64,000 nt of DNA, taken from the NCBI GenBank assembly GCA_947259415.1, contig CAMYMI010000013.1, positions 487 through 64,486 on the forward strand, given 5' to 3'. The position numbers and the translations under genes were made by a program. Shown piece after piece: positions 1-64,000 of the stretch (within the stretch, counting starts at the first letter, position 1; each line of letters opens with the position of its first letter). Below the pieces are notes generated by a model that worked only from the letters and a program-made list of their open reading frames with translations, ran no database searches and was not told the DNA's origin. The stretch comes from an uncultured Ectothiorhodospiraceae bacterium (GTDB lineage Bacteria > Pseudomonadota > Gammaproteobacteria > UBA9214).

Positions 1-678
1 AGTACAAAAACAGAACTGATTAACTGGATAGGTCGTAAGTATAAATATACAAAATATCTTGAGGTCGCCACTCTAACGACTGGTCACGAATTTTCATTTG
101 TTAACCAGAAGATCTATTCGACTAATGAACGAATCATGTATCGGCTACCACCAGAATTTGATGATGGAATGCCGATCTCCTGTAGATCGCCTGCTGATGA
201 TAGTAGCGCATGCTTCAAATCGTTAATAGATCAAGGCAAGAAATTTGATGTCGTATTTGTCGACCCATTCCACACTTATGAAGCATCTAGAAGAGACATT
301 GAACTCGCATTGATGGTGCTGAATACAGAGGGTACTCTGGTTGTTCATGACTGCAATCCTCCCGATAAAAAATATATTTCACCAGTTTTTACATCGGGTT
401 CGTGGGTGGGTGAAACGTATCTTGCCTTTATCGATATAGTAAGAGAGAACGATAAAGTAGATTACTGCGTGGTTGATATTGATTGGGGTTGTGGTGTAAT
501 CCGTTTTAATAATGCTGACAGTGCTACTGCATATAACGCCAGGATGGTTGGTAAAACTTGCGAACGTTTGAATAATTACAGGACAAGAAAGAAATATTAT
601 GATTGGGAGTATTTCGATAAACATCGCATCAGTCTTCTCAACCTGAAAAGCGTCAAGGAATTTAAGAGACAATTGTGA
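1..678 (+). CDS. Class I SAM-dependent methyltransferase-like protein, 5'-partial (reading frame open to window start)
   Basis: Frame of ORF 136-678 has no stop back to position 1; upstream in-frame residues include a degenerate motif-I-like 'YLEVATLTTGHE'; downstream 'FDVVFVDPFHTYEASRRD' resembles the O-methyltransferase 'FDxVFIDADK' motif; low-GC (about 40%) segment. Confidence 0.45.
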   Translation, partial: STKTELINWIGRKYKYTKYLEVATLTTGHEFSFVNQKIYSTNERIMYRLPPEFDDGMPISCRSPADDSSACFKSLIDQGKKFDVVFVDPFHTYEASRRDIELALMVLNTEGTLVVHDCNPPDKKYISPVFTSGSWVGETYLAFIDIVRENDKVDYCVVDIDWGCGVIRFNNADSATAYNARMVGKTCERLNNYRTRKKYYDWEYFDKHRISLLNLKSVKEFKRQL

Positions 679-1161
679 CTTAAATCAACAATCGATATCG
701 TTATCAGGAATCAATTGCAGAGTACTGACAAGGGCGGCCTTCAGGTTGCATTTATCGCTTACAGGAATGGCAATTATTGGCCGATCCCGGTACTACAACG
801 TGCTATCAAAAAGCCGATGAGGGCGCCTGCTGAACGGCGCCATTACCCCCGACTCAAGACATTCAGACAGTCATTGCTCCGCACATGACACACCTGACGC
901 CGCCCGGTTCAACATAACACCATGGTGCACATGGAAAAGCGTCGGGTCGGGGCCTATCTGTATCTCATCCACCCCGGCATTTCACTCGCACGATCCGTCG
1001 AGATATCGGTACAACACGATCAGTCCTGACAGACCGTATAGCAGCACACGCGTGCACGCATGTAGAATAGATTTCACCTACACACTCGACACGGCCGTGA
1101 TGTCCGGTCGCCGGGCCAGTTGTAACACAGCCTCGCACAATCGAGGACAGGGGATGACCAT

Positions 1162-2079
1162 TTGAATCTTGAGAACAAGGGGGACAAGGGAATGTGGGCG
1201 ATCAACTGGCAGACAAAAATCACAGCAAGTCTGGTGGCGGTGCTTCTCGTCATCCTGAGTTTCAGCGGCTATGCCGACAAGGTGAGCGAGGAGTACACGG
1301 AGACGGCCCTCAAACGGGCGCTCATAACCTTTGCGAGCGCCCGCGTCATCAACGGCCTCATATCCGTCGCGCAGGGGACGGAGTTGGCGCTTCAGCCGGC
1401 CGGCGTGGGGCCGATTTTCACACCCGGAGAGATACTCGACCCCATCAACGACCTTGTGGAGCAGTTCTCTCAGGTGATGCTCTTCAGCGCCGCCGTCCTG
1501 GGGACGCAGAAAATCCTGATCGAGATGTCCGGGTGGGTCTGGTACTCCTTCCTCACGGCGTCAGTGCTTCTGTTCTGGCTGGCGACCCTCTGGCTACCGC
1601 ACAAATTCAATCCGAGGACACGGCGTGTAGCGTTGGCCCTCTCCGGAATTCTACTTCTCTTCCGCTTCCTCGTACCCCTGGCCGCGATCGCAAACGAGGC
1701 TGTATTCGATCTCTTCCTGGCGCCCGGATATGAAGCCGCGACTCAGAGCCTAGTGGAGACCAAGAGGGGTCTCGACGACGAAGAGAAAGGCAACGAGGTT
1801 ACCGACGAACAGACACCCCCCAAGAAGTCTTTCTCCCGAAGTTTGTCTGACTTTGTCGGCTCACTGAAGGGGAAGGCAGACGTGAGCGACAAGATTGAAG
1901 AACTCAAAACCACCGCGAATCAGACCCCAGAGAGAATCATCGACTTGATCGTCTACTTCTTGATCCAGACTCTAATCCTCCCGATCCTCTTCGCCTGGGT
2001 CGGCTACAGCATCGCTAAAGGCTTGGTGCGCTACGCACTGGAAGTTCCGCCGGAGAGGGCGAATCCACGTGACGGTTGA
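1162..2079 (+). CDS. Hypothetical polytopic membrane protein
   Basis: 305-aa ORF with several hydrophobic helices and a charged Lys/Glu/Asp-rich loop; no recognisable catalytic motif. Confidence 0.5.
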   Translation: MNLENKGDKGMWAINWQTKITASLVAVLLVILSFSGYADKVSEEYTETALKRALITFASARVINGLISVAQGTELALQPAGVGPIFTPGEILDPINDLVEQFSQVMLFSAAVLGTQKILIEMSGWVWYSFLTASVLLFWLATLWLPHKFNPRTRRVALALSGILLLFRFLVPLAAIANEAVFDLFLAPGYEAATQSLVETKRGLDDEEKGNEVTDEQTPPKKSFSRSLSDFVGSLKGKADVSDKIEELKTTANQTPERIIDLIVYFLIQTLILPILFAWVGYSIAKGLVRYALEVPPERANPRDG

Positions 2080-2494
2080 GCGCGTTTGATCAACCAGGGT
2101 AACGTTCGTTCACAAGGTGAATTCACCTTCACCTTGATCACGCAATTTAGCAAGATAAAAGTATTTCACTCTTGTGAACGAGCGATAAACACGTCGTCTT
2201 AGGTCTGTAACTATAACCCCCCACATTTCCCAATCGAACATCCCGAGGTGAGGGACACCCTTGGGGCGACGGGCTTAGGGGGCGGATCGGGAATTTTTCT
2301 GTACGGCGAATTTGTACGCCACCTCCGGCGGTTGCCTTTACCCATTTTTGTGCTAATCTAAAAGTGCAGTCCGGCAGTCCCTTATTGGGATCGATCGCGG
2401 CAAGGCAAGGCATAGTTGAGTTGGCAGGCCAGGCCCGGACTGTATGGACCTGCCCACTCCTTTTGTTTGTTCAACCAAGAAAGGAGTGCATACT

Positions 2495-2752
2495 ATGCAC
2501 ATGCGTGATGATGTACGTGAGCCGGTGATTGAGGCGTTCGACTGCGGGAGTCCCATTCCCAAGGTAGTAGTAGAGAATCTCGGAGGACCAGCAGAGGCGA
2601 AACGAGTCTTTGGTCGCCTCTGGAACTGCAGCAATACTCTTCCCGGTTATATAGTCGATTTCATCCGATCGGATTGGCTTGGTGCCAACGAGGAAATGAG
2701 GCGTAACACCTTCGGCTCTCTCGCCCAATGGATGTTTCGACTCATGCAGTAA
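2495..2752 (+). CDS. Hypothetical small protein
   Basis: ATG at 2495 preceded by AAAGGAG RBS 7 nt upstream; overlaps a 128-aa antisense ORF; low-GC region. Confidence 0.3.
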   Translation: MHMRDDVREPVIEAFDCGSPIPKVVVENLGGPAEAKRVFGRLWNCSNTLPGYIVDFIRSDWLGANEEMRRNTFGSLAQWMFRLMQ

Positions 2753-2942
2753 CGACGAATGACGGCGGCCTTCGGGTCGCCGTTTTTGTTTGTGCTGTAT
2801 GTCCGTTACTGGCCGATCTTGGAAGTACAGAATCCGCATATCAGTTAGATTAGCCATTTATGCGGATGTCTGACTCCAATCAGAACCCGGACGTTCGATT
2901 AAATTTATCAATAATCCTGTTTATATGCCCTAAAACAAGCGT

Positions 2943-3124
2943 AAATGGTCAAGTTTCAATTTCCCCAAACTTTTCCAATGAAGATGCTCAATGCCCCAAA
3001 ATGGGCAAGTTGAATATCATCCAGCTTTCTCAATGAAGACGCTAAATGCTCCAAAATGGGCAAGTCTGATATTCCCTAATCTTTCCCAATCATGACGCTC
3101 AATAATGATTCTTAATGGGAATCA
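2943..3124. repeat. About 55-bp tandem direct repeat, roughly 3.3 copies, in AT-rich convergent intergenic region
   Basis: Units 'caatgaagatgctcaatgccccaaaatgggcaagttgaatat' (2976-3018), 'caatgaagacgctaaatgctccaaaatgggcaagtctgatat' (3031-3072), partial 'caatcatgacgctcaataatgattcttaatgggaatca' (3087-3124) and a partial leading copy 'aaatggtcaagtttcaat'. Confidence 0.7.
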
Positions 3125-3174
3125 CACGCCAACAGATACATCAACATTCATATTATTTTAATTATTTAAATCGA

Positions 3175-4635
3175 TTAATCAGCTGCGGACTGGACAAAGG
3201 ACTCTAGCTCGGCACCGAAGGCCGCCACGTCGTCCAGTATCTTGCTTTTAGTATCATCATCCGCCATCTCTGAGCGTAGTTGCTCGATCTCGGCGTGAAA
3301 ATCCGTGAAACTGAAGTGTCCTGATTCCCCGTCGACCAGACGGGCGTGGCAATGTTCCAGCCACTGCGACTGCTCGTCGGCACTGAGCGTTTCTGGGTAA
3401 TTACGCGCCCGATAACGAAACAGCATCTCCGGAAGGCGCTTGTCCACAAAGCCCCAGCTTTGTTTGCCCAGTTCCTGTGGATCGGTATCGTGAATCGCGT
3501 TCATAAGTTTCTTGTCACTGTCATTGAAGAACCCGCCGGCATAGATCATCAGGTCCGGATCGGTAACCGGCTCTAAATCGCGCGGCTCGAATATTTTGGC
3601 TACCCTTTGCTGTATTGCCTTGCGCGCATGCAGCAGTATCTGGCGATTGCGCTTACCCGTGATGAGATCGATTTGGAGCCGTTTAGCGGCATCGCCGGTG
3701 AGGGTAGCCGTCGGAGCGATAACCGGACACTTATTGATCAGAACCTGCTTGAGTGCTGGGCGCTCGACCCCTTCGGGAAGATCCTCGTTTGCGGTATAAA
3801 GTCGTTCCTGTAGAGTTTTCGCACCAAGATCAAGCAGCAACGCCGGATCCTGCGCGAGGTCGAAGACAATGATGCTGTTCTTGTTGGTCGGGTGGGCAGC
3901 AACGGGCACCACCAGACGGGTACTGCCGTGATCGCTACCGTACATTCCTGACGTGTGCAGGATCGGCGTCATCTCTTTCAGATCGATGTACTTGAGGGCT
4001 TCCTTCTTACGCCGCAGCCGGTAGAGAAAATCATAGAGCTTGGGCTGCTTTTCCTTGATCAGCTTCGCGATCGCAATGGTGGCATAGACGTCGGACAGGG
4101 CGTCGTGCGCCTGTTCATGGGTGATACCATTAGCAACGGTGAGTTCCTCAAGTCTGAAGCTGGGCCGATCGGCATCTGCGCGGCGGGGCCAGGTAATACC
4201 CTCCGGGCGTAGATCATGGCACGCGCGTACCATGTCGATGATATCCCAGCGCGAATTACCATTTTGCCACTCGCGACCGTAGGGATCGTAGAGGTTGCGG
4301 TAGAGGGTATTGCGCGTTACCTCATCATCGAAGCGCAGCGAGTTGTAGCCCACACCACAGGTATCGGGTTGCGATAACTCCGCCAGAATACGGGCGATAA
4401 ACTCGGCCTCAGGCAGACCCTGCTCCAGTGCTTGCTGCGGGGTAATGCCGGTAATCAGCGACGATATTGGGTGCGGTAGGGTATCCGGTGCAGGCCGCGC
4501 CATGATATTCAGCGGCTCACCGATGATGTTGAGGTCCTCATCGGTACGGATGCCGGCGAATTGCACCGGTCGGTCGCGCGCCGGATCCAACCCGAATGTC
4601 TCGTAATCGTGCCAATACAGCGTGTTCTGTATCAT
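3175..4635 (-). CDS. sbcB: Exodeoxyribonuclease I (ExoI)
   Basis: N-terminus 'TLYWHDYETFGLDPARDRPVQFAGIRTD' is the canonical ExoI DnaQ-like exonuclease start; 486 aa is the typical length. Confidence 0.9.
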   Translation of the reverse strand: MIQNTLYWHDYETFGLDPARDRPVQFAGIRTDEDLNIIGEPLNIMARPAPDTLPHPISSLITGITPQQALEQGLPEAEFIARILAELSQPDTCGVGYNSLRFDDEVTRNTLYRNLYDPYGREWQNGNSRWDIIDMVRACHDLRPEGITWPRRADADRPSFRLEELTVANGITHEQAHDALSDVYATIAIAKLIKEKQPKLYDFLYRLRRKKEALKYIDLKEMTPILHTSGMYGSDHGSTRLVVPVAAHPTNKNSIIVFDLAQDPALLLDLGAKTLQERLYTANEDLPEGVERPALKQVLINKCPVIAPTATLTGDAAKRLQIDLITGKRNRQILLHARKAIQQRVAKIFEPRDLEPVTDPDLMIYAGGFFNDSDKKLMNAIHDTDPQELGKQSWGFVDKRLPEMLFRYRARNYPETLSADEQSQWLEHCHARLVDGESGHFSFTDFHAEIEQLRSEMADDDTKSKILDDVAAFGAELESFVQSAAD

Positions 4636-4789
4636 TGACCTTCTCTGAAAACTGCTGGCTAGACCCTACCATAGGGCGCTCGAGGGGGACAGATGAGGCT
4701 ATTGAATAAAAAGACAACTCCGGTTTCCTTGTGAAATTCCCATTTACAAATATTTTCCGAATAAAACCGTGTGCGAACTAGGTGCCTGA

Positions 4790-5362
4790 ATGCTAGCCTT
4801 GCCATTCATGAGTTCCAGTTCCGACTCAGTGCCCCTTACCTTGGCATGCCATCCGGAGACCCCCTCTCAGGCAATACAGGGTATCGAGGTAGTGGTGGGT
4901 ACGGCGCCAGGTGATATCCTCACCCTGGCCTTTGTACTGGAAGGTCATATCTCCGGTTTACGCATCCCTAAACCTGGACCATCTCAACGGGCGAGTGGTT
5001 TGTGGCGGCATACCTGCTTCGAGGCTTTTGTGATGGCGGAGGATGGCCCTGCATATCGAGAGTTCAACTTCTCGCCCTCGGGGGAGTGGGCGATTTATGC
5101 TTTTCGCGGCTATCGGGCCGGTGACGAACTGGGAGTTGAACTGATCCCGGGAATCGCGGTACGCCGGACCGGGGGTCGGCTGGAGCTGGATGCGGAGATC
5201 TGTCAGGATTTCCTGCCACCAGGCCGTCCGCTGCGGCTGGGGCTGTCAGCGGTCGTGGAGGATGCTGATGGCGTGCTGTCGTACTGGGCCTTGCGACATC
5301 CTCCGGGCAAGCCCGACTTCCATCATACGGACGCCTTTGCATTACAACTGGAATTTCCCTGA
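4790..5362 (+). CDS. Hypothetical protein
   Basis: 190-aa ORF immediately upstream of and co-oriented with the DUF1343 gene; no recognised motif. Confidence 0.4.
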   Translation: MLALPFMSSSSDSVPLTLACHPETPSQAIQGIEVVVGTAPGDILTLAFVLEGHISGLRIPKPGPSQRASGLWRHTCFEAFVMAEDGPAYREFNFSPSGEWAIYAFRGYRAGDELGVELIPGIAVRRTGGRLELDAEICQDFLPPGRPLRLGLSAVVEDADGVLSYWALRHPPGKPDFHHTDAFALQLEFP

Positions 5363-5400
5363 ATGCGTGACTTGAACAATCCAGCGGACGGAGTGAGGCC

Positions 5401-6606
5401 ATGAAGTTTGGCATCGACCGCCTGTTACATCAGACCATACTGCGCCAGTCCCTCGCGGGGCGTCGTGTGGCTCTGTTAGCCCATCCGGCCTCTGTGACTG
5501 ACGATCTCATCCACTCCCTAGATGCCCTTGCGCGTCTCCCCGATATTCGCCTTACCGCCGCCTTCGGTCCTCAGCATGGTCTGCGCGGGGACAAGCAGGA
5601 CAACATGGTGGAGTCGCCGGATTTCAACGATCCTGAGCTGGGTATCCCGGTGTTCAGTATGTATGGCGAGGTACGTCGACCCACACCGGCAATGATGGAC
5701 AGCTTTGACGTGCTGCTGGTGGACCTGCAGGATTTGGGTTGCCGCATCTATACCTTCATTACCACCCTGCGCTATGTTCTAGAGGCGGCAGCACAATTTA
5801 ACAAGCGGGTGGTGGTGTTGGATCGACCTAACCCGGTCGGGCGCCCGGTCGAGGGGCTGACTTTGCGTCCGGGCTGGGAGAGTTTCGTGGGCGCGGGTCC
5901 TTTGCCCATGCGTCATGGCCTCACAATGGGCGAACTTGCCCTGAGGTTTGTGCGTACCCTGAAACTGGATGTGGAATGCGAGGTTGTGACCATGGAGGGT
6001 TGGGCACCCGGGGACGGGCCGGGCTATGGCTGGCCTCTGTATGAACGCACCTGGATTAACCCCAGTCCCAACGCGCCCAATCTCTGGATGGCTCGCTGCT
6101 ATCCCGGTACGGTCATGCTGGAGGGCACAACCCTGTCTGAGGGGCGTGGTACCACCCGGCCCCTGGAACTATTCGGGGCACCGGATCTGAAACCCCGAAA
6201 ACTTCTGTGGGACATGCAGCAACTTGCTCCCCAGTGGCTGCAGGGCTGCCGGCTGCGGGAGTGTTGGTTCGAACCCACTTTCAACAAACACGCGGGAAAG
6301 CTGTGCGCCGGAGTGCAGATTCATGTGGAGGACGGGGCCTACGATCATGCTGCATTCAGACCCTGGCGGCTGATGGCCGTGGCTTTCAAGGCCCTGCGCC
6401 GACAGCGGCCGGATTACGAGCTTTGGAGAGACTTCCCCTACGAGTATGAAGTCGACCGTCTTGCCATCGATCTGATCAATGGCGGCGAACTCCTGCGCCA
6501 GTGGGTGGATGACCCGGAGGCCACACCGTCTGACCTGGAAGTCCTTGCCGGGGCAGACGAGGCAGCATGGATAGCCGAGCGAGAATCGGTGATGTTGTAT
6601 GGGTGA
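5401..6606 (+). CDS. DUF1343 family protein (NamZ-like exo-beta-N-acetylmuramidase family)
   Basis: N-terminal 'GIDRLL...LAGRRVALLAHPASV...AAFGPQHGLRGD' matches the DUF1343 signature (GID..L, GKRVGL.TN, FSPEHG.RG). Confidence 0.75.
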   Translation: MKFGIDRLLHQTILRQSLAGRRVALLAHPASVTDDLIHSLDALARLPDIRLTAAFGPQHGLRGDKQDNMVESPDFNDPELGIPVFSMYGEVRRPTPAMMDSFDVLLVDLQDLGCRIYTFITTLRYVLEAAAQFNKRVVVLDRPNPVGRPVEGLTLRPGWESFVGAGPLPMRHGLTMGELALRFVRTLKLDVECEVVTMEGWAPGDGPGYGWPLYERTWINPSPNAPNLWMARCYPGTVMLEGTTLSEGRGTTRPLELFGAPDLKPRKLLWDMQQLAPQWLQGCRLRECWFEPTFNKHAGKLCAGVQIHVEDGAYDHAAFRPWRLMAVAFKALRRQRPDYELWRDFPYEYEVDRLAIDLINGGELLRQWVDDPEATPSDLEVLAGADEAAWIAERESVMLYG

Positions 6607-6895
6607 ATGTGTCAGTGAAGACGGTATAAAAACCCGTCAAAAGATCATCGACGATCAGGGGCGTGTCGATACCCTGATGGAGCAGGTCAAGGCATGGCAG
6701 GGAGCCCAGCAGTTGCGCGACTACGTCAAGGCTGTCCGTGGTGGTGGTTACTATGCACAAGCTGCCATTACCGGTGGTAGAGACTTGGAGGCCTGGTGCG
6801 ACTGGGCTTTGGACCAGGCCAGTCGCCTGGATCCAACGGTCTCCAGTCCACCATCGGTGCTGGACTACAAGGACCAGTTCTTTTGGCGCCGATGA
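6599..6895 (+). CDS. Hypothetical protein (start overlaps DUF1343 stop, ATGGGTGA)
   Basis: 98-aa ORF translationally coupled to the upstream gene; no motif. Confidence 0.35.
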   Translation: MGECVSEDGIKTRQKIIDDQGRVDTLMEQVKAWQGAQQLRDYVKAVRGGGYYAQAAITGGRDLEAWCDWALDQASRLDPTVSSPPSVLDYKDQFFWRR

Positions 6896-7085
6896 TATCC
6901 CTGTTAATTCCCTGTTCCTGATTTCAGGGACTGTCCACTGAGCACAGAAATTGGCAATTAAAACAGATAATTGTCGGAAGAGGAGGGCGGATACAGGTCA
7001 ATAAGGTGCGATTTTTCCCTGTATTTTCCCGTCTAACAGGGAAATCAGCGGAGACGGGTTCGCAGCAGACTGCAACCACCGCCAT

Positions 7086-7122
7086 CCATAGAAAAAGGGG
7101 CTTTGCGCCCCTTTTTCTATGG
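7086..7122. terminator. Perfect palindromic hairpin (16-bp stem, 5-nt loop) with flanking A/T runs; bidirectional intrinsic terminator candidate
   Basis: 'ccatagaaaaaggggc tttgc gcccctttttctatgg'. Confidence 0.6.
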
Positions 7123-7811
7123 ATTATTGATGGTGGAATCGAACCCTCGATATTCAATTGGCCGGTTCGACAAGCGGCGTAGCCGCGAAGAACGTCGCCG
7201 CATAGCGGCGGCGGCCCCGAAGGGGCGAGGGCGTAAGCCCGAGTAATCCCTCCCTCTCCGCCATACAGTCTGGTCTCTGTCCAGCGTCTCTGCGGGGCAG
7301 AGCCAATCCAACAAGAATTCAGCTGCTTAGTAGGTATAAGAGGTGTTATTCAGCCCCGAACACCGAACTACTTTCCGCGAAATCTTCGCAAAATCCTGGC
7401 TTGTCTCAAATGCCGATTTCGCTAGTTCGGTTATGACAGTTTGACCGAGTAGATAGTCCGGGCCTGATGGCGCTATCGTCAATATTAAGAGCAAGCCTTA
7501 CGTGTGAGACGGTACATCTGAAGCTATTAGCATTGTGTGATGCGAACTTCTGTTTCGATGGTGGGTTCATGATCTTCAATAAGCAAATCTTCAGCCATTC
7601 CTAGAGCCGGTGCAACCGTATACCCTCTTGATACATGAATGGATACGGGGGCCACCCATTCTATCGGCATTTTTGGAAAAATTCCCCCGCATCATGCATA
7701 CTTTGCACTGCCAACCTTACCGTGTGAGAAAGGCACGGTGACCACGCGCTACACACCCACATTTTGATGCTTTGACATCCTAACCAACCGGAATGGAGAT
7801 TAGCGGTCCAT

Positions 7812-8891
7812 ATGTTTACATTTGCAGCCAACGTCGAGGAACTGATAAATAACTTCCGCATCGAGGGTGCCACGTTCCGCTACAGCAGCTTCGTGCCCCG
7901 GCTCTACAACTACGTCAAGTCACTGGGATTCGAAACGGGCAAGATGCTTCCGTCACGCGCCTTCTGCGCCGACGAGAACCAGGGCTACCCGATCATCCTC
8001 CTCACCAAGCATTTCGGTAGCTACCCGTTCAACCACGGGCGCGGCGGAGCCGTTGTCGCGACGGATCGCCATGAGCCTTTCGCTGAGCACGGAGAAGGCC
8101 TGGTGATCATTCACGCCAGCCATGTCGGCTATGAACCCGACAGCGAGCAGTTCGGCGCCTACAACCGGGTACACACCCGGGACAGCCGCCACACCGCATG
8201 CTGCGGAAAGATCAACGCCATCGTATCCTGGTACCTGGAACAGTATCGAATCGCGCAGGCCGACATCCTGCTGGAATGCTCAGACGGCGCGTTATGCCTG
8301 CGGATTGACAACGGCCTGCTGCGCCACAGCACCGCCAAGAGCTTTCTTGCCAGCGATGCCCTGCAAAAGGAGCTTGCGCACCTCGAGAGTAAAATCAAGG
8401 ATGGTCAACGTATTCCCATTGGTGAACACCTCAAGCCGGACATGTTTTTCTTCCGTCGCGAGCTTGATGAAACCGTTGAGGGTCGCAATCACCAGGAACT
8501 GGAACTGATATACCCCATGCCCTGGATCGTGACATCACCCTGGCCGCTATTGACCGCCGCCCAGATCAATACCCAGGTCGAGTTCGACCGCACCTTGCGC
8601 ACAGTTGCCCATGCAAACATCTTTCGTGACAAGTGCCTTTTTTACATATCCGGACTGAATATCGACATATCCCCGCAGCCCGGCGAACTCTTCCCAACAA
8701 CCAAGTTCGTCCCCTGGGCCGCCTTCCTCAGGGATAGAAAGGGGGGGCAACGCATCATAGAACAGGCCGAGCTGGTCAGCCTGTTGCGTCAACAGAGCAA
8801 GGAAAACCCCGACCAGATCGATATGGACCAGGCCATCCGCGAGATGGCGGAGGCCGACACGGTCGAGATTGTCACACCGGCCAGCGCATAG
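7812..8891 (+). CDS. Hypothetical conserved protein; possible LCIB/beta-carbonic-anhydrase-like fold (tentative)
   Basis: 359 aa; contains 'FCADENQG' and 'HTACCGKINA' reminiscent of the beta-CA Cys...HxxCG zinc motifs; otherwise no match I can assert. Confidence 0.5.
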   Translation: MFTFAANVEELINNFRIEGATFRYSSFVPRLYNYVKSLGFETGKMLPSRAFCADENQGYPIILLTKHFGSYPFNHGRGGAVVATDRHEPFAEHGEGLVIIHASHVGYEPDSEQFGAYNRVHTRDSRHTACCGKINAIVSWYLEQYRIAQADILLECSDGALCLRIDNGLLRHSTAKSFLASDALQKELAHLESKIKDGQRIPIGEHLKPDMFFFRRELDETVEGRNHQELELIYPMPWIVTSPWPLLTAAQINTQVEFDRTLRTVAHANIFRDKCLFYISGLNIDISPQPGELFPTTKFVPWAAFLRDRKGGQRIIEQAELVSLLRQQSKENPDQIDMDQAIREMAEADTVEIVTPASA

Positions 8892-8892
8892 T

Positions 8893-9450
8893 ACCCGGCA
8901 TACCGGCCTGAAAGGTGAGGGGCTTGGCCAGATCACGAACACCGTTTCCATCCGTGAGCGACCGGCCTAGGTCGATGATCGGACGGTGCCCGGTCATTGG
9001 GAAGGTGACCTGATCTTCGGCACCCACAACAGTCAAATCGCCACGCTCGTGGAGCGGAATACGCGCTACGTAATGCTGGCCAAGGTTAATGGTAAGGATA
9101 CCGAAAACGTGATCAACGCCCTGATAAAGCATGCTCACAAGTTACCGAGAGAACTCTACAAGTCACTCACCTGGGACCGTAGCAGCGAGATGACCGACCA
9201 CCAGCGCTTCACCCTGGCAACTGACATCAAGGTGTACTTCTGTGATCCGTAGAGCCCCTGGCAGCTGGGTTCGAATGAAAACATCAATGGATTGTTACGG
9301 CAGTACTTTCCCAAGGGCACAGATTTGTCGGTAGACTCACAGACAAAGCTGAATGCAGTGGCTCGTCAGCTAAATGAGTGACCGAGAAAGACGCCAGGTT
9401 TTCAAACCCCGGCAGAATGTTTTAATGCGTGTCTTGCGTCGATCGGTTGA
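8893..9450 (+). mobile_element. IS30-family transposase gene remnant (DDE domain C-terminal part; frameshifts and two in-frame stops)
   Basis: 'VSIRERPA' / 'DRPRSMIGR' / 'GHWEGDLIFG...NTRY...KSLTWDRSSEM...[32 protein letters not shown]...LNE*PRKT..TPAECF' matches the IS30 Tpase C-terminus in three shifted frames with TAG and TGA interruptions. Confidence 0.8.
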
Positions 9451-9654
9451 ACTGGCAGTAAATAATTAAGGCGGCCCAAGTACCGCCTTGGGATGATTGT
9501 AAGTCTGTTACACAGTTTTCCTTCTGGCTACCGCGATCAGACTAACCAGACCGCTACCGAACAGGCAAACAGCAGGAGAAATTGGTGCTGAGCTAACATT
9601 GCCCGCGTGAAGAGCTCGGACCATGTGATGTTGAACACGATCATCTTGTTGCCT

Positions 9655-10641
9655 TTACTCCCAGGGATCCTTATCCCGCGTTTCACCACCTGACGATTTC
9701 TCCGGCCGTTCGACGAGGTTCGTGACGGGCGGAATCGACCGCAGGTATTCGGCCATAGCCTCGAGGTCGGACCTGCCAATACGACTGAGACCCTCATCGA
9801 TTACCTCGGCCATCTCCCCCCCAGTGTAGTCCCCATCCGGTGTCGCCCCGGTCTGCAGAAAATACGCCAAATCACCCCGCGGCCAGCCGCCGATGCCAGT
9901 TAGCACGTCAGGTGTGATGTTCGGTACCGCCTCGCCGCCGGGGCCGCTGCGTGTGCCGGCAAAGCGCATCCCGGGATCGATCGCACCCAGGTGATTGCGC
10001 GGCGAATGGCACTCGGCACAGTGTCCCAGTGCCAGCACCAGGTATGCACCACGGTTCCACGACGTCAGTTTGCCCGAGTCCTCCTCGAACTCGCCTTTGT
10101 CGAAGTACATCAGTTTCCAGAACCACAGGAGCTGGCGAAACGAGAGATACCAGGGCAGGTCGTGCGAGCGGTTCGGGCTGGCAACGGGATCCAGGCTGAA
10201 CAGGTACTCCTTGATAGCGAGCATGTCCTCACGTCGCATGCGAGTGTAGCTGGTGTAGGGAAACGAAGGATAGTAATGACTACCGTCCGGCGCGACGCCC
10301 TCTCGCAGTGCGCGCACGAAGTCATCATCACTCCAGCCACCGATGCCATGCACGGGGTCCGGCGTGATATTGGGCGAGTAGAAGGTACCAAACGACGTTT
10401 TCAGGGCACGGCCGCCGGCCAGTGGGGGTCCATCGTTGTCCACGTCCGTGTGACAGGCGGCGCAGCCTGCGGCATACAAGATATACTCACCGCGAGTCGA
10501 CGTCTGCGCCGCGGTAGGCGCACGGATCACCATGGCGGCTAAACACACGCCCAGCAGGGCACGCCGCACTGCTGTTCCGACCAGCAGTGCGCTATTCCTT
10601 CTTCTCGCGGAAGTCCTTGTGGCAGCCCTTGCAGGATTCAC
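9655..10641 (-). CDS. Diheme c-type cytochrome (dehydrogenase cytochrome-c-subunit-like)
   Basis: Two CxxCH haem sites (CAACH, CAECH), signal-peptide-like N-terminus; 5' end overlaps the cytochrome c-prime gene, so the true start is probably internal. Confidence 0.8.
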   Translation of the reverse strand: MNPARAATRTSARRRNSALLVGTAVRRALLGVCLAAMVIRAPTAAQTSTRGEYILYAAGCAACHTDVDNDGPPLAGGRALKTSFGTFYSPNITPDPVHGIGGWSDDDFVRALREGVAPDGSHYYPSFPYTSYTRMRREDMLAIKEYLFSLDPVASPNRSHDLPWYLSFRQLLWFWKLMYFDKGEFEEDSGKLTSWNRGAYLVLALGHCAECHSPRNHLGAIDPGMRFAGTRSGPGGEAVPNITPDVLTGIGGWPRGDLAYFLQTGATPDGDYTGGEMAEVIDEGLSRIGRSDLEAMAEYLRSIPPVTNLVERPEKSSGGETRDKDPWE

Positions 10642-11080
10642 CGACCCGCTTGAAGGCTAGTGGCAGCTCCTGCTTGTTGCCGGCTTGCACCACTTTAGCC
10701 AGCTCCTCGGTAGCATCTATGGTCGCCTGCGCCGCCTTATCGAACTCATCCGGCTTTTCGGCGATGGATGCGAGCGCCTCAGTGGCCACGGTCGCACCGG
10801 AAAACTCGACCTCGGGCGGTATGCTCTCGGCCGGGAACAGCGTGGTAATAGTCCGGGTAATGTCCCGCGCCGCTGTCGCATGCATCTCGAGCTGATCCAT
10901 CAGCGGGACCTGACCTCGCACCAGGCGATCAACGGCGCCCACGTGTCCGGCAAGAGACTTCATGACATTCTGCCGATACTTGATCATGCCATCAATGTTC
11001 ATCTCTGCGATCAGTGGTGGTGCAGAGATGGCCGTCAGCACAATCGCGGGAATCATTAGGCTTAAATGCAGTCTGTTCAT
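10592..11080 (-). CDS. Cytochrome c-prime (class II cytochrome c)
   Basis: About 160 aa with signal peptide (MNRLHLSLMIPAIVLTAISA) and a single C-terminal 'CKGCHKDFR' haem site typical of cytochrome c'; start trimmed to the internal Met preceding the signal peptide. Confidence 0.7.
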   Translation of the reverse strand: MNRLHLSLMIPAIVLTAISAPPLIAEMNIDGMIKYRQNVMKSLAGHVGAVDRLVRGQVPLMDQLEMHATAARDITRTITTLFPAESIPPEVEFSGATVATEALASIAEKPDEFDKAAQATIDATEELAKVVQAGNKQELPLAFKRVGESCKGCHKDFREKKE

Positions 11081-11668
11081 GTACATCTCCTCCGTTTTTC
11101 TGGGACGCCCCATGCCCCATTGCATGTCGATCGGCATTCTCCCCCATCAATGCATTGATGAGGTCCAGGGCATGGGGACAAGATAGTGAAGTTGCGCTCG
11201 GCCTCGGCCTGCTTTGCGACGGCGCGAACCAAGCTCTCGTCCAGGTCCACATGCTCGATCTAAATAGTTAAGACCTTGTAACCCCACGAACAGTATAGAA
11301 GATATTGACGCCTGAGTCTGCCACGAGGGTTATTATTCAGGAAGGTCGGAGATCCGGCCTAAATCTGCTGTTAAACGTCCATCCTCTGGATGTCTTGTTT
11401 GCAGCAGGAGCCAGAAATTTCCATCACGCAATCACCACTTCCGAGAACGGCAAAGAGTTGTCATTGCTCTGAAAAGACCTGCGCATGCGAGGTTTCTTTG
11501 CGGTGTCATAAAGACACAGACTACCCGATTCAGATCCAACGCGAGGCCGATGCCTGCTCTTCAAGCAGGGACGATTGGGATTTTACAGACATGCGTATCC
11601 GAATGATCAGATGTCTAATGGAATCTTTGGTGTGTTGGGTATGAATACGCAGTGTGTCAAGCGACTGC

Positions 11669-13306
11669 CTACCTGATGACAAGCTGGCCATAGTCCAACC
11701 AGAGGTAATGTCCGGGTTGCATGAAATCAGTGTTGCCATCATCGGAGACAATCAATAATCGTTCCGATTCCTTCCCGCGGAAGACAGCAATTCCCTCAGC
11801 TTGCCCGAAGCTCCGGAGATCTGGAGCCAGTACCTCATACAGTTCGCCACCGGCCTGCTCCCGCCATAGCCATAAGCGGAATGGACCGTTCGGTTGTTGC
11901 GCGATCAGGAGGGAGCCACCCAGATGATGAACGTAGTCCATCCCACGGATGCCGCCACCGCCCAGATCAAGTAAATGGGGCTCGTCCGAGAAGACCGGCG
12001 CTGCTTGCTGATCAAACATGGCATTGGGGTTTTCAATGGTCACAATCACTGCTTTCCCGTCGATCAAAGGTGTCCTCAAGCCAATGTGGAGTCTGGACTT
12101 GCCCTGATCGAAGGATAGCCCTTCAATGTTGAATCCCCGGATGTCCCTGGCATCAGGGAATCGTTCGGCAGGTTCGAGAAAGCCGTATGCCTTCACCATC
12201 ATCGCCAGCAAGCCATCGAGAGAAGCGGCCTCGACAACCCGGCTACCATCGAATTTAATACGCAGCAGGCGCTCCCGTTCGGGGCTGCGTGTCCCGTCGC
12301 GCTTACGGGAATGGGACGTAAGCGCGTAGACGTAACCACGCCCGTCAGCAGCGAGGGCCTCCAGATCATCTGCATAATCTAAACCCTGGGCGATGAGCTC
12401 GGATTCCGGAATCCGCATCTCGCTGAGTGTCCCATCTGATCCTGGCGAAACGATGGAGAACGTCAGTCCCTCGTCTTCGGCAATTAGCAATCGTCCATCC
12501 GGAAGCTGCTGAACAGAGGATGGTTCGTATATCGCATTGAATGCGCGAGACTGCAACGTACCGGCAGTGGATGCCAGCTTTGCGGGATCGTCAATCGGCA
12601 AGAGGCTCAATGTTGGCTGGGTGGTATTCGCTTTAGACAGGATTAAAAATACGATAACGGTCGTGACCAATCCAAACAGGAAGATACTGTACGAAATTTT
12701 CAATCTCCTGAACTTGCGATCTACGGTAATGCCCAACCCATAGAGCGTGCGCGACATCTGACTGTAGATTTGTGATTGGTCGTTGTAAATCTTCTCCAGT
12801 GTGTGGGAGTATTCTTCTTTGCTCACCTTGGAAAAATTCTTGAAATAGAGCAGGTCGGCATCCCCGGACAGCATTTCCTCACGGGTTTGTCTGATGTCTT
12901 TCGCCCTTGGCTGAGCCGCCAGGATGGCGAATATCATGGCCCCGACAGAGGAGAGCAGAAAGATACCCATAGGGATCAGCAGCCACGGGCGCCAGCTCGC
13001 AACGAAACTACCGGCAAGTATCATCACTGTGAATGTCATGCTGGTGATGCTCAGCATGATGTTGGCTTTGCCGTCGGCCAGTGTTGTGAGGTCGAGTTGC
13101 AGGCGGTAGGCATTCCGAAATAATGTTTCGACCCCCCGCCCAAATTTTATGCCCGGGGTTTCGGAGTGCTTTTTTTCAGATTTATTCTTCCGTTTCTCTG
13201 GTCGTGGTTCTTGATTGTGCTTGCGTCCGCGCTTGCCCTCAACCTGGTTCTCCCTGGGAGATTCCTTCGACTCTGACAAAGGGGTGATTGTTGTTCTATT
13301 TTCCAT
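11669..13306 (-). CDS. Membrane protein: Lys-rich N-terminal tail, Pycsar-effector-like (DUF5706-like) 2TM domain, C-terminal beta-propeller/phytase-like extracytoplasmic domain
   Basis: 'FRNAYRLQLDLTTLADGKANIMLSITSMTFTVMIL' (aDxKA motif plus TM helices) then Gly/Asp-rich repeats 'DGRLLIAEDEGL...DGRGYVYALTSH...LLIVSDDG'. Confidence 0.55.
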   Translation of the reverse strand: MENRTTITPLSESKESPRENQVEGKRGRKHNQEPRPEKRKNKSEKKHSETPGIKFGRGVETLFRNAYRLQLDLTTLADGKANIMLSITSMTFTVMILAGSFVASWRPWLLIPMGIFLLSSVGAMIFAILAAQPRAKDIRQTREEMLSGDADLLYFKNFSKVSKEEYSHTLEKIYNDQSQIYSQMSRTLYGLGITVDRKFRRLKISYSIFLFGLVTTVIVFLILSKANTTQPTLSLLPIDDPAKLASTAGTLQSRAFNAIYEPSSVQQLPDGRLLIAEDEGLTFSIVSPGSDGTLSEMRIPESELIAQGLDYADDLEALAADGRGYVYALTSHSRKRDGTRSPERERLLRIKFDGSRVVEAASLDGLLAMMVKAYGFLEPAERFPDARDIRGFNIEGLSFDQGKSRLHIGLRTPLIDGKAVIVTIENPNAMFDQQAAPVFSDEPHLLDLGGGGIRGMDYVHHLGGSLLIAQQPNGPFRLWLWREQAGGELYEVLAPDLRSFGQAEGIAVFRGKESERLLIVSDDGNTDFMQPGHYLWLDYGQLVIR

Positions 13307-13554
13307 CTTTCACCGTTTCAGCTCAGCCTCGCGAGGATCTCCGCTCCATCGTTCTTCGGTGCGCCGTTTGATCCTCGGTATTCGAACGAGATTTGCGATA
13401 AAAATGAGTATGCAAAGGATAATCGCACTTTCCGTCAGTAATCAATAGCTCATTGACACGTGCTGATGAGCTAAAAGACCCATTACCAGCCCGATTCGTC
13501 TTGATTATCAAACTCGCAGGCAGGTCAGGTTTCAGCCAAATCGTAGCCTGTCCC

Positions 13555-13622
13555 AAAAAACCGGGGTCAGATCCCAGTTTCCACTAATATTAGAAGAAAC
13601 TGAGATCTGACCCCGGTTTTTT
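13555..13622. other. Long near-perfect hairpin (21-bp stem, 1 mismatch) flanked by A6 and T6
   Basis: 'aaaaaa ccggggtcagatcccagtttc ...loop... gaaactgagatctgaccccgg tttttt'. Confidence 0.6.
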
Positions 13623-13689
13623 GTTAAGGGACAATATAGTTGATTTTCCTGTCGCACTTATTAACTAAGGAATAGTATTTATTTGGAAA

Positions 13690-13872
13690 TTGCACAAGAG
13701 GAGTGATCCAGTTTTTCAACTATTATCTTGCCAGCCTGGGACTGCTTTGCCAGGTGTAGAAGCCCGCTCCGGTGCAGTCACACTGATCCAGCGATTAGGA
13801 TCAGCGCTAAATCTGAATATCCATTTCCACATGTTGTTCCTGGACGGCGTCTATATTGGAAACAATTCTTAA
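13690..13872 (+). pseudogene. IS91-family (HUH Y2) transposase fragment
   Basis: 'GAVTLIQRLGSALNLNIHFHMLFLDGVY' matches the conserved N-terminal block of IS91/ISCR transposases; only 60 codons remain. Confidence 0.5.
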
Positions 13873-13956
13873 CAATACATATGCAGATTATGCGTTAGTG
13901 GTTGCTTACAATGTCTACAGAATTATCGTTAACAGAACGAAACGGGAGAGACCGTA

Positions 13957-15132
13957 ATGAATGACATAATTAATAAAATAAACGATTTACTTGGACCGGC
14001 AGGCTCGAGCGCGCTTGGCCATGCATTAGTCGGCCTGGCGATTCTTGTCATTGGTCTTTTTGTCGTCAAGTTCATCGTCGGCATCTTCAGGCGCATGCTC
14101 AAAAAGGTCTCGATGCTGCATCGCACGAATGCTGACGGTTCAGTCACGGACCTGGCGACGCCGATTGCCTCGCTGATCAAGGCAGTATTGACCATCTTCG
14201 TACTGATGGCTGTCCTGCAACACTTCGGTCTGACTGACGTGCTGGAACCACTGAAGAATATGGTAAGCGAGTTCATGACAGCGGTACCCAACATTATCGG
14301 TGCCGGCGTCATCGGCTACGCGGGTTGGGTCATTGCGAAAATTGTTTCGCAGCTGGCAAGTGCGGGGCTGGGCAAGGTTGACGAGCAGCTCGCCGAACGT
14401 ACCGGAAACAGGGATATCAAGATTTCCAGGTTTGGCAGTGCACTTATTTTCGCCATCATCCTGCTTCCCATCATTGTGTCAGCACTCGGCGTTCTTAACA
14501 TTCCGGCGATCTCCGACCCGGCTTCCGCCATGATCCAGAAACTGATGGCCGCCGTGCCGAACATCATCGGCGCCGGTATCATCCTGATCGTGGTCTACTT
14601 TGCCGCGAAGTTCGTTGTCTACATCCTTGGTGGGCTTCTTGAGGGCGCGAACATCAATGCATTGCCTGAGAAAATGGCCATGCAAGGCCTGTTTACAACA
14701 ACATTTACTCCGACCCGCCTTGTCGGTGGTGCGATCATGTTTTTCTCGATGGTGGCTGCGGCGACTGCTGCGGTGAATATTCTTGGTATCGATATCATCA
14801 CCAAAGTGTTCGCCAGGGTCCTGGAATTCGGTGGCGGCCTGCTGGTTGGCGGCCTGATTCTGATTATCGGTAACTTCCTGAGCACCATCGCCTACGACAA
14901 ACTATCCGGCCACGGCAACACCGGTATAGCCAACATCGCACGCATTGCCATACTCGGCCTGGTGCTGGCGATGGGTCTGAAGGCAATGGGACTTGCCGAT
15001 AATATTGTGACCATGGCCTTTGGTTTCACGATCGGCAGTGTAGCGGTTGCCGCTGCCCTGGCCTTCGGTCTCGGTGGCAGGGATGCCGCCAAGGTGGTTG
15101 CCGACAAATGGGCGTCAAAAATCAACTCCTAG
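13957..15132 (+). CDS. Conserved-TM-helix repeat membrane protein (MscS-N-terminal-like TM_helix repeats only)
   Basis: Repeated 'AVPNIIGAGVIGYAGWVIAKIV' / 'AVPNIIGAGIILIVVYFAAKFV' units. Confidence 0.6.
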   Translation: MNDIINKINDLLGPAGSSALGHALVGLAILVIGLFVVKFIVGIFRRMLKKVSMLHRTNADGSVTDLATPIASLIKAVLTIFVLMAVLQHFGLTDVLEPLKNMVSEFMTAVPNIIGAGVIGYAGWVIAKIVSQLASAGLGKVDEQLAERTGNRDIKISRFGSALIFAIILLPIIVSALGVLNIPAISDPASAMIQKLMAAVPNIIGAGIILIVVYFAAKFVVYILGGLLEGANINALPEKMAMQGLFTTTFTPTRLVGGAIMFFSMVAAATAAVNILGIDIITKVFARVLEFGGGLLVGGLILIIGNFLSTIAYDKLSGHGNTGIANIARIAILGLVLAMGLKAMGLADNIVTMAFGFTIGSVAVAAALAFGLGGRDAAKVVADKWASKINS

Positions 15133-15327
15133 GAGTAAACCAGTCATGGTGTCAGCGCACCATACTCCCTACTATTGGGAATAATTGTGCACTGACATCA
15201 TTTATACGAATAAACCGCCGTCGTTCTTTTTCACCACCCTGCCGGATGGCCTGTGTAGCCGCCGCGATTTTCTGAAGCTGTTCGGTGCCGCTCTGGGCTT
15301 TAATGCCCTGAGCCCGGCCCTGCCCGG

Positions 15328-15823
15328 TTGCGGCGGTGGCGGGGGGTGCGCAGCGACCGCCGCGATACCCGTGGCCTCCGCGGAGTTTTCGGCCCTGAAA
15401 CGTACCAATCGCCGTATCGCGATGGCACCACACATGTGATCTTCGAGCACCTCGATTTCATCGATGTGCATTACCTCCATTTCAAGGACTTCAATCAGCA
15501 TTTTGACGACGAGGCCAAGGCACGGCTTGCGGGTATGAAGGGCCGCATGTCCACCCGCATGGGGGCGGCCATGCGCCACGCGGGACAGTACCTGCTGAAG
15601 CAACCGGAGCGGCGCAAATTATTGCTGCTGGTCACCGACGGGGAGCCGGCGGATATCGACGAGCGTGATCCACAGCACCTGCGCCACGATACCAAGAAGG
15701 CGGTGGAGGAACTCTATACCAAATAAGGTGCCGACCTACTGTCTGACGCTGGATCCGAACGCCGATCAATACGTGAAGCGGATCTTTGGAGAGAAACACT
15801 ATACGATGATAGATCATGTGTAG
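15328..15823 (+). pseudogene. NorD/CbbO-like VWA protein C-terminal fragment, frameshifted (preceded by an orphan Tat-signal fragment 15185-15439)
   Basis: 'LLLLVTDGEPADIDERD...DTKKAVEELYTK*' then +1 frame 'VPTYCLTLDPNADQYVKRIFGEKHYTMIDHV*' equals the NorD/CbbO C-terminal VWA signature split by a frameshift at about 15726; upstream ORF carries 'SRRDFLKLFGAALG' twin-arginine motif without a mature domain. Confidence 0.6.
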
Positions 15824-15945
15824 CGCTTACCCGAACAATTGCCCATGCTGTTCGCAAACCTGACATCTTAAGCGGGCCTGCCACCATGTAGAAATGCCGT
15901 GACTCCCAGCGTTACGTTGGCATTCATAATGAAATCGACGGCAGC

Positions 15946-16200
15946 ATGACGGATACCGCCAAGATCTTCCGCGATGCCTGGGTGTTCGGTATCATTGAGG
16001 AAAGTGAAACCTGCGAGGATTGGCTTCCACAGGGAATCGAGGATCTCTGGAAGAAGGTAAACCTGGAGTGGGAAAAATACGGTTTCCTGGTGGGCAATCT
16101 CCCCGACGAGTTGCGAGAACGTTTTATGCGTATCCAGAACGAGGCGATGGAAAAGGCCAGGGCAGCGGACTGGAACCCGGATCTGGGTTATGATGATTAA
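15946..16200 (+). CDS. Hypothetical small acidic protein
   Basis: 84-aa ORF 30 bp upstream of pgm; no motif. Confidence 0.3.
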   Translation: MTDTAKIFRDAWVFGIIEESETCEDWLPQGIEDLWKKVNLEWEKYGFLVGNLPDELRERFMRIQNEAMEKARAADWNPDLGYDD

Positions 16201-16220
16201 GCAGGAATTCAATTGGATAG

Positions 16221-17864
<1,644 letters not shown>

Positions 17865-18340
17865 TCTGTAGCCCTTGGAGGAGATTCTTTATAGCGCGGC
17901 ACAACACTACAATTTTGCCAGAAAAAAATTATATTCATGTAATATATACAGGAAATATAATCCGCCTGTTCCCCAAGAGCCCAACTGAAAACCGCAACTC
18001 TCCATATTCCCCTGACTTCCTGCTCGGGAACCACCAGACCGGCAACTGGCCTATCGGGTTACCACAGCTATAGGGCTGAAGTTGGCACATTCCGTCGTAT
18101 AGGAACTACCCGGAGATAAACAACCCGTCGCTGTGATGAGGGATCTGAAGCAGCGTTGCGTCTCGCCTCCACCGGGTAGTGTCGATGACAGCAATGACAG
18201 CAACAAGATTGTGCCCTACGATGCACTTGCCAACCTCGTTCTGGTGAACATTATCCATTAATACATTGTCCTTACTTCCCTCTCAGACCAGTTTAGGTAT
18301 TATCCCTGAGTCAGTTAACCAATCAGAGGTTTCATAAGCA

Positions 18341-19099
18341 ATGGATCAGGTAGAAGTAATGAAAAAGCCTTCGCTGGCCCATGGATCGGACCCTGCCAGC
18401 CCTCCACAAACATACTCGACAGAATCTGATAGCTGCATCCCGCCCTACTTGAAAAATGCCTATTGGTGGGCCTATCTTCATCCAAGGGCAGTCCGATTTT
18501 TCGAACGCCAGTGGCTCATCAATCTGATTCTTTGGGGTAACTTTAACCGCCTGCGCGATACTGCGCTGGATGAACTGGGTTCTGTTATCACCGGTCGCCT
18601 CCTGCAGGTGGCATGTGTGTACGGCAATCTAACTGAGAGACTTGCTGTTCGCTTGGGGCCGGATGCACAACTGGACGTTGTGGACGTGGCCCGGGTCCAG
18701 TTGGCTAACACCCGGAAAAAAATCGGCATACAAGATAACGTAGTTCTGCATCAGCAGGATTCGGCCAGGCTTCGCTTCCCGGATGCGAGTTTCGACAATA
18801 CGCTCATGTTTTTCCTTCTGCACGAGCAGCCGGAGGGAGTACGACGCGCCACCATCGCAGAGGCCATCCGGGTAACCCGGAAGGGTGGTCGCATCGTGTT
18901 TGTGGATTACCATAGGCCGGGGCATTGGAACCCGATGCGCTATCTGATGACCGGCGTGTTCAAACTGTTTGAACCCTATGCCGAAAACTTCTGGAGCCGT
19001 GATATTCTGGAGTGGGCACCGCCTGGATTCACTCCCACAAGGGTGCATAAGCGAACATATTTCGGCCGACTGTATCAGAAGACCATACTATGTGTTTGA
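18341..19099 (+). CDS. Class I SAM-MTase-fold protein with degenerate glycine loop; RquA-like (rhodoquinone biosynthesis) candidate
   Basis: 'YWWAYLHPRAVRFFERQWLINLILWGNF' N-terminal block; motif I replaced by 'LLQVACVYGNL'; 'LDVVDVA', 'TRKGGRIVFVDY' MTase-fold motifs retained. Confidence 0.55.
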   Translation: MDQVEVMKKPSLAHGSDPASPPQTYSTESDSCIPPYLKNAYWWAYLHPRAVRFFERQWLINLILWGNFNRLRDTALDELGSVITGRLLQVACVYGNLTERLAVRLGPDAQLDVVDVARVQLANTRKKIGIQDNVVLHQQDSARLRFPDASFDNTLMFFLLHEQPEGVRRATIAEAIRVTRKGGRIVFVDYHRPGHWNPMRYLMTGVFKLFEPYAENFWSRDILEWAPPGFTPTRVHKRTYFGRLYQKTILCV

Positions 19100-19261
19100 T
19101 TATTGACGCTGAGCATTGGCAAGTGCCCGCTGTCAATATGAGTGTTTGAATTGACATCGCGTCACGATATTCCATTCGTGGCAGACAACAACCACGAGAA
19201 TGGCTTATAGGTTCGAAAAACAGGCGCGATAACAATCGGGGCTAGATTCAACAATGCACCA

Positions 19262-20431
19262 TTGATATCGATAACCGAAGACATTGGAAGTTATATTATG
19301 AGTATGCAGTGTGAATCGGCAGTGAAAAGAACCGGTAGTAAGGACATGGGGCTGTTCGAGCGTTTTCTCACGGTGTGGGTGTTCCTCTGCATTATTGCCG
19401 GTATTTCCCTGGGGCATTTTATCCCCGAATCATTTCAGCTCATCGGCAAAATGGAAGTGGCCAGGGTCAATCTGCCAGTGGCGGTACTTATCTGGATGAT
19501 GATTATCCCCATGCTGCTCAAGATCGATTTTCGTGCACTGCACCACGTCAAGGAACACTGGCGGGGTATCGGTGTTACGCTGTTCATCAACTGGGCCGTG
19601 AAACCCTTTTCCATGGCGCTGTTGGCCTGGTTATTTATACGCATTGCGTTCGCACCCTGGCTGCCGGCTGAACAGATCGATTCCTATATTGCCGGTCTTA
19701 TCATTCTGGCCGCTGCGCCCTGTACTGCAATGGTATTTGTATGGAGCCACTTGAGCGAAGGTGAGCCTCATTTTACGCTTACCCAGGTTGCACTCAACGA
19801 CGTCATCATGATCTTCGCCTTTGCTCCTGTAGTCGGCCTGTTGTTGGGGTTGTCTGCGATCGCTGTGCCCTGGGATACCTTGTTCCTTTCAGTTGTACTC
19901 TACATCGTGATCCCTGTGATTATCTCGCAATTGTGGAGGCGGCGCGTTATTGCCAGAGAACACGGTGTTGCCAGACTCGCACGTTTGATCAAGACACTGC
20001 ATCCTATTTCACTGGCAGCTTTGTTGGTAACATTGATCTTGCTGTTCGGGTTTCAGGGTGAGCAAATCATTGCTCACCCTCTGATAATACTGCTCTTGGC
20101 TGTACCGATTCTGATCCAGGTGTTTTTCAACTCGGGGCTGGCTTATCTGCTCAATCGCCGGATGCGTTCACCGCACTGTGTGGCTGGCCCTTCAGCACTC
20201 ATCGGTGCCAGTAACTTTTTTGAACTGGCAGTAGCAACCGCCATCGTACTTTTTGGTTTTGAATCCGGTGCCGCGCTGGCAACTGTTGTCGGTGTCCTGA
20301 TAGAGGTTCCGGTTATGCTGGTAGCGGTAAAAGTGGTCAACAGTACACGTGAATGGTATGAGCAGGCGCCGGGTGTTTTGCCGCACGCAGAATGTTGCCC
20401 GGCTGGTGTGCATCTTCATAAGCACCATTGA
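19262..20431 (+). CDS. acr3: ACR3-family arsenite efflux transporter
   Basis: 'MGLFERFLTVWVFLCIIAGISLG' is the canonical ACR3 start; 10 TM segments; true start is probably the internal Met before this motif. Confidence 0.85.
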   Translation: MISITEDIGSYIMSMQCESAVKRTGSKDMGLFERFLTVWVFLCIIAGISLGHFIPESFQLIGKMEVARVNLPVAVLIWMMIIPMLLKIDFRALHHVKEHWRGIGVTLFINWAVKPFSMALLAWLFIRIAFAPWLPAEQIDSYIAGLIILAAAPCTAMVFVWSHLSEGEPHFTLTQVALNDVIMIFAFAPVVGLLLGLSAIAVPWDTLFLSVVLYIVIPVIISQLWRRRVIAREHGVARLARLIKTLHPISLAALLVTLILLFGFQGEQIIAHPLIILLLAVPILIQVFFNSGLAYLLNRRMRSPHCVAGPSALIGASNFFELAVATAIVLFGFESGAALATVVGVLIEVPVMLVAVKVVNSTREWYEQAPGVLPHAECCPAGVHLHKHH

Positions 20432-20600
20432 GAGAACGGCATGTTTCACCGACCCCGGCCATTTTTATGGTAACCATCTGGATATTCTGCTAAATGGCAA
20501 CTTCTTGGCCGACGCAGTCATTCAGGCTCTAGTATTAAACGCATGCCAGCCTCTTTACAGGCTGTCGATGACCCGAGCTGGGCTGTGCTGCAGCCTCACC

Positions 20601-20945
20601 TTATAGCTCTGACTGGTTCCAGTTATTGAACGCCAACATCCAACTGGAAATATCTGGATACGCTTTGCCACGCGCCTGTAAATGGCTACCCAGTTCGATC
20701 ATGAGTTCCCGGAACTCCCGTATTTCCGCCTGCCAGGCCTGTTCGTCCATGCCCGGGTTGTCTGCCAGGGCCTGATTGGCGATGGAGCCGGCTCCGCCCC
20801 ACATGCGTTTGGAGTTCAGTTCCCGATAGAACCTGGCTTCATCCCTTCCACCGAGTTCGATCACTGACCCTATCCAGGCAGCGCTCTCTCCTGGATGTTT
20901 CCGCAGGATCTCATGAATACGCTGCAGAGTGGGCTGAACAGCCAC
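20601..20945 (-). CDS. Hypothetical protein
   Basis: 114-aa ORF, no motif. Confidence 0.35.
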   Translation of the reverse strand: MAVQPTLQRIHEILRKHPGESAAWIGSVIELGGRDEARFYRELNSKRMWGGAGSIANQALADNPGMDEQAWQAEIREFRELMIELGSHLQARGKAYPDISSWMLAFNNWNQSEL

Positions 20946-20982
20946 CTTAAATTGGGCTCAAGAACACACCGCAACAGTCACA

Positions 20983-21312
20983 CTATTGAACCGCTAGTTC
21001 TGCGGTGATCATATTTTTTAGCATGTTTCTGCAGGTGGTCACCTTGCAGGTTCCACTGTGTCGGCAGCTGAGTTGCAGGTCACGGACCTGGTCATCCGCA
21101 ATATCCAGCATGCAAACAAGCGCAATCTCTTCCTTTTCGCGTTGCGATCGTGCCTGCTCGAGCAAGGTGACGGTCTGGCAACCTTCGACAAAGCGTTTGC
21201 GCGCGAAGAACGCGATCTGGTCGAAATCGTAATTCCCCAGGCACCCGGGGTTATGGCAGGTCATGATGTCGTACTCCATCTGATTTCCTAACAGCCGAAT
21301 ATCTGCTGACAA
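20983..21312 (-). CDS. Hypothetical Cys-containing small protein
   Basis: 109-aa ORF ('CHNPGC', 'EGCQTV'); no assignable family. Confidence 0.35.
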   Translation of the reverse strand: MSADIRLLGNQMEYDIMTCHNPGCLGNYDFDQIAFFARKRFVEGCQTVTLLEQARSQREKEEIALVCMLDIADDQVRDLQLSCRHSGTCKVTTCRNMLKNMITAELAVQ

Positions 21313-21568
21313 TTGAAAAAACTAACCTGTTTAGACTACGGGCGCATTGATGTGGATCAAGCATGTGACCTGACTGTGTTTCAGATACACTACAAGACAG
21401 GTAATCAGCAGGACCCGAAGCACATGCACGACTGCAAAAACGGCGACACGGGATTCGACCACAGCTGAATATTAGGATTACATTAATTAGAAGAAGCTAA
21501 TAGGCCTGTCAGGCCGGTGTATGAATGTGCATGACAACTATCCACTATAGAATAAGTCACACACCATC

Positions 21569-22009
21569 ATGACGCATGAATATGAACTCGAGCGCTATGC
21601 CGCATACTTCCGTGGCTGGTGCCAGGCCTTTGGTGAACACGAAAGTATTCACAGCGAAGATACGGGCATCTGTTGGTTGCTTCGCGAGGACCAGTCGGGT
21701 TTCATCCTGCCACCACAGCTGATGAAGTCGCTGTACAGAGAAGTATTGAGGAAAAGTGACACACCGATGCTTCAGCTCGGCCCGAAGGGTTGCCACATTG
21801 GCGCATTTCGATACCCGCTGTCCGGAGCAGCGGATCAACAGGGTATCGCTGCAATAAAAGAAACCCTTGAAAACAGTAGCGACTCCTGCCTGTTCATGAC
21901 GTCCCATTTTACCTACGGTACCGGGACAAGAATATTCACCCTAGCAAACAAAAAACCTTTGTCGATTATCTACAAGGAAATCGGACGTATACGTATCCAG
22001 CTGGATTGA
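21569..22009 (+). CDS. Hypothetical protein
   Basis: 146-aa ORF in a lower-GC segment. Confidence 0.35.
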   Translation: MTHEYELERYAAYFRGWCQAFGEHESIHSEDTGICWLLREDQSGFILPPQLMKSLYREVLRKSDTPMLQLGPKGCHIGAFRYPLSGAADQQGIAAIKETLENSSDSCLFMTSHFTYGTGTRIFTLANKKPLSIIYKEIGRIRIQLD

Positions 22010-22134
22010 GATCTGCTGGGAAGGGCATTCGAGAATGCGGCCGTTAGCCGCTAGTTAGTGGTCCGTTAAACTGGGGTAACATCAAAGAGCAATATTCACT
22101 AATATTGGAAGTAATTACTCTCTGGCCCGGGTGA

Positions 22135-22755
22135 TTACCCTGTCATCTGTGAAGTCAGTTTTGCTGTCAGGTCAATCTGCGCGCAGACCAGTTCATACAG
22201 GGTACGATCGTCGAGTACTTCGTCTTTGGAGCACTTCTGGAGCAGGCCGGCAATCCGCGCATCGCGCGCGTCGAGCAAGTCGCCTAGATCCGTCTGATAG
22301 AGTTTCAACAGACTCGCCAGCCAGCGGCGCAGGACGTCCGGTTCTTCCGAAGGGTCAAGTGCATCAATTGCCGCCAGCAGGCTGTTGCGGTCACCCCAGT
22401 CGCTGCCCGTGACCCAGCGATTGGTGATAATCCAGCACAACGGCTGCCCTTCCAGATCCATGGCCAGTGCGGCCAGGTGTGTCCAGCCCTGTCCTTTGCG
22501 GGTAAACAGGTGAAAATGGCCATGTTCCCTGAAATCGGCATCAGCTACGGAATGACTGTGATAATAGCTCCGCCAGCCGTCTTTCCCGAATGCCAGCGCG
22601 GGTTGCGGGTACTTGCCACCCTGGACAAAAGTCGGTAGGTCCCGCAGCAGTTCCAGTACCGGGTTGCTGTGGTGTGCACCCATTTTCTGAATGCAGTCGA
22701 ACAACAGCGCCGCGGGCGGGCATTCGACGGTGCGATGCCTCGCTAGAGGCTGCAT
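22135..22755 (-). CDS. Hypothetical protein (last gene of the YeeE operon)
   Basis: 206 aa, His-rich 'HSHSVADADFREHGHFHLF'; start overlaps the upstream small gene by 13 bp. Confidence 0.45.
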   Translation of the reverse strand: MQPLARHRTVECPPAALLFDCIQKMGAHHSNPVLELLRDLPTFVQGGKYPQPALAFGKDGWRSYYHSHSVADADFREHGHFHLFTRKGQGWTHLAALAMDLEGQPLCWIITNRWVTGSDWGDRNSLLAAIDALDPSEEPDVLRRWLASLLKLYQTDLGDLLDARDARIAGLLQKCSKDEVLDDRTLYELVCAQIDLTAKLTSQMTG

Positions 22756-23012
22756 GGCGACTCGTCCTCGGTATTGTCCATATCGTCCAGCGAACAGGGA
22801 TTGTCATCCGTCGAACAATATGAGGCGTCCAGGTCACAGGGGTTTTCGTCTTCTTCGTCGATAATGACAACGGTTGTCTGGCTCCGGGACTGTTCACCGG
22901 GCTGCGCCGGCGCCGGCAGCCGGTGGCGGGTATGGTCTATGGCCACGGCGATCGCTGCGGTGCCCACAAAGGCTCCCATAATCCAGCGATTTCTGCGTCG
23001 AGCGTCTTTCAT
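22743..23012 (-). CDS. Small membrane-anchored acidic protein with three xPCxL repeats
   Basis: N-terminal hydrophobic anchor then 'DENPCDLDASYCSTDDNPCSLDDMDNTEDESPCSL'; 5 bp downstream of YeeE. Confidence 0.4.
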   Translation of the reverse strand: MKDARRRNRWIMGAFVGTAAIAVAIDHTRHRLPAPAQPGEQSRSQTTVVIIDEEDENPCDLDASYCSTDDNPCSLDDMDNTEDESPCSL

Positions 23013-23017
23013 GTGTC

Positions 23018-24211
23018 TTAGTTTACCGCTTTATCAAGACCAAAGCCCTGTCTGAGATATACCCCGATGATGCTGCCGGTGAACCCGCTGGCGAGCCACA
23101 GCCAGCCGTGCAGGCTGCCGGACACCAGGCCGGCCAGCAGACCGCCGATATTGCAGCCGAACGCCAGGCGTGCGCCGTAACCCAGTAACAGGCCTCCGGC
23201 AATGGCGGTGAGAATATCGCGCCTCCTGATCGAATCGGCGGGCGCGAAACGGCCAGCCAGGCCAGCGGCCGCGATGGCACCCAGTATAATGCCGATATCC
23301 ATGATTGACGTGGCGTCGGCAAGCACACTGCGCCCCAGTGCGGTGGCAGCATAGCCGTGGCTCCAATAGCTCCAGCTGCTGATATCACCGCCGAGTGCGG
23401 CCCACAGTTTGGTACCCCAGAGACCAAAGGCGAAGGTGATCGACCAGGGATGATGGGCAACCAGCAGCGTTGCCAGGCTGAGTAGGGCCAGTCCCACTGC
23501 ACCCCATAACACCGGCCACGGCCCGAACACCAGTCGCTGTAACGGGGAGCGCTGCCCTCGGCACCGGGTCAGGGGTTCGTGGTTGCCAAAGCGCCGCCGT
23601 TCGGCGTCGGTGGCCAATTGATAGAGGGTCGCCAATAGCAGTAATTGCAGGGCAAGCGCCAGGGGCCAGCCAAAGCCCTGGAGCAAAGAAACCTGACCCA
23701 GGGAGGGCAGCTGTGCCCACCAGGGCAAATGGACCGAGCCGATAACCGAGCCGATAACAAAAAAGACGAGTGTAACCAGCATTTTTACATGCCCGCCACC
23801 GACGGTGAACAGGGTGCCCGAACCGCAGCCGCCACCCAGCTGCATACCGATGCCGAACAGAAAAGCGCCTACCAGAACAGATATTCCCACCGGTGCGTAG
23901 GCGCCGTGCAGTGATAACCCGGGTACCGCGCCCGAGAGTAACGGAAAAAAGGCCAGCGACACCAGGGCCGCCAGCAACAGCTGGGCGCGGATCGCCGCAC
24001 TACGCCGCTCCCGTATAAAGAGCCGCCAGCCGCCGGCAAATCCAAAGGCGGCGTGAAACAGGCTAAAACCCAGACCGCTGCCGATCAGCAGCAGCAGTAC
24101 CTGGCGGTCTGAGACATCGTGATTGATAAATAACGCCAGGGCCATGATGCCAAGCAAGGCAGGGAAGACCACCCCGGGTTCGTAGCGGGTGACACTTGCT
24201 GGTGCCGACAT
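23018..24211 (-). CDS. YeeE/YedE family inner-membrane transporter (thiosulfate/sulfur-compound uptake family)
   Basis: Duplicated 'GGGCGSG' / 'AFGCNIGG' motifs characteristic of YeeE/YedE. Confidence 0.8.
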   Translation of the reverse strand: MSAPASVTRYEPGVVFPALLGIMALALFINHDVSDRQVLLLLIGSGLGFSLFHAAFGFAGGWRLFIRERRSAAIRAQLLLAALVSLAFFPLLSGAVPGLSLHGAYAPVGISVLVGAFLFGIGMQLGGGCGSGTLFTVGGGHVKMLVTLVFFVIGSVIGSVHLPWWAQLPSLGQVSLLQGFGWPLALALQLLLLATLYQLATDAERRRFGNHEPLTRCRGQRSPLQRLVFGPWPVLWGAVGLALLSLATLLVAHHPWSITFAFGLWGTKLWAALGGDISSWSYWSHGYAATALGRSVLADATSIMDIGIILGAIAAAGLAGRFAPADSIRRRDILTAIAGGLLLGYGARLAFGCNIGGLLAGLVSGSLHGWLWLASGFTGSIIGVYLRQGFGLDKAVN

Positions 24212-24956
24212 AGGCTTGCCTCCTGGTTGGGCAAGGGAACTGGTTCGATGGATAAGTTAAGGAACTAATAACAAAGTATAGACCTTTCAGTGCTAGCGCC
24301 AGAGCAAAATCCGGTGCTGAAATCTTTATGGCATCGCGTTATTTTGTCCAAAGTGTCGGAAAATCGTTAATATACTTGCTCCACTTCCGTAACTGACACT
24401 GGATTCGGCTATCCGGCCGCTGGTTCGACTGATGTTAAGTGTATGTTGGCCATGGTGTGTTCGCGTGCTATCAATCGCCGAACTGAAGAACCAAGTTGAA
24501 CGTCAGGTTGCGATGATTTGGGCGCAACATTTGCGACGGGTATTCAACCTCGACATCCTTAAAATAAAGTGGGGCCAGATTCCAGAGATCAGGGCGCCTT
24601 CCCAGTGACCCGGTACCGCACGGTCTTCAACAGCCGCCGGACGTTCTCGGATGGACACCATATCCTTGATTTAGTCGGATGACAGGCTACGACTCAACCC
24701 TGAAGTTCAGCGTCGTACCTTGAGTGACAGAAAGGCAGCGAAAACTGTCATTCCTGTAAATGTCTGCAACTCCTCTGACCCGAGAAATGACATAGAGCGA
24801 CGGGCGGTTATGAAATCGGCGTAGCGGCTCAAGCGCATGCCAATAGTGTGAAAAATTGATCCAGATCAACACAATCACCATCATAATAAAGACGTGCGAT
24901 CAAGCATCAGGATGGTAAAATAACATCTGGCTAATATTTCCGGATAGGGCGCCCCA

Positions 24957-25349
24957 ATGAGCATTCGAGCCATGCCTCTCGCTGTGTTACTGGTAATCAC
25001 TGCGGGTCTGGCAGCTTGCGATAAAGTAGAGCAGCTTCAATTTCAGAAGGTGACCTTTACGGAAGATGTCTACCCCATCATGCAAAAACATTGTGCAGAA
25101 TGTCACGTGGCCGGACAGCAAGGCGCCGTGGCAAGTGGCTTTCTGATGGAGTCTTACGAGTCGGTAATGAAAGGCTCCCGATTCGGACCGGTCATTGCCC
25201 CGGGCTCTGCCATATCCAGTTCGCTGTATATCATGGTTGCCGGTAAAGCCGACCTGACAATCAGTATGCCGCATGGCAAAGATCCCCTCAGTGCTGAAGA
25301 GATCGAAACCATCCGGGTTTGGATCGAAAATGGTGCCATCGAGAACTGA
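24957..25349 (+). CDS. Monoheme c-type cytochrome lipoprotein
   Basis: Lipobox 'LAAC', single 'CAECH' haem site, 130 aa. Confidence 0.65.
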   Translation: MSIRAMPLAVLLVITAGLAACDKVEQLQFQKVTFTEDVYPIMQKHCAECHVAGQQGAVASGFLMESYESVMKGSRFGPVIAPGSAISSSLYIMVAGKADLTISMPHGKDPLSAEEIETIRVWIENGAIEN

Positions 25350-25716
25350 TCCGGGTCTTCTACCCGATACAGGCAAGAACACAAATTGCAGGTTCTCGGC
25401 AAGGCCAGCCCCGACGCAGGTTGGGCCGCTTCTTCAGGAACACGGTATCCCGGAGAGGTTATCCCTGAATTCTCAAAGTGGAGGCAATGTGCTTTCGCGA
25501 CTGGCGAAACCGTTTATTTACAGATATCGTACTGAACACGGTGATACGAACCGTTATTCAGCAGATCCGCAACAATCTGGTTATATTATCAGCCTCGTGG
25601 TTGCGGTCTCCAGTCTCAGCTACAACACTTGCGCAATGAATTGACTGAGGAAAAATTGAAAAATAAGATTTTTCGGATTTGAAGCCCTGAAAAATCTCGG
25701 TGAGCTGCAGACAATT

Positions 25717-25968
25717 GTGGATTTTGGACATTACGAAAAGAACACTGAAATGGGGAGTCCTATCGAGTGCTGGGGTCGAGTCCTGCTAATACGTGATCTG
25801 GCCGATATTATTAAAGGATCCGTGCCTGACAAGGCACAGAAATTATTTGATACATGGCGGTCCAATTGGGAAGGAATAGGAAATGACAAGTCCAGGGTCG
25901 AGCGCATTACAGCTGAAATAATCGAAACCCGCCAGTCGTTTCAAAGCGTGATAAACAGACTTGATTAG
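25717..25968 (+). CDS. Hypothetical small protein
   Basis: 83-aa ORF in a low-GC segment. Confidence 0.25.
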   Translation: MDFGHYEKNTEMGSPIECWGRVLLIRDLADIIKGSVPDKAQKLFDTWRSNWEGIGNDKSRVERITAEIIETRQSFQSVINRLD

Positions 25969-26113
25969 TATTTTCTTATCCTTTGAATTTCTCCCAAAAT
26001 CAAATCCGTTCACACCAATGCATTGCCTGAAGGACCTTTATCCTGCCACATTCATGCCGGTGGTGACCATCATCCAGGCAAGTGCACCCGAGTGGTGTTT
26101 ATGAGTATCCGTC

Positions 26114-26842
26114 ATGAACGATGATCTGCAGCTCGCGGCGCGTGTGCATTACAGCTTTCTGCCAGAACATTACGAAGATGACTGGCTGAATGTGGCGACC
26201 CATTTAATCCCGAAGTCGGTACTGGGGGGTGATTATTGCAGTGTCGTCCCGCTTGGTGAGCAGCGGTTTGCAGCGTGTATCTGTGATGCCGTTGGCCATG
26301 GAGTTGCCTCAGCCCTGTATGCCGCGCGTATTAACACCTTTGTATTGACAAATATCTTGCAGGGCCACGACCCTTGTGAACTGATCAGCGCGCTGAACGA
26401 GTTTCTGTGTCGCCGGCTCGTCGAATCAGGCATGTATGCCTCGTTCTTTGTTGTCTTTCTGGATACCGAATCTATGGAAATCCAGTTTGCCGGTGCCGGG
26501 CATCCCGCTGCGCTGCATCTGTCTACAGAAGAAAACCGGATTAACTGGCTGGATTCAGAAACCACTCTGCTTGGGTTCGAGCACCCGTTACCTGTGGAAT
26601 GTCCCCTGAAAACCAGCCCAATCAGTTCTGGTGACAGGATACTCTTGTATACAGACGGTCTTATAGAGACAAGAAACAGCCGCGGAGTAGAATTCGGCCA
26701 TGCAGGTGTGGAGCGCTATGTGAGTGCAAGTTCACAGGAAGACAACAGGGATTTTGTTAATGGTTTATGTTCTGAGATCCATGACTATAGCAATGGCGCA
26801 ATAAAAGACGACATACTGTGTCTGAGTCTCAAGGTGAAGTAG
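26114..26842 (+). CDS. Stand-alone PP2C/SpoIIE-type serine phosphatase
   Basis: 'GGDYCSV...ICDAVGHGVASAL...GAGHPAAL...LYTDGLIE' PP2C motifs. Confidence 0.7.
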   Translation: MNDDLQLAARVHYSFLPEHYEDDWLNVATHLIPKSVLGGDYCSVVPLGEQRFAACICDAVGHGVASALYAARINTFVLTNILQGHDPCELISALNEFLCRRLVESGMYASFFVVFLDTESMEIQFAGAGHPAALHLSTEENRINWLDSETTLLGFEHPLPVECPLKTSPISSGDRILLYTDGLIETRNSRGVEFGHAGVERYVSASSQEDNRDFVNGLCSEIHDYSNGAIKDDILCLSLKVK

Positions 26843-27173
26843 ACAACGGTATCATCCTTTTTCAATAGTCTGCAGTGATTTTGCACTGTCTCGCTTGTTG
26901 ATGTTTCTGATGGTTGACAGGAGTCCAGATCAAGCCGGTCAAAAGGCGATACCCTGCCCACCGTTAGGGATTTCAGTTAGATAGGGCCTCACCCGGGCAT
27001 TGAAGCGGTCCCGGCAGTTCGTGTAAGAGTATCACTCGCTTGCCTGCGAGGCCTTAAATCAGGCGCTTTATGACGATATCGCCGGGTTTGCAGGGCAGTG
27101 CTTCACAGATGGCATTCTGTTAATGACACCGAACATAAAATAGAATCATGCTGCAGGTAATGTCAGGCAGACA

Positions 27174-28493
27174 GTGATGGGCGATATCCCTCCAAAAGGT
27201 GAAAGACGCGACCCGGCGCGGCAGGATCGCCGCTCGAGTCCCGCTTTGTCCGGGCATTTGGAGTTGCTGGCCAGGATGAGCGGCCACTTTGCCGTCACAA
27301 CTGACATCGAGGAGACCATTCAGAAGGCCCTGGACCTGATCATCCGCTACGTGGGTGCTGAAGCCGGTTCGCTGTTTCTGCTGGAAGCGGATACCGGGAA
27401 ACTGGTTTGCAAGGCCAGTGTCGGTCAGGTTGATATCTGCGGTCTCATGCTCGACGCAGGTCAGGGGATCGTGGGACAGTGTGTATCCGGGAATTGCAGT
27501 CGCATCGTGCGCGAAGTCAGCGAGGATCCGGATTTTGAACCATCGGTGGATGATCTGACCGGTTTTCACACCCGTTCAATACTGTGTACGCCCATGACCG
27601 TTCATGATGCGATGCTGGGTGCCATCGAGCTGGTCAACAAGAAGGATGAAAGCGGGCTGTTCTCCGAACCGGATCTCATGATGCTGCAAACGCTGGCATC
27701 TGCGGCGGCCCTGGCCATCCGCAATGCGCGCATGACAGAGGAACTGGTCAGTCAGGAGCGTCTCAACCGGGAGATCGAGCTCGCCATCGAAATGCAGCGC
27801 AGCCTGTTACCGGTGGCGCAGCCGGCGCCATTCCCGGTGTCGGGGATCAATCTGCCGGTCTACGAGGTGTCCGGTGATTTTTACGATTTCTTCGAAATCG
27901 ACGATGGACGCATCTATTTCAGTCTGGGTGACGTCTCCGGAAAGGGCATGGATGCCGCGTTGCTTATGTCCAAGACCTCCAGCCTGTTTCGCTGCCTGGG
28001 TAAAACCATACACATGCCCGCTGTCCTGCTGGCAACCATCAACAGGGAGCTTTGTGAGACCGCGATCCATGGCATGTTTGTCACCATGGCCTGTGGCATC
28101 CTTGACCCCGCAAGCGGCAAGGTGCAGCTGGCCAATGCCGGCCACGAGCCAGCCCTGCTGCATGATTGCGATGGAAAATTCAGGGCAATGCCTGCCAGTG
28201 CCCCGCCGCTTGGCATACTATATCCTGAAACAGGAGAAACCGGCATTCGGGATGAGACATTCAGGCTCAATGGTGGCACACTCTATATCTTTTCAGATGG
28301 CGTAACCGAGGGTTTTCTCGAAAACGGTGACCCGCTTGGAGTTGATGGCCTTAAAAAGATCATCCGTGAACAGTCTGGAGAAACGGTTACAAGACGTATT
28401 GAGTCCGTGATTTCACGCCTGAGCAGTGCCGGGCAAAAGCGTCGCGACGACATTACTATCCTGGCCGTGGAAGATAGCAGTCAGAATCGATGA
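27174..28493 (+). CDS. GAF-domain PP2C phosphatase (RsbU/RsbP-like partner-switching phosphatase)
   Basis: N-terminal GAF ('GAEAGSLFLLEADTGKLVCKASVG...GIVGQC') plus C-terminal SpoIIE/PP2C ('SGDFYDFF...GDVSGKGMDAALLMS...ANAGHEPALL...FSDGVTE'). Confidence 0.8.
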   Translation: MMGDIPPKGERRDPARQDRRSSPALSGHLELLARMSGHFAVTTDIEETIQKALDLIIRYVGAEAGSLFLLEADTGKLVCKASVGQVDICGLMLDAGQGIVGQCVSGNCSRIVREVSEDPDFEPSVDDLTGFHTRSILCTPMTVHDAMLGAIELVNKKDESGLFSEPDLMMLQTLASAAALAIRNARMTEELVSQERLNREIELAIEMQRSLLPVAQPAPFPVSGINLPVYEVSGDFYDFFEIDDGRIYFSLGDVSGKGMDAALLMSKTSSLFRCLGKTIHMPAVLLATINRELCETAIHGMFVTMACGILDPASGKVQLANAGHEPALLHDCDGKFRAMPASAPPLGILYPETGETGIRDETFRLNGGTLYIFSDGVTEGFLENGDPLGVDGLKKIIREQSGETVTRRIESVISRLSSAGQKRRDDITILAVEDSSQNR

Positions 28494-28936
28494 GCGATTA
28501 CCAGAGCAAGGAGTCCGAACCGTCGGTCCGGGTCACATTTCCTGCGCAGGCAGGGGAGCTGCAGCGGGTTCGCGAGGTGGTACGCAGGACCTGCGTCGAA
28601 TGCGGGTGTAGTGCCGCCCTGGCCAACGACCTGGTGATCGCTGTCGGCGAGGCCTGCCAGAATGTCGTAAGGCATGCCTATAGGGATGTGGACGATGGCG
28701 AGGCAACCCTTGAAATCTTCTGTCGGGACGGTGCAGTGGAGTTTCGTCTGCATGATAACGCCCCCCCGATGGACAACGAGAAACTCAAGCCGGTATGGCC
28801 GAAGAAAGTCCAGGCCGGGGGACTGGGTGTCTGCCTCATTCACGACATCATGGATGAGGTGGAACATCTTCCTCTTCCGTCAGGTCACGGAAATCTGCTA
28901 CGAATGGTAAAATCCTTCAAGAGAGATCCAGAATGA
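28490..28936 (+). CDS. RsbW/SpoIIAB-type anti-sigma-factor serine kinase (HATPase_c)
   Basis: N-box 'GEACQNVVRHAY', G-box 'GGLGVCLI'; ATGA overlap with the upstream phosphatase. Confidence 0.8.
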   Translation: MSDYQSKESEPSVRVTFPAQAGELQRVREVVRRTCVECGCSAALANDLVIAVGEACQNVVRHAYRDVDDGEATLEIFCRDGAVEFRLHDNAPPMDNEKLKPVWPKKVQAGGLGVCLIHDIMDEVEHLPLPSGHGNLLRMVKSFKRDPE

Positions 28937-29265
28937 CTCATGAGATTATTGAAAAGCAGGGATCGTCGGTGGTCGTGCTGAGGGGAGATGTCGATCTCTC
29001 AAGCTCGCCTGAAGCGCGCAAACTGTTGCTCAGCTGCATCGATGGTAGTGACAGGGTGCTGGTCGACCTCTCGGGTGTGACCTATATCGACAGCTCCGGG
29101 ATCGCGTCGCTGGTAGAGGCCCTGCAGGTATCAAAAAAGAATGGTAAGCAGTTTGCGCTCGCCGCGGCCAGTGAGCCGACTCGACGGGTTTTGGAACTGG
29201 CGCGCCTCGATAAGGTGTTCAAGATGCATGCAACAGTTGAGGAGGGGATCAATGCAGAGGGATAG
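28933..29265 (+). CDS. STAS-domain anti-sigma-factor antagonist (SpoIIAA/RsbV-like, phosphorylatable)
   Basis: 'DLSGVTYIDSSGIASLVEAL' with the DSSG phospho-acceptor motif; ATGA overlap with the kinase. Confidence 0.8.
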   Translation: MTHEIIEKQGSSVVVLRGDVDLSSSPEARKLLLSCIDGSDRVLVDLSGVTYIDSSGIASLVEALQVSKKNGKQFALAAASEPTRRVLELARLDKVFKMHATVEEGINAEG

Positions 29266-29343
29266 AGGCTGCCTACCTTGTTACACATTGCGGTTGTATA
29301 CCTCAAGCTATAAACGCACATCGACTGTAACACCATCCTGATT

Positions 29344-30135
29344 TTGCGTAGATTCATAGAAAAAATCGGCCGGGAGTTTCTCTACCTGCTGGAAAACATC
29401 GGCAGGATGGGATTCTTTTTCTCGACGACCCTGGTCACCATCCTGAAACCGCCTTATACACCGTACCCGGTTGTCCGGCAGATCTATTTCATCGGGGCCC
29501 GCTCGGTGATTGTCATCCTCGTCACCGGCCTGTTCACCGGCATGGTGCTGGGCCTGCAGGGATACCACAACCTCAAAAAGTTTGGTTCCGAGGAGTTGCT
29601 GGGCTCGGCCGTGGCACTCAGCCTCATACAGGAGCTTGGCCCCGTGTTGACGGCACTCATGGTCATTGGCCGTGCCGGCTCTGCCATCTGTGCGGAAATC
29701 GGGATTATGCGTAATTCCGAGCAGATCGATGCACTGGAGTGCATGGCGATCGACCCCTACAAGTTCCTTATTGCCCCCAAGTTTATTGCCGCACTGATCT
29801 CTCTGCCAGCGCTGACCTTCATCTTCAATGTGTTGGGCATTCTGGGTGGTTATCTCGCCGGCGTGGTGTTTCTCGATATCGCCAGTGGCGCCTATTTTCA
29901 GGGCATGTACGATAGCGTTGAGTGGGCGGACATCCGCCTGTGTTTTATCAAGTCCATGATTTTCGGTGTGCTTATCGTCTGGATTGCGTCCTTCAAGGGC
30001 TATTTCCTGCACCTCAACCGGACCGGGGTATTCGGTGCCGAAGGGGTAAGCCGTGTCACCACCGATGCCGTTGTGCTTGCATCGGTGACCATTCTGGTAT
30101 GGGATTACCTGATCGGGTCATTGATACTCTCATGA
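29344..30135 (+). CDS. mlaE: Phospholipid ABC transporter permease MlaE
   Basis: MlaE-family permease signature ('IYFIGARSVIVILVTGLFTGMVLGLQGY', 'LGPVLTALMVIGRAGSAI'); 78 bp after the STAS gene. Confidence 0.85.
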   Translation: MRRFIEKIGREFLYLLENIGRMGFFFSTTLVTILKPPYTPYPVVRQIYFIGARSVIVILVTGLFTGMVLGLQGYHNLKKFGSEELLGSAVALSLIQELGPVLTALMVIGRAGSAICAEIGIMRNSEQIDALECMAIDPYKFLIAPKFIAALISLPALTFIFNVLGILGGYLAGVVFLDIASGAYFQGMYDSVEWADIRLCFIKSMIFGVLIVWIASFKGYFLHLNRTGVFGAEGVSRVTTDAVVLASVTILVWDYLIGSLILS

Positions 30136-30181
30136 AGAGTTTAGTCAGCAGGACATAATATTTGAAAATACGGGGTTTCTT

Positions 30182-30628
30182 ATGAACAAGATGAATCTCG
30201 AAATGATTGTTGGGCTCTTTATGCTGGCAGGATTTGCCAGTTTCTCCTACATTGCCATCAAGATGGGCGATCTCAGCTTATTCAATGAAGAATCCTATCC
30301 AGTCAGCGCCCGGTTTATCTCCATCAGTGGGCTCAAGGAAGGTGCGGCAGTCGAACTGGCCGGCGTCAAGGTCGGAACGGTATCCGGTATCGAGCTTGAC
30401 GGGGGAGAGTACGAGGCCGTTGTCCAGCTTGACATCAACAAGCAGGTCAGGCTCCAGGAAGACAGCATTGCCTCGATACGTACATCCGGCATTATCGGTG
30501 ATCGCTTTATCAAGCTCACCCCCGGCGGATCGGAAGATTACCTGGGGGCAGGTGATGAAATTGCGGAAACCGAGTCGTCGATCAGTCTGGAGGAATTGGT
30601 CAGCAAGTATATATTCAAAAGCGAATAA
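30182..30628 (+). CDS. mlaD: MCE-domain periplasmic lipid-binding protein MlaD
   Basis: N-terminal TM anchor then MCE domain 'GLKEGAAVELAGVKVGTVSGIEL'. Confidence 0.8.
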   Translation: MNKMNLEMIVGLFMLAGFASFSYIAIKMGDLSLFNEESYPVSARFISISGLKEGAAVELAGVKVGTVSGIELDGGEYEAVVQLDINKQVRLQEDSIASIRTSGIIGDRFIKLTPGGSEDYLGAGDEIAETESSISLEELVSKYIFKSE

Positions 30629-30650
30629 CACCCGAAAAAGGGGGAAGCCC

Positions 30651-31415
30651 GTGAAAAAGCTACTACTCCTGTTTTTTCTTCTAGCCTGCCCGCCACTGCT
30701 CATGGCCCAGGACATTGATCCCGTCTCCTCGGGCAGCACAGCGGCCCCCGGGAAAGCGGATACACAGAAAGAGGAAGAAGAGCTGTTTGTCTTTGACGAG
30801 GAAGAAACGCTCGTCGTCTCCGACCCGCTGCAGCCGATCAACCGCGGGATCTTCTGGTTCAATGACAAGCTGTATTTCTATCTGCTCAAACCCGTGGCCA
30901 GGGGATATCGATGGCTTGCACCGGAGCCGATAAGGATCGGGGTGCAGAATTTCTTCTCCAACCTGGCAACACCCATCCGACTGGTAAATTCAGGCCTGCA
31001 GCTCAAGTTCGGGGACGCCGGCAATGAGCTGACCCGGTTTGTCGTTAACTCCACCCTCGGTATCGGTGGACTGTTCGATCCGGCAAAAGAGCATTTCAAT
31101 ATCAGGAAGAAAGACGAGGATACCGGCCAGACACTGGGTCATTACGGCCTGGGACCCGGTATCTACATCGTGTTGCCAGCACTCGGACCTTCCAATATCC
31201 GGGACGGCATCGGCCTGCTGGCGGATTCCTATATGGATCTGACCCGCTATGCGTGGGAGAATCAGGACTATTATGGGGCCAAGATCTTCGATGTCATTAA
31301 CGATCTGTCGATCGACAAGGACACCTATGAAGGGATCAAAAAGGATGCTCTCGATCCTTACCTTTTCATTCGTGATGCCTATATGCAGTATCGCCAGCAC
31401 AAGGTCGAGAACTAG
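30651..31415 (+). CDS. mlaA: Outer-membrane lipoprotein MlaA (VacJ family)
   Basis: GTG start after RBS; lipobox 'LLACP'; 'INRGIFWFNDKLYFYLLKPVARGYRWLAPEPIRIGVQNFFSNLATPIRLVNSGLQ' is the VacJ core. Confidence 0.75.
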   Translation: MKKLLLLFFLLACPPLLMAQDIDPVSSGSTAAPGKADTQKEEEELFVFDEEETLVVSDPLQPINRGIFWFNDKLYFYLLKPVARGYRWLAPEPIRIGVQNFFSNLATPIRLVNSGLQLKFGDAGNELTRFVVNSTLGIGGLFDPAKEHFNIRKKDEDTGQTLGHYGLGPGIYIVLPALGPSNIRDGIGLLADSYMDLTRYAWENQDYYGAKIFDVINDLSIDKDTYEGIKKDALDPYLFIRDAYMQYRQHKVEN

Positions 31416-32033
31416 GTGAAAGAGGTAATGAAAATGTTGAAACGTCTATCCTTGATAATCATGTTGAGTGCCGTCATGGCAATGCCGGGACTGGCGTCCG
31501 CAGATCCCGCACCCATCGAATCCGTGCGTATAGCCGTGAATGCCATTCTTGACATACTCAAGAACCAGGAGCTCGATAAAGCGGTAAAGCGCGACAGGAT
31601 GCGTGAAGTCATCGACGCGCGTTTCGATTTTCGTGCCATGTCCCAGAGCACGCTGGCGACCAACTGGAAAAAGGCATCAAAGGATGAGCAACAGCAATTC
31701 GTAAAACTCTTCGGCAAGCTCATTCAGAATACCTATATCGGACAGGTAGAGGCCTATACCAACGAAGAAGTGACCTATCCATCCGAAAAGATAAAGGGTA
31801 AACGTGCCGTTGTGGATACCCTGATCATCACCAGCACCGCGGAAATCCCTGTAAATTACAAGTTATACCTGAAGAAAAACCAATGGCGGGTCTATGACGT
31901 GATCATCGAGGGGGTCAGTCTGATCAGCAACTACCGCAGCACCTATCAGGAGATTGTGAAAAAGGAGGGTTTCTCCGGCTTGCTCGCCAGGATGGAGGCG
32001 AAGATCGACGAGATAAGCAATCCTCCTTCCTGA
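31416..32033 (+). CDS. mlaC: Periplasmic phospholipid-binding protein MlaC (Ttg2D family)
   Basis: Signal peptide plus the MlaC fold signature ('NWKKASKDEQQQFVKLFGKLIQNTY', 'WRVYDVIIEGVSLISNYRSTY'). Confidence 0.8.
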   Translation: MKEVMKMLKRLSLIIMLSAVMAMPGLASADPAPIESVRIAVNAILDILKNQELDKAVKRDRMREVIDARFDFRAMSQSTLATNWKKASKDEQQQFVKLFGKLIQNTYIGQVEAYTNEEVTYPSEKIKGKRAVVDTLIITSTAEIPVNYKLYLKKNQWRVYDVIIEGVSLISNYRSTYQEIVKKEGFSGLLARMEAKIDEISNPPS

Positions 32034-32048
32034 CGCGACTCGTCGCTC

Positions 32049-32867
32049 CTAGAAATACCGGTTGTCGCGTGCGGCAGTCAGGCGTTTCAGATATTCCTCT
32101 GCATTGACGGCTTCATCTCTGGGCCGGCGATTGAGCATGTCCTGAATCGCCTCGTTGTCGCTGTTACGGACCTCGTCGACCGTGCCGGTCATCAGTACTT
32201 GCCCGTCACCCAGCACCGTGATCCTGTCGGCGATCTTGAATGCGCTTTCCAGTTCATGTGTAACCACCACGATGGTGACCTTCATCGCAGCCTTGAGTCG
32301 CAGTATCAGCTCATCCAGCTCGGCTGAGACAACGGGATCCAGGCCCGCAGAGGGTTCGTCGAAGAATAACAGGCTCGGGTCCATGATGATGGAACGTGCC
32401 AGGGAGGCCCTCTTGAGCATGCCGCCGGAGAGTTCGGAGGGCATCAGGTCCTCGAATCCCGCCAGGTTGACGACCTCGAGCTTCATGCGGGTCATAATGC
32501 GTATGGTGTTCTCATCCAGCCTGGTATGTATCCGCAGTGGCAACTCGATATTCTCCGCAACGCTCATCGAACCCAGCAGTGCGCCACCCTGAAAGGCGAC
32601 GCCCATCTTGCGCCGCAGTTTGTAGAGCTCTCTAGTCCCGAGCTGGGTAATATCCTGCCCCAGGATGTGGATGCTTCCGGAAGTCGGTTTGTTCAGCCCC
32701 AGCAGATTGCGCATGAGTGTGGTTTTGCCTGAACCGCTCCCGCCCATGATGACCATGATCTCTCCGGCGTGGATATCGAGATCCACGCCCTTGAGAATCT
32801 CCCGGTCTCCGTAGTGGGTGACGAGCTTCCCGATTTCGATGACATTTTCAGGTGCTGTGTCTGGCAT
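32049..32867 (-). CDS. mlaF: ABC transporter ATP-binding protein MlaF
   Basis: Walker A 'GGSGSGKTT', signature 'LSGGMLKRASLAR', Walker B 'LLFFDEPSAGLDP'; convergent with mlaC and downstream of the CPA2 gene. Confidence 0.85.
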   Translation of the reverse strand: MPDTAPENVIEIGKLVTHYGDREILKGVDLDIHAGEIMVIMGGSGSGKTTLMRNLLGLNKPTSGSIHILGQDITQLGTRELYKLRRKMGVAFQGGALLGSMSVAENIELPLRIHTRLDENTIRIMTRMKLEVVNLAGFEDLMPSELSGGMLKRASLARSIIMDPSLLFFDEPSAGLDPVVSAELDELILRLKAAMKVTIVVVTHELESAFKIADRITVLGDGQVLMTGTVDEVRNSDNEAIQDMLNRRPRDEAVNAEEYLKRLTAARDNRYF

Positions 32868-32980
32868 GCGTATCTGCTCCGGGGTATTTTATACAGAACC
32901 GGGAATTCTTTATTACTGGCCTATTGTGGACCGAATGCCGGTTGGTCTACAAGGGCGTCTCGCCCGCCCGAGCGGCCTGC

Positions 32981-34840
32981 TTACATGATTTCCCTGCGCG
33001 TATCCCATTCACCATACAGGGTCTCGATCTCCGCACGGTGGTCACTGATTTCCCCGCTTAGCGCCTTTTCAATTACCGTTTCAATGGCGCTGGCGGCTTC
33101 GATACGCTGCAGGAATACATAGTCACAGCCTGCTTCATAGAGTTTTTTGCTTTCCGCAAGCTCGATGGCATGGGCGATGATGATCGCATCAGGATTAATG
33201 TGCCGCACAGCCTCGACGATTTTCTCGTTCGTTGTACCCTTCAGGACATCATCCGGAATCGTTGACACGATAATTTTACCCTTGTCGACACCTGTATGAA
33301 GCAGGGTTTCGGGATTGCTAAGATCCCCGTATTTCACGACGGGGCCATGGGCCGCAATCTTTTGATGGATGTTTACATTGAAATCCACTATCAGTGTTTT
33401 TTCGAGTAACTCGGGATGATGTCTCTCAAGCTCATATAACAATGAAGATGTGATTCGATGAAAACCTAGCAGAACCAGGCTATAAGACTCCTGGTCAGCA
33501 GTTTCTCTTGTTGTCGGCGCCTTGAACCCGATTTTCTCGAGAAGTCCCGAAAGCCTGTCGTGCAGGTTATCGGCCTGCTGAAAAAGTATCGGTGTCAGCA
33601 GGGCAGTGATGACAAACGCGAAAATGATCGCACTGTTCAGTTCGGCCGAGATGTGGCCAAGCTGCACGCCGATGAAACCAATCACCAGGCTGAATTCGGA
33701 TATCTGGGCAAGCCGGACGGATGTAACCATGGAATTGCGGCGGTCGAGCCCGGTGAAATAGAACAATGGAAAGAAAATGAGGAATCGGGCCAGCAATGAG
33801 CCCACCGCAAACAAGACAGCCAGCAGCAGCACATCGAGGCCATTCGGCATCGGAATGCTCATGCCGAGACCGACGAAGAACAGTGTGATAAAAAAGTCTT
33901 TTACAACCCCCACCTTGCCGACGATTTCGGTACTGTAAGGGAGATTGGCGATCGTGGCGCCCGCGATGAGTGCTCCCATCGCCGGGCCCACGCTCAAGTG
34001 CAGGTTGAACTTAAACAACCACTCCGTGAATAGATCAAGGTAAATACCAGTCAGCACAACGATGAAACACCAGGCAATCGAGGCCACAAAAATAACTTCC
34101 GGCTTTTTGGCTACCCATTTAAAGCCGATCGGTATCACGTACTTGGCAAACTGTCCTGCAATGAATGCAAGCAGTCCGATGCCTGCAAAAGACAGCAGGA
34201 TCGGGCTGAGTTCCGGTGCACTAAAATTAGGCTGTATGGCGATCACGCCAATAGCCCATATATCCTGGAAGATCAGCAGACCCAGCACGATGCGCCCGAC
34301 TTCGGTATCCAGCTGAAAGGTTTCCTGAAAGAGCTTTACAACCAGCAACGTCGAGGACGCTGCCATGATAAAGCCGATATACAGTGGCACGTAGGTGCCG
34401 GACAAGACTTCTCCGCCAAGCCCGAGCCAGAGCAGTAGCTTGACGAACAGGAACCCGAACAGTGTACACAGCGGGTATTGAAGCAGTCCGGAAACAATCA
34501 GAATCCGCCCGCTTGCGCGCAACTTGCGAATATCGATTTCAAGTCCGATCAGATACAACAGTAATATCAAACCCAGCTCAGATATTGTTTCGATATTACC
34601 GGGGTCGGTTACCAGTCCCGCGCCAATGGGGCCAACCACTATACCGGCGATTAAAAAGGCGGCGATTACGGGGATCCTGAGCTTGACACAGGCAATTGCC
34701 AGCGTGCCTGCCAGCAACACACATACACCGATATCCTGCACCAGGGAAGGCAGTGCACCACTTGCGGCCAGCACCGAGGCAGGGGAAATTGCCAGCACCC
34801 CGCCAACACCGAGTAGACGACCGAGCGATCTTCCAGTCAT
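32981..34840 (-). CDS. CPA2-family monovalent cation:proton antiporter with C-terminal RCK (TrkA-N) domain, Kef-type
   Basis: 12-13 TM Na_H_Exchanger core plus C-terminal Rossmann 'LVLLGFHRITSSLLYEL...IVDFNVNIHQKIAAHGPVVKYGDLSNPETLLHTGV'. Confidence 0.8.
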   Translation of the reverse strand: MTGRSLGRLLGVGGVLAISPASVLAASGALPSLVQDIGVCVLLAGTLAIACVKLRIPVIAAFLIAGIVVGPIGAGLVTDPGNIETISELGLILLLYLIGLEIDIRKLRASGRILIVSGLLQYPLCTLFGFLFVKLLLWLGLGGEVLSGTYVPLYIGFIMAASSTLLVVKLFQETFQLDTEVGRIVLGLLIFQDIWAIGVIAIQPNFSAPELSPILLSFAGIGLLAFIAGQFAKYVIPIGFKWVAKKPEVIFVASIAWCFIVVLTGIYLDLFTEWLFKFNLHLSVGPAMGALIAGATIANLPYSTEIVGKVGVVKDFFITLFFVGLGMSIPMPNGLDVLLLAVLFAVGSLLARFLIFFPLFYFTGLDRRNSMVTSVRLAQISEFSLVIGFIGVQLGHISAELNSAIIFAFVITALLTPILFQQADNLHDRLSGLLEKIGFKAPTTRETADQESYSLVLLGFHRITSSLLYELERHHPELLEKTLIVDFNVNIHQKIAAHGPVVKYGDLSNPETLLHTGVDKGKIIVSTIPDDVLKGTTNEKIVEAVRHINPDAIIIAHAIELAESKKLYEAGCDYVFLQRIEAASAIETVIEKALSGEISDHRAEIETLYGEWDTRREIM

Positions 34841-34904
34841 ATCTCTGCAGTCCTGGTTATATCCGGGTCAGAGAGCAATTCTCTCTGATATTAAACACTG
34901 CTGT

Positions 34905-35105
34905 TTAAACTCCCTCTCCTTTATGCCCGTTTTTTGGGTGCACCGGGAGAGGGTTGGGGAGAGGGGATCAAATAGTGATAACTTTCTTGTTTCACACCCC
35001 CTCATCCTAGTCGCTTCCGGCATCCCGCCTCCCGCGACACTGTGCATCCATGCACATCGTCATTCTCCCTGTACATCCAACAAACGGGCATAAAGGAGAG
35101 GGGGG
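34905..35105. repeat. REP/BIME-like element with 21-bp terminal inverted repeats (MITE-like)
   Basis: TIRs 'tccctctcctttatgcccgtt' (34910-34930) and 'aacgggcataaaggagagggg' (35082-35102) flank a core containing 'gggagagggttggggagagggg'. Confidence 0.6.
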
Positions 35106-35145
35106 ATTTGGCAAAGCAATGGCACTGACCCCATTTTCTCCAGAA

Positions 35146-36603
35146 TCATTTCCCCAGTGTAATCACCCGTATCAGATCGGTTCCACCGGCTTGCTGATGC
35201 TGCCCAGCGGTTGATATCACAATATCACCTGCCTTTACGTATCCCAATGCTTCCGCCTGTTCGATTCCGAAGGCGAGGCGTGCGCGGTCTGTGGGCTCGC
35301 CACTGTAGAGGATTGGGATGACACCCCAGTTCATTGACAGTTTACGTGCAACCTTCACGGAAGATGTAATCGCGAGAATCGGAATCTCAGGGCGGTATTT
35401 CGAGATCAGCCGCGAGGTAAAACCTGTCTCGGTCAGGCTGATAATCGCCGCCGCCTTGAGGTTCGCCGACATGCTGACGGCAGCCTGGCCGACGGTTTCG
35501 GTCACAATATCCGTGGGATGCGGGTTGAATCGCTGTAAATAGCCGTATTCTCCCAATGAGGATTCGGCGCGCCGTGCGATGTTGGCCATGGTACTCACCG
35601 CCTCTACGGGGTATTTGCCGACGGCGGTTTCGCCGGAGAGCATAACGGCCGATGTTCCGTCCAGAATGGCATTGGCAACATCGCTGGCCTCGGCGCGGGT
35701 CGGCTTCGGATTGTGTTCCATGGAAGCCAGCATCTGGGTGGCGGTAATGACAGGCTTGCCGTTGGTCACCGTCGAACGGATGATGTGTTTCTGGGTGGCA
35801 GGCACGTCAGCCAATGGCAACTCCACACCCATGTCGCCGCGTGCCACCATGATGCCATTGGCCGCCCTCACAATGTCTTCCAGATTCTCAACGCCGGCCT
35901 TGTTCTCGATCTTGGCGATGATTGGGATGTTGACGCCCTTTTCGACAAGTATTTCCCGCATCTTGTAGATATCGTTCGCAGTCTGAATGAAGGAAGCTGC
36001 GATGTAATCGACATCGTTCTCGGCGGCAAAGCCCAGTTCCCTTATGACATCCTCACGGTTTTCAGGGCTGACAGCGCTAAGCGCAAGCCGGGTATTAGGC
36101 AGGTTCACGCTCTTGCTGTTGCCCAGCCAGCCACCATGGATGACACGGCAAGAGATGGCGTTGCCGCTGACTCCCGTGACTTCCAGTTCGATGGCGCCGT
36201 CGTCTAGCAGGATCGGTGTGCCGGCATGGACCTCCTCCTGCAGTTTTCTGTAGGTTATTGCGACACCATCGGCATTACCGGTGCGCTCTTCGGTGTACAG
36301 AGTAAAGCTGGCACCCGGTAGCAGTTCAACCGTACCGCCCTCCAGCAGGCCGGTGCGGATCTCGATACCCCGGGTATCGATCATGATGGCTATGTTTGTG
36401 CCAACTTGTTCGGATGTATCGCGCAGGAGTTTGATCTGCTTTTTGTGGTCGGCAAGGTTGCCGTGGGAGAGGTTGAGGCGCGCCACGTTCATCCCGGCCC
36501 TGATCATTGCGGCGAGCTTGTCCGCCGTATTGCAGGCCGGACCAATCGTGGCAACGATCTTGGTTTTACGTTGTATCGGTAATCCGTTTGTTGTGTTTTT
36601 CAT
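35146..36603 (-). CDS. pyk: Pyruvate kinase
   Basis: 'KTKIVATIGPA', 'NVARLNLSHG', 'IMIDTRGIEIRTG' and the 'ARGDMGVE' active-site block; start trimmed to Met 'MKNTTNG'. Confidence 0.9.
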   Translation of the reverse strand: MKNTTNGLPIQRKTKIVATIGPACNTADKLAAMIRAGMNVARLNLSHGNLADHKKQIKLLRDTSEQVGTNIAIMIDTRGIEIRTGLLEGGTVELLPGASFTLYTEERTGNADGVAITYRKLQEEVHAGTPILLDDGAIELEVTGVSGNAISCRVIHGGWLGNSKSVNLPNTRLALSAVSPENREDVIRELGFAAENDVDYIAASFIQTANDIYKMREILVEKGVNIPIIAKIENKAGVENLEDIVRAANGIMVARGDMGVELPLADVPATQKHIIRSTVTNGKPVITATQMLASMEHNPKPTRAEASDVANAILDGTSAVMLSGETAVGKYPVEAVSTMANIARRAESSLGEYGYLQRFNPHPTDIVTETVGQAAVSMSANLKAAAIISLTETGFTSRLISKYRPEIPILAITSSVKVARKLSMNWGVIPILYSGEPTDRARLAFGIEQAEALGYVKAGDIVISTAGQHQQAGGTDLIRVITLGK

Positions 36604-36871
36604 TCGGGTCGTGTCGCTTGCTGGATGAAGAAGAAGGCTGTAAGCCATTCCCCCATATTCTACAGTGTTTTTTTGTTCATGCTGTAGTTTTATAGCGGGA
36701 TAAAGGGCGCCAGGTACCGTGCTTGCCACGAAAACCGAGTCAGCGGCCGCTAACTCACGTTAGTCGCCATCATTCAGGATCACAATGCTCTAAGCCAGCA
36801 TCCCGATAACTTGTCAGATCGACACCTTGCGGCATGATCGGCATTTGTCGGATATACGGGTTCCCGTATAA

Positions 36872-39223
36872 CTATTTCGACGTCATCACGAAGACGCCGT
36901 TCCAGTCGTCGCCGGGCGGGTGGTTCTTCATGTAGTCGCAGCGCTCGATGTAGGTACGCGACAGTTTATCGTTCGGGTGCAGCTTGAGGGCGTCGTTGAA
37001 GGCGGCCGTGGCCTTGTCCCAGTTGCCGTTACGGTACTGCGTCAGGCCGTCCTTGAAATGAAGGACCGTTTCCATCAGGTTGGGAAAGCTCTCCTCGCTG
37101 TGGTGGTCGAGGATCTCGTAGATGGACACCGGTTCGGTCTTGCCCTTGACAATCACCCGGTCGATTTCGCGGATGCGGTAGGTGCCGTGCAGCTTGCGGT
37201 AGGTGTTCTCGCTGGTCAGGATGCGCGCCGAGTACTGTTTGCAGGCACTCTCCAGGCGTGCCGCGAGGTTCACGCCGTCACCGATAATGGTGTAGTCCAT
37301 GCGCTTGGGCGAGCCGATGTTGCCCGAGACCACCACGTCGGTGTTGAGCCCGATGCCCATGTCCACCGGGTGTTTGCCCAGAGCCAGCCGTTCCCGGTTC
37401 CAGTCATCGAGTTTCCTGATCATAGCGATGGCGGCACGCACGGCGCGGTCCTCGTCGTCATCGTGGGCGATCGGCATACCGAAGGCCGCCATGATGGCAT
37501 CGCCGATGAACTTGTCGAGCATGCCTTCCTCGCGCTGGATGCAGTCGACCATGAGGGTGAAATACTCGTTCAGCAGGGCGACGGTGCCCTGGGCGCCGAG
37601 TTCCTCGGTCAGCGTGGTGAAGCCGCGGATATCGGAGAACAGAATGGTCGCCGGGGTGCTCTTGCCGCCGAGGATATCGCCACCACCCTCCAGGACCTGG
37701 TCGGCCAGGCCGGGATCCATGTAGCGCGCCATGGTCGACTTGACCCGCTTTTCGGTGCTGATGTCCTCGATCATGATCAGGGTGCCGAGCGAGTGCTCGT
37801 CGGAGGCGATCAGCGGCAGCACGGTCAGGTTGACCGAGACCTTGTTGTTGTTGAATTCGAGTTCGGCGTCCACCGAGATGTCCGGTACGCGGGTCTCGGC
37901 CACGCGCAGGATCTTGTCCCGGACCCAGGCATTGGCGCCGGTGAGGAACTCGTCGGCAGAGCGGCCGATGATGTCCTGGCTGTCGAGCTGCATAATGCGC
38001 GAGCCGGCGTCATTGCAGGTCACGATGTTGGCATCCTCGTCCAGGGTGAACACCCCGTTCGACATGCTCTGCAGCATGCTCTCGTTGTAGTTCTTCATGT
38101 TCTCGACGTCGTTGAACAGCTTGGCGTTCTCGAGGCCGATGGAGACCTGTGCCGTGAACGCGCGCAGGCGGGATTCGTCCTCCCCGGTAAAGGCGCCGCC
38201 GCGCTTGTTGAGCACCTGGGTGACGCCGATGGTCTTGCCGTCCTTGTTGACCACAGGAACGCACAGGATGGAGCGTGTGAAAAAGCCGGTCTTGCGGTCG
38301 AATTCCGGGTTGAAGCGCAGGTCGGCATAGGCATAGGGGATGTTCACCGACTGGCCACTGGTGAACACGGTGCCGGCAATACCCTGGTCATTGGGCAGGC
38401 GGATCTGGGTGGCGTCCAGGCCCACGCCGGTCTGCGACCATAACTCGCCGGACTTCTCGTCGTTGATGAACAGGGTCGAGCGTTCGGCATTGAGCATGCG
38501 CGTGGCCTCGGTCATCACCTTCTGCAGCACCACGGCGAGGTCGATCTCGGAGGTGACGTCCGAGACGATGTCGAGGAACTCCAGTTCCTGGGTGTGGGAC
38601 CTGTGCATGCGCTCGGCGAACTGGACGCTGTGCAGGGTGATCGAGGCCTGCAGGGTCAGCGCCTGCAATACCTCCAGGTTTTCCTCGGTGAACTCGCCGT
38701 GCTGCTTGTTCAGTGATTGTGCCACGCCGATGATGTCACCCTTGACGGTCCGGATCGGTGTGCACAGCACGTTGCGGGTATGGTAGCCGGTTTTTTCATC
38801 CACGGACGGGCTGAAGCGTTCATCGGAGTAGGCGTCATGGATGACCATGCTCTCGCCATTGGTGAACACATGGCCGGCGATCCCCACGGTGTTCAGTATC
38901 CGGATATCACGTCGGATGTCGCCCAGAGCCACCCGAGAGTACAGCTCGCCGGTCTCGACATCATTCAGGAACAAGGTGGAGCGATCGGCCCCGGTCTCCC
39001 GGCTGATGATCGTCACCAGGGTCTCGAGCGCCTCATCCAGCGTGTCCATGGCGCCCATTTGATGATTGACATCGACCAGCAGCTCGGCCATGCGCAGACG
39101 CTTGCCGATGACGTCATGCGCGCGGTCCGGGCCACGCCGTTCGACAAAGTCGATGACCGAACTATCCGGCATGGTGCGGCTCCAACGCTGCGCCCGGGGT
39201 GTCGTCGGAAGGTTGTCCCGCAC
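36872..39223 (-). CDS. GAF-GAF-PAS class III adenylate/guanylate cyclase
   Basis: Two GAF domains, a PAS, and cyclase motifs 'FSDIRGFTTL', 'FIGDAIMAAFG', 'GDGVNLAARLE'; alternative start 'MPDSS' at 39172. Confidence 0.85.
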   Translation of the reverse strand: MRDNLPTTPRAQRWSRTMPDSSVIDFVERRGPDRAHDVIGKRLRMAELLVDVNHQMGAMDTLDEALETLVTIISRETGADRSTLFLNDVETGELYSRVALGDIRRDIRILNTVGIAGHVFTNGESMVIHDAYSDERFSPSVDEKTGYHTRNVLCTPIRTVKGDIIGVAQSLNKQHGEFTEENLEVLQALTLQASITLHSVQFAERMHRSHTQELEFLDIVSDVTSEIDLAVVLQKVMTEATRMLNAERSTLFINDEKSGELWSQTGVGLDATQIRLPNDQGIAGTVFTSGQSVNIPYAYADLRFNPEFDRKTGFFTRSILCVPVVNKDGKTIGVTQVLNKRGGAFTGEDESRLRAFTAQVSIGLENAKLFNDVENMKNYNESMLQSMSNGVFTLDEDANIVTCNDAGSRIMQLDSQDIIGRSADEFLTGANAWVRDKILRVAETRVPDISVDAELEFNNNKVSVNLTVLPLIASDEHSLGTLIMIEDISTEKRVKSTMARYMDPGLADQVLEGGGDILGGKSTPATILFSDIRGFTTLTEELGAQGTVALLNEYFTLMVDCIQREEGMLDKFIGDAIMAAFGMPIAHDDDEDRAVRAAIAMIRKLDDWNRERLALGKHPVDMGIGLNTDVVVSGNIGSPKRMDYTIIGDGVNLAARLESACKQYSARILTSENTYRKLHGTYRIREIDRVIVKGKTEPVSIYEILDHHSEESFPNLMETVLHFKDGLTQYRNGNWDKATAAFNDALKLHPNDKLSRTYIERCDYMKNHPPGDDWNGVFVMTSK

Positions 39224-39551
39224 GGTCAGTGCGCTGATGCAGGCCTTCCAGCTCCTGGCGCAGTGCGGTGATGGTGGCCTTCAGCTGCTTGATCTCATCA
39301 CTGGTAGCAACCGTCGCCTGGTTGACCTGTTCCCTGGCATCGAAGCGCTGCTTTTCCAGCTCCTCGCGCAGGGCGCTGATGGTGTCCCGGAACTGCTGAT
39401 TCTCGATATGGTTCTCGGCGACCACCTGCTGTACGGCGTGGTCCTTTTCCAGGCGCATGGCCTCCAGCTCCGTACGCAGGGTCGCGATCATCTCCTGCAG
39501 ATGGCGGATTTCCCGGTTGGCGGCACTAAGTTGTTCGGGTGTGACTTCCAT
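39162..39551 (-). CDS. Coiled-coil hypothetical protein
   Basis: 129 aa with heptad-like repeats ('LRTELEAMRLEKDHAVQQ', 'ALREELEKQRFDAREQ'); overlaps the annotated cyclase start. Confidence 0.4.
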   Translation of the reverse strand: MEVTPEQLSAANREIRHLQEMIATLRTELEAMRLEKDHAVQQVVAENHIENQQFRDTISALREELEKQRFDAREQVNQATVATSDEIKQLKATITALRQELEGLHQRTDRAGQPSDDTPGAALEPHHAG

Positions 39552-39599
39552 GAGCGGCTCGCTGGTAACTGGTTATTATTATAGATTAATTCACTGCAG

Positions 39600-39840
39600 T
39601 CACATAAACTCCCTCTCCCCACGGGAGAGGGCTGGGGAGAGGGGGTCAGAAAATGATAACTGCATGAATCCAAATCCCATCATCCCAGTTTTCTCGGCAA
39701 CTGCTCCATGCCTTGCTCTACCGCCTGCATGGCCCAGGCCAGCTCTTGACCGCTACGCGGCCTCACCTCCTCCCTGCAGGCGTCCCGGAGGTAGAAAGTG
39801 TTTCGTGTTTTACAACGCCCTCCACAGGGAGAGGATTTCT
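39600..39840. repeat. REP/BIME-like repeat cluster (B-type palindrome plus 'cggcaactgctccatgc' element)
   Basis: 'ctccctctccccacgggagagggctggggagagggggtc' plus 'cggcaactgctccatgccttgctctaccgcctgcatgg...ctgcaggcgtcccggagg' also present at 56215-56400. Confidence 0.7.
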
Positions 39841-40030
39841 ATAAATCTAACGGCCTGATTTTTTCCTCATCAGTCTGCCGACAATCATTCCAGGCTACTT
39901 CAATTTAAGCACAAAATTACCAGATTGGCGCAACCGCGGCCCCCGCTCACGTCCGGCAACCCGGACTTGCGGCCGTTCTGGATACGAATCATACTCAACA
40001 GACTCCCATGCCTTGGCGAAGGAAATATAA

Positions 40031-40906
40031 TTGCTAATCACCTTCTACGGGGTCCGGGGCTCGGTGCCATCACCGGGACCCACGACCGTAAAATACGGCG
40101 GCAACACCTCTTGCGTCTACGTCGAACTGGCTAACGGCGAGAGCCTGATAGTGGACTCGGGCACGGGCATCCGCGGTTTGGGCAAGCGGCTCAAACAGAC
40201 CGACGGCGATATAAACATCCTCCTGTCCCACACACACTGGGACCACATCCACGGCTATCCCTATTTCGCGCCGATCTACCAGCGTGATCGGCATATCCGG
40301 GTGTTTACCGCGGCGAATGAGGCACACGGCCAGATCTGTTCCCTGTTCGACCAGATCGACGGGGCAAATTTCCCGCTGCACGCCAACGAGCTGCCGTCAC
40401 GGGCCGAGTGCATCACAGAGAATTTGGAATCCATGCTGGCCGGCGACAATATCCAGATCCGACGGGCGCACATCAACCACCCCGGCGGCGGCTATGCCTA
40501 TCGGATAGAGGAAGACGGCACCTCCTGCCTGTACATCACCGACAACGAGCTGGAACCGCCCAACAAGCCCGCCACCACCTATGACCAATGGGTTGAGTTC
40601 TGCCGCGGGGCTGATGTGCTGATCCACGATGCCCAGTACCTCCAATCCGACATGCCGCACAAGCACGGCTGGGGCCATTCACTGGTCTCGCAGGTGCGCC
40701 AGCTGGCGGTCGACGCCGAGGTCAACTGCCTGGTGATGTTCCACCATGACCCCGACCGCACCGATACCGAGATCGACTTTATCCAGCAGGAAAACGAACA
40801 GTTCTTCCGCGGTCGGCGCGCCCCGGCGCTGAGTGTGTGTGCCGCGGAGGGCATGCAGATCCGCCTGACCCCGCAAGCCGAGGGCACTCGCATCACGGTT
40901 GAATAA
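40031..40906 (+). CDS. MBL-fold metallo-hydrolase
   Basis: 'LLSHTHWDHIHG' HxHxDH zinc motif, downstream His/Asp ligands; 291 aa. Confidence 0.75.
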   Translation: MLITFYGVRGSVPSPGPTTVKYGGNTSCVYVELANGESLIVDSGTGIRGLGKRLKQTDGDINILLSHTHWDHIHGYPYFAPIYQRDRHIRVFTAANEAHGQICSLFDQIDGANFPLHANELPSRAECITENLESMLAGDNIQIRRAHINHPGGGYAYRIEEDGTSCLYITDNELEPPNKPATTYDQWVEFCRGADVLIHDAQYLQSDMPHKHGWGHSLVSQVRQLAVDAEVNCLVMFHHDPDRTDTEIDFIQQENEQFFRGRRAPALSVCAAEGMQIRLTPQAEGTRITVE

Positions 40907-41164
40907 ATGCGGTAATCAGATGGCGGGCACCGCCGCGACAAGAGTATGCGGCAGATCTTGCCGCCGTGGCAGGTCAACTTGATAGAATAGCGCGGTCTCT
41001 ATAGCTTGCCTCGGGGCGGTCCACCCGCCATTCATCGACTGATCCCAGATCAGATCACTTACTTTTGAAGGTTGACAGGACGGCAGTGAACGTCGATGTG
41101 TATTTCAGGCCGGCGTTGTTCTCAGGCACACAAGCCGGCCTGCTTGCGGACTTAAATCGGGTCC

Positions 41165-41878
41165 CTATCGCTTGTCGTAATCAGCTGCTGCTGTTAATCC
41201 AACCTGCTCGAGTAAGGCAGCGCGTTGGGCACGTAGGGTCGCATCCCCCGGATTCTGCTGGATTGCCCGAGATATCGAATCGATGGCGTCATACCACACC
41301 CCGTTTTCCGCATAAATACTCGCCATTGTTTGATGGTCTGCCTTAGCGATTCTGCTCTCGAGATCAGCATCTGGCGGGTCATATTGAATCGTGCCGCTGG
41401 CAATGACATCGTTGGAACGCTGTTCCTCATCAGGTGTCACGGATACGAACCAGCGGTACTCGATACCCGGCTCGAGTTTGGTGCCAGCGGTTGCCAGATC
41501 CAGCTGCTGGATCCCTGCGCTTTTCGGGGTGCCGACGACGTTCTCGAGAATCGGATCGATTGCCTCGTCATTGATCACGGTCACATCCAGTCGCGCATTT
41601 GCCGGTTTGGAGATGTACCAGTAGAGCGTGGGCTGGCTCTTGGTTGTCAGTCCGGTGTGATCCGGCGCAAGCACGGACAGTTCGAGCGTGGTTTCCCCCA
41701 CCCCGCGTGATCCGCCGCCGACACGACTGGCAGGTGCTCCCCGCAGTGGGGGGCTGTAGGTAAAGCCGCCGCCGCTCTTCTGCACTGAACTGCCGGTGGT
41801 TTCCTGGGCGGACACCAGGGTGGAAAATGGTGCAAGAATCAGAGTGAGTAACAGAGCAAGTGTCGTAACAGGATTCAT
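41165..41878 (-). CDS. Secreted DUF928-family protein
   Basis: Signal peptide 'MNPVTTLALLLTLILAPFSTLVSAQE'; Gly-rich linker; 'TLYWYISKP...LEPGIEYRWFVSV' resembles DUF928; 327 bp downstream of, and co-oriented with, the CHASE2 cyclase. Confidence 0.55.
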   Translation of the reverse strand: MNPVTTLALLLTLILAPFSTLVSAQETTGSSVQKSGGGFTYSPPLRGAPASRVGGGSRGVGETTLELSVLAPDHTGLTTKSQPTLYWYISKPANARLDVTVINDEAIDPILENVVGTPKSAGIQQLDLATAGTKLEPGIEYRWFVSVTPDEEQRSNDVIASGTIQYDPPDADLESRIAKADHQTMASIYAENGVWYDAIDSISRAIQQNPGDATLRAQRAALLEQVGLTAAADYDKR

Positions 41879-42204
41879 GGAGGCTTTCCCCGCTGGTTTC
41901 CAGTCATTATTGAATCACCCCTGTGTAACGCTGCCTTGCGAATCTTGAACCGGGTGGCCCCGATCGGTTGTTTCTTCCGGGACGTGAAACAGGAGTGAAC
42001 GCACCTCCCGCTACTTATAGCGGATCAATTACAGAAATACAAATCGGTCATGCAGGTGAATCGGTCTCGTCAGGCCGGCGTGCAGCGACATGCGCCGGTG
42101 TGTGCATCTGCCGTCTTGCGGGCACATTGTCCATCCCCCCATACCGGATACACGCCACCCCGGGATGGCATACACGCTTGTCAGATCGTGGGTTCTTGTT
42201 GATC

Positions 42205-44178
42205 TCAGTTGCTGGCTGTGGCCACTGCTGAAAGGACATCGCTGGCCTCCGCAGGGGTTTTTTCTCCAAGCAGCCGATAGACCATGACCCCCTCGGACTT
42301 GCCTTTCAGGCTGCAGATCCCGACGGGCTCGAGTTCGAACCGGTCCCCCAGACACTCGGCCGTATGGTCAGCCAGCAGGATCTGGCACAGGCTGTCCGGA
42401 GAGTTCCCGGGCGCCTCCTTGCTGAAGCTCTCGAGCCGGGCCGCGGTGTTGACCACGTCGCCGATGGTCGTGTACTTGATGCGCTGCGTGCTGCCCAGAC
42501 AGCCGGCCACCACCGGGCCGGTGGCAATCCCCACGCGGATCCTGACCAGCGGCGAGCCCTGTGCGGACCAGAACGCATTCAGCCGCTCCATCTCCTGCCG
42601 CATGGCCAGCGCACAACTCACGGCGTTGATGGCGTCCTGGCGGATCTGCGCATCGGTCGTGCGCGGGACGGGCACACCGAAATCCGCCTTGATGGCATCG
42701 CCGATGTAATTGTCCACCACACCCTCATATTGCGTGACCAGGCTCGCCATCGCCTCCATGTACTCGTTGAGCCAGTTCAGCAATTCCGTGGGGGTGAGCC
42801 GTTCGGCAACCGGCGTGAAATTGGCCAGGTCGGAAAACAGCACCGTGATCTTCATGGTCTGCGCATCCAGACGCCCGCCGTGCATGAAGCTGTCGCGGTG
42901 TTTCCACAATTCATCGGCAACCGTCGGCGAGACATTCTTGGAAAACAGGTCCATGAGCAGCCGCTTCTCGGCCTTTTCGTGGGTCGAGAGGTAGGCCATG
43001 ACCACGCCGGAGGCGGCCAGCCAGGCGAGTCCCGTGGGGGCGACCGGGATCCACCAACCGAGCATGAAGGCGGCAAACGCAATCGCAACCAGTGTCGCCA
43101 GGCCGCCGGCCGCGAGCAGGGTGAAGCGCAGGCCGGAACGGGTGAAGCGGCCGAGGATGGCCGCCAGTATCCCCCACAGCAGGATCCACAGATGTTCTGT
43201 CCGGTCGCTTGACACCTGGATGGGCACATCGCCCGCCAGGGCGGCCCGCAGCAGCTGACTGGTTTCATAGCCATGGACGGCAATCCCGGAGGTGGTCTGT
43301 CCCGGGCCGGCAAAGCGGTCGTAGGGGGTGAGAAATTCATCCTTCACACTGTCGGCATTGACACCGGCAATGACGATAGCGTCGCGGATGAGCGCCGGGT
43401 CCACCTGGTCGTCCAGGACATCGCTCATGGAATAGGTCGTGAAGGGATTGACACCGCCCCGGTAGTCGAGCAGGTACTGATAGCCGGCCGCATCAGCGCC
43501 CACGTAGGCACCGTCATCGGCCTCGAACGGGACGAAGGTCGTCGGTCCCAGGCGCAGGTGCTCGGGATTCGGGTCACCGGCCTGTGGCGTGATGTCTGCC
43601 TCGGCCAGATAGGCCATGGCGAGCCGCAGCGGCAGCGAGACGGAGAAGTTCTGGCCATCGTCGAGAAACAGCAGGCCCCGCCGTACCACGCCGTCGCTGT
43701 CCACGGTGACGTCGGAGAACCCGATCCGCTCCGTGCCCCGCAGGGCCTCGGGACCGAGCACCCGGGTGCCGCTGGCATCGCCGAATTTTTCGATGAAGAG
43801 GATGGAGTCGTTATTGCGGAGCAGGGCATTGAAGCGTTGCGTCCCGGGCGGCACGGCGAAATCCCGGTAGAGATCGACGCCGATCACCCGCGGTTCATGG
43901 TCGAGCAGCGCCTCGAGCAGGTCGGCCAGCCGGTCATCGGAGGGCGGCCATTGCTGGATGCGCTGGATGTCCTCCTCCACGATCTGGATCAGGACCAGGC
44001 GCGGCTCGGGCACGGTGTGGCGCTCCTTGACCCGGAGGAAGGCGTCGTAGGAGGCCAGTTCGAGGAACTGCAGATAGCCGGCGCCGCGCAGCCCGACCAC
44101 CAGCAGACAGGCCAGGATACCCAGCACCAGGCTCACCAGGGTCGGCGAGCGCAGCCGTTCCAGCCACTCAGCCTTCAT
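42205..44178 (-). CDS. CHASE2 extracytoplasmic sensor domain fused to a class III nucleotide cyclase
   Basis: N-terminal TM, about 300-aa periplasmic CHASE2 region, three TM helices, cyclase motifs 'VLFSDLANFT', 'YIGDAIKADFG', 'GDVVNTAARLE'. Confidence 0.85.
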   Translation of the reverse strand: MKAEWLERLRSPTLVSLVLGILACLLVVGLRGAGYLQFLELASYDAFLRVKERHTVPEPRLVLIQIVEEDIQRIQQWPPSDDRLADLLEALLDHEPRVIGVDLYRDFAVPPGTQRFNALLRNNDSILFIEKFGDASGTRVLGPEALRGTERIGFSDVTVDSDGVVRRGLLFLDDGQNFSVSLPLRLAMAYLAEADITPQAGDPNPEHLRLGPTTFVPFEADDGAYVGADAAGYQYLLDYRGGVNPFTTYSMSDVLDDQVDPALIRDAIVIAGVNADSVKDEFLTPYDRFAGPGQTTSGIAVHGYETSQLLRAALAGDVPIQVSSDRTEHLWILLWGILAAILGRFTRSGLRFTLLAAGGLATLVAIAFAAFMLGWWIPVAPTGLAWLAASGVVMAYLSTHEKAEKRLLMDLFSKNVSPTVADELWKHRDSFMHGGRLDAQTMKITVLFSDLANFTPVAERLTPTELLNWLNEYMEAMASLVTQYEGVVDNYIGDAIKADFGVPVPRTTDAQIRQDAINAVSCALAMRQEMERLNAFWSAQGSPLVRIRVGIATGPVVAGCLGSTQRIKYTTIGDVVNTAARLESFSKEAPGNSPDSLCQILLADHTAECLGDRFELEPVGICSLKGKSEGVMVYRLLGEKTPAEASDVLSAVATASN

Positions 44179-44623
44179 TCATGGACCTGCCTTGCCGGCG
44201 GCTCGGCAGCTGTGGATTTCAGCGTGCGGTTCAGGAAATTATCTGTCATTTGATTACGAGTTTACCGGACACGGAGCCCCGCTTCTTGTTTCAAACGGGT
44301 AAAAATACAAAATTAATAAAGCCCTATGTAGGGGCTTGACGCATCTCTAACAGGCCAACAGGCCGGCATAGAAACGGTTGACACCTTGTATTTTGCCACG
44401 GCGACAGGCGCCCGCTTTCGGTATCCGGCGGCGTTCTCTGCAAAAGACCCGTGATGAAAAAACAACCTGTAATCTATCGGATTTTGTTAACCGGTCGCAC
44501 GGATAAGGGTAACCGGGCGCGACTTCCCTGCATGCCATTTCTCGGGCCTGCGGGGCGCACCTCGACAGCCATGAACGGCCTCATGGTGATGATTTTTTTT
44601 AAGCACGGCGTGGTTTTGAATGG

Positions 44624-44683
44624 GGCGGCACGCACCATAAAGTGGCGGCACGCACCATAAAGTGGCGGTACGCACCACAAATT
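44624..44683. promoter_or_regulatory. Three tandem 20-bp direct repeats in the divergent promoter region between the CHASE2 cyclase and the RTX/TPS operon
   Basis: 'ggcggcacgcaccataaagt' x2 then 'ggcggtacgcaccacaaatt'. Confidence 0.6.
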
Positions 44684-45018
44684 ATGAAATGAAGGTTAAC
44701 CCAAAGGTGCTAGTTTACCTGTGGAAAATGCAGTTCAACACAACTACAATACGCCCGTACAATACCAACAGGATAGAAGAATTTTAATATATGGACATAT
44801 ATCGATACACAGCCCGGCGGGCCGAATCAATCCACTCCAGGTTGCGACTCCCATAAGCTATTCATGGACTATAATTAAAAAAATAAATTACGTCCGATGC
44901 GAATTCAGGTGATTAATCCGAGCTATTGATGCCGCTATCACCACTGCGGTTACCAGTATCAACAAATAAGTAACACAAAATAACTTAATAACACATAAAC
45001 GCGTCAGAGGATCCAGAC

Positions 45019-46893
45019 ATGAACAAATTAACCATCTCGCAATCGGTACGCGCTTCAACGTCCCGGTGTTGCAAGTCCATTTGCCTGTTCACCACCGCGC
45101 TGTCGCTGCTGGCAGCGTCGACCGCCCATGCCTGGCCGACCGGATCACGGGGCGGCTCCTTCTTCTTCGGCGGCAGTTCACTGACCCTGCTGTGGCAAAC
45201 CGTGGACAGCACCGACAACCTCGCGACCATCCAGCTGAACTATTTCGAGGCAGACGAACGGCTGTGCTTCACGGGTGAAGTCAAGGGCCTGTATTCGGAC
45301 GGGACCATGACCGGGGAAGCCATCTATGAATTGCTCGGTGTGGATGGGGCCTCACTCAACACCACTGGTATCTGTTACTCCTATGTGGCACAGGCATGTG
45401 ATCAATTATTAGACCAAGCTGGTAATCCAGTTAATCTCTCCCCGGGATTCATCGAAGAGTGTACCTACACGGTACCCAAACTTGAAGACATTACCGATTT
45501 GGACGGCCTGCTCAGCGGGCGTCTCCGGACGGTGCCGGGCAGCGGGACCGGTTACCTGGCGGCCTGCGACTCAGCGACACCGCCCCGAATCTGTGACTTC
45601 CAGGTCGGCATCGGCTTCAATAATTCCATTCCACCCGCTTTCTTCCCGGCGACGGTGACCACGGATGGCGACGCCGTGGCGGCGAATGTGGTCCTCTATT
45701 CGAATGAAATCTGCACACAATTTAACGCTTTCGACGATCTAAACCTGGCGCCAACCGCGGCCCTCAGCGCCAAATCAGCAACATTAAGGTCCTGCGAAGC
45801 CCTGGCCATCAAGGGGGACTGGTGCAGTGACCTGCAGAGCAACATGGGTGATCCCAAATGCGACGCCACCAACGCGAACGGACAATTCACCGTCGGCGGC
45901 TTCAACAACTCCGCGGGGGATTTCCTCGTTCAGACACCGTTCAGTATAAACTGTATTAGTAGCATCGAGGACCTGCGTAATCTCGAATCATGCGCGGAGG
46001 TCAACCTCGCCGCTTGCGGTGACGGTAGCGGCCTGCTTGAAATGCCAACGACGTACGATTCAGGTGGCACTACTTGTGGTGCTAACGTTAATTCAATCGA
46101 GTTCACATACAGTTCCTCCGATGGCGGGGGGGTTGATTACCTCAACGTGGCCTCGATCCTGAACTTCGGATCACCCGGCAACCCCGGTGACAACAGTACC
46201 CCGCCGTGCACCTCGGCCTGCATCGTGTCCACGCCCAGCAATAACGAGGTGAATACCTGGAACTTTTCCTCTACCACCTTGCAGGGCATCGGCTTCATCG
46301 ACGGCCGCAATAATGATGACATCATCACCGGGTCGCAGGGACCGGACACCATCCGCGGCGGCAGCGGTGCCGATACCCTCAACGGTGCGGGTGGCAACGA
46401 TATCCTCCAGGGCGGTGACAATGCGGACACGCTTAACGGTGATGACGGCGATGACCTGCTGTTGGGCTACGACTGCTATGGACCCAACGCCGACTGCTCG
46501 GTTGTATCGAACAACGGCAGTGACGATGACATCCTCAACGGCGGGCCCGGCAACGACTGCCTCGACGGCGGGCGCGGTAACGACACGGCCACCGGGGGCG
46601 AAGGCAGCGACGCTTTTGTTCTCTACGGCAACGTCGACAAAGACATTATCACTGACTTCAATATAGAAGAAGATGTGTTTGTGGACCTGACCGGGAATGC
46701 AACGGCGATATGGGTGCAAGGCAAGCGAGGTGCACCAAGTGTCTGTACAATCTCAACGGGTGGTAATGATGTCACCACTGTCGAAGGAATCGGAAAAGGA
46801 GATTGTAAGAAGCCCCCTCTCACCATCCTGGATCCAAGCGCTGGTGATGATTTCCCGACACAGTGTGCCGGTCATCCCTATTCCTTTCAGTAG
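45019..46893 (+). CDS. Secreted Cys-rich protein with C-terminal RTX (hemolysin-type Ca-binding) repeats
   Basis: Sec signal ('LLAASTAHA'), more than 25 Cys in the N-terminal 400 aa, nonapeptide repeats 'GGSGADTLNGAGGNDILQGGDNADTLNGDDGDD', 'GGPGNDCLDGGRGNDTATGGEGSD'. Confidence 0.7.
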   Translation: MNKLTISQSVRASTSRCCKSICLFTTALSLLAASTAHAWPTGSRGGSFFFGGSSLTLLWQTVDSTDNLATIQLNYFEADERLCFTGEVKGLYSDGTMTGEAIYELLGVDGASLNTTGICYSYVAQACDQLLDQAGNPVNLSPGFIEECTYTVPKLEDITDLDGLLSGRLRTVPGSGTGYLAACDSATPPRICDFQVGIGFNNSIPPAFFPATVTTDGDAVAANVVLYSNEICTQFNAFDDLNLAPTAALSAKSATLRSCEALAIKGDWCSDLQSNMGDPKCDATNANGQFTVGGFNNSAGDFLVQTPFSINCISSIEDLRNLESCAEVNLAACGDGSGLLEMPTTYDSGGTTCGANVNSIEFTYSSSDGGGVDYLNVASILNFGSPGNPGDNSTPPCTSACIVSTPSNNEVNTWNFSSTTLQGIGFIDGRNNDDIITGSQGPDTIRGGSGADTLNGAGGNDILQGGDNADTLNGDDGDDLLLGYDCYGPNADCSVVSNNGSDDDILNGGPGNDCLDGGRGNDTATGGEGSDAFVLYGNVDKDIITDFNIEEDVFVDLTGNATAIWVQGKRGAPSVCTISTGGNDVTTVEGIGKGDCKKPPLTILDPSAGDDFPTQCAGHPYSFQ

Positions 46894-47000
46894 GAACGGG
46901 GATTAACAACAAAGTAACCGCGCGGTGCAGGCCTGCACCGCGCGGCGCGATAACCACAGCGCGGTACCGGAGACGGATGACCGCAGAGGGGGAGTTGTTC

Positions 47001-49916
47001 ATGCAAGCAGATCGTTACCGTCGCCGACGCGCTGCCGCCTGCATCGGCCTGGTACTCGGCATGACCCTGCCCGCACTCGCGTGGTCCGGTGCCACCCTCG
47101 ACGGCTCCATGGGCACCAGCGGTGCGTTTTCGGGGAACTTCACCGTCCCGGACACTGTCGGCCAGACCGTCGGGGCCAACCTGCTTCACAGCTTCAGCGA
47201 TTTCAGCATCAACGCCGGCGAGAGCGCCACCTTCACCGGGCCCGTGGAAATCGACAACGTGGTCTCACGCGTTTCCGGCAACAGTCCGTCAACCTTCAAC
47301 GGCCCGCTCTTCTCGGCAATCCCGAGCGCCAATTTCTATTTCCTCAACCCCAACGGCGTCCTGTTCAAGGAAGGCGCCCAGATCAATGTCGACGGCTCGT
47401 TCTATGCCACGACCAGCGATTTTGTCCGGCTGGGTCAGGACGGTATCTTTTATGCCGACCTCGCCGCGCAAAGCGTGCTGACCAGTTCTCCACCGAGCGC
47501 CTTCGGATTTCTCGATAGCAACCCGGGGCAGATCGCGCTGGAGGGCACGCACCTGGTGAGGTTCTTCTCGCTCAATCAGCCGGACGGCGCGACGCTGAGC
47601 CTGGTGGGTGGCGACATCACGCTCGAGCAGGCGGCACCCGGGACCCAGACCCTGCTGGGGACAGCGAACAGTGCCGGCAGTTACATCGGGTCGGCCGGGA
47701 ACCGCGTCGAGATCGTGAGTGTGGCCTCTGCCGGGGAGGCGCTGCCGGGCAGTGGAGACTATGATCTGTCCTCCTTCGATACGCTCGGTGACATCGAAAT
47801 CAGCGGCGGCAGTGTCGTCGATGCCACCGATGTCTACATCCGGGGCGGCCAGCTGCTCATGCAGGATTCCGTGATCGCCGCCGGCTTCTTTACCGTGGCC
47901 GCCCTGGCCCCGCCGCCGAGTGGCGGTCGCATCGATGTGGGGATGTCCGGGGCCATCGACGTGACGGGCAACACACCGCTGGAGCTGGAGATCAATCATC
48001 CTGATTTCGGGCCCTTCGTGGTGTTCAAGCCCGATGGTGGACTCTACTATTCGGGCATCACGGCGTTCGCGGGCAGCCCCGTCCCCGGACCGCCGCCCGC
48101 CAATGTCGCCGCCATCGATGTTACGGCAGGTGACATTGACTTCACCGGCTTTGCCGGCGTGATCACCGAACGCTTTGGCCCCGGCGGGGCGAGCGACATC
48201 AGCATCAGCGCGGACACGGTAGCATTCCGCAACGGTGCTCCCATCGCCAATATCAACTATTACGACGGTGCCGGTGGCAGCATCACCGTGAACGCGGATC
48301 AGGTGGTGCTCGATGGCGAGGGCGACCCCAGCGGATTCAGCGGTATCACCTCGGCCAGCTTCGTCAGCCCGGTCTTCGGCAACCCGGATATCCCGCCACC
48401 CTTCGATCCGGCCAACCCGGAACTCACCTTCGCGGATGCCGGCAGCGTTACCGTCAATGCCACGGGTCCCGGGGGACTGACCGTGCGCGGTGGCGCCTCG
48501 ATCAACGGCGAGAGCCGCACCTTTGGCCGGGGGGCCGATATCACGATCAATGCCAGCGACATCTTCCTTGCGCGGGACGGGATGCCCTTCGGATCAATTG
48601 CCTCGCAAAGCGCTTATGCCGGCGATGCCGGGAATATCCAGATACAGGCGACCGGGGATATCCGGATGCAGGAAGGTTTTGAAATCTCGGGCAGCACGGC
48701 CGGTACCGGGGCCGGCGGAACGGTGTCGGTTTCAGCGAGTAACGTGATTGATATCAGCGGGGAGAACAGCGGTATCGCCAGCGCCACCGTGGAGCCGCCA
48801 CCTGCTGTCGAGGATTCCCTTGCCCAACTGTTCGGGGTCCCCGACTTTGCCACGCTGGTCGGGTTGCTCACGGATTTCGGCCTGGTGGGTCCTGATGCAG
48901 ATATGTTTGATGTGCTGGGTGCCCTGCAGATCATCGGTTTTATCAATCTGGGGGATCCTGAGCCGAGCGCCGGGGATGCGGGTGCCGTGTCCGTGGCCGC
49001 TGCCACCCTGTCCATGAGTGGATTGGGGCGTATCACCTCATCAACGACCGCCGATGGTACGGGTGGCCCCATCAATATCAACGTGGGTTCACTAGCGCTC
49101 GCGGATGGCGCCGAGATCCGCAGTCGCAGCGGGCTCGTCAGCGTCATCACGGGAGAACTGGATGTCGGCTCCGGTAATGGCGGCGACATCGCGGTCACGG
49201 CTTCGAATGATGTCACCATGGAGTCCGGCTCAAGCATCTCCGCGAGAAGTCTGGGAACCGGGCTGGCGGGTGACATCGCCATCAATGCCGGCAACCGGCT
49301 CGACATGTCGGGCGACAGCAGCATCAGCACCCAGGCCACCGTCTCCGACGGCGGCAACATCGGGGTCAACGCAACCGAGCGGGTGTACCTGAACCAGGCG
49401 CAGATCACGACCTCCGTGGAGAGTGGCCTGGGCGGCGGCGGCAACATCGATGTCGATCCCGATTTCGTCGTTCTCAACCAGAGCAACATCCTCGCCAATG
49501 CCTTTGGCGGCCCCGGCGGCAACATCACCATCGTGGCCGGCAACTTCATCACGACGCCGGACAGCACGATCGACGCCTCTTCCGCCCTCGGGCTCGACGG
49601 CACGGTCAACATCAGTTCGCCGGATCAGGAGGTCGCCGAGGACCTGGCCGTCTTGCCTGCGAATTATCTCGATGTGACCGGACTCATCAGCGAACGCTGC
49701 GGCACGACCGTCGGCGCCAGCAGCCTGGTCGATGCCGGCGCGGGCGGACTGGCGATCGACCCGGACGGCTATCTGCCAAGTTTTGCACTGGAAACCAATC
49801 AAGAAGACGAAACGAAAGGGGGAAGCAGAACTGTCAGCAGCGGCGAGCGCTGGTGGGCGCTGGAGATGAACCAGACAGCGTTGTTACCACTCGCCCTGGT
49901 GACCTGCGCACGCTAA
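47001..49916 (+). CDS. TpsA-type exoprotein: N-terminal TPS (haemagglutination-activity) secretion domain plus Gly/Ser/Ala-rich beta-helical repeats
   Basis: 'GANLLHSFSDFSINAGESATFTGP...VSRVSGNSPSTFNGPL...FYFLNPNGVLFKEGAQINV' matches the TPS domain (NPNG motif); start set at ATG 47001 after a GGGGGAG RBS. Confidence 0.8.
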   Translation: MQADRYRRRRAAACIGLVLGMTLPALAWSGATLDGSMGTSGAFSGNFTVPDTVGQTVGANLLHSFSDFSINAGESATFTGPVEIDNVVSRVSGNSPSTFNGPLFSAIPSANFYFLNPNGVLFKEGAQINVDGSFYATTSDFVRLGQDGIFYADLAAQSVLTSSPPSAFGFLDSNPGQIALEGTHLVRFFSLNQPDGATLSLVGGDITLEQAAPGTQTLLGTANSAGSYIGSAGNRVEIVSVASAGEALPGSGDYDLSSFDTLGDIEISGGSVVDATDVYIRGGQLLMQDSVIAAGFFTVAALAPPPSGGRIDVGMSGAIDVTGNTPLELEINHPDFGPFVVFKPDGGLYYSGITAFAGSPVPGPPPANVAAIDVTAGDIDFTGFAGVITERFGPGGASDISISADTVAFRNGAPIANINYYDGAGGSITVNADQVVLDGEGDPSGFSGITSASFVSPVFGNPDIPPPFDPANPELTFADAGSVTVNATGPGGLTVRGGASINGESRTFGRGADITINASDIFLARDGMPFGSIASQSAYAGDAGNIQIQATGDIRMQEGFEISGSTAGTGAGGTVSVSASNVIDISGENSGIASATVEPPPAVEDSLAQLFGVPDFATLVGLLTDFGLVGPDADMFDVLGALQIIGFINLGDPEPSAGDAGAVSVAAATLSMSGLGRITSSTTADGTGGPININVGSLALADGAEIRSRSGLVSVITGELDVGSGNGGDIAVTASNDVTMESGSSISARSLGTGLAGDIAINAGNRLDMSGDSSISTQATVSDGGNIGVNATERVYLNQAQITTSVESGLGGGGNIDVDPDFVVLNQSNILANAFGGPGGNITIVAGNFITTPDSTIDASSALGLDGTVNISSPDQEVAEDLAVLPANYLDVTGLISERCGTTVGASSLVDAGAGGLAIDPDGYLPSFALETNQEDETKGGSRTVSSGERWWALEMNQTALLPLALVTCAR

Positions 49917-49918
49917 CT

Positions 49919-51730
49919 ATGCCATTACCAATTGATCAGAATGCCGGTTCTGCAGGCAGAACCGGCAAGGGGCCGCTTGGTGCCCTTAACACCTTCTTGG
50001 CCAGGACGGCGCTTTCCCGGTTCATCGTGCTTGCCCTGGGGCTCTGGCTGGGACTGGGTACGGCCCATGCGCAACCGGTCGGCCCCGGTTCCCCGGGCGA
50101 TACGCCCGCCGGCGGGGTCAGCCGGCCGGGTGACTTTCGTCCGGTGTTGCCGGCGCCCGGCCTGCCGCCAGAGGCACCGGTCGCACTCCCACCGGTTGCG
50201 CCGGCCCCCGAGAAAGCGCCGGTTCCCTATGGCGTCCGGGTGTTCGTCAAGGAGATCCGGCTCACGGGCAATACCGTGTTCACCACCGCGGAACTGAAGG
50301 AAATCACGGCACCCTACGAGGGTCGCGAGGTCTCCAGCAGCGAACTCGAGGACCTGCGCGTTGCCCTGACCCGGCACTACATTCAGCACGGCTATTTGAA
50401 TTCCGGCGCGGTGATCCCCGACCAGAAGGTCGTCGACGGCGTCATCCAGATGGCCATTGTCGAGGGCCGCCTGACCGACATCGAGGTTGCCGGCAACACC
50501 TATCTGAATGCCGATTACATCAAGGACCGGCTCAGGCTCGGCGCGGGACCGCCACTGAATGTGCAGGATCTGCAGGAGCGCATCCAGATCATGCTCGAGT
50601 CACCCCTGTTCGACACCCTCAATTCAGAGTTGCAGCCGGGTGACCGGCCGGGCGAGGCCACGCTCATGACCATGGTCGACGAGGGTCCCCGCTTCCAGTT
50701 CATCCCGGTCATCGACAACCGGCTTTCACCGAGTCTGGGCGATGTCCGGGCGCTGCCGCAGATCTATGCCTACAGCCTGACCGGGCGGGGTGACATCCTC
50801 AATGCCGCCGTCGGCGTGGGTGACGGGCTGACGAATGCCTACGCTAACTGGGCCATTCCCCTGAATGCCCATGACACGACACTCACCCTGCTTGCGGACT
50901 ACACCGACTCGGAAATCGTGGAGGGTCCGTTCGAGGCCCTGGATATCGAGAACGAAACCCGGACCTTCGGTTTCCGGGTCAGCCATCCCTTCTACCGGAC
51001 CCCGAGCCAGAATTTCAGCATGGCGCTGGGACTGGACCTGCGCAAGAGTGAATCCCGGCTGCTCGGCGAAGACTTCGCCTTCACTCCCGGCGTGCCCGCG
51101 GATGGTGAGGTGCAGGCCACGATCATCCGTTTCTCCCAGGACTGGTCAAGGCGCGAACCGAACCAGGTCCTGGCCGCGCGTTCCCTGTTCAGCATCGGCA
51201 TCGATGCCTTCGACGCCACCGTTAATTCAGGTGACCTTCCCAGCGGGGAGTTCTTCGCCTGGCTGGGCCAGTTCCAGTGGGCCAGGCTGCTGGGAGACAA
51301 GGGGGGACAACTGATCTTCCGCGCCAATGTCCAGCTCACCAACGATCCGCTGTTCAGCATGGAGCAATACGCGGTTGGCGGGGCGCTCAGCGTGCGCGGT
51401 TACCGCGAGAATCAGCTGGTGCGCGATTATGGCTACGATGCCTCGCTCGAGTACCGTCATCCGCTGATCAAGGACGCCAGCGGCAGAACCATCCTGGCGT
51501 TGGCGCCCTTCATCGATGCCGGTGGGGCGAACAACAACGAACTGCCCGAGGGATCGAATCCGAAGGACATCTACAGTGCCGGCCTTGGCCTGCGCTGGGA
51601 CCCGACCCCCAAGATTCACGCCGAGCTCTACTGGGGACACGCCTTCCGCGACGTGGACAATGACGACGATTCCCTGCAGGACGATGGCGTGCACTTCCTC
51701 ATCAGCGCCAACCTGCTGGAATGGCCCTGA
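49919..51730 (+). CDS. TpsB outer-membrane transporter (ShlB/FhaC/HecB family; POTRA plus beta-barrel)
   Basis: Signal peptide, POTRA 'VKEIRLTGNTVFTTAELKEITAPYEGREV...LTRHYIQHGYLNSGAVIP', C-terminal beta-barrel ending in an aromatic-rich strand; starts 2 nt after the TpsA stop. Confidence 0.8.
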   Translation: MPLPIDQNAGSAGRTGKGPLGALNTFLARTALSRFIVLALGLWLGLGTAHAQPVGPGSPGDTPAGGVSRPGDFRPVLPAPGLPPEAPVALPPVAPAPEKAPVPYGVRVFVKEIRLTGNTVFTTAELKEITAPYEGREVSSSELEDLRVALTRHYIQHGYLNSGAVIPDQKVVDGVIQMAIVEGRLTDIEVAGNTYLNADYIKDRLRLGAGPPLNVQDLQERIQIMLESPLFDTLNSELQPGDRPGEATLMTMVDEGPRFQFIPVIDNRLSPSLGDVRALPQIYAYSLTGRGDILNAAVGVGDGLTNAYANWAIPLNAHDTTLTLLADYTDSEIVEGPFEALDIENETRTFGFRVSHPFYRTPSQNFSMALGLDLRKSESRLLGEDFAFTPGVPADGEVQATIIRFSQDWSRREPNQVLAARSLFSIGIDAFDATVNSGDLPSGEFFAWLGQFQWARLLGDKGGQLIFRANVQLTNDPLFSMEQYAVGGALSVRGYRENQLVRDYGYDASLEYRHPLIKDASGRTILALAPFIDAGGANNNELPEGSNPKDIYSAGLGLRWDPTPKIHAELYWGHAFRDVDNDDDSLQDDGVHFLISANLLEWP

Positions 51731-51967
51731 CCGGGGGCAGGCAAGTCCTGCTTATACGGATTTGGACGTAACTGCGTTCCAGAAGGCCGTACAACCCTGA
51801 CACCAATGAGAGACTGCTTTTGCGGATGTAGTCATGCCGCATGAAGCAGGCCGCGGCCTGCAGCGGGAGCGGGGCAAGCATCAGTAATGACAAGCCAGGG
51901 ACGGTGATTAATTCATCTTTCATCATTCCGGCGCAAACCGGAATGACGTTCTGACTTTCTCTACACT

Positions 51968-54277
51968 CTAGAGCCAGTTGCCGATCAGCAGGAACGGTCC
52001 CCAGTAGCTCGGGTGATGGAAGCGGGGATCGTCGAGCAGTGTCAGCTGGGCCTGCTGCAGTGCCTGCGCCTTGGATACGCTGGGCTCCTTGAGATTCCTG
52101 TAGAACTCGGAGACCAGCAGTGACGAGGCCTGGTCGTTGATGTACCACAGTGTCGCCACGGCACTCCGCGCACCGGCCTTCACCGCAACCCCACCGAGAC
52201 CCAGGGCCGCCTTGTCATCGCCCACAGCTGTCTGGCAGGCGCTGAGGGTGAGCAATTCAACCGGCTGATCACGATAGGTCGTGCTGGCCATGTAGCCTTC
52301 GAGCCGGTCCATGCTGAGCCGGCCGTCGAAGGTCAGCAGGAAGGTATCGCGCACATCGCTCTGGAACTTGCCGTGCGAGGCGACGTGCACGATCGAGTAG
52401 GGGGTGTCGCTGAGCTGTTGTTCCACGTTCGAAATTGTGAAACTGCTGTTCTGCAGCACGGCACCCTCGTAGAGTTCGTCGAGGCTCGTCATCTCGCTCG
52501 ACACATCCGGCAGGGGCGGGAAACCCTGCACGCTTTCCGTCAAACCCGCCATCAGCAACTGGACATTTTCCCGCGGCAGTGGCTGGGGATCGGTGAGCGT
52601 AAGACCCGGCGTGGTCGCCACGGCATACCGGTTGACGATAAACTCTTTGCCATCATAGAGAGCCGCCAGGGGGATGGTCCGCAGGGCCCCGTCGGGAATG
52701 AAGACCAGGGTGTCGATCTTCAGCGCCTCGAGATCCTTTTCCAGCGGTTGCACCAGCCAGGTGTAGACCTTCTGCGCATGCCGCTTGTACTGGTGGGTGG
52801 TGCGTTTCTCCAGCCGGGCGCGGAAACGGTTTACCTCCTCATTCAGTTCATCGGCACTGACCGGAACAGTGTAGCGTTGCATGCCGCTTGGCAGACTGAC
52901 GAGGATTTCGAGGCGGTCCGGCAGAACAATCGGGTAGATCGCCGCGGTGCGTTCACCCAGCTGATCGATTCCCGTCGTTTTTTTCCTGAGCGCCGCAACG
53001 CAATCATCCTGGAAATAGTCCTCCAGCTCTGCGCCCTTGAGCATCTCGACGGTGGTGCGCACCTCACGCAAGTCAGCTTCCACGGCACTTGCGTCAGCAG
53101 TGGCATCCGCCCTTTGCAGAAGCAGATCCGCAAGATCCAGATATAACCGTCCGGCTTCATTCCGGAACTCCCCGTGCCTGCCCATGTAACCGGCCGCGAG
53201 TACCGGGCGAATTGTCTGGAGGTCATCGACGGCACGCTGGTGCGCGCGTATCGCGGCATCGACATCGCCAGCTGCGCGTAACAGGCGGCCCTCCTGCCAT
53301 TGCCACCGATAGCGGATCTCCGGTGCCGGCGTTTCCTGCAACTGGTGCAAGGCCCTGTGGGTATAGCGCATGGCATCTTCGCTGCGTCCTGCGCCTTCGT
53401 AGAGTGCACCCAGATAGCCATAGGCGTAGGACATGGCCCGGTCGTCATCGATCGACTCGGCAATCACCGCAGCCTCGTTGAGCGCATCATACGCACGCTT
53501 CTGCAGCGCTTCGGTGGCAGTCCCGGAACTCCCCGACAGGCGCGAATAAAGCCGGCCGATGCTGATCAGTGCATAGGCCTTCTCATGCGAAGGTGGAAGT
53601 GACTTGACGTGTCCCGCTGCACGACCAAGTTGCTCCCGGGCCTCGTCCCAGCGGTTGTCTTCCACCAGTACCCGTGAAATGTTGACAGCCCCCTTGGCCA
53701 CCAGGGTGTCACTACCTGCCGCTTTCGCATCGGCCATGGCCTGCTTGAAAACGGCGACTGCGGTGTTCGCTTCACCCTGTGAGGCGAGGAGGTTACCCAG
53801 GTTGTTTCCGGCCACGGCGGCCGCACCCGGCCGACCACCTGCACGCTCCGCTGACACCGCATTCTCGAGCAGTACCTTCGCGTCGTCGAGGCGGTTGGAG
53901 AGCAGATAGGCCGTCCCCAGGCTGGCCGCCACCTTTGCTGCGAGCCGTTCGTCCCCCGCTGCCTCCGCCAGCCCCAGTGCGGTTTTCAGACTGCTGATCG
54001 CCTTGTTATTCTGACCGATGGAAAGATAGGCCTCGGCCTTGTGCTGCAGTATGCGCGCCTGACCGGTCTTGTCATTCGTCTTGCGGTATTCCTTAAGTGC
54101 CGCGTTCCATGCCCCCAGGGCCTCTTCGAACCGACCATCTTTAAAATAGCTGCTCCCGCGCTCGACGGAGTCGGCAACGGTGACACTGGTGGGTGGTTCG
54201 ACAGCAGCCAACACTGACGTGGCAAACAAGAAACTGACAGTAATACTCAAGGCTTTTGAGAAGAAGCTGCGTTCCAT
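51968..54277 (-). CDS. Exported TPR-repeat CHAT-domain (caspase-like) protease
   Basis: Signal peptide 'MERSFFSKALSITVSFLFATSVLA', multiple TPRs, C-terminal CHAT with the His/Cys dyad 'HVASHGKF' ... 'LSACQTAVG'. Confidence 0.85.
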   Translation of the reverse strand: MERSFFSKALSITVSFLFATSVLAAVEPPTSVTVADSVERGSSYFKDGRFEEALGAWNAALKEYRKTNDKTGQARILQHKAEAYLSIGQNNKAISSLKTALGLAEAAGDERLAAKVAASLGTAYLLSNRLDDAKVLLENAVSAERAGGRPGAAAVAGNNLGNLLASQGEANTAVAVFKQAMADAKAAGSDTLVAKGAVNISRVLVEDNRWDEAREQLGRAAGHVKSLPPSHEKAYALISIGRLYSRLSGSSGTATEALQKRAYDALNEAAVIAESIDDDRAMSYAYGYLGALYEGAGRSEDAMRYTHRALHQLQETPAPEIRYRWQWQEGRLLRAAGDVDAAIRAHQRAVDDLQTIRPVLAAGYMGRHGEFRNEAGRLYLDLADLLLQRADATADASAVEADLREVRTTVEMLKGAELEDYFQDDCVAALRKKTTGIDQLGERTAAIYPIVLPDRLEILVSLPSGMQRYTVPVSADELNEEVNRFRARLEKRTTHQYKRHAQKVYTWLVQPLEKDLEALKIDTLVFIPDGALRTIPLAALYDGKEFIVNRYAVATTPGLTLTDPQPLPRENVQLLMAGLTESVQGFPPLPDVSSEMTSLDELYEGAVLQNSSFTISNVEQQLSDTPYSIVHVASHGKFQSDVRDTFLLTFDGRLSMDRLEGYMASTTYRDQPVELLTLSACQTAVGDDKAALGLGGVAVKAGARSAVATLWYINDQASSLLVSEFYRNLKEPSVSKAQALQQAQLTLLDDPRFHHPSYWGPFLLIGNWL

Positions 54278-54884
54278 TTTTTTACCTCCTGGTGGCGGTC
54301 CGGCGCAATACGCAAAGTATCGCATAAATCTGGCCAGATCACCTCCTGCGCAAGTCTATTTGGTACCGGGATTGGCTGTATTTTACGGGTCTGTGGGATG
54401 GTGTCTGGCATAAAATAGCCAACTCCGATTCTTGTAGAAGGCAATTCGGTAATTTTTGAACTACTTATATTAGAAAGTGCTTGCTGCGCTATCATGCCAT
54501 GGCGCAGTGGCACGGATTTCCTTCACAAAAATGGACACTATGTGCAGATTGCCTCTCCGATTGATCCGTTCTTGAGCATCTAATACAGACGGATCCCTGT
54601 AATACCAAGGGAGCCATCAGGCTGCACGTGGTCCCGGATGATAAGGTTTGTCTGACCGGGTGTGTCCTGCCTGCCGTAGGTAATAACGCCGACAGTGAAG
54701 CAGGTCGCGTTCCGGGATTTCCCGCCGCGGTATCGTGATCGGAAAATTGTCAGGCAAGGGATATGTTCACCAACTGCCGAATAGCCCCCGACTGGGATGG
54801 GGTGTTTGTGCACACCCAGAAGTGATTCGGGATTGCTTTTCTGTGTTATCCGCTATTTTACCCTGCGCTTGATCGGGTAGTCCC

Positions 54885-55390
54885 AGCACTTTTCCTAACC
54901 CTCTCCCTAACCCTCTCCCAAAGGGAGAGGGGAAGAAACCAATTCGCTTCCTGTTTTCGCCCATCTTTACTAGAGATTTCCTTCTTCCTGCGGGACTCTT
55001 TTCAGTACCCCCTTGAGGGGCAGAAGGTTAGGATGAGGGGATATGAAATAAATGCTTTCCCATTTATCCTCTTTTATGCCCGGCGCTTAATAGGATACTT
55101 TCCAGCCCTTTTCCTAACCCTCTCCCTAACCCTCTCCCAGAGGGAGAGGGGGGTAAAGAAATTCGCTCCCGCAGTATCCAGAGAGTGGCATAAAGGAGAT
55201 GATATGTACTTGTACAAGAGAGACGCACACCGAAAGTGAATTGGTTTATCCCCCTCCACCCTAGGAATTAGTGATTGTTTTGTTGTTAACCCCCTCTCCC
55301 TTCGGGAGAGGGTTGGGGAGAGGGGTTAATGCGCTCGCTCACAGAATTCAAAATAAACAGGTTTGAAGGGGAGAGGGTTAACGCCTGATC
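54885..55390. repeat. REP/BIME-like repeat cluster (two about 63-bp direct repeats 218 bp apart, a MITE-like TIR element, a B-type palindrome)
   Basis: 'cttttcctaaccctctccctaaccctctccca(a/g)agggagagggg' at about 54889 and about 55107; TIRs 'cctcttttatgcccgg' / 'gtggcataaaggag'; 'aaccccctctcccttcgggagagggttggggagaggggttaa'. Confidence 0.7.
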
Positions 55391-55438
55391 ACACTCTGAA
55401 GTACAATGAACCACGGCTAATATTCGAGACATCGATTT

Positions 55439-56080
55439 ATGCTGGAAAATATTCCCTTGTTCTCCGGGTTGCCCGAAGAGGCGCTGACCAAGATCGAGCA
55501 ACACGGCTCGACCAAGAGCTACAAGAAGAACACCATCGTCATCAACGAGGGTGACGAGACCGATTCCCTCTACGTGATCCTGTCCGGCCGGGTGAAGGTG
55601 TTTCTCAGCGGCGAGGACGGGCGCGAGGCCGTATTGAACCACCAGGGACCGGGCGAGTACTTCGGCGAAATGGCGCTGATCGATCGCCAGCCGCGGGCCG
55701 CCTCGGTGATGACCCTGGAGCCCTCGAAATTGATGATTATCTCGCGTAGCGATTTCATGGACTGTCTCTCGGCCAACCCGGAAATCGCCATGAATCTGAT
55801 TCGGCCACTGAACAGCCGGATACGCATGCTGGCGCAGAATGTCAGCAGCCTGGCTTTGCTCGACGTTTATGGTCGCGTGGCTCGGACCTTGTTGCAGCAT
55901 GCCGAGAAGGAGGATGGGAAGCTGATTACCGGTAAGCTGACCCAGCAGGAGATCGCCGATATGGCGGGAGCGTCACGCGCCATGGTCAGTCGAATCCTGA
56001 CCGACCTCAGGACCGGTGGTTATATCAGCATCGAGAACAAGCGTATCAGCATCCATCAGAAACTGCCCTCGCACTGGTAG
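55439..56080 (+). CDS. Crp/Fnr-family transcriptional regulator (cNMP-binding domain plus C-terminal HTH)
   Basis: 'GEYFGEMALIDRQPRAASV' cNMP-binding beta-roll; HTH 'QQEIADMAGASRAMVSRIL'. Confidence 0.85.
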   Translation: MLENIPLFSGLPEEALTKIEQHGSTKSYKKNTIVINEGDETDSLYVILSGRVKVFLSGEDGREAVLNHQGPGEYFGEMALIDRQPRAASVMTLEPSKLMIISRSDFMDCLSANPEIAMNLIRPLNSRIRMLAQNVSSLALLDVYGRVARTLLQHAEKEDGKLITGKLTQQEIADMAGASRAMVSRILTDLRTGGYISIENKRISIHQKLPSHW

Positions 56081-56189
56081 GCAGGCAGACGGTCTGACAC
56101 AAATATCTCCACATGGTCTTCTCCAATAAAAGGGGAGGGCGAATAAAATCGATCGCGGCTGCGACACACTCTGCAGGATTGTGTATAGG

Positions 56190-56770
56190 TCGTATTTTTC
56201 TCCCCTCTCCCTAGCCCTCTCGGCAACTGCTCCATGCATTGCTCTACCGCCTACATCCGTGTAGGCGTCCCGGAGGGAGAGGGGATCATCCATATTACAA
56301 GCTTCTTCTTTGCATTCGGTCTTTGGGTCCGCACGGACGCCTGCAGGGAGGAGGTGAGGCCGCGTAGCGGTCGAGAGGCTGGCCTGGGCCATGTAGGCGT
56401 TAGAGCACCAAAAGTAGGCGCTCTAGGCGACGCAGGGCGCAGTTGAAGAGAGGAACCGGTCTGTTTATACACGCTCCCTCTGCCTCCGGGAGAGAGGAAA
56501 GTCTGTTTATAAACGCTCCCTCTACCTCCGGGAGAGGGTTGGGGAGAGGGGAGATAAAGGAAGTTTCTTGATTGGCTGATTTTTTAACCCTCTCCCTTGT
56601 CCTCTCCCACTCATGGGAGAGGGGATCATCTAGTCCTCTCCCTTGTCCTCTCCCACTCATGGGAGAGGTGATCCTGTCACTTAAGTCATATAGATGATCG
56701 GTCACTGCTGTCCTATAAGCTCCCTCTCCCTCCGGGAGAGGGTTGGGGAGAGGGGATACAAATCAATTGG
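56190..56770. repeat. REP/BIME-like repeat cluster (D-type tandem units, B-type palindromes, rearranged copy of the 39.7-kb element)
   Basis: 'aaccctctcccttgtcctctcccactcatgggagaggggatcatctagtcct' x2; 'ctccgggagagggttggggagaggg' x2; 'cggcaactgctccatgcattgctctaccgcctacat'. Confidence 0.7.
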
Positions 56771-57040
56771 TACCGGTGTGCGTCCAGGTGCCATTGTGAG
56801 GCTTGCCGTTGTGCCCGAACTCTGTACGCCGGTCAGGCGACGCGTGCTGTCTTAAACGAATTAATCATTCAACTGACTGAATTACCAATGGAATTAACCA
56901 ATTCAAAATGTGAATAATTGACATTTTTTCTGTCCACTTTGCCGGCGCGTCCAGAAAGCCATCTGGTTAATCTATAGCCAAGTGAAAAGATCAATGTGTG
57001 TAACCAATGGAGCTGCCTGTCGCAGCCGGAGGAGAGAAAA

Positions 57041-57373
57041 ATGAAAAGGACCTTATTCACAACACTGGTTTTATCAGCGGCCATTGCGGGATTCAGTCCC
57101 GCCACGTTCGCTGCCGAAGACGATGATTCCATGCGCGCCTGGCAAACGAGTCTGTTGTATGCACCCAGCGAGGCGCAGCGAAGGGTTGAAGACCGCGGTC
57201 GGGTCGTGATCTATGATGGCCTGCACAGCACCGATATCGACCGGGCGTTCGATGAGCAGTTCGACCGTGTCGAGAACATGATGTTCGTCAATACCGTGCT
57301 CACCGATTCAGAAGGTGCACCGCTTACGGACCCGGATACCGGCGAATACATGACCGAGGACGACGGTTGCTGA
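57041..57373 (+). CDS. Small secreted acidic hypothetical protein
   Basis: Signal peptide 'MKRTLFTTLVLSAAIAGFSPATFA'; about 85-aa Asp/Glu-rich mature part. Confidence 0.4.
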   Translation: MKRTLFTTLVLSAAIAGFSPATFAAEDDDSMRAWQTSLLYAPSEAQRRVEDRGRVVIYDGLHSTDIDRAFDEQFDRVENMMFVNTVLTDSEGAPLTDPDTGEYMTEDDGC

Positions 57374-57416
57374 CAGGGCATCCACCCGGATGCCCTGGAG
57401 TGGATTTGTGTCGGAC

Positions 57417-58166
57417 TCAGTCGCTGATCGCGAAAGTGACCGGCCGGCTGAGGGAGCCGTGATTGAAGTCCCCCAGCAGGACATGCTCGTTGGTATCGCG
57501 GGCATGGATAACCCAGGAGTAGTAGCCGCCTTTTTCCAGCAGTCCCTTCGGTAACACCAGGCGAGGCTCGGACAACAACTTCGAGTTATGGATCAGCTTG
57601 CCGTCGTTCCACAGGTCACGGATAAAGACCTGGTAGAAGGCCGCGCCGGGGATGGCATCCCAGCTCAGTTCCTTCGGTACCTCATCGATCTCCGCATCCG
57701 CTGCGGGCACATGGCCGGCGGCCTGGGGGAGCTTGTCGATGATGACGTAATCGCGCGCCTGGAACTGGCTGCCGTCATTCAGGGTGACGCGCGCGGAATA
57801 CCAGCCATCGGGTGCACTCGACGGGACATCGGTCTCGACCATGAAGGCCCGCTTCGGTGGCTTGTTTTTGGGGGTGATCTTGCGGTAATTACCCAGGTCA
57901 AGTTCGGACAACAGACGGCCGTCGGGGTAGTAGACCTCGATCTTTTCGGTCTCGGCAAACCGCGGCGTGGAAAACAGCGGCATGAAAAACAGTGACCGGT
58001 CCGGCCAGTTGCACACGTGGATATCGAAAAAGCCGGCCGCGTTGTAGTGCGGGTCCTCGCCGGCCTGTGCGGCTGCAGCGAAGAATGCCAGACTGAGGAT
58101 AATCAGCGAATGGCTTAGCCGCCGATTGATGCGGGGTTCATGCCGGGTTGGATTAATAATGCGCAT
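57417..58166 (-). CDS. Secreted hypothetical protein
   Basis: Signal peptide 'LIILSLAFFAAAAQA'; 220-aa mature domain with no assignable family. Confidence 0.5.
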   Translation of the reverse strand: MRIINPTRHEPRINRRLSHSLIILSLAFFAAAAQAGEDPHYNAAGFFDIHVCNWPDRSLFFMPLFSTPRFAETEKIEVYYPDGRLLSELDLGNYRKITPKNKPPKRAFMVETDVPSSAPDGWYSARVTLNDGSQFQARDYVIIDKLPQAAGHVPAADAEIDEVPKELSWDAIPGAAFYQVFIRDLWNDGKLIHNSKLLSEPRLVLPKGLLEKGGYYSWVIHARDTNEHVLLGDFNHGSLSRPVTFAISD

Positions 58167-58204
58167 GGTTTCTCCTTTTCCGTTGCTGTTCATCCGCGGG
58201 CTTA

Positions 58205-58545
58205 CTGCTACGTTCCTTCTCCCCTTGAAGGGGAGAAGGTTAGGATGAGGGATGAGAAAGGAAGTTTTTTAACTGCATGATTTCTCAACCCTCTCCCTCG
58301 CCCTCTCCCACTCATGGGAGAGGGGATCATCTAGTCCTATCCCCTTACCTTATATTAACCATGGTGTGAGGGGTGAGAAAGGAATTGTCTTGACTGCCTG
58401 ATTTCTCAACCCTCTCCCTGGCCCTCTCCCACTCATGGGAGAGGGGATCATCTAATCCTCTCCCTGGCCCTCTCCCACTCAGGGGAGAGGGAATCATCTA
58501 GTCCTCTCCCACTCAGGGGAGAGGGGATTCTTTCGTTGATGTTGT
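58205..58545. repeat. REP/BIME-like repeat cluster (about 120-bp direct repeats containing D-type palindromes)
   Basis: 'gagaaaggaa...tgatttctcaaccctctccct(c/g)gccctctcccactcatgggagaggggatcatcta' at 58252 and 58372; 'ccttctccccttgaaggggagaaggttaggatgaggg'. Confidence 0.7.
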
Positions 58546-58594
58546 TGACATGCACCAATGTCATGTGCACGACAATGCAACCTGCTTTATCTAC

Positions 58595-59104
58595 TTATTT
58601 ATCCGTTCCCGGTGCCCGCCGGTTGGCCTCGCGCAGCCGCAGCGACAGGCTGCGCAGCATGCCGATGCTGAGTTCCGGGTAGCTCAGGATCAGGCCCTTC
58701 AGGCGCGATTTGTCCAGCGCCAGGACCGTGCTGTCTTTGATGACGTGGGCCGTGGCGGAACGCGGCAGGTCATCAAGTATGTTCATTTCTCCGAAGCAGT
58801 CGCCAGGACCCAGGCGGGCGATGAAATTGGTACTGCTCGTGTCCGGGTCGAGACTGATGCCGACCTCGCCGCTCACCATCAGGTAGAGGTGGTCACCGTG
58901 TGCGTTGATCTCGAATACGCGGTCACCGGCAAAGTAACGTTGCTCCTCAAGCGCCTGGGCCACGCGCCGCAGGTCATCGATGGCAACCTCGGAAAATACC
59001 GCAGATTTCTTCAACAACAGCAAGCGGTCAAACAGATCAGGCACGGCTGTTTCCTGGGCTGAGGGTTGACAGGACCGTGTCGGCACAGTGCCGCAACCAG
59101 TCAT
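58595..59104 (-). CDS. Stand-alone cyclic-nucleotide-binding domain protein
   Basis: 'GDCFGEMNILDDLPRSATAHV' phosphate-binding cassette; 5' end overlaps the upstream TLC/HEAT gene by 68 bp, so the start is probably an internal GTG near 'VPDLFDR'. Confidence 0.7.
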   Translation of the reverse strand: MTGCGTVPTRSCQPSAQETAVPDLFDRLLLLKKSAVFSEVAIDDLRRVAQALEEQRYFAGDRVFEINAHGDHLYLMVSGEVGISLDPDTSSTNFIARLGPGDCFGEMNILDDLPRSATAHVIKDSTVLALDKSRLKGLILSYPELSIGMLRSLSLRLREANRRAPGTDK

Positions 59105-61721
59105 CTTTTTGTTGTCGGCACCAGTCCAGAACCTCCTGCAGCGCCCTCAAATCGGCCTTGGCAGGCTTACCGGTCTGCTTGCTGATGCTCAATTGCAGTA
59201 TATCATGCAGCTGGCCGGCAACGTTGTGATCGTCCAGGTTGGCAAGCACCTCGATGGCGTTGGCCACATGTCGGCTGTCACCGCTCGAGAAGCCGGCACG
59301 GATAATACTGATCAACCCCGGTTCATGCAGGGGTTCCAGGGCCTGCAGTGCGAGGTGCAGCATCTGGTTCATGCGCTCACTGAGAGTGTATCTCACGAGT
59401 TCCAGGGCCGGTAAATCACCGACATTCACAGAGGCCTCCTCCAGGACGGCGACCGCAGCCTGGAGACTTCCGGCTTCGTCAATCTTACGCATGGCAATGG
59501 TTTCATAGCGGGCTGATGGCAGGCCCATCTCCTGCAAGGCCCCGAGCAGTGTACCCTGGGCACGGGGATTACACTGGTTATCGGTAATCCACAGGATTGC
59601 GGTCTGTACGAAGTCATCGGTCACCTGCTGCAGCGACCGCAGGGCCGCTTCGCGCACCCGGGGGTGACCATCGCCCAGTGCCCGGGCAATCCGGTTATCC
59701 CGGTCGGCGATGACCAGGTGCAGGCAGCCCGCTGCGGCCGTGCGCAGCGCAGGGTCCTCACTGTCGAGCGGATCATCCAGCAGCTCATCGATGTTGATGC
59801 GGCAGCCGGCGGGCCAGAGGCTGATACCCGTCAGCGCGCGTGTTCTGGCATCCGTCACCGGTTCCTGCAGGAGGGTCTCGAGTGCCTGGCGGTAGGCGAA
59901 GGTAACGGTCTCACGCTCCGGGTCGTCCAGGTTGGTGATATCCGGAACCAGGTCCATGGCCGCCAGGCAGGCAGGGGTGTCGGCGCCCAGCAGTTGCAGC
60001 CAGTGCTGGACGATATTGGGACGGTGTTCGTAGTTCACCGCCACGTGAATAGCGAGGCTGCGCAGGCGTGGGTTGTCGCTATCCAGGAGCCTGATCGCCG
60101 TATTTCTTGCCCGTTCATCACCGTCTGTTACCAGCATCTTCAGGACAGTGGCCTGCAGGTGTTTATCACCCTTGTCCGCCAGTGCATGAAGCTGCGAGCG
60201 GTAGGGTCCGATGTCTTTCGCACCGAGCATGCGCAACATGCGGTCGATCGTGGGTGTGTCCTTTTTACCGATTTCATCGAGGATGAGTTTCACGGCCTCG
60301 TCGGGGAAGGAATCCACCAGCAACCGCGCAAACGCGACGGAGACCTCGTTGTCTTCGTGACGCACACCGCGCAGGACCTCGTCGAGCACACCAGAACTGC
60401 TGCCCTGCAGCTCGAGATACATTTGCTCATTGGGCAGGAACAGGCGTTCCTTGAGGGTATTGAGCAGGGTGCTGACATAGGCCCGGTTCATCCGGTGATT
60501 GAAGAAAAAATACAGCATGGCGGCGCCGGCACCGGGTATCAGGAAATAACGCGGATCGTCCATGCGCTGCATGACCCACAACAGGGTGCCGCATATCAAC
60601 AGGGCCAGGGGGAGCACGATCGCGACCGACATGGCACGTGCACGTCCCTGCATGTAACCGGGCAGTACGTTGAAGAACATCGCCCTGACCGGATTCCTGA
60701 AGGCCGGCATCACGGTGTCCTTGTTGAAGCTGCCGAGCAGTGCGGAGGGCAGGGCGAAGCTGACCATCAGGGCCAACAGGCTGAATACCGTGGTGACCGG
60801 GTAAATCAGGTTTACCTTGCGCACCCCAAAGCGTTCAATGGTGCGGTTGGTGACGAACAGCTGGATCAGCAGCGCGATGATGCTGGTGGCCGCCGTCAGA
60901 GCACCGAAGAAGCTGGTCAGCGCCTCCTCGGTGGTAAAGGTCTGGGTATAGACCCGGTTGACGCTGTAATTGAGGATGTAAAAGGCGATCACCATGAAGA
61001 ACATCGCAAACGAGGCCGCGCGCAGTAAGGCTGAACTGTAGGTGAAACGCACGCCCTGGTTGATGTCGAGGATGCAGTCACGCACCAGGTGGGCGCCTTT
61101 CTTCGGTGGCCGGAAGTGTGCCGAGACTCCGTAGCGTCTGTGATGCAGGTAGATAACCGCAATACCCAGGCCGAGCAGCAGGCACCAGGCCAGCAGCAGA
61201 TTCTGGGTGCCGATCAGCGGGGCGAACACGGCCAGGGTCAGACCGCCGCTGATGGTGCCGACCTGGGCGCCGGCGTATATCAGGGGTGACAGGCGTTTGG
61301 CCTGCAGGGTGTTCAGGTTCTGGTTCATGTAGAGGGCGCCATGGACCAGCAACAGGTCGGAGGAAACCTCGTAGACCAGGTAGTAGAAGGGGTAGACCCA
61401 TGTGGATCCGGTATTGCTGATCACCATCCAGCTGGCCCCGACCAGGATCACCAGGATGCCCAGCAGGGCCTTGAAAAAGGACTCGGCCGGTATGCGATCG
61501 GCAAACGCGGCATACAGGGTACTGGCAGCGGCCAGCAGCACGCTCTGGATGATGTACATCAAGGGCAGATACTCGATGCCGAAGCGCTTGAAGAACAGGG
61601 CGTCGGCGGTGCTGCGACCGATGGCCATGCCGGCGCTGACCAGCAGGAAGAACAGCAGGAAGTACAGGACCTCGCCGCTCTCGTCCTCGTGGACGAGGAA
61701 GAGTTTTCTGATGCGTTCCAT
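59037..61721 (-). CDS. TLC/Npt-type (ATP:ADP-antiporter-like) polytopic transporter fused to C-terminal HEAT repeats
   Basis: N-terminal 12-TM domain beginning 'LYFLLFFLLVSAGMAIGRSTADALFFKRFGIEYLPLMYIIQ'; about 450-aa C-terminal alpha-solenoid with 'DPALRTAAAGCL', 'HPRVREAALRSL', 'SRHVANAIEVLANL' HEAT-like units. Confidence 0.7.
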   Translation of the reverse strand: MERIRKLFLVHEDESGEVLYFLLFFLLVSAGMAIGRSTADALFFKRFGIEYLPLMYIIQSVLLAAASTLYAAFADRIPAESFFKALLGILVILVGASWMVISNTGSTWVYPFYYLVYEVSSDLLLVHGALYMNQNLNTLQAKRLSPLIYAGAQVGTISGGLTLAVFAPLIGTQNLLLAWCLLLGLGIAVIYLHHRRYGVSAHFRPPKKGAHLVRDCILDINQGVRFTYSSALLRAASFAMFFMVIAFYILNYSVNRVYTQTFTTEEALTSFFGALTAATSIIALLIQLFVTNRTIERFGVRKVNLIYPVTTVFSLLALMVSFALPSALLGSFNKDTVMPAFRNPVRAMFFNVLPGYMQGRARAMSVAIVLPLALLICGTLLWVMQRMDDPRYFLIPGAGAAMLYFFFNHRMNRAYVSTLLNTLKERLFLPNEQMYLELQGSSSGVLDEVLRGVRHEDNEVSVAFARLLVDSFPDEAVKLILDEIGKKDTPTIDRMLRMLGAKDIGPYRSQLHALADKGDKHLQATVLKMLVTDGDERARNTAIRLLDSDNPRLRSLAIHVAVNYEHRPNIVQHWLQLLGADTPACLAAMDLVPDITNLDDPERETVTFAYRQALETLLQEPVTDARTRALTGISLWPAGCRINIDELLDDPLDSEDPALRTAAAGCLHLVIADRDNRIARALGDGHPRVREAALRSLQQVTDDFVQTAILWITDNQCNPRAQGTLLGALQEMGLPSARYETIAMRKIDEAGSLQAAVAVLEEASVNVGDLPALELVRYTLSERMNQMLHLALQALEPLHEPGLISIIRAGFSSGDSRHVANAIEVLANLDDHNVAGQLHDILQLSISKQTGKPAKADLRALQEVLDWCRQQKDDWLRHCADTVLSTLSPGNSRA

Positions 61722-61744
61722 ACTCAGAAGAATCTCATCACTGG

Positions 61745-62314
61745 TTATTGAAACGGAAACAGTTTCATTGGCTTGGCCATCTGATTCACATTGCCCCCCA
61801 TATAGCCCATGGTGACATTCATATCGGTGACCTGCCGGTTCAGAAGCTGTATGTTTGCTGCCATGTTGGCGACGTTGCCATTCATGGTATAAATTTGCTC
61901 GACCAGCGAGTGAACGTCACCACTCAGGTTCAGCAGGCTACCGTCCATGCTGACAACGGCAGCATTCATTGCCGGTATGACAGTGATGTTATCGTTGAGT
62001 GTGAGCATGGTCTTCTGCATGGTCCCCATGTCGTCAGCCATTGATTCCATGTCCGCCTGCATTGTCTGCATATAGCCTGACATATCCTCCATGTGAATAG
62101 TGACCAGAGAGAAATCCTTGGTCAGGATAAATATAAGATAGAACAGCGCCACACCCAGAATGGCCATACCCGTCATGCCGAAGCGTATGATCTGCGTGGT
62201 GCGTCGGCCGATGCGGATGCTCATCTGTTCCCGGTGTTGCATGCCCTCGCGGAATTCCTGCATGGAATTCTCCACGATCTCGGCCAGTGTCCTGGCGCTG
62301 TTAGTGTCCTCCAT
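61745..62314 (-). CDS. Single-pass membrane protein with a Met-rich (MxxM/MxM) extracytoplasmic domain
   Basis: One TM 'MAILGVALFYLIFIL'; then 'MEDMSGYMQTMQADMESMADDMGTMQKTM...MNGNVANMAANIQ...MNVTMGYMGGNVNQM'. Confidence 0.5.
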   Translation of the reverse strand: MEDTNSARTLAEIVENSMQEFREGMQHREQMSIRIGRRTTQIIRFGMTGMAILGVALFYLIFILTKDFSLVTIHMEDMSGYMQTMQADMESMADDMGTMQKTMLTLNDNITVIPAMNAAVVSMDGSLLNLSGDVHSLVEQIYTMNGNVANMAANIQLLNRQVTDMNVTMGYMGGNVNQMAKPMKLFPFQ

Positions 62315-62513
62315 GTACTACTCCTCTACAGCACGCTTTTTATTGCGGTAATGCCGGGCTGCTTGTTGTTGTTTTATATTCAATGAGCAGGCTGGTTAAT
62401 CAATCGCCCGCGTACGCCATATCGTTTTGTTCGGGTCCTGATTTTTTATATCTTTACTCATACGAAATATTTTACGGGTTGTATCAGTCTTTGCTCCTGG
62501 TTTTATGATTGAT

Positions 62514-62765
62514 CCCTCTCCCTGTCCCTCTCCCGGAAGGAGAGGGGACGTTTAGATTAGGCTCAATATATCCCCTTATACTCCCTCTCCCTGTCCCTCT
62601 CCCAGAAGGAGAGGGGACGGTCAGATTAAGCTCAATATATCTCCTTGTACTCCCTCTCCCTGTCCCTCTCCCGGAAGGAGAGGGGACGTTTAGATTAGGC
62701 TTAATATATCCCCTTATACTCCCTCTCCCTGTCCCTCTCCCAGAAGGAGAGGGGACGTTCTATTT
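62514..62765. repeat. Four tandem copies of an about 68-bp E-type REP unit
   Basis: 'tccctctccctgtccctctccc(g/a)gaaggagaggggacg..agatta.gct.aatatat.cccttatac' repeated head-to-tail. Confidence 0.8.
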
Positions 62766-62789
62766 ATGCTCGCTGCTATCTCGTTTACC

Positions 62790-62930
62790 CCCTCTCCCTT
62801 TGGGAGAGGGTTGGGGAGAGGGGGCCTCAATCAAATAACTGTGTATCTGCCCAAGTACCGCATCGATATCACCCAGTATTTCATGACTCCATAACCGCAT
62901 GTCTGTTGCATGGCCATCATCAGAGTCAGA
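62790..62930 (-). pseudogene. Truncated remnant of a second DUF559 endonuclease 3' end (tandem duplicate of the region 62957-63070)
   Basis: Encodes '...MRLWSHEILGDIDAVLGQIHSYLIEAPSPQPSPKGRGG', nearly identical to the C-terminus of the adjacent intact gene; about 100 bp of DNA duplicated including the REP palindrome. Confidence 0.6.
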
Positions 62931-62943
62931 GAGTTCCAAGTTG

Positions 62944-63318
62944 TTAAGCAATTTTACCCCCTCTCCCTTCGGGAGAGGGTTGGGGAGAGGGGGCTTCAAT
63001 CAAATAACTGTGTATCTGCCCAAGTACCGCATCGATATCACCCAGTATTTCGTTATTCCAGAATCGCATGACCTTATAATCCATAGATTCGAGAAACAGG
63101 CTTCTCTCTAAGTCTTCTTCTATCTGCTCCAGATGTTGTCCACCATCCACCTCGACTATCAATCTTACTTTCAGGCACAGAAAATCGACAATATAGGGTT
63201 CAATGACCACCTGACGCCGAAACTTGTAGCCTGCCATTCGATGAGCGCGTAAGTATTTCCATAGCGCATGCTCCGCATCAGTGGGCTGTTGGCGTAGCTT
63301 CCTTGCTAGCGATTTCAT
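62944..63318 (-). CDS. DUF559-family (Vsr-like PD-(D/E)xK) endonuclease-domain protein
   Basis: 'ARKLRQQPTDAEHALWKYLR...YKFRRQVVIEPYIVDFLCLKVRLIVEVDGGQH' is the DUF559 signature; the C-terminal 'EAPSPQPSPEGRGGKIA' is encoded by the REP palindrome. Confidence 0.75.
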   Translation of the reverse strand: MKSLARKLRQQPTDAEHALWKYLRAHRMAGYKFRRQVVIEPYIVDFLCLKVRLIVEVDGGQHLEQIEEDLERSLFLESMDYKVMRFWNNEILGDIDAVLGQIHSYLIEAPSPQPSPEGRGGKIA

Positions 63319-63319
63319 T

Positions 63320-63500
63320 TCTTATTACTCCCTCTCCCTGTCCCTCTCCCGTAGGGAGAGGGGACGGTCAGATTAAGCTCAATATATCCCCTTATACTCC
63401 CTTTCCCTGTCCCTCTCCCGGGGGAGAGGGGACGGTCAGATTAAGCTCAAAATACCCCCTTATACACCCTCTCCCTCAGGGAGAGGGTTGGGGAGAGGGG
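63320..63500. repeat. REP cluster (two E-type units plus a B-type palindrome)
   Basis: 'ctccctctccctgtccctctcccgtagggagaggggacggtcagattaagctcaatatat' x2, then 'ccctctccctcagggagagggttggggagagggg'. Confidence 0.75.
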
Positions 63501-63681
63501 ATTGAAAAAAGGCAATTGCCTGATTTGGATCCCCTCATCCTGGTCATTAACGGCCTCCTGCTTTCCGCGGCAATGTATAGGAAGTTCGTATGTCGCGAAT
63601 CCACATGAGTGTACAAATACAACCACATGTGCCTCCCTGTGCCTCGTCTTTCTCCCTGGAACTGATAGTTTCAGGGAGCCT

Positions 63682-63797
63682 CTGATTAATTGATTTGTGA
63701 CGTCATTGCGAGCACAGCGAAGCAATCTCTTGACAATACGATCAACGAGTTACAGATTGCTTCGTCGCTGCGCTCCTCGCAATGACAAATTAATCAG
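63682..63797. other. Long imperfect inverted repeat (arms about 30-45 bp, loop about 25 bp)
   Basis: 'ctgattaattgatttgtgacgtcattgcgagcacagcgaagcaatct' ... 'agattgcttcgtcgctgcgctcctcgcaatgacaaattaatcag'. Confidence 0.6.
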
Positions 63798-63816
63798 ACC
63801 TTCCTTAGCTATATGC

Positions 63817-64000
63817 TCACCCTAGCCTGTGGGTGGTCTTGAACAGCCGCGTGGCAAGGATCTCGTTCAGGTTTCTGAATACCTTGGTGGCGATGTAGGG
63901 GTAGCGTTTGCTGAGCCGCTCGAGGTTGCTCTGGGTCAGCGACAGCAGGCGGCTGTCCTCGGTGGCATCGACATCGGCGGTGCGTTTTTCATAGAACAGC
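63817..64000 (-). CDS. 3' end of a gene encoding a cNMP-binding-domain-like C-terminus (partial, continues beyond the window)
   Basis: 'LFYEKRTADVDATEDSRLLSLTQSNLERLSKRYPYIATKVFRNLNEILATRLFKTT' resembles the C-terminal helix region of cyclic-nucleotide-binding domains. Confidence 0.4.
   Translation of the reverse strand, partial: LFYEKRTADVDATEDSRLLSLTQSNLERLSKRYPYIATKVFRNLNEILATRLFKTTHRLG

Follow-up and report, generated by a model that had tools for sequence, protein, structure and literature searches.

Composition of the locus

In a 64,000-nucleotide stretch of DNA (here, the window) from an uncultured Ectothiorhodospiraceae bacterium, a gammaproteobacterium rather than a cyanobacterium, genes for a two-partner secretion pair, an exported CHAT protease, a CHASE2-sensor cyclase, a DUF928 protein and a Cys-rich RTX protein lie close together, which raises the question of whether they form one system and, if so, what that system does. 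A sequence-only reading of the window had described the six genes as a coherent signalling system. We found all six at the positions listed below, and the TPS, CHAT, CHASE2 and DUF928 assignments were each confirmed by a Pfam profile. All domain calls on window genes were above the Pfam curated cut-off, with E values ranging from 1e-12 to 1e-59 across the DUF928, CHASE2 and class III cyclase, RTX, TPS, POTRA/ShlB, TPR-CHAT and Crp families.

41165..41878, minus strand: DUF928 protein, 237 aa (Pfam E 7e-39, profile positions 2-180/184)
42205..44178, minus strand: CHASE2-sensor class III nucleotidyl cyclase, 657 aa (Pfam CHASE2 E 3e-56, Guanylate_cyc E 3e-25)
44624..44681: 20-bp tandem repeat, 2.9 copies (GGCGGCACGCACCATAAAGT; Tandem Repeats Finder score 102, 94% matches)
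45019..46893, plus strand: Cys-rich exported protein with C-terminal RTX repeats, 624 aa (Pfam HemolysinCabind E 2.5e-12)
46917..46946: perfect palindromic hairpin, 13-bp stem with 10 G-C pairs (terminator-like scan and sequence)
47001..49916 (longest ORF 46863-49916), plus strand: TpsA exoprotein, ~971 aa from Met47 (Pfam TPS E 2e-28)
49919..51730 (longest ORF 49853-51730), plus strand: TpsB outer-membrane transporter, 603 aa (Pfam POTRA_2 E 7e-23, ShlB E 3e-19, Omp85 E 2e-13)
51968..54277 (longest ORF to 54325), minus strand: exported TPR-CHAT caspase-like cysteine protease, 769 aa (Pfam CHAT E 4e-59, TPR_12 E 6e-17)
55439..56080, plus strand: Crp-family transcription factor, 213 aa (Pfam cNMP_binding E 2e-27, HTH_Crp_2 E 6e-16, Crp E 1.5e-7)
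58595..59104, minus strand: stand-alone cNMP-binding protein, 169 aa (Pfam cNMP_binding E 3e-19)

Inspection of the sequences identified signal-peptide-like N-terminal segments in the DUF928, RTX, TpsA, TpsB and CHAT proteins. As proposed, tpsB starts 2 nt past the tpsA stop codon, with an ATG at 49919. Other details of the arrangement had to be revised. The 31-bp overlap reported between the RTX gene and tpsA is an artefact of choosing the longest ORF: the TpsA signal peptide starts at Met47 (47001) or Met39 (46977), and the hairpin sits between the RTX stop codon and the real tpsA start. The CHAT gene, previously placed divergently from the TPS pair, in fact converges on tpsB across a 237-bp gap and diverges from crp, ~1.16 kb away. 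The DUF928 gene does lie downstream of the cyclase gene, but not immediately so, with a gap of 326 bp here and a median of 24 bp in relatives. The 20-bp tandem repeat lies in the 840 bp that separate the divergent cyclase and RTX genes and is possibly a regulator binding array.

Five of the genes recur together across bacterial phyla

We used iterated HMMs to scan 71 DUF928 loci in GTDB species-representative genomes; two peptide patterns defined the DUF928 subfamily that this census covered, and most of the genomes were fragmented MAGs. Among the 35 loci with at least 12 kb of flank, CHASE2-cyclase genes were present in 24, CHAT in 24, TPS in 23 and TpsB in 21. All four partners were present in 14 of the 35 and none in 6, so the suggested co-occurrence of DUF928, CHASE2, CHAT and TPS genes extends far beyond chance; Pfam annotations from an independent pipeline concurred with this linkage. 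The same-strand gene directly upstream of DUF928 encoded a CHASE2-cyclase in 38 loci and a CHAT protein in 8. The gene cluster recurs in at least seven bacterial phyla, and the complete five-gene set (TpsA::CHAT fusions counted) was found in Gamma-, Beta- and Alphaproteobacteria, Nitrospirota, Thermodesulfobacteriota, Verrucomicrobiota and Planctomycetota. About ten gene orders occur, some loci have 4-bp start/stop overlaps between module genes, and in three (L010, L039 and L073) the five genes are tightly coupled as an operon. The five families also diverge in correlated fashion (r 0.5-0.95). We concluded that TpsA, TpsB, TPR-CHAT, CHASE2-cyclase and DUF928 almost certainly constitute one functional unit.

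The sixth gene does not belong to this set. Homologues of the RTX protein, which has 25 Cys, were found elsewhere only in L064 and L069, making three closely related loci in all among the 71, and in other loci the slot upstream of tpsA holds unrelated exported proteins. The original six-gene system thus stands for the five genes conserved together across phyla, and the RTX gene is a lineage-specific accessory. We found no published description or experimental characterisation of the module in the searchable literature, in agreement with the earlier statement that it is experimentally uncharacterised.

TpsA carries a putative periplasmic anchor and is fused to the CHAT protease in some relatives

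TpsA has a signal peptide, the canonical TPS domain with NPNG motif (FYFLNPNGVLF) that had been recognised previously, and a beta-helical body. Its partner TpsB combines a signal peptide and POTRA with a ShlB/FhaC-type Omp85 barrel that carries a VRGY loop-6 motif. The claim that TpsA lacks a C-terminal toxin also held: Pfam identified no toxin domain, and the C-terminal block is conserved in a profile of 28 orthologues from many phyla. In the window TpsA, this end forms a two-cysteine loop, with Cys at mature positions 900 and 969 and a terminal C-A-R-COOH. A Cys third from last (C-x-x-COOH) was present in 19 of 27 TpsA orthologues with an intact stand-alone C terminus, most of which have only two Cys in the mature part. 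The clade to which the window belongs does not conserve the Arg of the C-terminal block, which weakens the case for a universal Arg-specific cleavage site there.

In the TpsA proteins HMW1 and HxuA, a C-terminal disulfide-bonded loop acts as an anchor (PMC5422565). Like the window TpsA, these proteins are exported by an Omp85-type TpsB (HMW1B and HxuB) (PMC5422565); they are retained at the surface by a small periplasmic disulfide loop, and the window TpsA and its orthologues have such a two-Cys loop. From the conserved cysteines alone, we infer that the loop of the window protein is a periplasmic anchor of the same type, which would bring the TpsA end next to the exported protease within the periplasm. 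HMW1 and HxuA differ from the window protein: they serve in host adhesion or haem acquisition, and no protease, cyclase or DUF928 is associated with them.

TPS and TPR-CHAT domains are joined in a single protein in 14 protein clusters, and the fusion genes belong to compact operons with CHASE2-cyclase, DUF928 and TpsB genes. The L073 operon has the order CHASE2cyc-DUF928-TpsB-TpsA::CHAT, and in L076 and L077 the TpsA::CHAT fusion adjoins cNMP_binding-CHASE2cyc-DUF928. In the L044 fusion, TPR-CHAT starts directly after the conserved TpsA C-terminal block.

The exported TPR-CHAT protease has an invariant catalytic dyad

The CHAT protein, identical to a 769-aa database protein with its start at 54277, has a signal peptide, ~9-10 TPR pairs and a CHAT domain with HVASHG and LSACQT motifs. 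The His/Cys dyad had been called intact, and we found His647, His651 and Cys697 to be invariant in 25 CHAT orthologues. Nearly all complete stand-alone orthologues have a signal-peptide-like segment. In an AF2 model, the TPR part was confident and the catalytic CHAT half was of low confidence.

DdvA is a periplasmic TPR-CHAT anti-sigma factor that controls a CBASS/CRISPR island (PMC11506125). It shares with the window protein the His/Cys dyad, a proposed signal-induced periplasmic proteolysis and a role in transmembrane signalling. However, DdvA is membrane-anchored, dimeric and tied to an ECF sigma factor via RseP, whereas the window CHAT protein is soluble (or fused to TpsA in relatives) and genetically coupled to a cyclase. 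A working model for a CHAT protease relaying a signal is Craspase (type III-E CRISPR, Cas7-11 with the TPR-CHAT protein Csx29), which is inactive until its partner changes conformation and then cuts one specific substrate, releasing a regulator. Unlike the window CHAT protein, Craspase is cytoplasmic and RNA-triggered, with unrelated partners, and we found no sequence match to the solved Craspase structures beyond the TPR part.

DUF928 lies beside either the CHAT protease or the CHASE2-cyclase

DUF928 has a Sec signal peptide followed, near the N terminus, by an invariant Arg/Gly/Pro-rich motif, FxYxPPxRGAPxxRxGGGxRG, that was found only in DUF928 ORFs and is duplicated, or swapped for (GVSR)n arrays, in some lineages. 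The protein contains no Cys and is predicted to be soluble and periplasmic; its model has an Ig-like beta-sandwich and a 5-helix TPR-like domain, with the invariant motif disordered. By two methods, the top structural match was MtxA (PDB 4Z29), with 17-18% identity in structural alignments; the DUF928 profile did not retrieve MtxA at E<=1, and no sequence-level relationship is detectable. In Magnetospirillum, mtxA encodes a periplasmic protein and adjoins a CHASE2 adenylate cyclase gene, and its deletion gave no phenotype (PMC4439547). MtxA differs from DUF928 in its longer, distinct N-terminal region, and a link to TPS or CHAT has not been reported for it.

Sets of TPS, CHAT and DUF928 genes lacking CHASE2 occur in L045-L052, where DUF928 stays adjacent to CHAT. 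Conversely, L011, L041 and L063 have a CHASE2-cyclase/DUF928 pair with no TPS or CHAT gene within 10 kb, indicating that the two halves of the module can work apart. Since DUF928 is kept beside whichever half is present, it looks like a hub of the module rather than an appendage. Orphan DUF928 genes lie beside unrelated genes in L038, L053, L056 and L068 and beside a TPR gene and a TIR gene in L070.

The cyclase has an N-terminal TM helix, a periplasmic CHASE2 domain (~residues 23-340), a hydrophobic membrane region that starts near residue 349, with no Pfam assignment before the next domain, and a cytoplasmic cyclase domain (441-634). Among solved structures, P. aeruginosa CyaB (3r5g; E 3e-30) is its closest match. 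Among 37 cyclases compared, the metal-binding Asp450 and Asp494 were Asp in all 37, and the transition-state residues Asn577 and Arg581 were kept in 35 and 36, respectively. The canonical substrate Lys is replaced by Asn490 in the window cyclase and by Asp in most relatives; hence, the product is uncertain, and cAMP or cGMP, as first suggested, should not be assumed.

The Crp-family regulator described beside the module is present at 55439-56080, and cNMP-binding genes, often Crp-type, are frequent neighbours elsewhere. A crp gene is located close to DUF928, on its upstream side, in L009 and L010 (at the operon head in L010) and ~1.7 kb or less upstream in L058, and one adjoins the cyclase gene in L063. 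The window Crp-family factor probably reads the cyclase product, although Crp-box enrichment was not found in the window. The protein encoded at 58595..59104 is 62% identical to one (L006:3052-3510) whose gene adjoins DUF928 in L006; judged by sequence, the window gene is orthologous to the small cNMP-binding gene neighbouring DUF928 in related genomes.

A comparable pathway is known in S. meliloti, where the inner-membrane CHASE2 class III cyclases CyaK, CyaD1 and CyaD2 need the outer-membrane protein NsrA, and perception of an extracellular protein signal leads via cAMP to the Crp-like regulator Clr, encoded nearby (PMC13001267, PMC7529298). That pathway and the window share CHASE2 cyclases, an outer-membrane protein and a nearby Crp-family regulator. 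In contrast to the window, the S. meliloti outer-membrane partner is the beta-barrel NsrA rather than a TpsA/TpsB pair, and neither a CHAT protease nor DUF928 is described in those papers (PMC13001267, PMC7529298).

Alternative explanations for the module

We favour the reading that the locus carries a copy of a trans-envelope signalling module which is widely conserved and converts a surface event into a cNMP signal, with a probability of about 50%. A minority possibility is adhesin display and release combined with a separate sensor, as in the Lap system of Pseudomonas, in which a periplasmic element keeps the adhesin LapA lodged in its outer-membrane pore, the periplasmic cysteine protease LapG cuts the tether, and the inner-membrane receptor LapD couples cutting to a cyclic nucleotide. 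TpsA would then be a surface adhesin or matrix filament with a periplasmic anchor, and CHAT its maturation or release protease; CHASE2-cyclase and DUF928 would respond on their own to a cue from the environment or the envelope and would govern adhesin expression or release by way of cNMP and Crp. Information would run from the cyclase to the TPS system and not the reverse. The two-Cys anchor and missing toxin domain suit a tethered adhesin. Also in favour of this reading are the separate occurrence of the two halves, the crp gene at the operon head in L010 and close upstream in L009 and L058, and the precedent of periplasmic proteases that free surface adhesins (LapG acting on LapA; SphB1, DegP and CtpA processing FhaB). 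However, the retention of DUF928 with CHAT when CHASE2 is missing is unexpected of a pure CHASE2 co-sensor, and the five-gene operon coupling exceeds the usual relation between a regulator and its target. Moreover, the cyclase is an output enzyme, and no module protein couples a cytoplasmic cNMP-binding domain to a periplasmic domain, as LapD-type inside-out control needs. Lap also differs in its type I secretion, BTLCP protease and c-di-GMP-binding receptor that signals inside-out, and its proteins are not homologous to those of the window.

It is improbable that the module is an envelope sensor for defence or conflict, in which the filament would be a decoy or sensor for attack by phage or competitors, TPR-CHAT would be activated as in CHAT immunity, and a Pycsar-like nucleotide alarm would reach cNMP-binding effectors. 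CHAT proteases are prominent in immunity (Craspase; DdvA, PMC11506125), the cyclase specificity residues are unusual, and TPR and TIR genes adjoin the orphan DUF928 in L070. The cyclase also matches PADLOC PycC models (E 4e-24) and the Crp factor matches the cNMP domain of PycTIR, but these matches reflect generic class III cyclase and cNMP-domain homology, and DUF928, TpsA, TpsB and CHAT matched no defence-specific family in PADLOC. Around the module, the window encodes housekeeping and envelope functions (Mla, pyruvate kinase, Na/H exchanger) and contains neither a defence island nor mobile elements. The cNMP readers neighbouring the module across loci comprise Crp regulators, small cNMP-binding proteins and transporters, and no TIR or pore effectors are among them.

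Contact-dependent inhibition or cytolysin-type toxin delivery, with the other genes as unrelated neighbours, is very improbable. The TPS domain and ShlB-type TpsB are common to CdiA/CdiB and ShlA/ShlB, but no toxin domain, pre-toxin motif or immunity gene was found at the locus, and the ~970-aa TpsA ends in an anchor-type Cys loop within a non-toxin block common to orthologues in many phyla. We rejected chance co-location of envelope and signalling genes, each from a family common in environmental Gram-negative genomes, on the basis of the 71-locus census, the ~ten gene orders, the 4-bp overlaps, the Rosetta-stone TpsA::CHAT fusions, the recurrence across phyla and the correlated divergence of the five families.

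Proposed order of events in the signalling module

In the trans-envelope signalling reading, TpsB would put the toxin-less TpsA beta-helix on the surface, and the disulfide-locked C-terminal loop would remain behind in the periplasm to anchor it, following the HMW1 and HxuA pattern. TPR-CHAT would replace this anchor loop in the fusion proteins. With a surface helix and a periplasmic anchor, TpsA would span the outer membrane, its periplasmic end beside the protease. We consider it likely that CHAT, DUF928 and the TpsA tail are all periplasmic. If the surface filament changes, through binding, pulling or loss, the activity or access of periplasmic CHAT may be altered, and CHAT would then act on the TpsA tail and/or the disordered, invariant Arg/Gly-rich motif of DUF928; we name these two as its substrate only tentatively. 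The periplasmic anchor and the TpsA::CHAT fusions plausibly fit a version of the TpsA-CHAT-CHASE2 order of events, in which CHASE2 would sense a TpsA fragment cut by CHAT. DUF928, an Ig and TPR protein resembling MtxA, would pair with the CHASE2 domain in the periplasm and, through its state, set cyclase activity, and the cyclic nucleotide would be read by the adjacent Crp regulator and the small cNMP-binding protein. We put the odds at about even that the net flow through the module runs from the outside in and ends in cNMP.

Domain content and arrangement of the module in the window

Open reading frames (ORFs) at 41.1 to 56.1 kb of the window were scanned against Pfam with curated cutoffs. 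The features are listed below, together with a small cNMP-binding gene beyond the scanned region.

Genes of the module and its cNMP-binding neighbors in the window
41165-41878, minus strand: DUF928 protein (Pfam PF06051, E 7e-39, 133.9 bits against a cutoff of 26, profile positions 2 to 180 of 184)
42205-44178, minus strand: CHASE2 domain with class III cyclase (CHASE2, E 3e-56; cyclase domain, E 3e-25)
45019-46893, plus strand: Cys-rich RTX protein, 624 amino acids (aa), 25 Cys (C-terminal RTX repeats, E 2.5e-12)
ending at 49916, plus strand: TpsA, a TPS-domain exoprotein (PF05860, E 2e-28, NPNG present)
ending at 51730, plus strand: TpsB, a POTRA_2/ShlB transporter (POTRA_2, E 7e-23; ShlB, E 3e-19; Omp85, E 2e-13)
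51968-54325, minus strand: TPR-CHAT protein (PF12770, E 4e-59, profile positions 2 to 289 of 289)
55439-56080, plus strand: Crp-family regulator (cNMP_binding, E 2e-27; HTH_Crp_2, E 6e-16; Crp, E 1.5e-7)
58595-59104, minus strand: small cNMP-binding protein, orthologous to the copy in relative locus L006 (62% identical)

The six domain assignments made in the sequence-only reading (DUF928, CHASE2-cyclase, RTX, TPS, POTRA/ShlB, and TPR-CHAT) all scored above the Pfam curated cutoffs. The start of tpsB lies 2 nt past the tpsA stop, and the ORF spacing thus agrees with that reading. Two details of the arrangement required correction. First, a 31-bp overlap of the RTX gene with tpsA exists only with the longest tpsA ORF; the TpsA signal peptide starts at Met47 (47001), with Met39 (46977) as a possible start, and a perfect hairpin with a 13-bp stem (46917-46946) separates the two genes. 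Second, the CHAT gene, which had been placed as divergent, runs toward tpsB, tail to tail, and is divergent relative to crp. An identical database CHAT protein has its start at 54277. The DUF928 gene lies 326 bp 3′ of the cyclase gene. On inspection of the sequences, signal-peptide-like N-terminal segments were found in DUF928, RTX, TpsA, TpsB, and CHAT.

The chromosomal genes around the module are ordinary and encode Mla lipid-transport proteins, pyruvate kinase, an Na/H exchanger, and a GAF-PP2C phosphatase. The nearest database proteins come from uncultured Gammaproteobacteria, with Thiogranum, Ectothiorhodospiraceae, and Acidiferrobacterales as named relatives. No RNA family was detected in the window by Rfam at gathering thresholds. 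A REP-like palindrome, CCCTCTCCC-N2-8-GGGAGAGGG, occurs in 13 exact copies in the window versus 0 expected (39611; three at 54911-55312; 56722; three at 58301-58491; five at 62790-63487). Copies near the module lie outside called genes, three of them occupying part of the 1.16-kb gap between CHAT and crp, and the copies give rise to spurious ORFs (e.g., 55286-55900). The cyclase and RTX genes diverge from an 840-bp intergenic region, in which a 20-bp unit, GGCGGCACGCACCATAAAGT, is present in 2.9 copies (44624-44681) and may be a regulator binding array. A search for Crp boxes (TGTGA-N6-TCACA, up to 2 mismatches) gave 16 matches in the window versus 26 expected, with none in the intergenic regions of the module. 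An exported 258-aa protein without a family match is encoded between crp and the small cNMP-binding gene (57417-58193, minus strand), and a gene for an 894-aa HEAT-repeat protein (59037-61721, minus strand) overlaps the end of the latter. A second class III cyclase, cytoplasmic and with the architecture GAF-GAF-PAS-cyclase-TPR (36872-39223, minus strand; 783 aa; GC3, 0.87), is encoded 2 kb from DUF928; its adjacency to the module is not kept in other genomes.

The gene set is linked across phyla

We aligned 22 DUF928 homologues and used the alignment to retrieve 71 loci, including flanks of at most 10 kb per side, from genomes represented once per GTDB species. Two peptide patterns define the DUF928 subfamily that this census samples, and its genomes are for the most part fragmented metagenome-assembled genomes (MAGs). 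The window domains seeded iterated HMMs, with which we searched the six-frame ORFs; the HMMs drew on the loci that they were used to search, and Pfam checks agree with them. The loci span Gamma-, Beta-, and Alphaproteobacteria, Nitrospirota, Verrucomicrobiota, Thermodesulfobacteriota, Myxococcota, Planctomycetota, Gemmatimonadota, and Cyanobacteria. Among all 71, many of which are on short contigs, CHASE2 was found in 42, CHAT in 32, TPS in 30, and TpsB in 28. Among the 35 with at least 12 kb of flanking sequence, the counts were 24, 24, 23, and 21, respectively; 14 of the 35 had all four, 19 had CHAT, TPS, and TpsB, and 6 had none. The same-strand gene directly upstream of DUF928 encodes a CHASE2-cyclase in 38 loci, with a median CHASE2-DUF928 gap of 24 bp, and CHAT in 8. 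Annotations from an independent Pfam pipeline match the census calls.

Gene order is shuffled between loci, with the gene set retained. A Gallionella MAG (L010) has Crp-DUF928-TpsA-TpsB-CHAT-cyclase on one strand, Nitrospirales have TpsA-TpsB-CHAT-cyclase-DUF928 (L039 and L050), and in Burkholderiales and Thermodesulfobacteriota CHAT-cyclase-DUF928 faces TpsB-TpsA (L024 and L036). Further orders occur in Verrucomicrobiota and Phycisphaerales (L043 and L066). CHASE2 is missing from some loci, of Azospirillum and Nitrospiraceae (L045 to L052), in which one to three DUF928 genes come after those for TpsA, TpsB, and CHAT; in other loci (L011, L041, and L063), a cyclase-DUF928 pair is all that was found of the module within 10 kb. 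Since both of these submodules hold DUF928, it is their common denominator. DUF928 is an orphan gene in a few loci. All-against-all clustering of the ORFs, as a search for more conserved components, yielded only shadow ORFs and lineage-restricted genes of the slot upstream of tpsA.

Between loci, the pairwise identities of each family correlate with those of the others (five families; r, 0.5 to 0.95; uncorrected for species phylogeny), which is consistent with joint inheritance and to which we give little weight. With the same lack of correction, divergence of CHAT correlates best with that of TpsB (r, 0.95); for TpsA and TpsB, which are known partners, r is 0.87. The sequence-only reading had named a gene-neighborhood survey beforehand as the test that could refute it. 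Linkage was upheld across the 71 DUF928 loci, and this linkage, the independent Pfam annotations, and the correlated divergence together leave the proposal unrefuted. We concluded that the conserved neighborhood is real and broad.

The RTX gene is a lineage-specific accessory

The sequence-only reading had proposed a set of six genes. Linkage across phyla supports five of them; homologues of the sixth, encoding the Cys-rich RTX protein, were found among the 71 loci only in L064 and L069, which are close relatives of the window locus. Elsewhere, the slot upstream of tpsA is occupied by unrelated exported proteins that differ by lineage: a 519-aa protein of no family (L005:5719-7278), a 314-aa PEP-CTERM protein in the Rhodoferax group (L012:6821-7765), and a 421-aa protein (L001:4806-6071). 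Given the rarity of RTX homologues and the presence of other genes in the slot, the RTX gene is a lineage-specific accessory, and the slot may be a position for a variable partner or cargo. The protein carries the repeats plus an N-terminal Sec-like signal, and no ABC/MFP/TolC-type genes were found among the Pfam-scanned cluster genes (41 to 56 kb). We class it as an RTX-repeat protein and not a typical type I secretion (T1SS) substrate.

The TpsA tail and TpsA-CHAT fusions suggest a periplasmic site for the protease

TpsA has a TPS domain with the motifs FYFLNPNGVLF and NLLHSFSDF, and TpsB combines a POTRA/Omp85 barrel of the ShlB/FhaC type with the loop-6 VRGY motif (SVRGYRE). In an alignment of 28 TpsA orthologues, the TPS domain and a C-terminal block are conserved. 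Most orthologues have only two Cys residues in the mature protein, 45 to 100 residues apart, one of them in the C-terminal block; in 19 of 27, a Cys is the third-from-last residue (C-x-x-COOH), and the window protein ends in ...VTCAR. In HMW1 and HxuA, a disulfide-bonded loop at the C terminus stays in the periplasm as an anchor and keeps TpsA locked in the pore of TpsB (PMC5422565). The conserved Cys pair of TpsA in the window and in its orthologues may form a loop of this kind. A GRGG-like stretch of the C-terminal block was considered as a universal Arg cleavage site and rejected because the Arg is missing in the clade of the window.

In one locus (L044), a single 1,696-aa ORF contains a TPS domain (residues 205 to 439), TPR repeats, and a CHAT domain (1428 to 1692), the TPR-CHAT part starting directly after the conserved TpsA block, at the expected position of the loop. 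A search with this fusion found PF05860 and PF12770 in one protein in 14 clusters, from Gammaproteobacteria, Pseudomonadales, and cyanobacteria. In one compact fusion operon (L073), the genes for the cyclase, DUF928, TpsB, and TpsA::CHAT follow each other in that order on the same strand, and the last three overlap by 4 bp at each of their two junctions. In two other loci (L076 and L077), TpsB-TpsA::CHAT faces cNMP_binding-cyclase-DUF928. Neither CHASE2 nor DUF928 was found near one cyanobacterial fusion. A separate signal peptide is absent from the fused CHAT and present in nearly all stand-alone CHAT proteins that are complete. The simplest reading of these sequences is that the TpsA C terminus would be periplasmic and that the protease would work there, fused or free.

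Conserved catalytic residues in the protease and the cyclase

The sequence-only reading had described the CHAT His/Cys dyad as intact, and the catalytic residues His647, His651, and Cys697 are indeed invariant in 25 orthologues. With these residues and a complete CHAT domain, the window protein is a predicted CHAT (clan CD caspase-like) protease. A PDB sequence search with it matched TPR proteins only, and the CHAT half of its structural model is unreliable.

In the cyclase, CHASE2 covers profile positions 2 to 256 of 257 (PF05226) and is followed by the cyclase domain; hydrophobic segments lie at approximately residues 8 to 21 and from approximately residue 349. The best-aligning solved cyclase is the Pseudomonas aeruginosa adenylate cyclase CyaB (3r5g; E 3e-30). 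The metal-binding residues Asp450 and Asp494 are invariant in 37 of 37 relatives, and the transition-state residues Asn577 and Arg581 are conserved in 35 and 36 of 37, respectively. On these residues, the cyclase looks competent. At the canonical substrate-Lys position, the window protein has Asn, and of 37 relatives, 21 have Asp, 10 have Lys, and 3 have Asn; hence, cAMP cannot be assumed as the product. Across the window protein and 36 relatives, residues 490 and 497 covary, with Asp or Asn paired with Lys in 22, Lys paired with Met in 9, and few exceptions. The Asp/Asn...Lys pattern suggests relocation of the lysine or another nucleotide specificity.

DUF928 has a conserved disordered motif and the fold of MtxA

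An AlphaFold2 (AF2) model of DUF928 (pLDDT, 78; pTM, 0.74) has an Ig-like sandwich (residues 56 to 166) followed by a five-helix TPR-like domain (171 to 236). The first 37 residues have pLDDT below 50, and pLDDT is approximately 48 to 63 in the region of an N-terminal motif that is invariant in the alignment, FxYxPPxRGAPxxRxGGGxRG. This motif was found only in DUF928 ORFs and persists whether or not the module includes CHASE2. Two whole copies are present in Albibeggiatoa (L037 and L038), and some metagenomic homologues also have it in duplicate; in Thiomargarita/Thiotrichaceae, long (GVSR)n arrays stand in place of its GGGTRG part (L032, L033, L034, and L057). Conserved, disordered in the model, and multipliable, the motif resembles a site of docking or cleavage.

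The PF06051 profile matched 6,352 cluster representatives (50% identity) at E ≤ 1e-3. Multiplication of DUF928 is frequent: tandem two-domain proteins of 450 to 500 aa are among the database proteins retrieved (P0148, P0150 to P0153, and P0158), and two or three DUF928 paralogues can stand in a row 3′ of CHAT; loci with multiplied DUF928 are L049, L051, and L052, and L040 and L043. A PDB sequence search with DUF928 matched designed TPRs only. The fold match to MtxA, a periplasmic Magnetospirillum protein whose gene lies beside that of a CHASE2 adenylate cyclase, is strong. MtxA has no sequence match to DUF928, and its motifs KDDND and MRPLLI are absent from the Rhodospirillales DUF928 proteins examined. 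We concluded that DUF928 and MtxA share a fold and a neighbor and are distinct sequence families.

cNMP-binding proteins recur beside the module

The Crp-family protein of the window has both an N-terminal cNMP-binding domain and a C-terminal Crp-type helix-turn-helix, as identified by Pfam. Crp regulators lie by the module in the window and in four other loci (L009, L010, L058, and L063), and cNMP-binding proteins recur there in several further forms: small stand-alone proteins (L005, L006, and L008), a 214-aa protein (L076), and, adjoining DUF928 in several Gammaproteobacteria, an MMPL/RND-like transporter with a sterol-sensing-type domain and a C-terminal cNMP-binding domain (L001:10793-13538, L003:4200-6944, and L011:10748-13591). 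Given this transporter fusion, lipid or envelope export may be a further process under control of the cyclic nucleotide. The recurrent cNMP-binding neighbors, including that at 58595-59104 in the window, support a cyclic nucleotide as the output of the module. A Pycsar assignment was rejected: the PADLOC matches are generic (cyclase plus cNMP domain), and the neighboring readers are Crp and small cNMP-binding proteins.

A proposed relay and its alternatives

CHASE2 is among the commonest bacterial extracytoplasmic sensor domains. To our knowledge, no factor that it recognizes has been established (Pfam description, Zhulin et al. 2003). In the literature that we searched, DUF928 has only a passing mention in a single paper, of a CHASE2-DUF928 neighborhood in Nostoc punctiforme. 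CHASE2 and two-partner secretion did not appear together in that literature, which leaves out most subscription journals, and CHAT appeared with CHASE2 or with TPS only in incidental co-mentions. As far as this search of few subscription journals extends, the module is uncharacterized, and an earlier description elsewhere is possible. Among periplasmic CHAT proteases, DdvA alone has been studied to date, and no trigger or substrate has been described for it (PMC11506125). The closest characterized pathway is that of Sinorhizobium meliloti, in which outer-membrane NsrA, the CHASE2 cyclases CyaK and CyaD1/D2, and the Crp-like regulator Clr transduce a protein signal (PMC13001267, PMC7529298).

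Linkage, gene fusions, export signals, and conserved catalytic residues are direct observations; a mechanism leading from the cell surface to a cyclic nucleotide is plausible. TpsB would display the TpsA beta-helix, with the Cys-loop tail remaining in the periplasm and the TPR-CHAT protease positioned at that tail. A change at the surface would alter the action of the protease on the tail, on the DUF928 motif, or on both. DUF928, as a periplasmic partner of CHASE2, would set cyclase activity, and Crp and the small cNMP-binding protein would read the product. In its most specific form, to which we tentatively assign a probability of roughly 0.28, this is an undescribed periplasmic relay: outer-membrane-spanning TpsA would report on the surface, TPR-CHAT would cut DUF928 at its Arg/Gly-rich N-terminal motif (or would cut the TpsA tail), and processed DUF928 would be an activating ligand or coreceptor of CHASE2 that switches on a cyclase of noncanonical nucleotide specificity.

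A tethered-adhesin system, with expression or release under an independent CHASE2/DUF928 sensor, would likewise have TpsA held by its tail, and we regard it as possible, if unlikely. A role of the module as an envelope defense sensor seems improbable. A toxin-delivery TPS system is disfavored: in a comparison with CdiA/CdiB, no Pfam toxin family was found in TpsA, in line with the sequence-only reading, its C-terminal region is a conserved nontoxin block, and tpsB directly follows tpsA, so that there is no immunity gene. Chance colocation is refuted by the census.

The module genetically joins three unknowns, the CHASE2 ligand, DUF928, and periplasmic CHAT, and adds a defined topology. If the relay is true, DUF928, with more than 6,000 sequence clusters, would acquire a function, CHASE2 would gain its first defined partner, and periplasmic CHAT proteases would gain their first defined role. 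Signaling from the surface to a cyclic nucleotide by this route would then be a new Gram-negative way of sensing contact or surface damage, widespread in environmental lineages such as sulfur oxidizers, Nitrospirota, Verrucomicrobiota, and giant sulfur bacteria.
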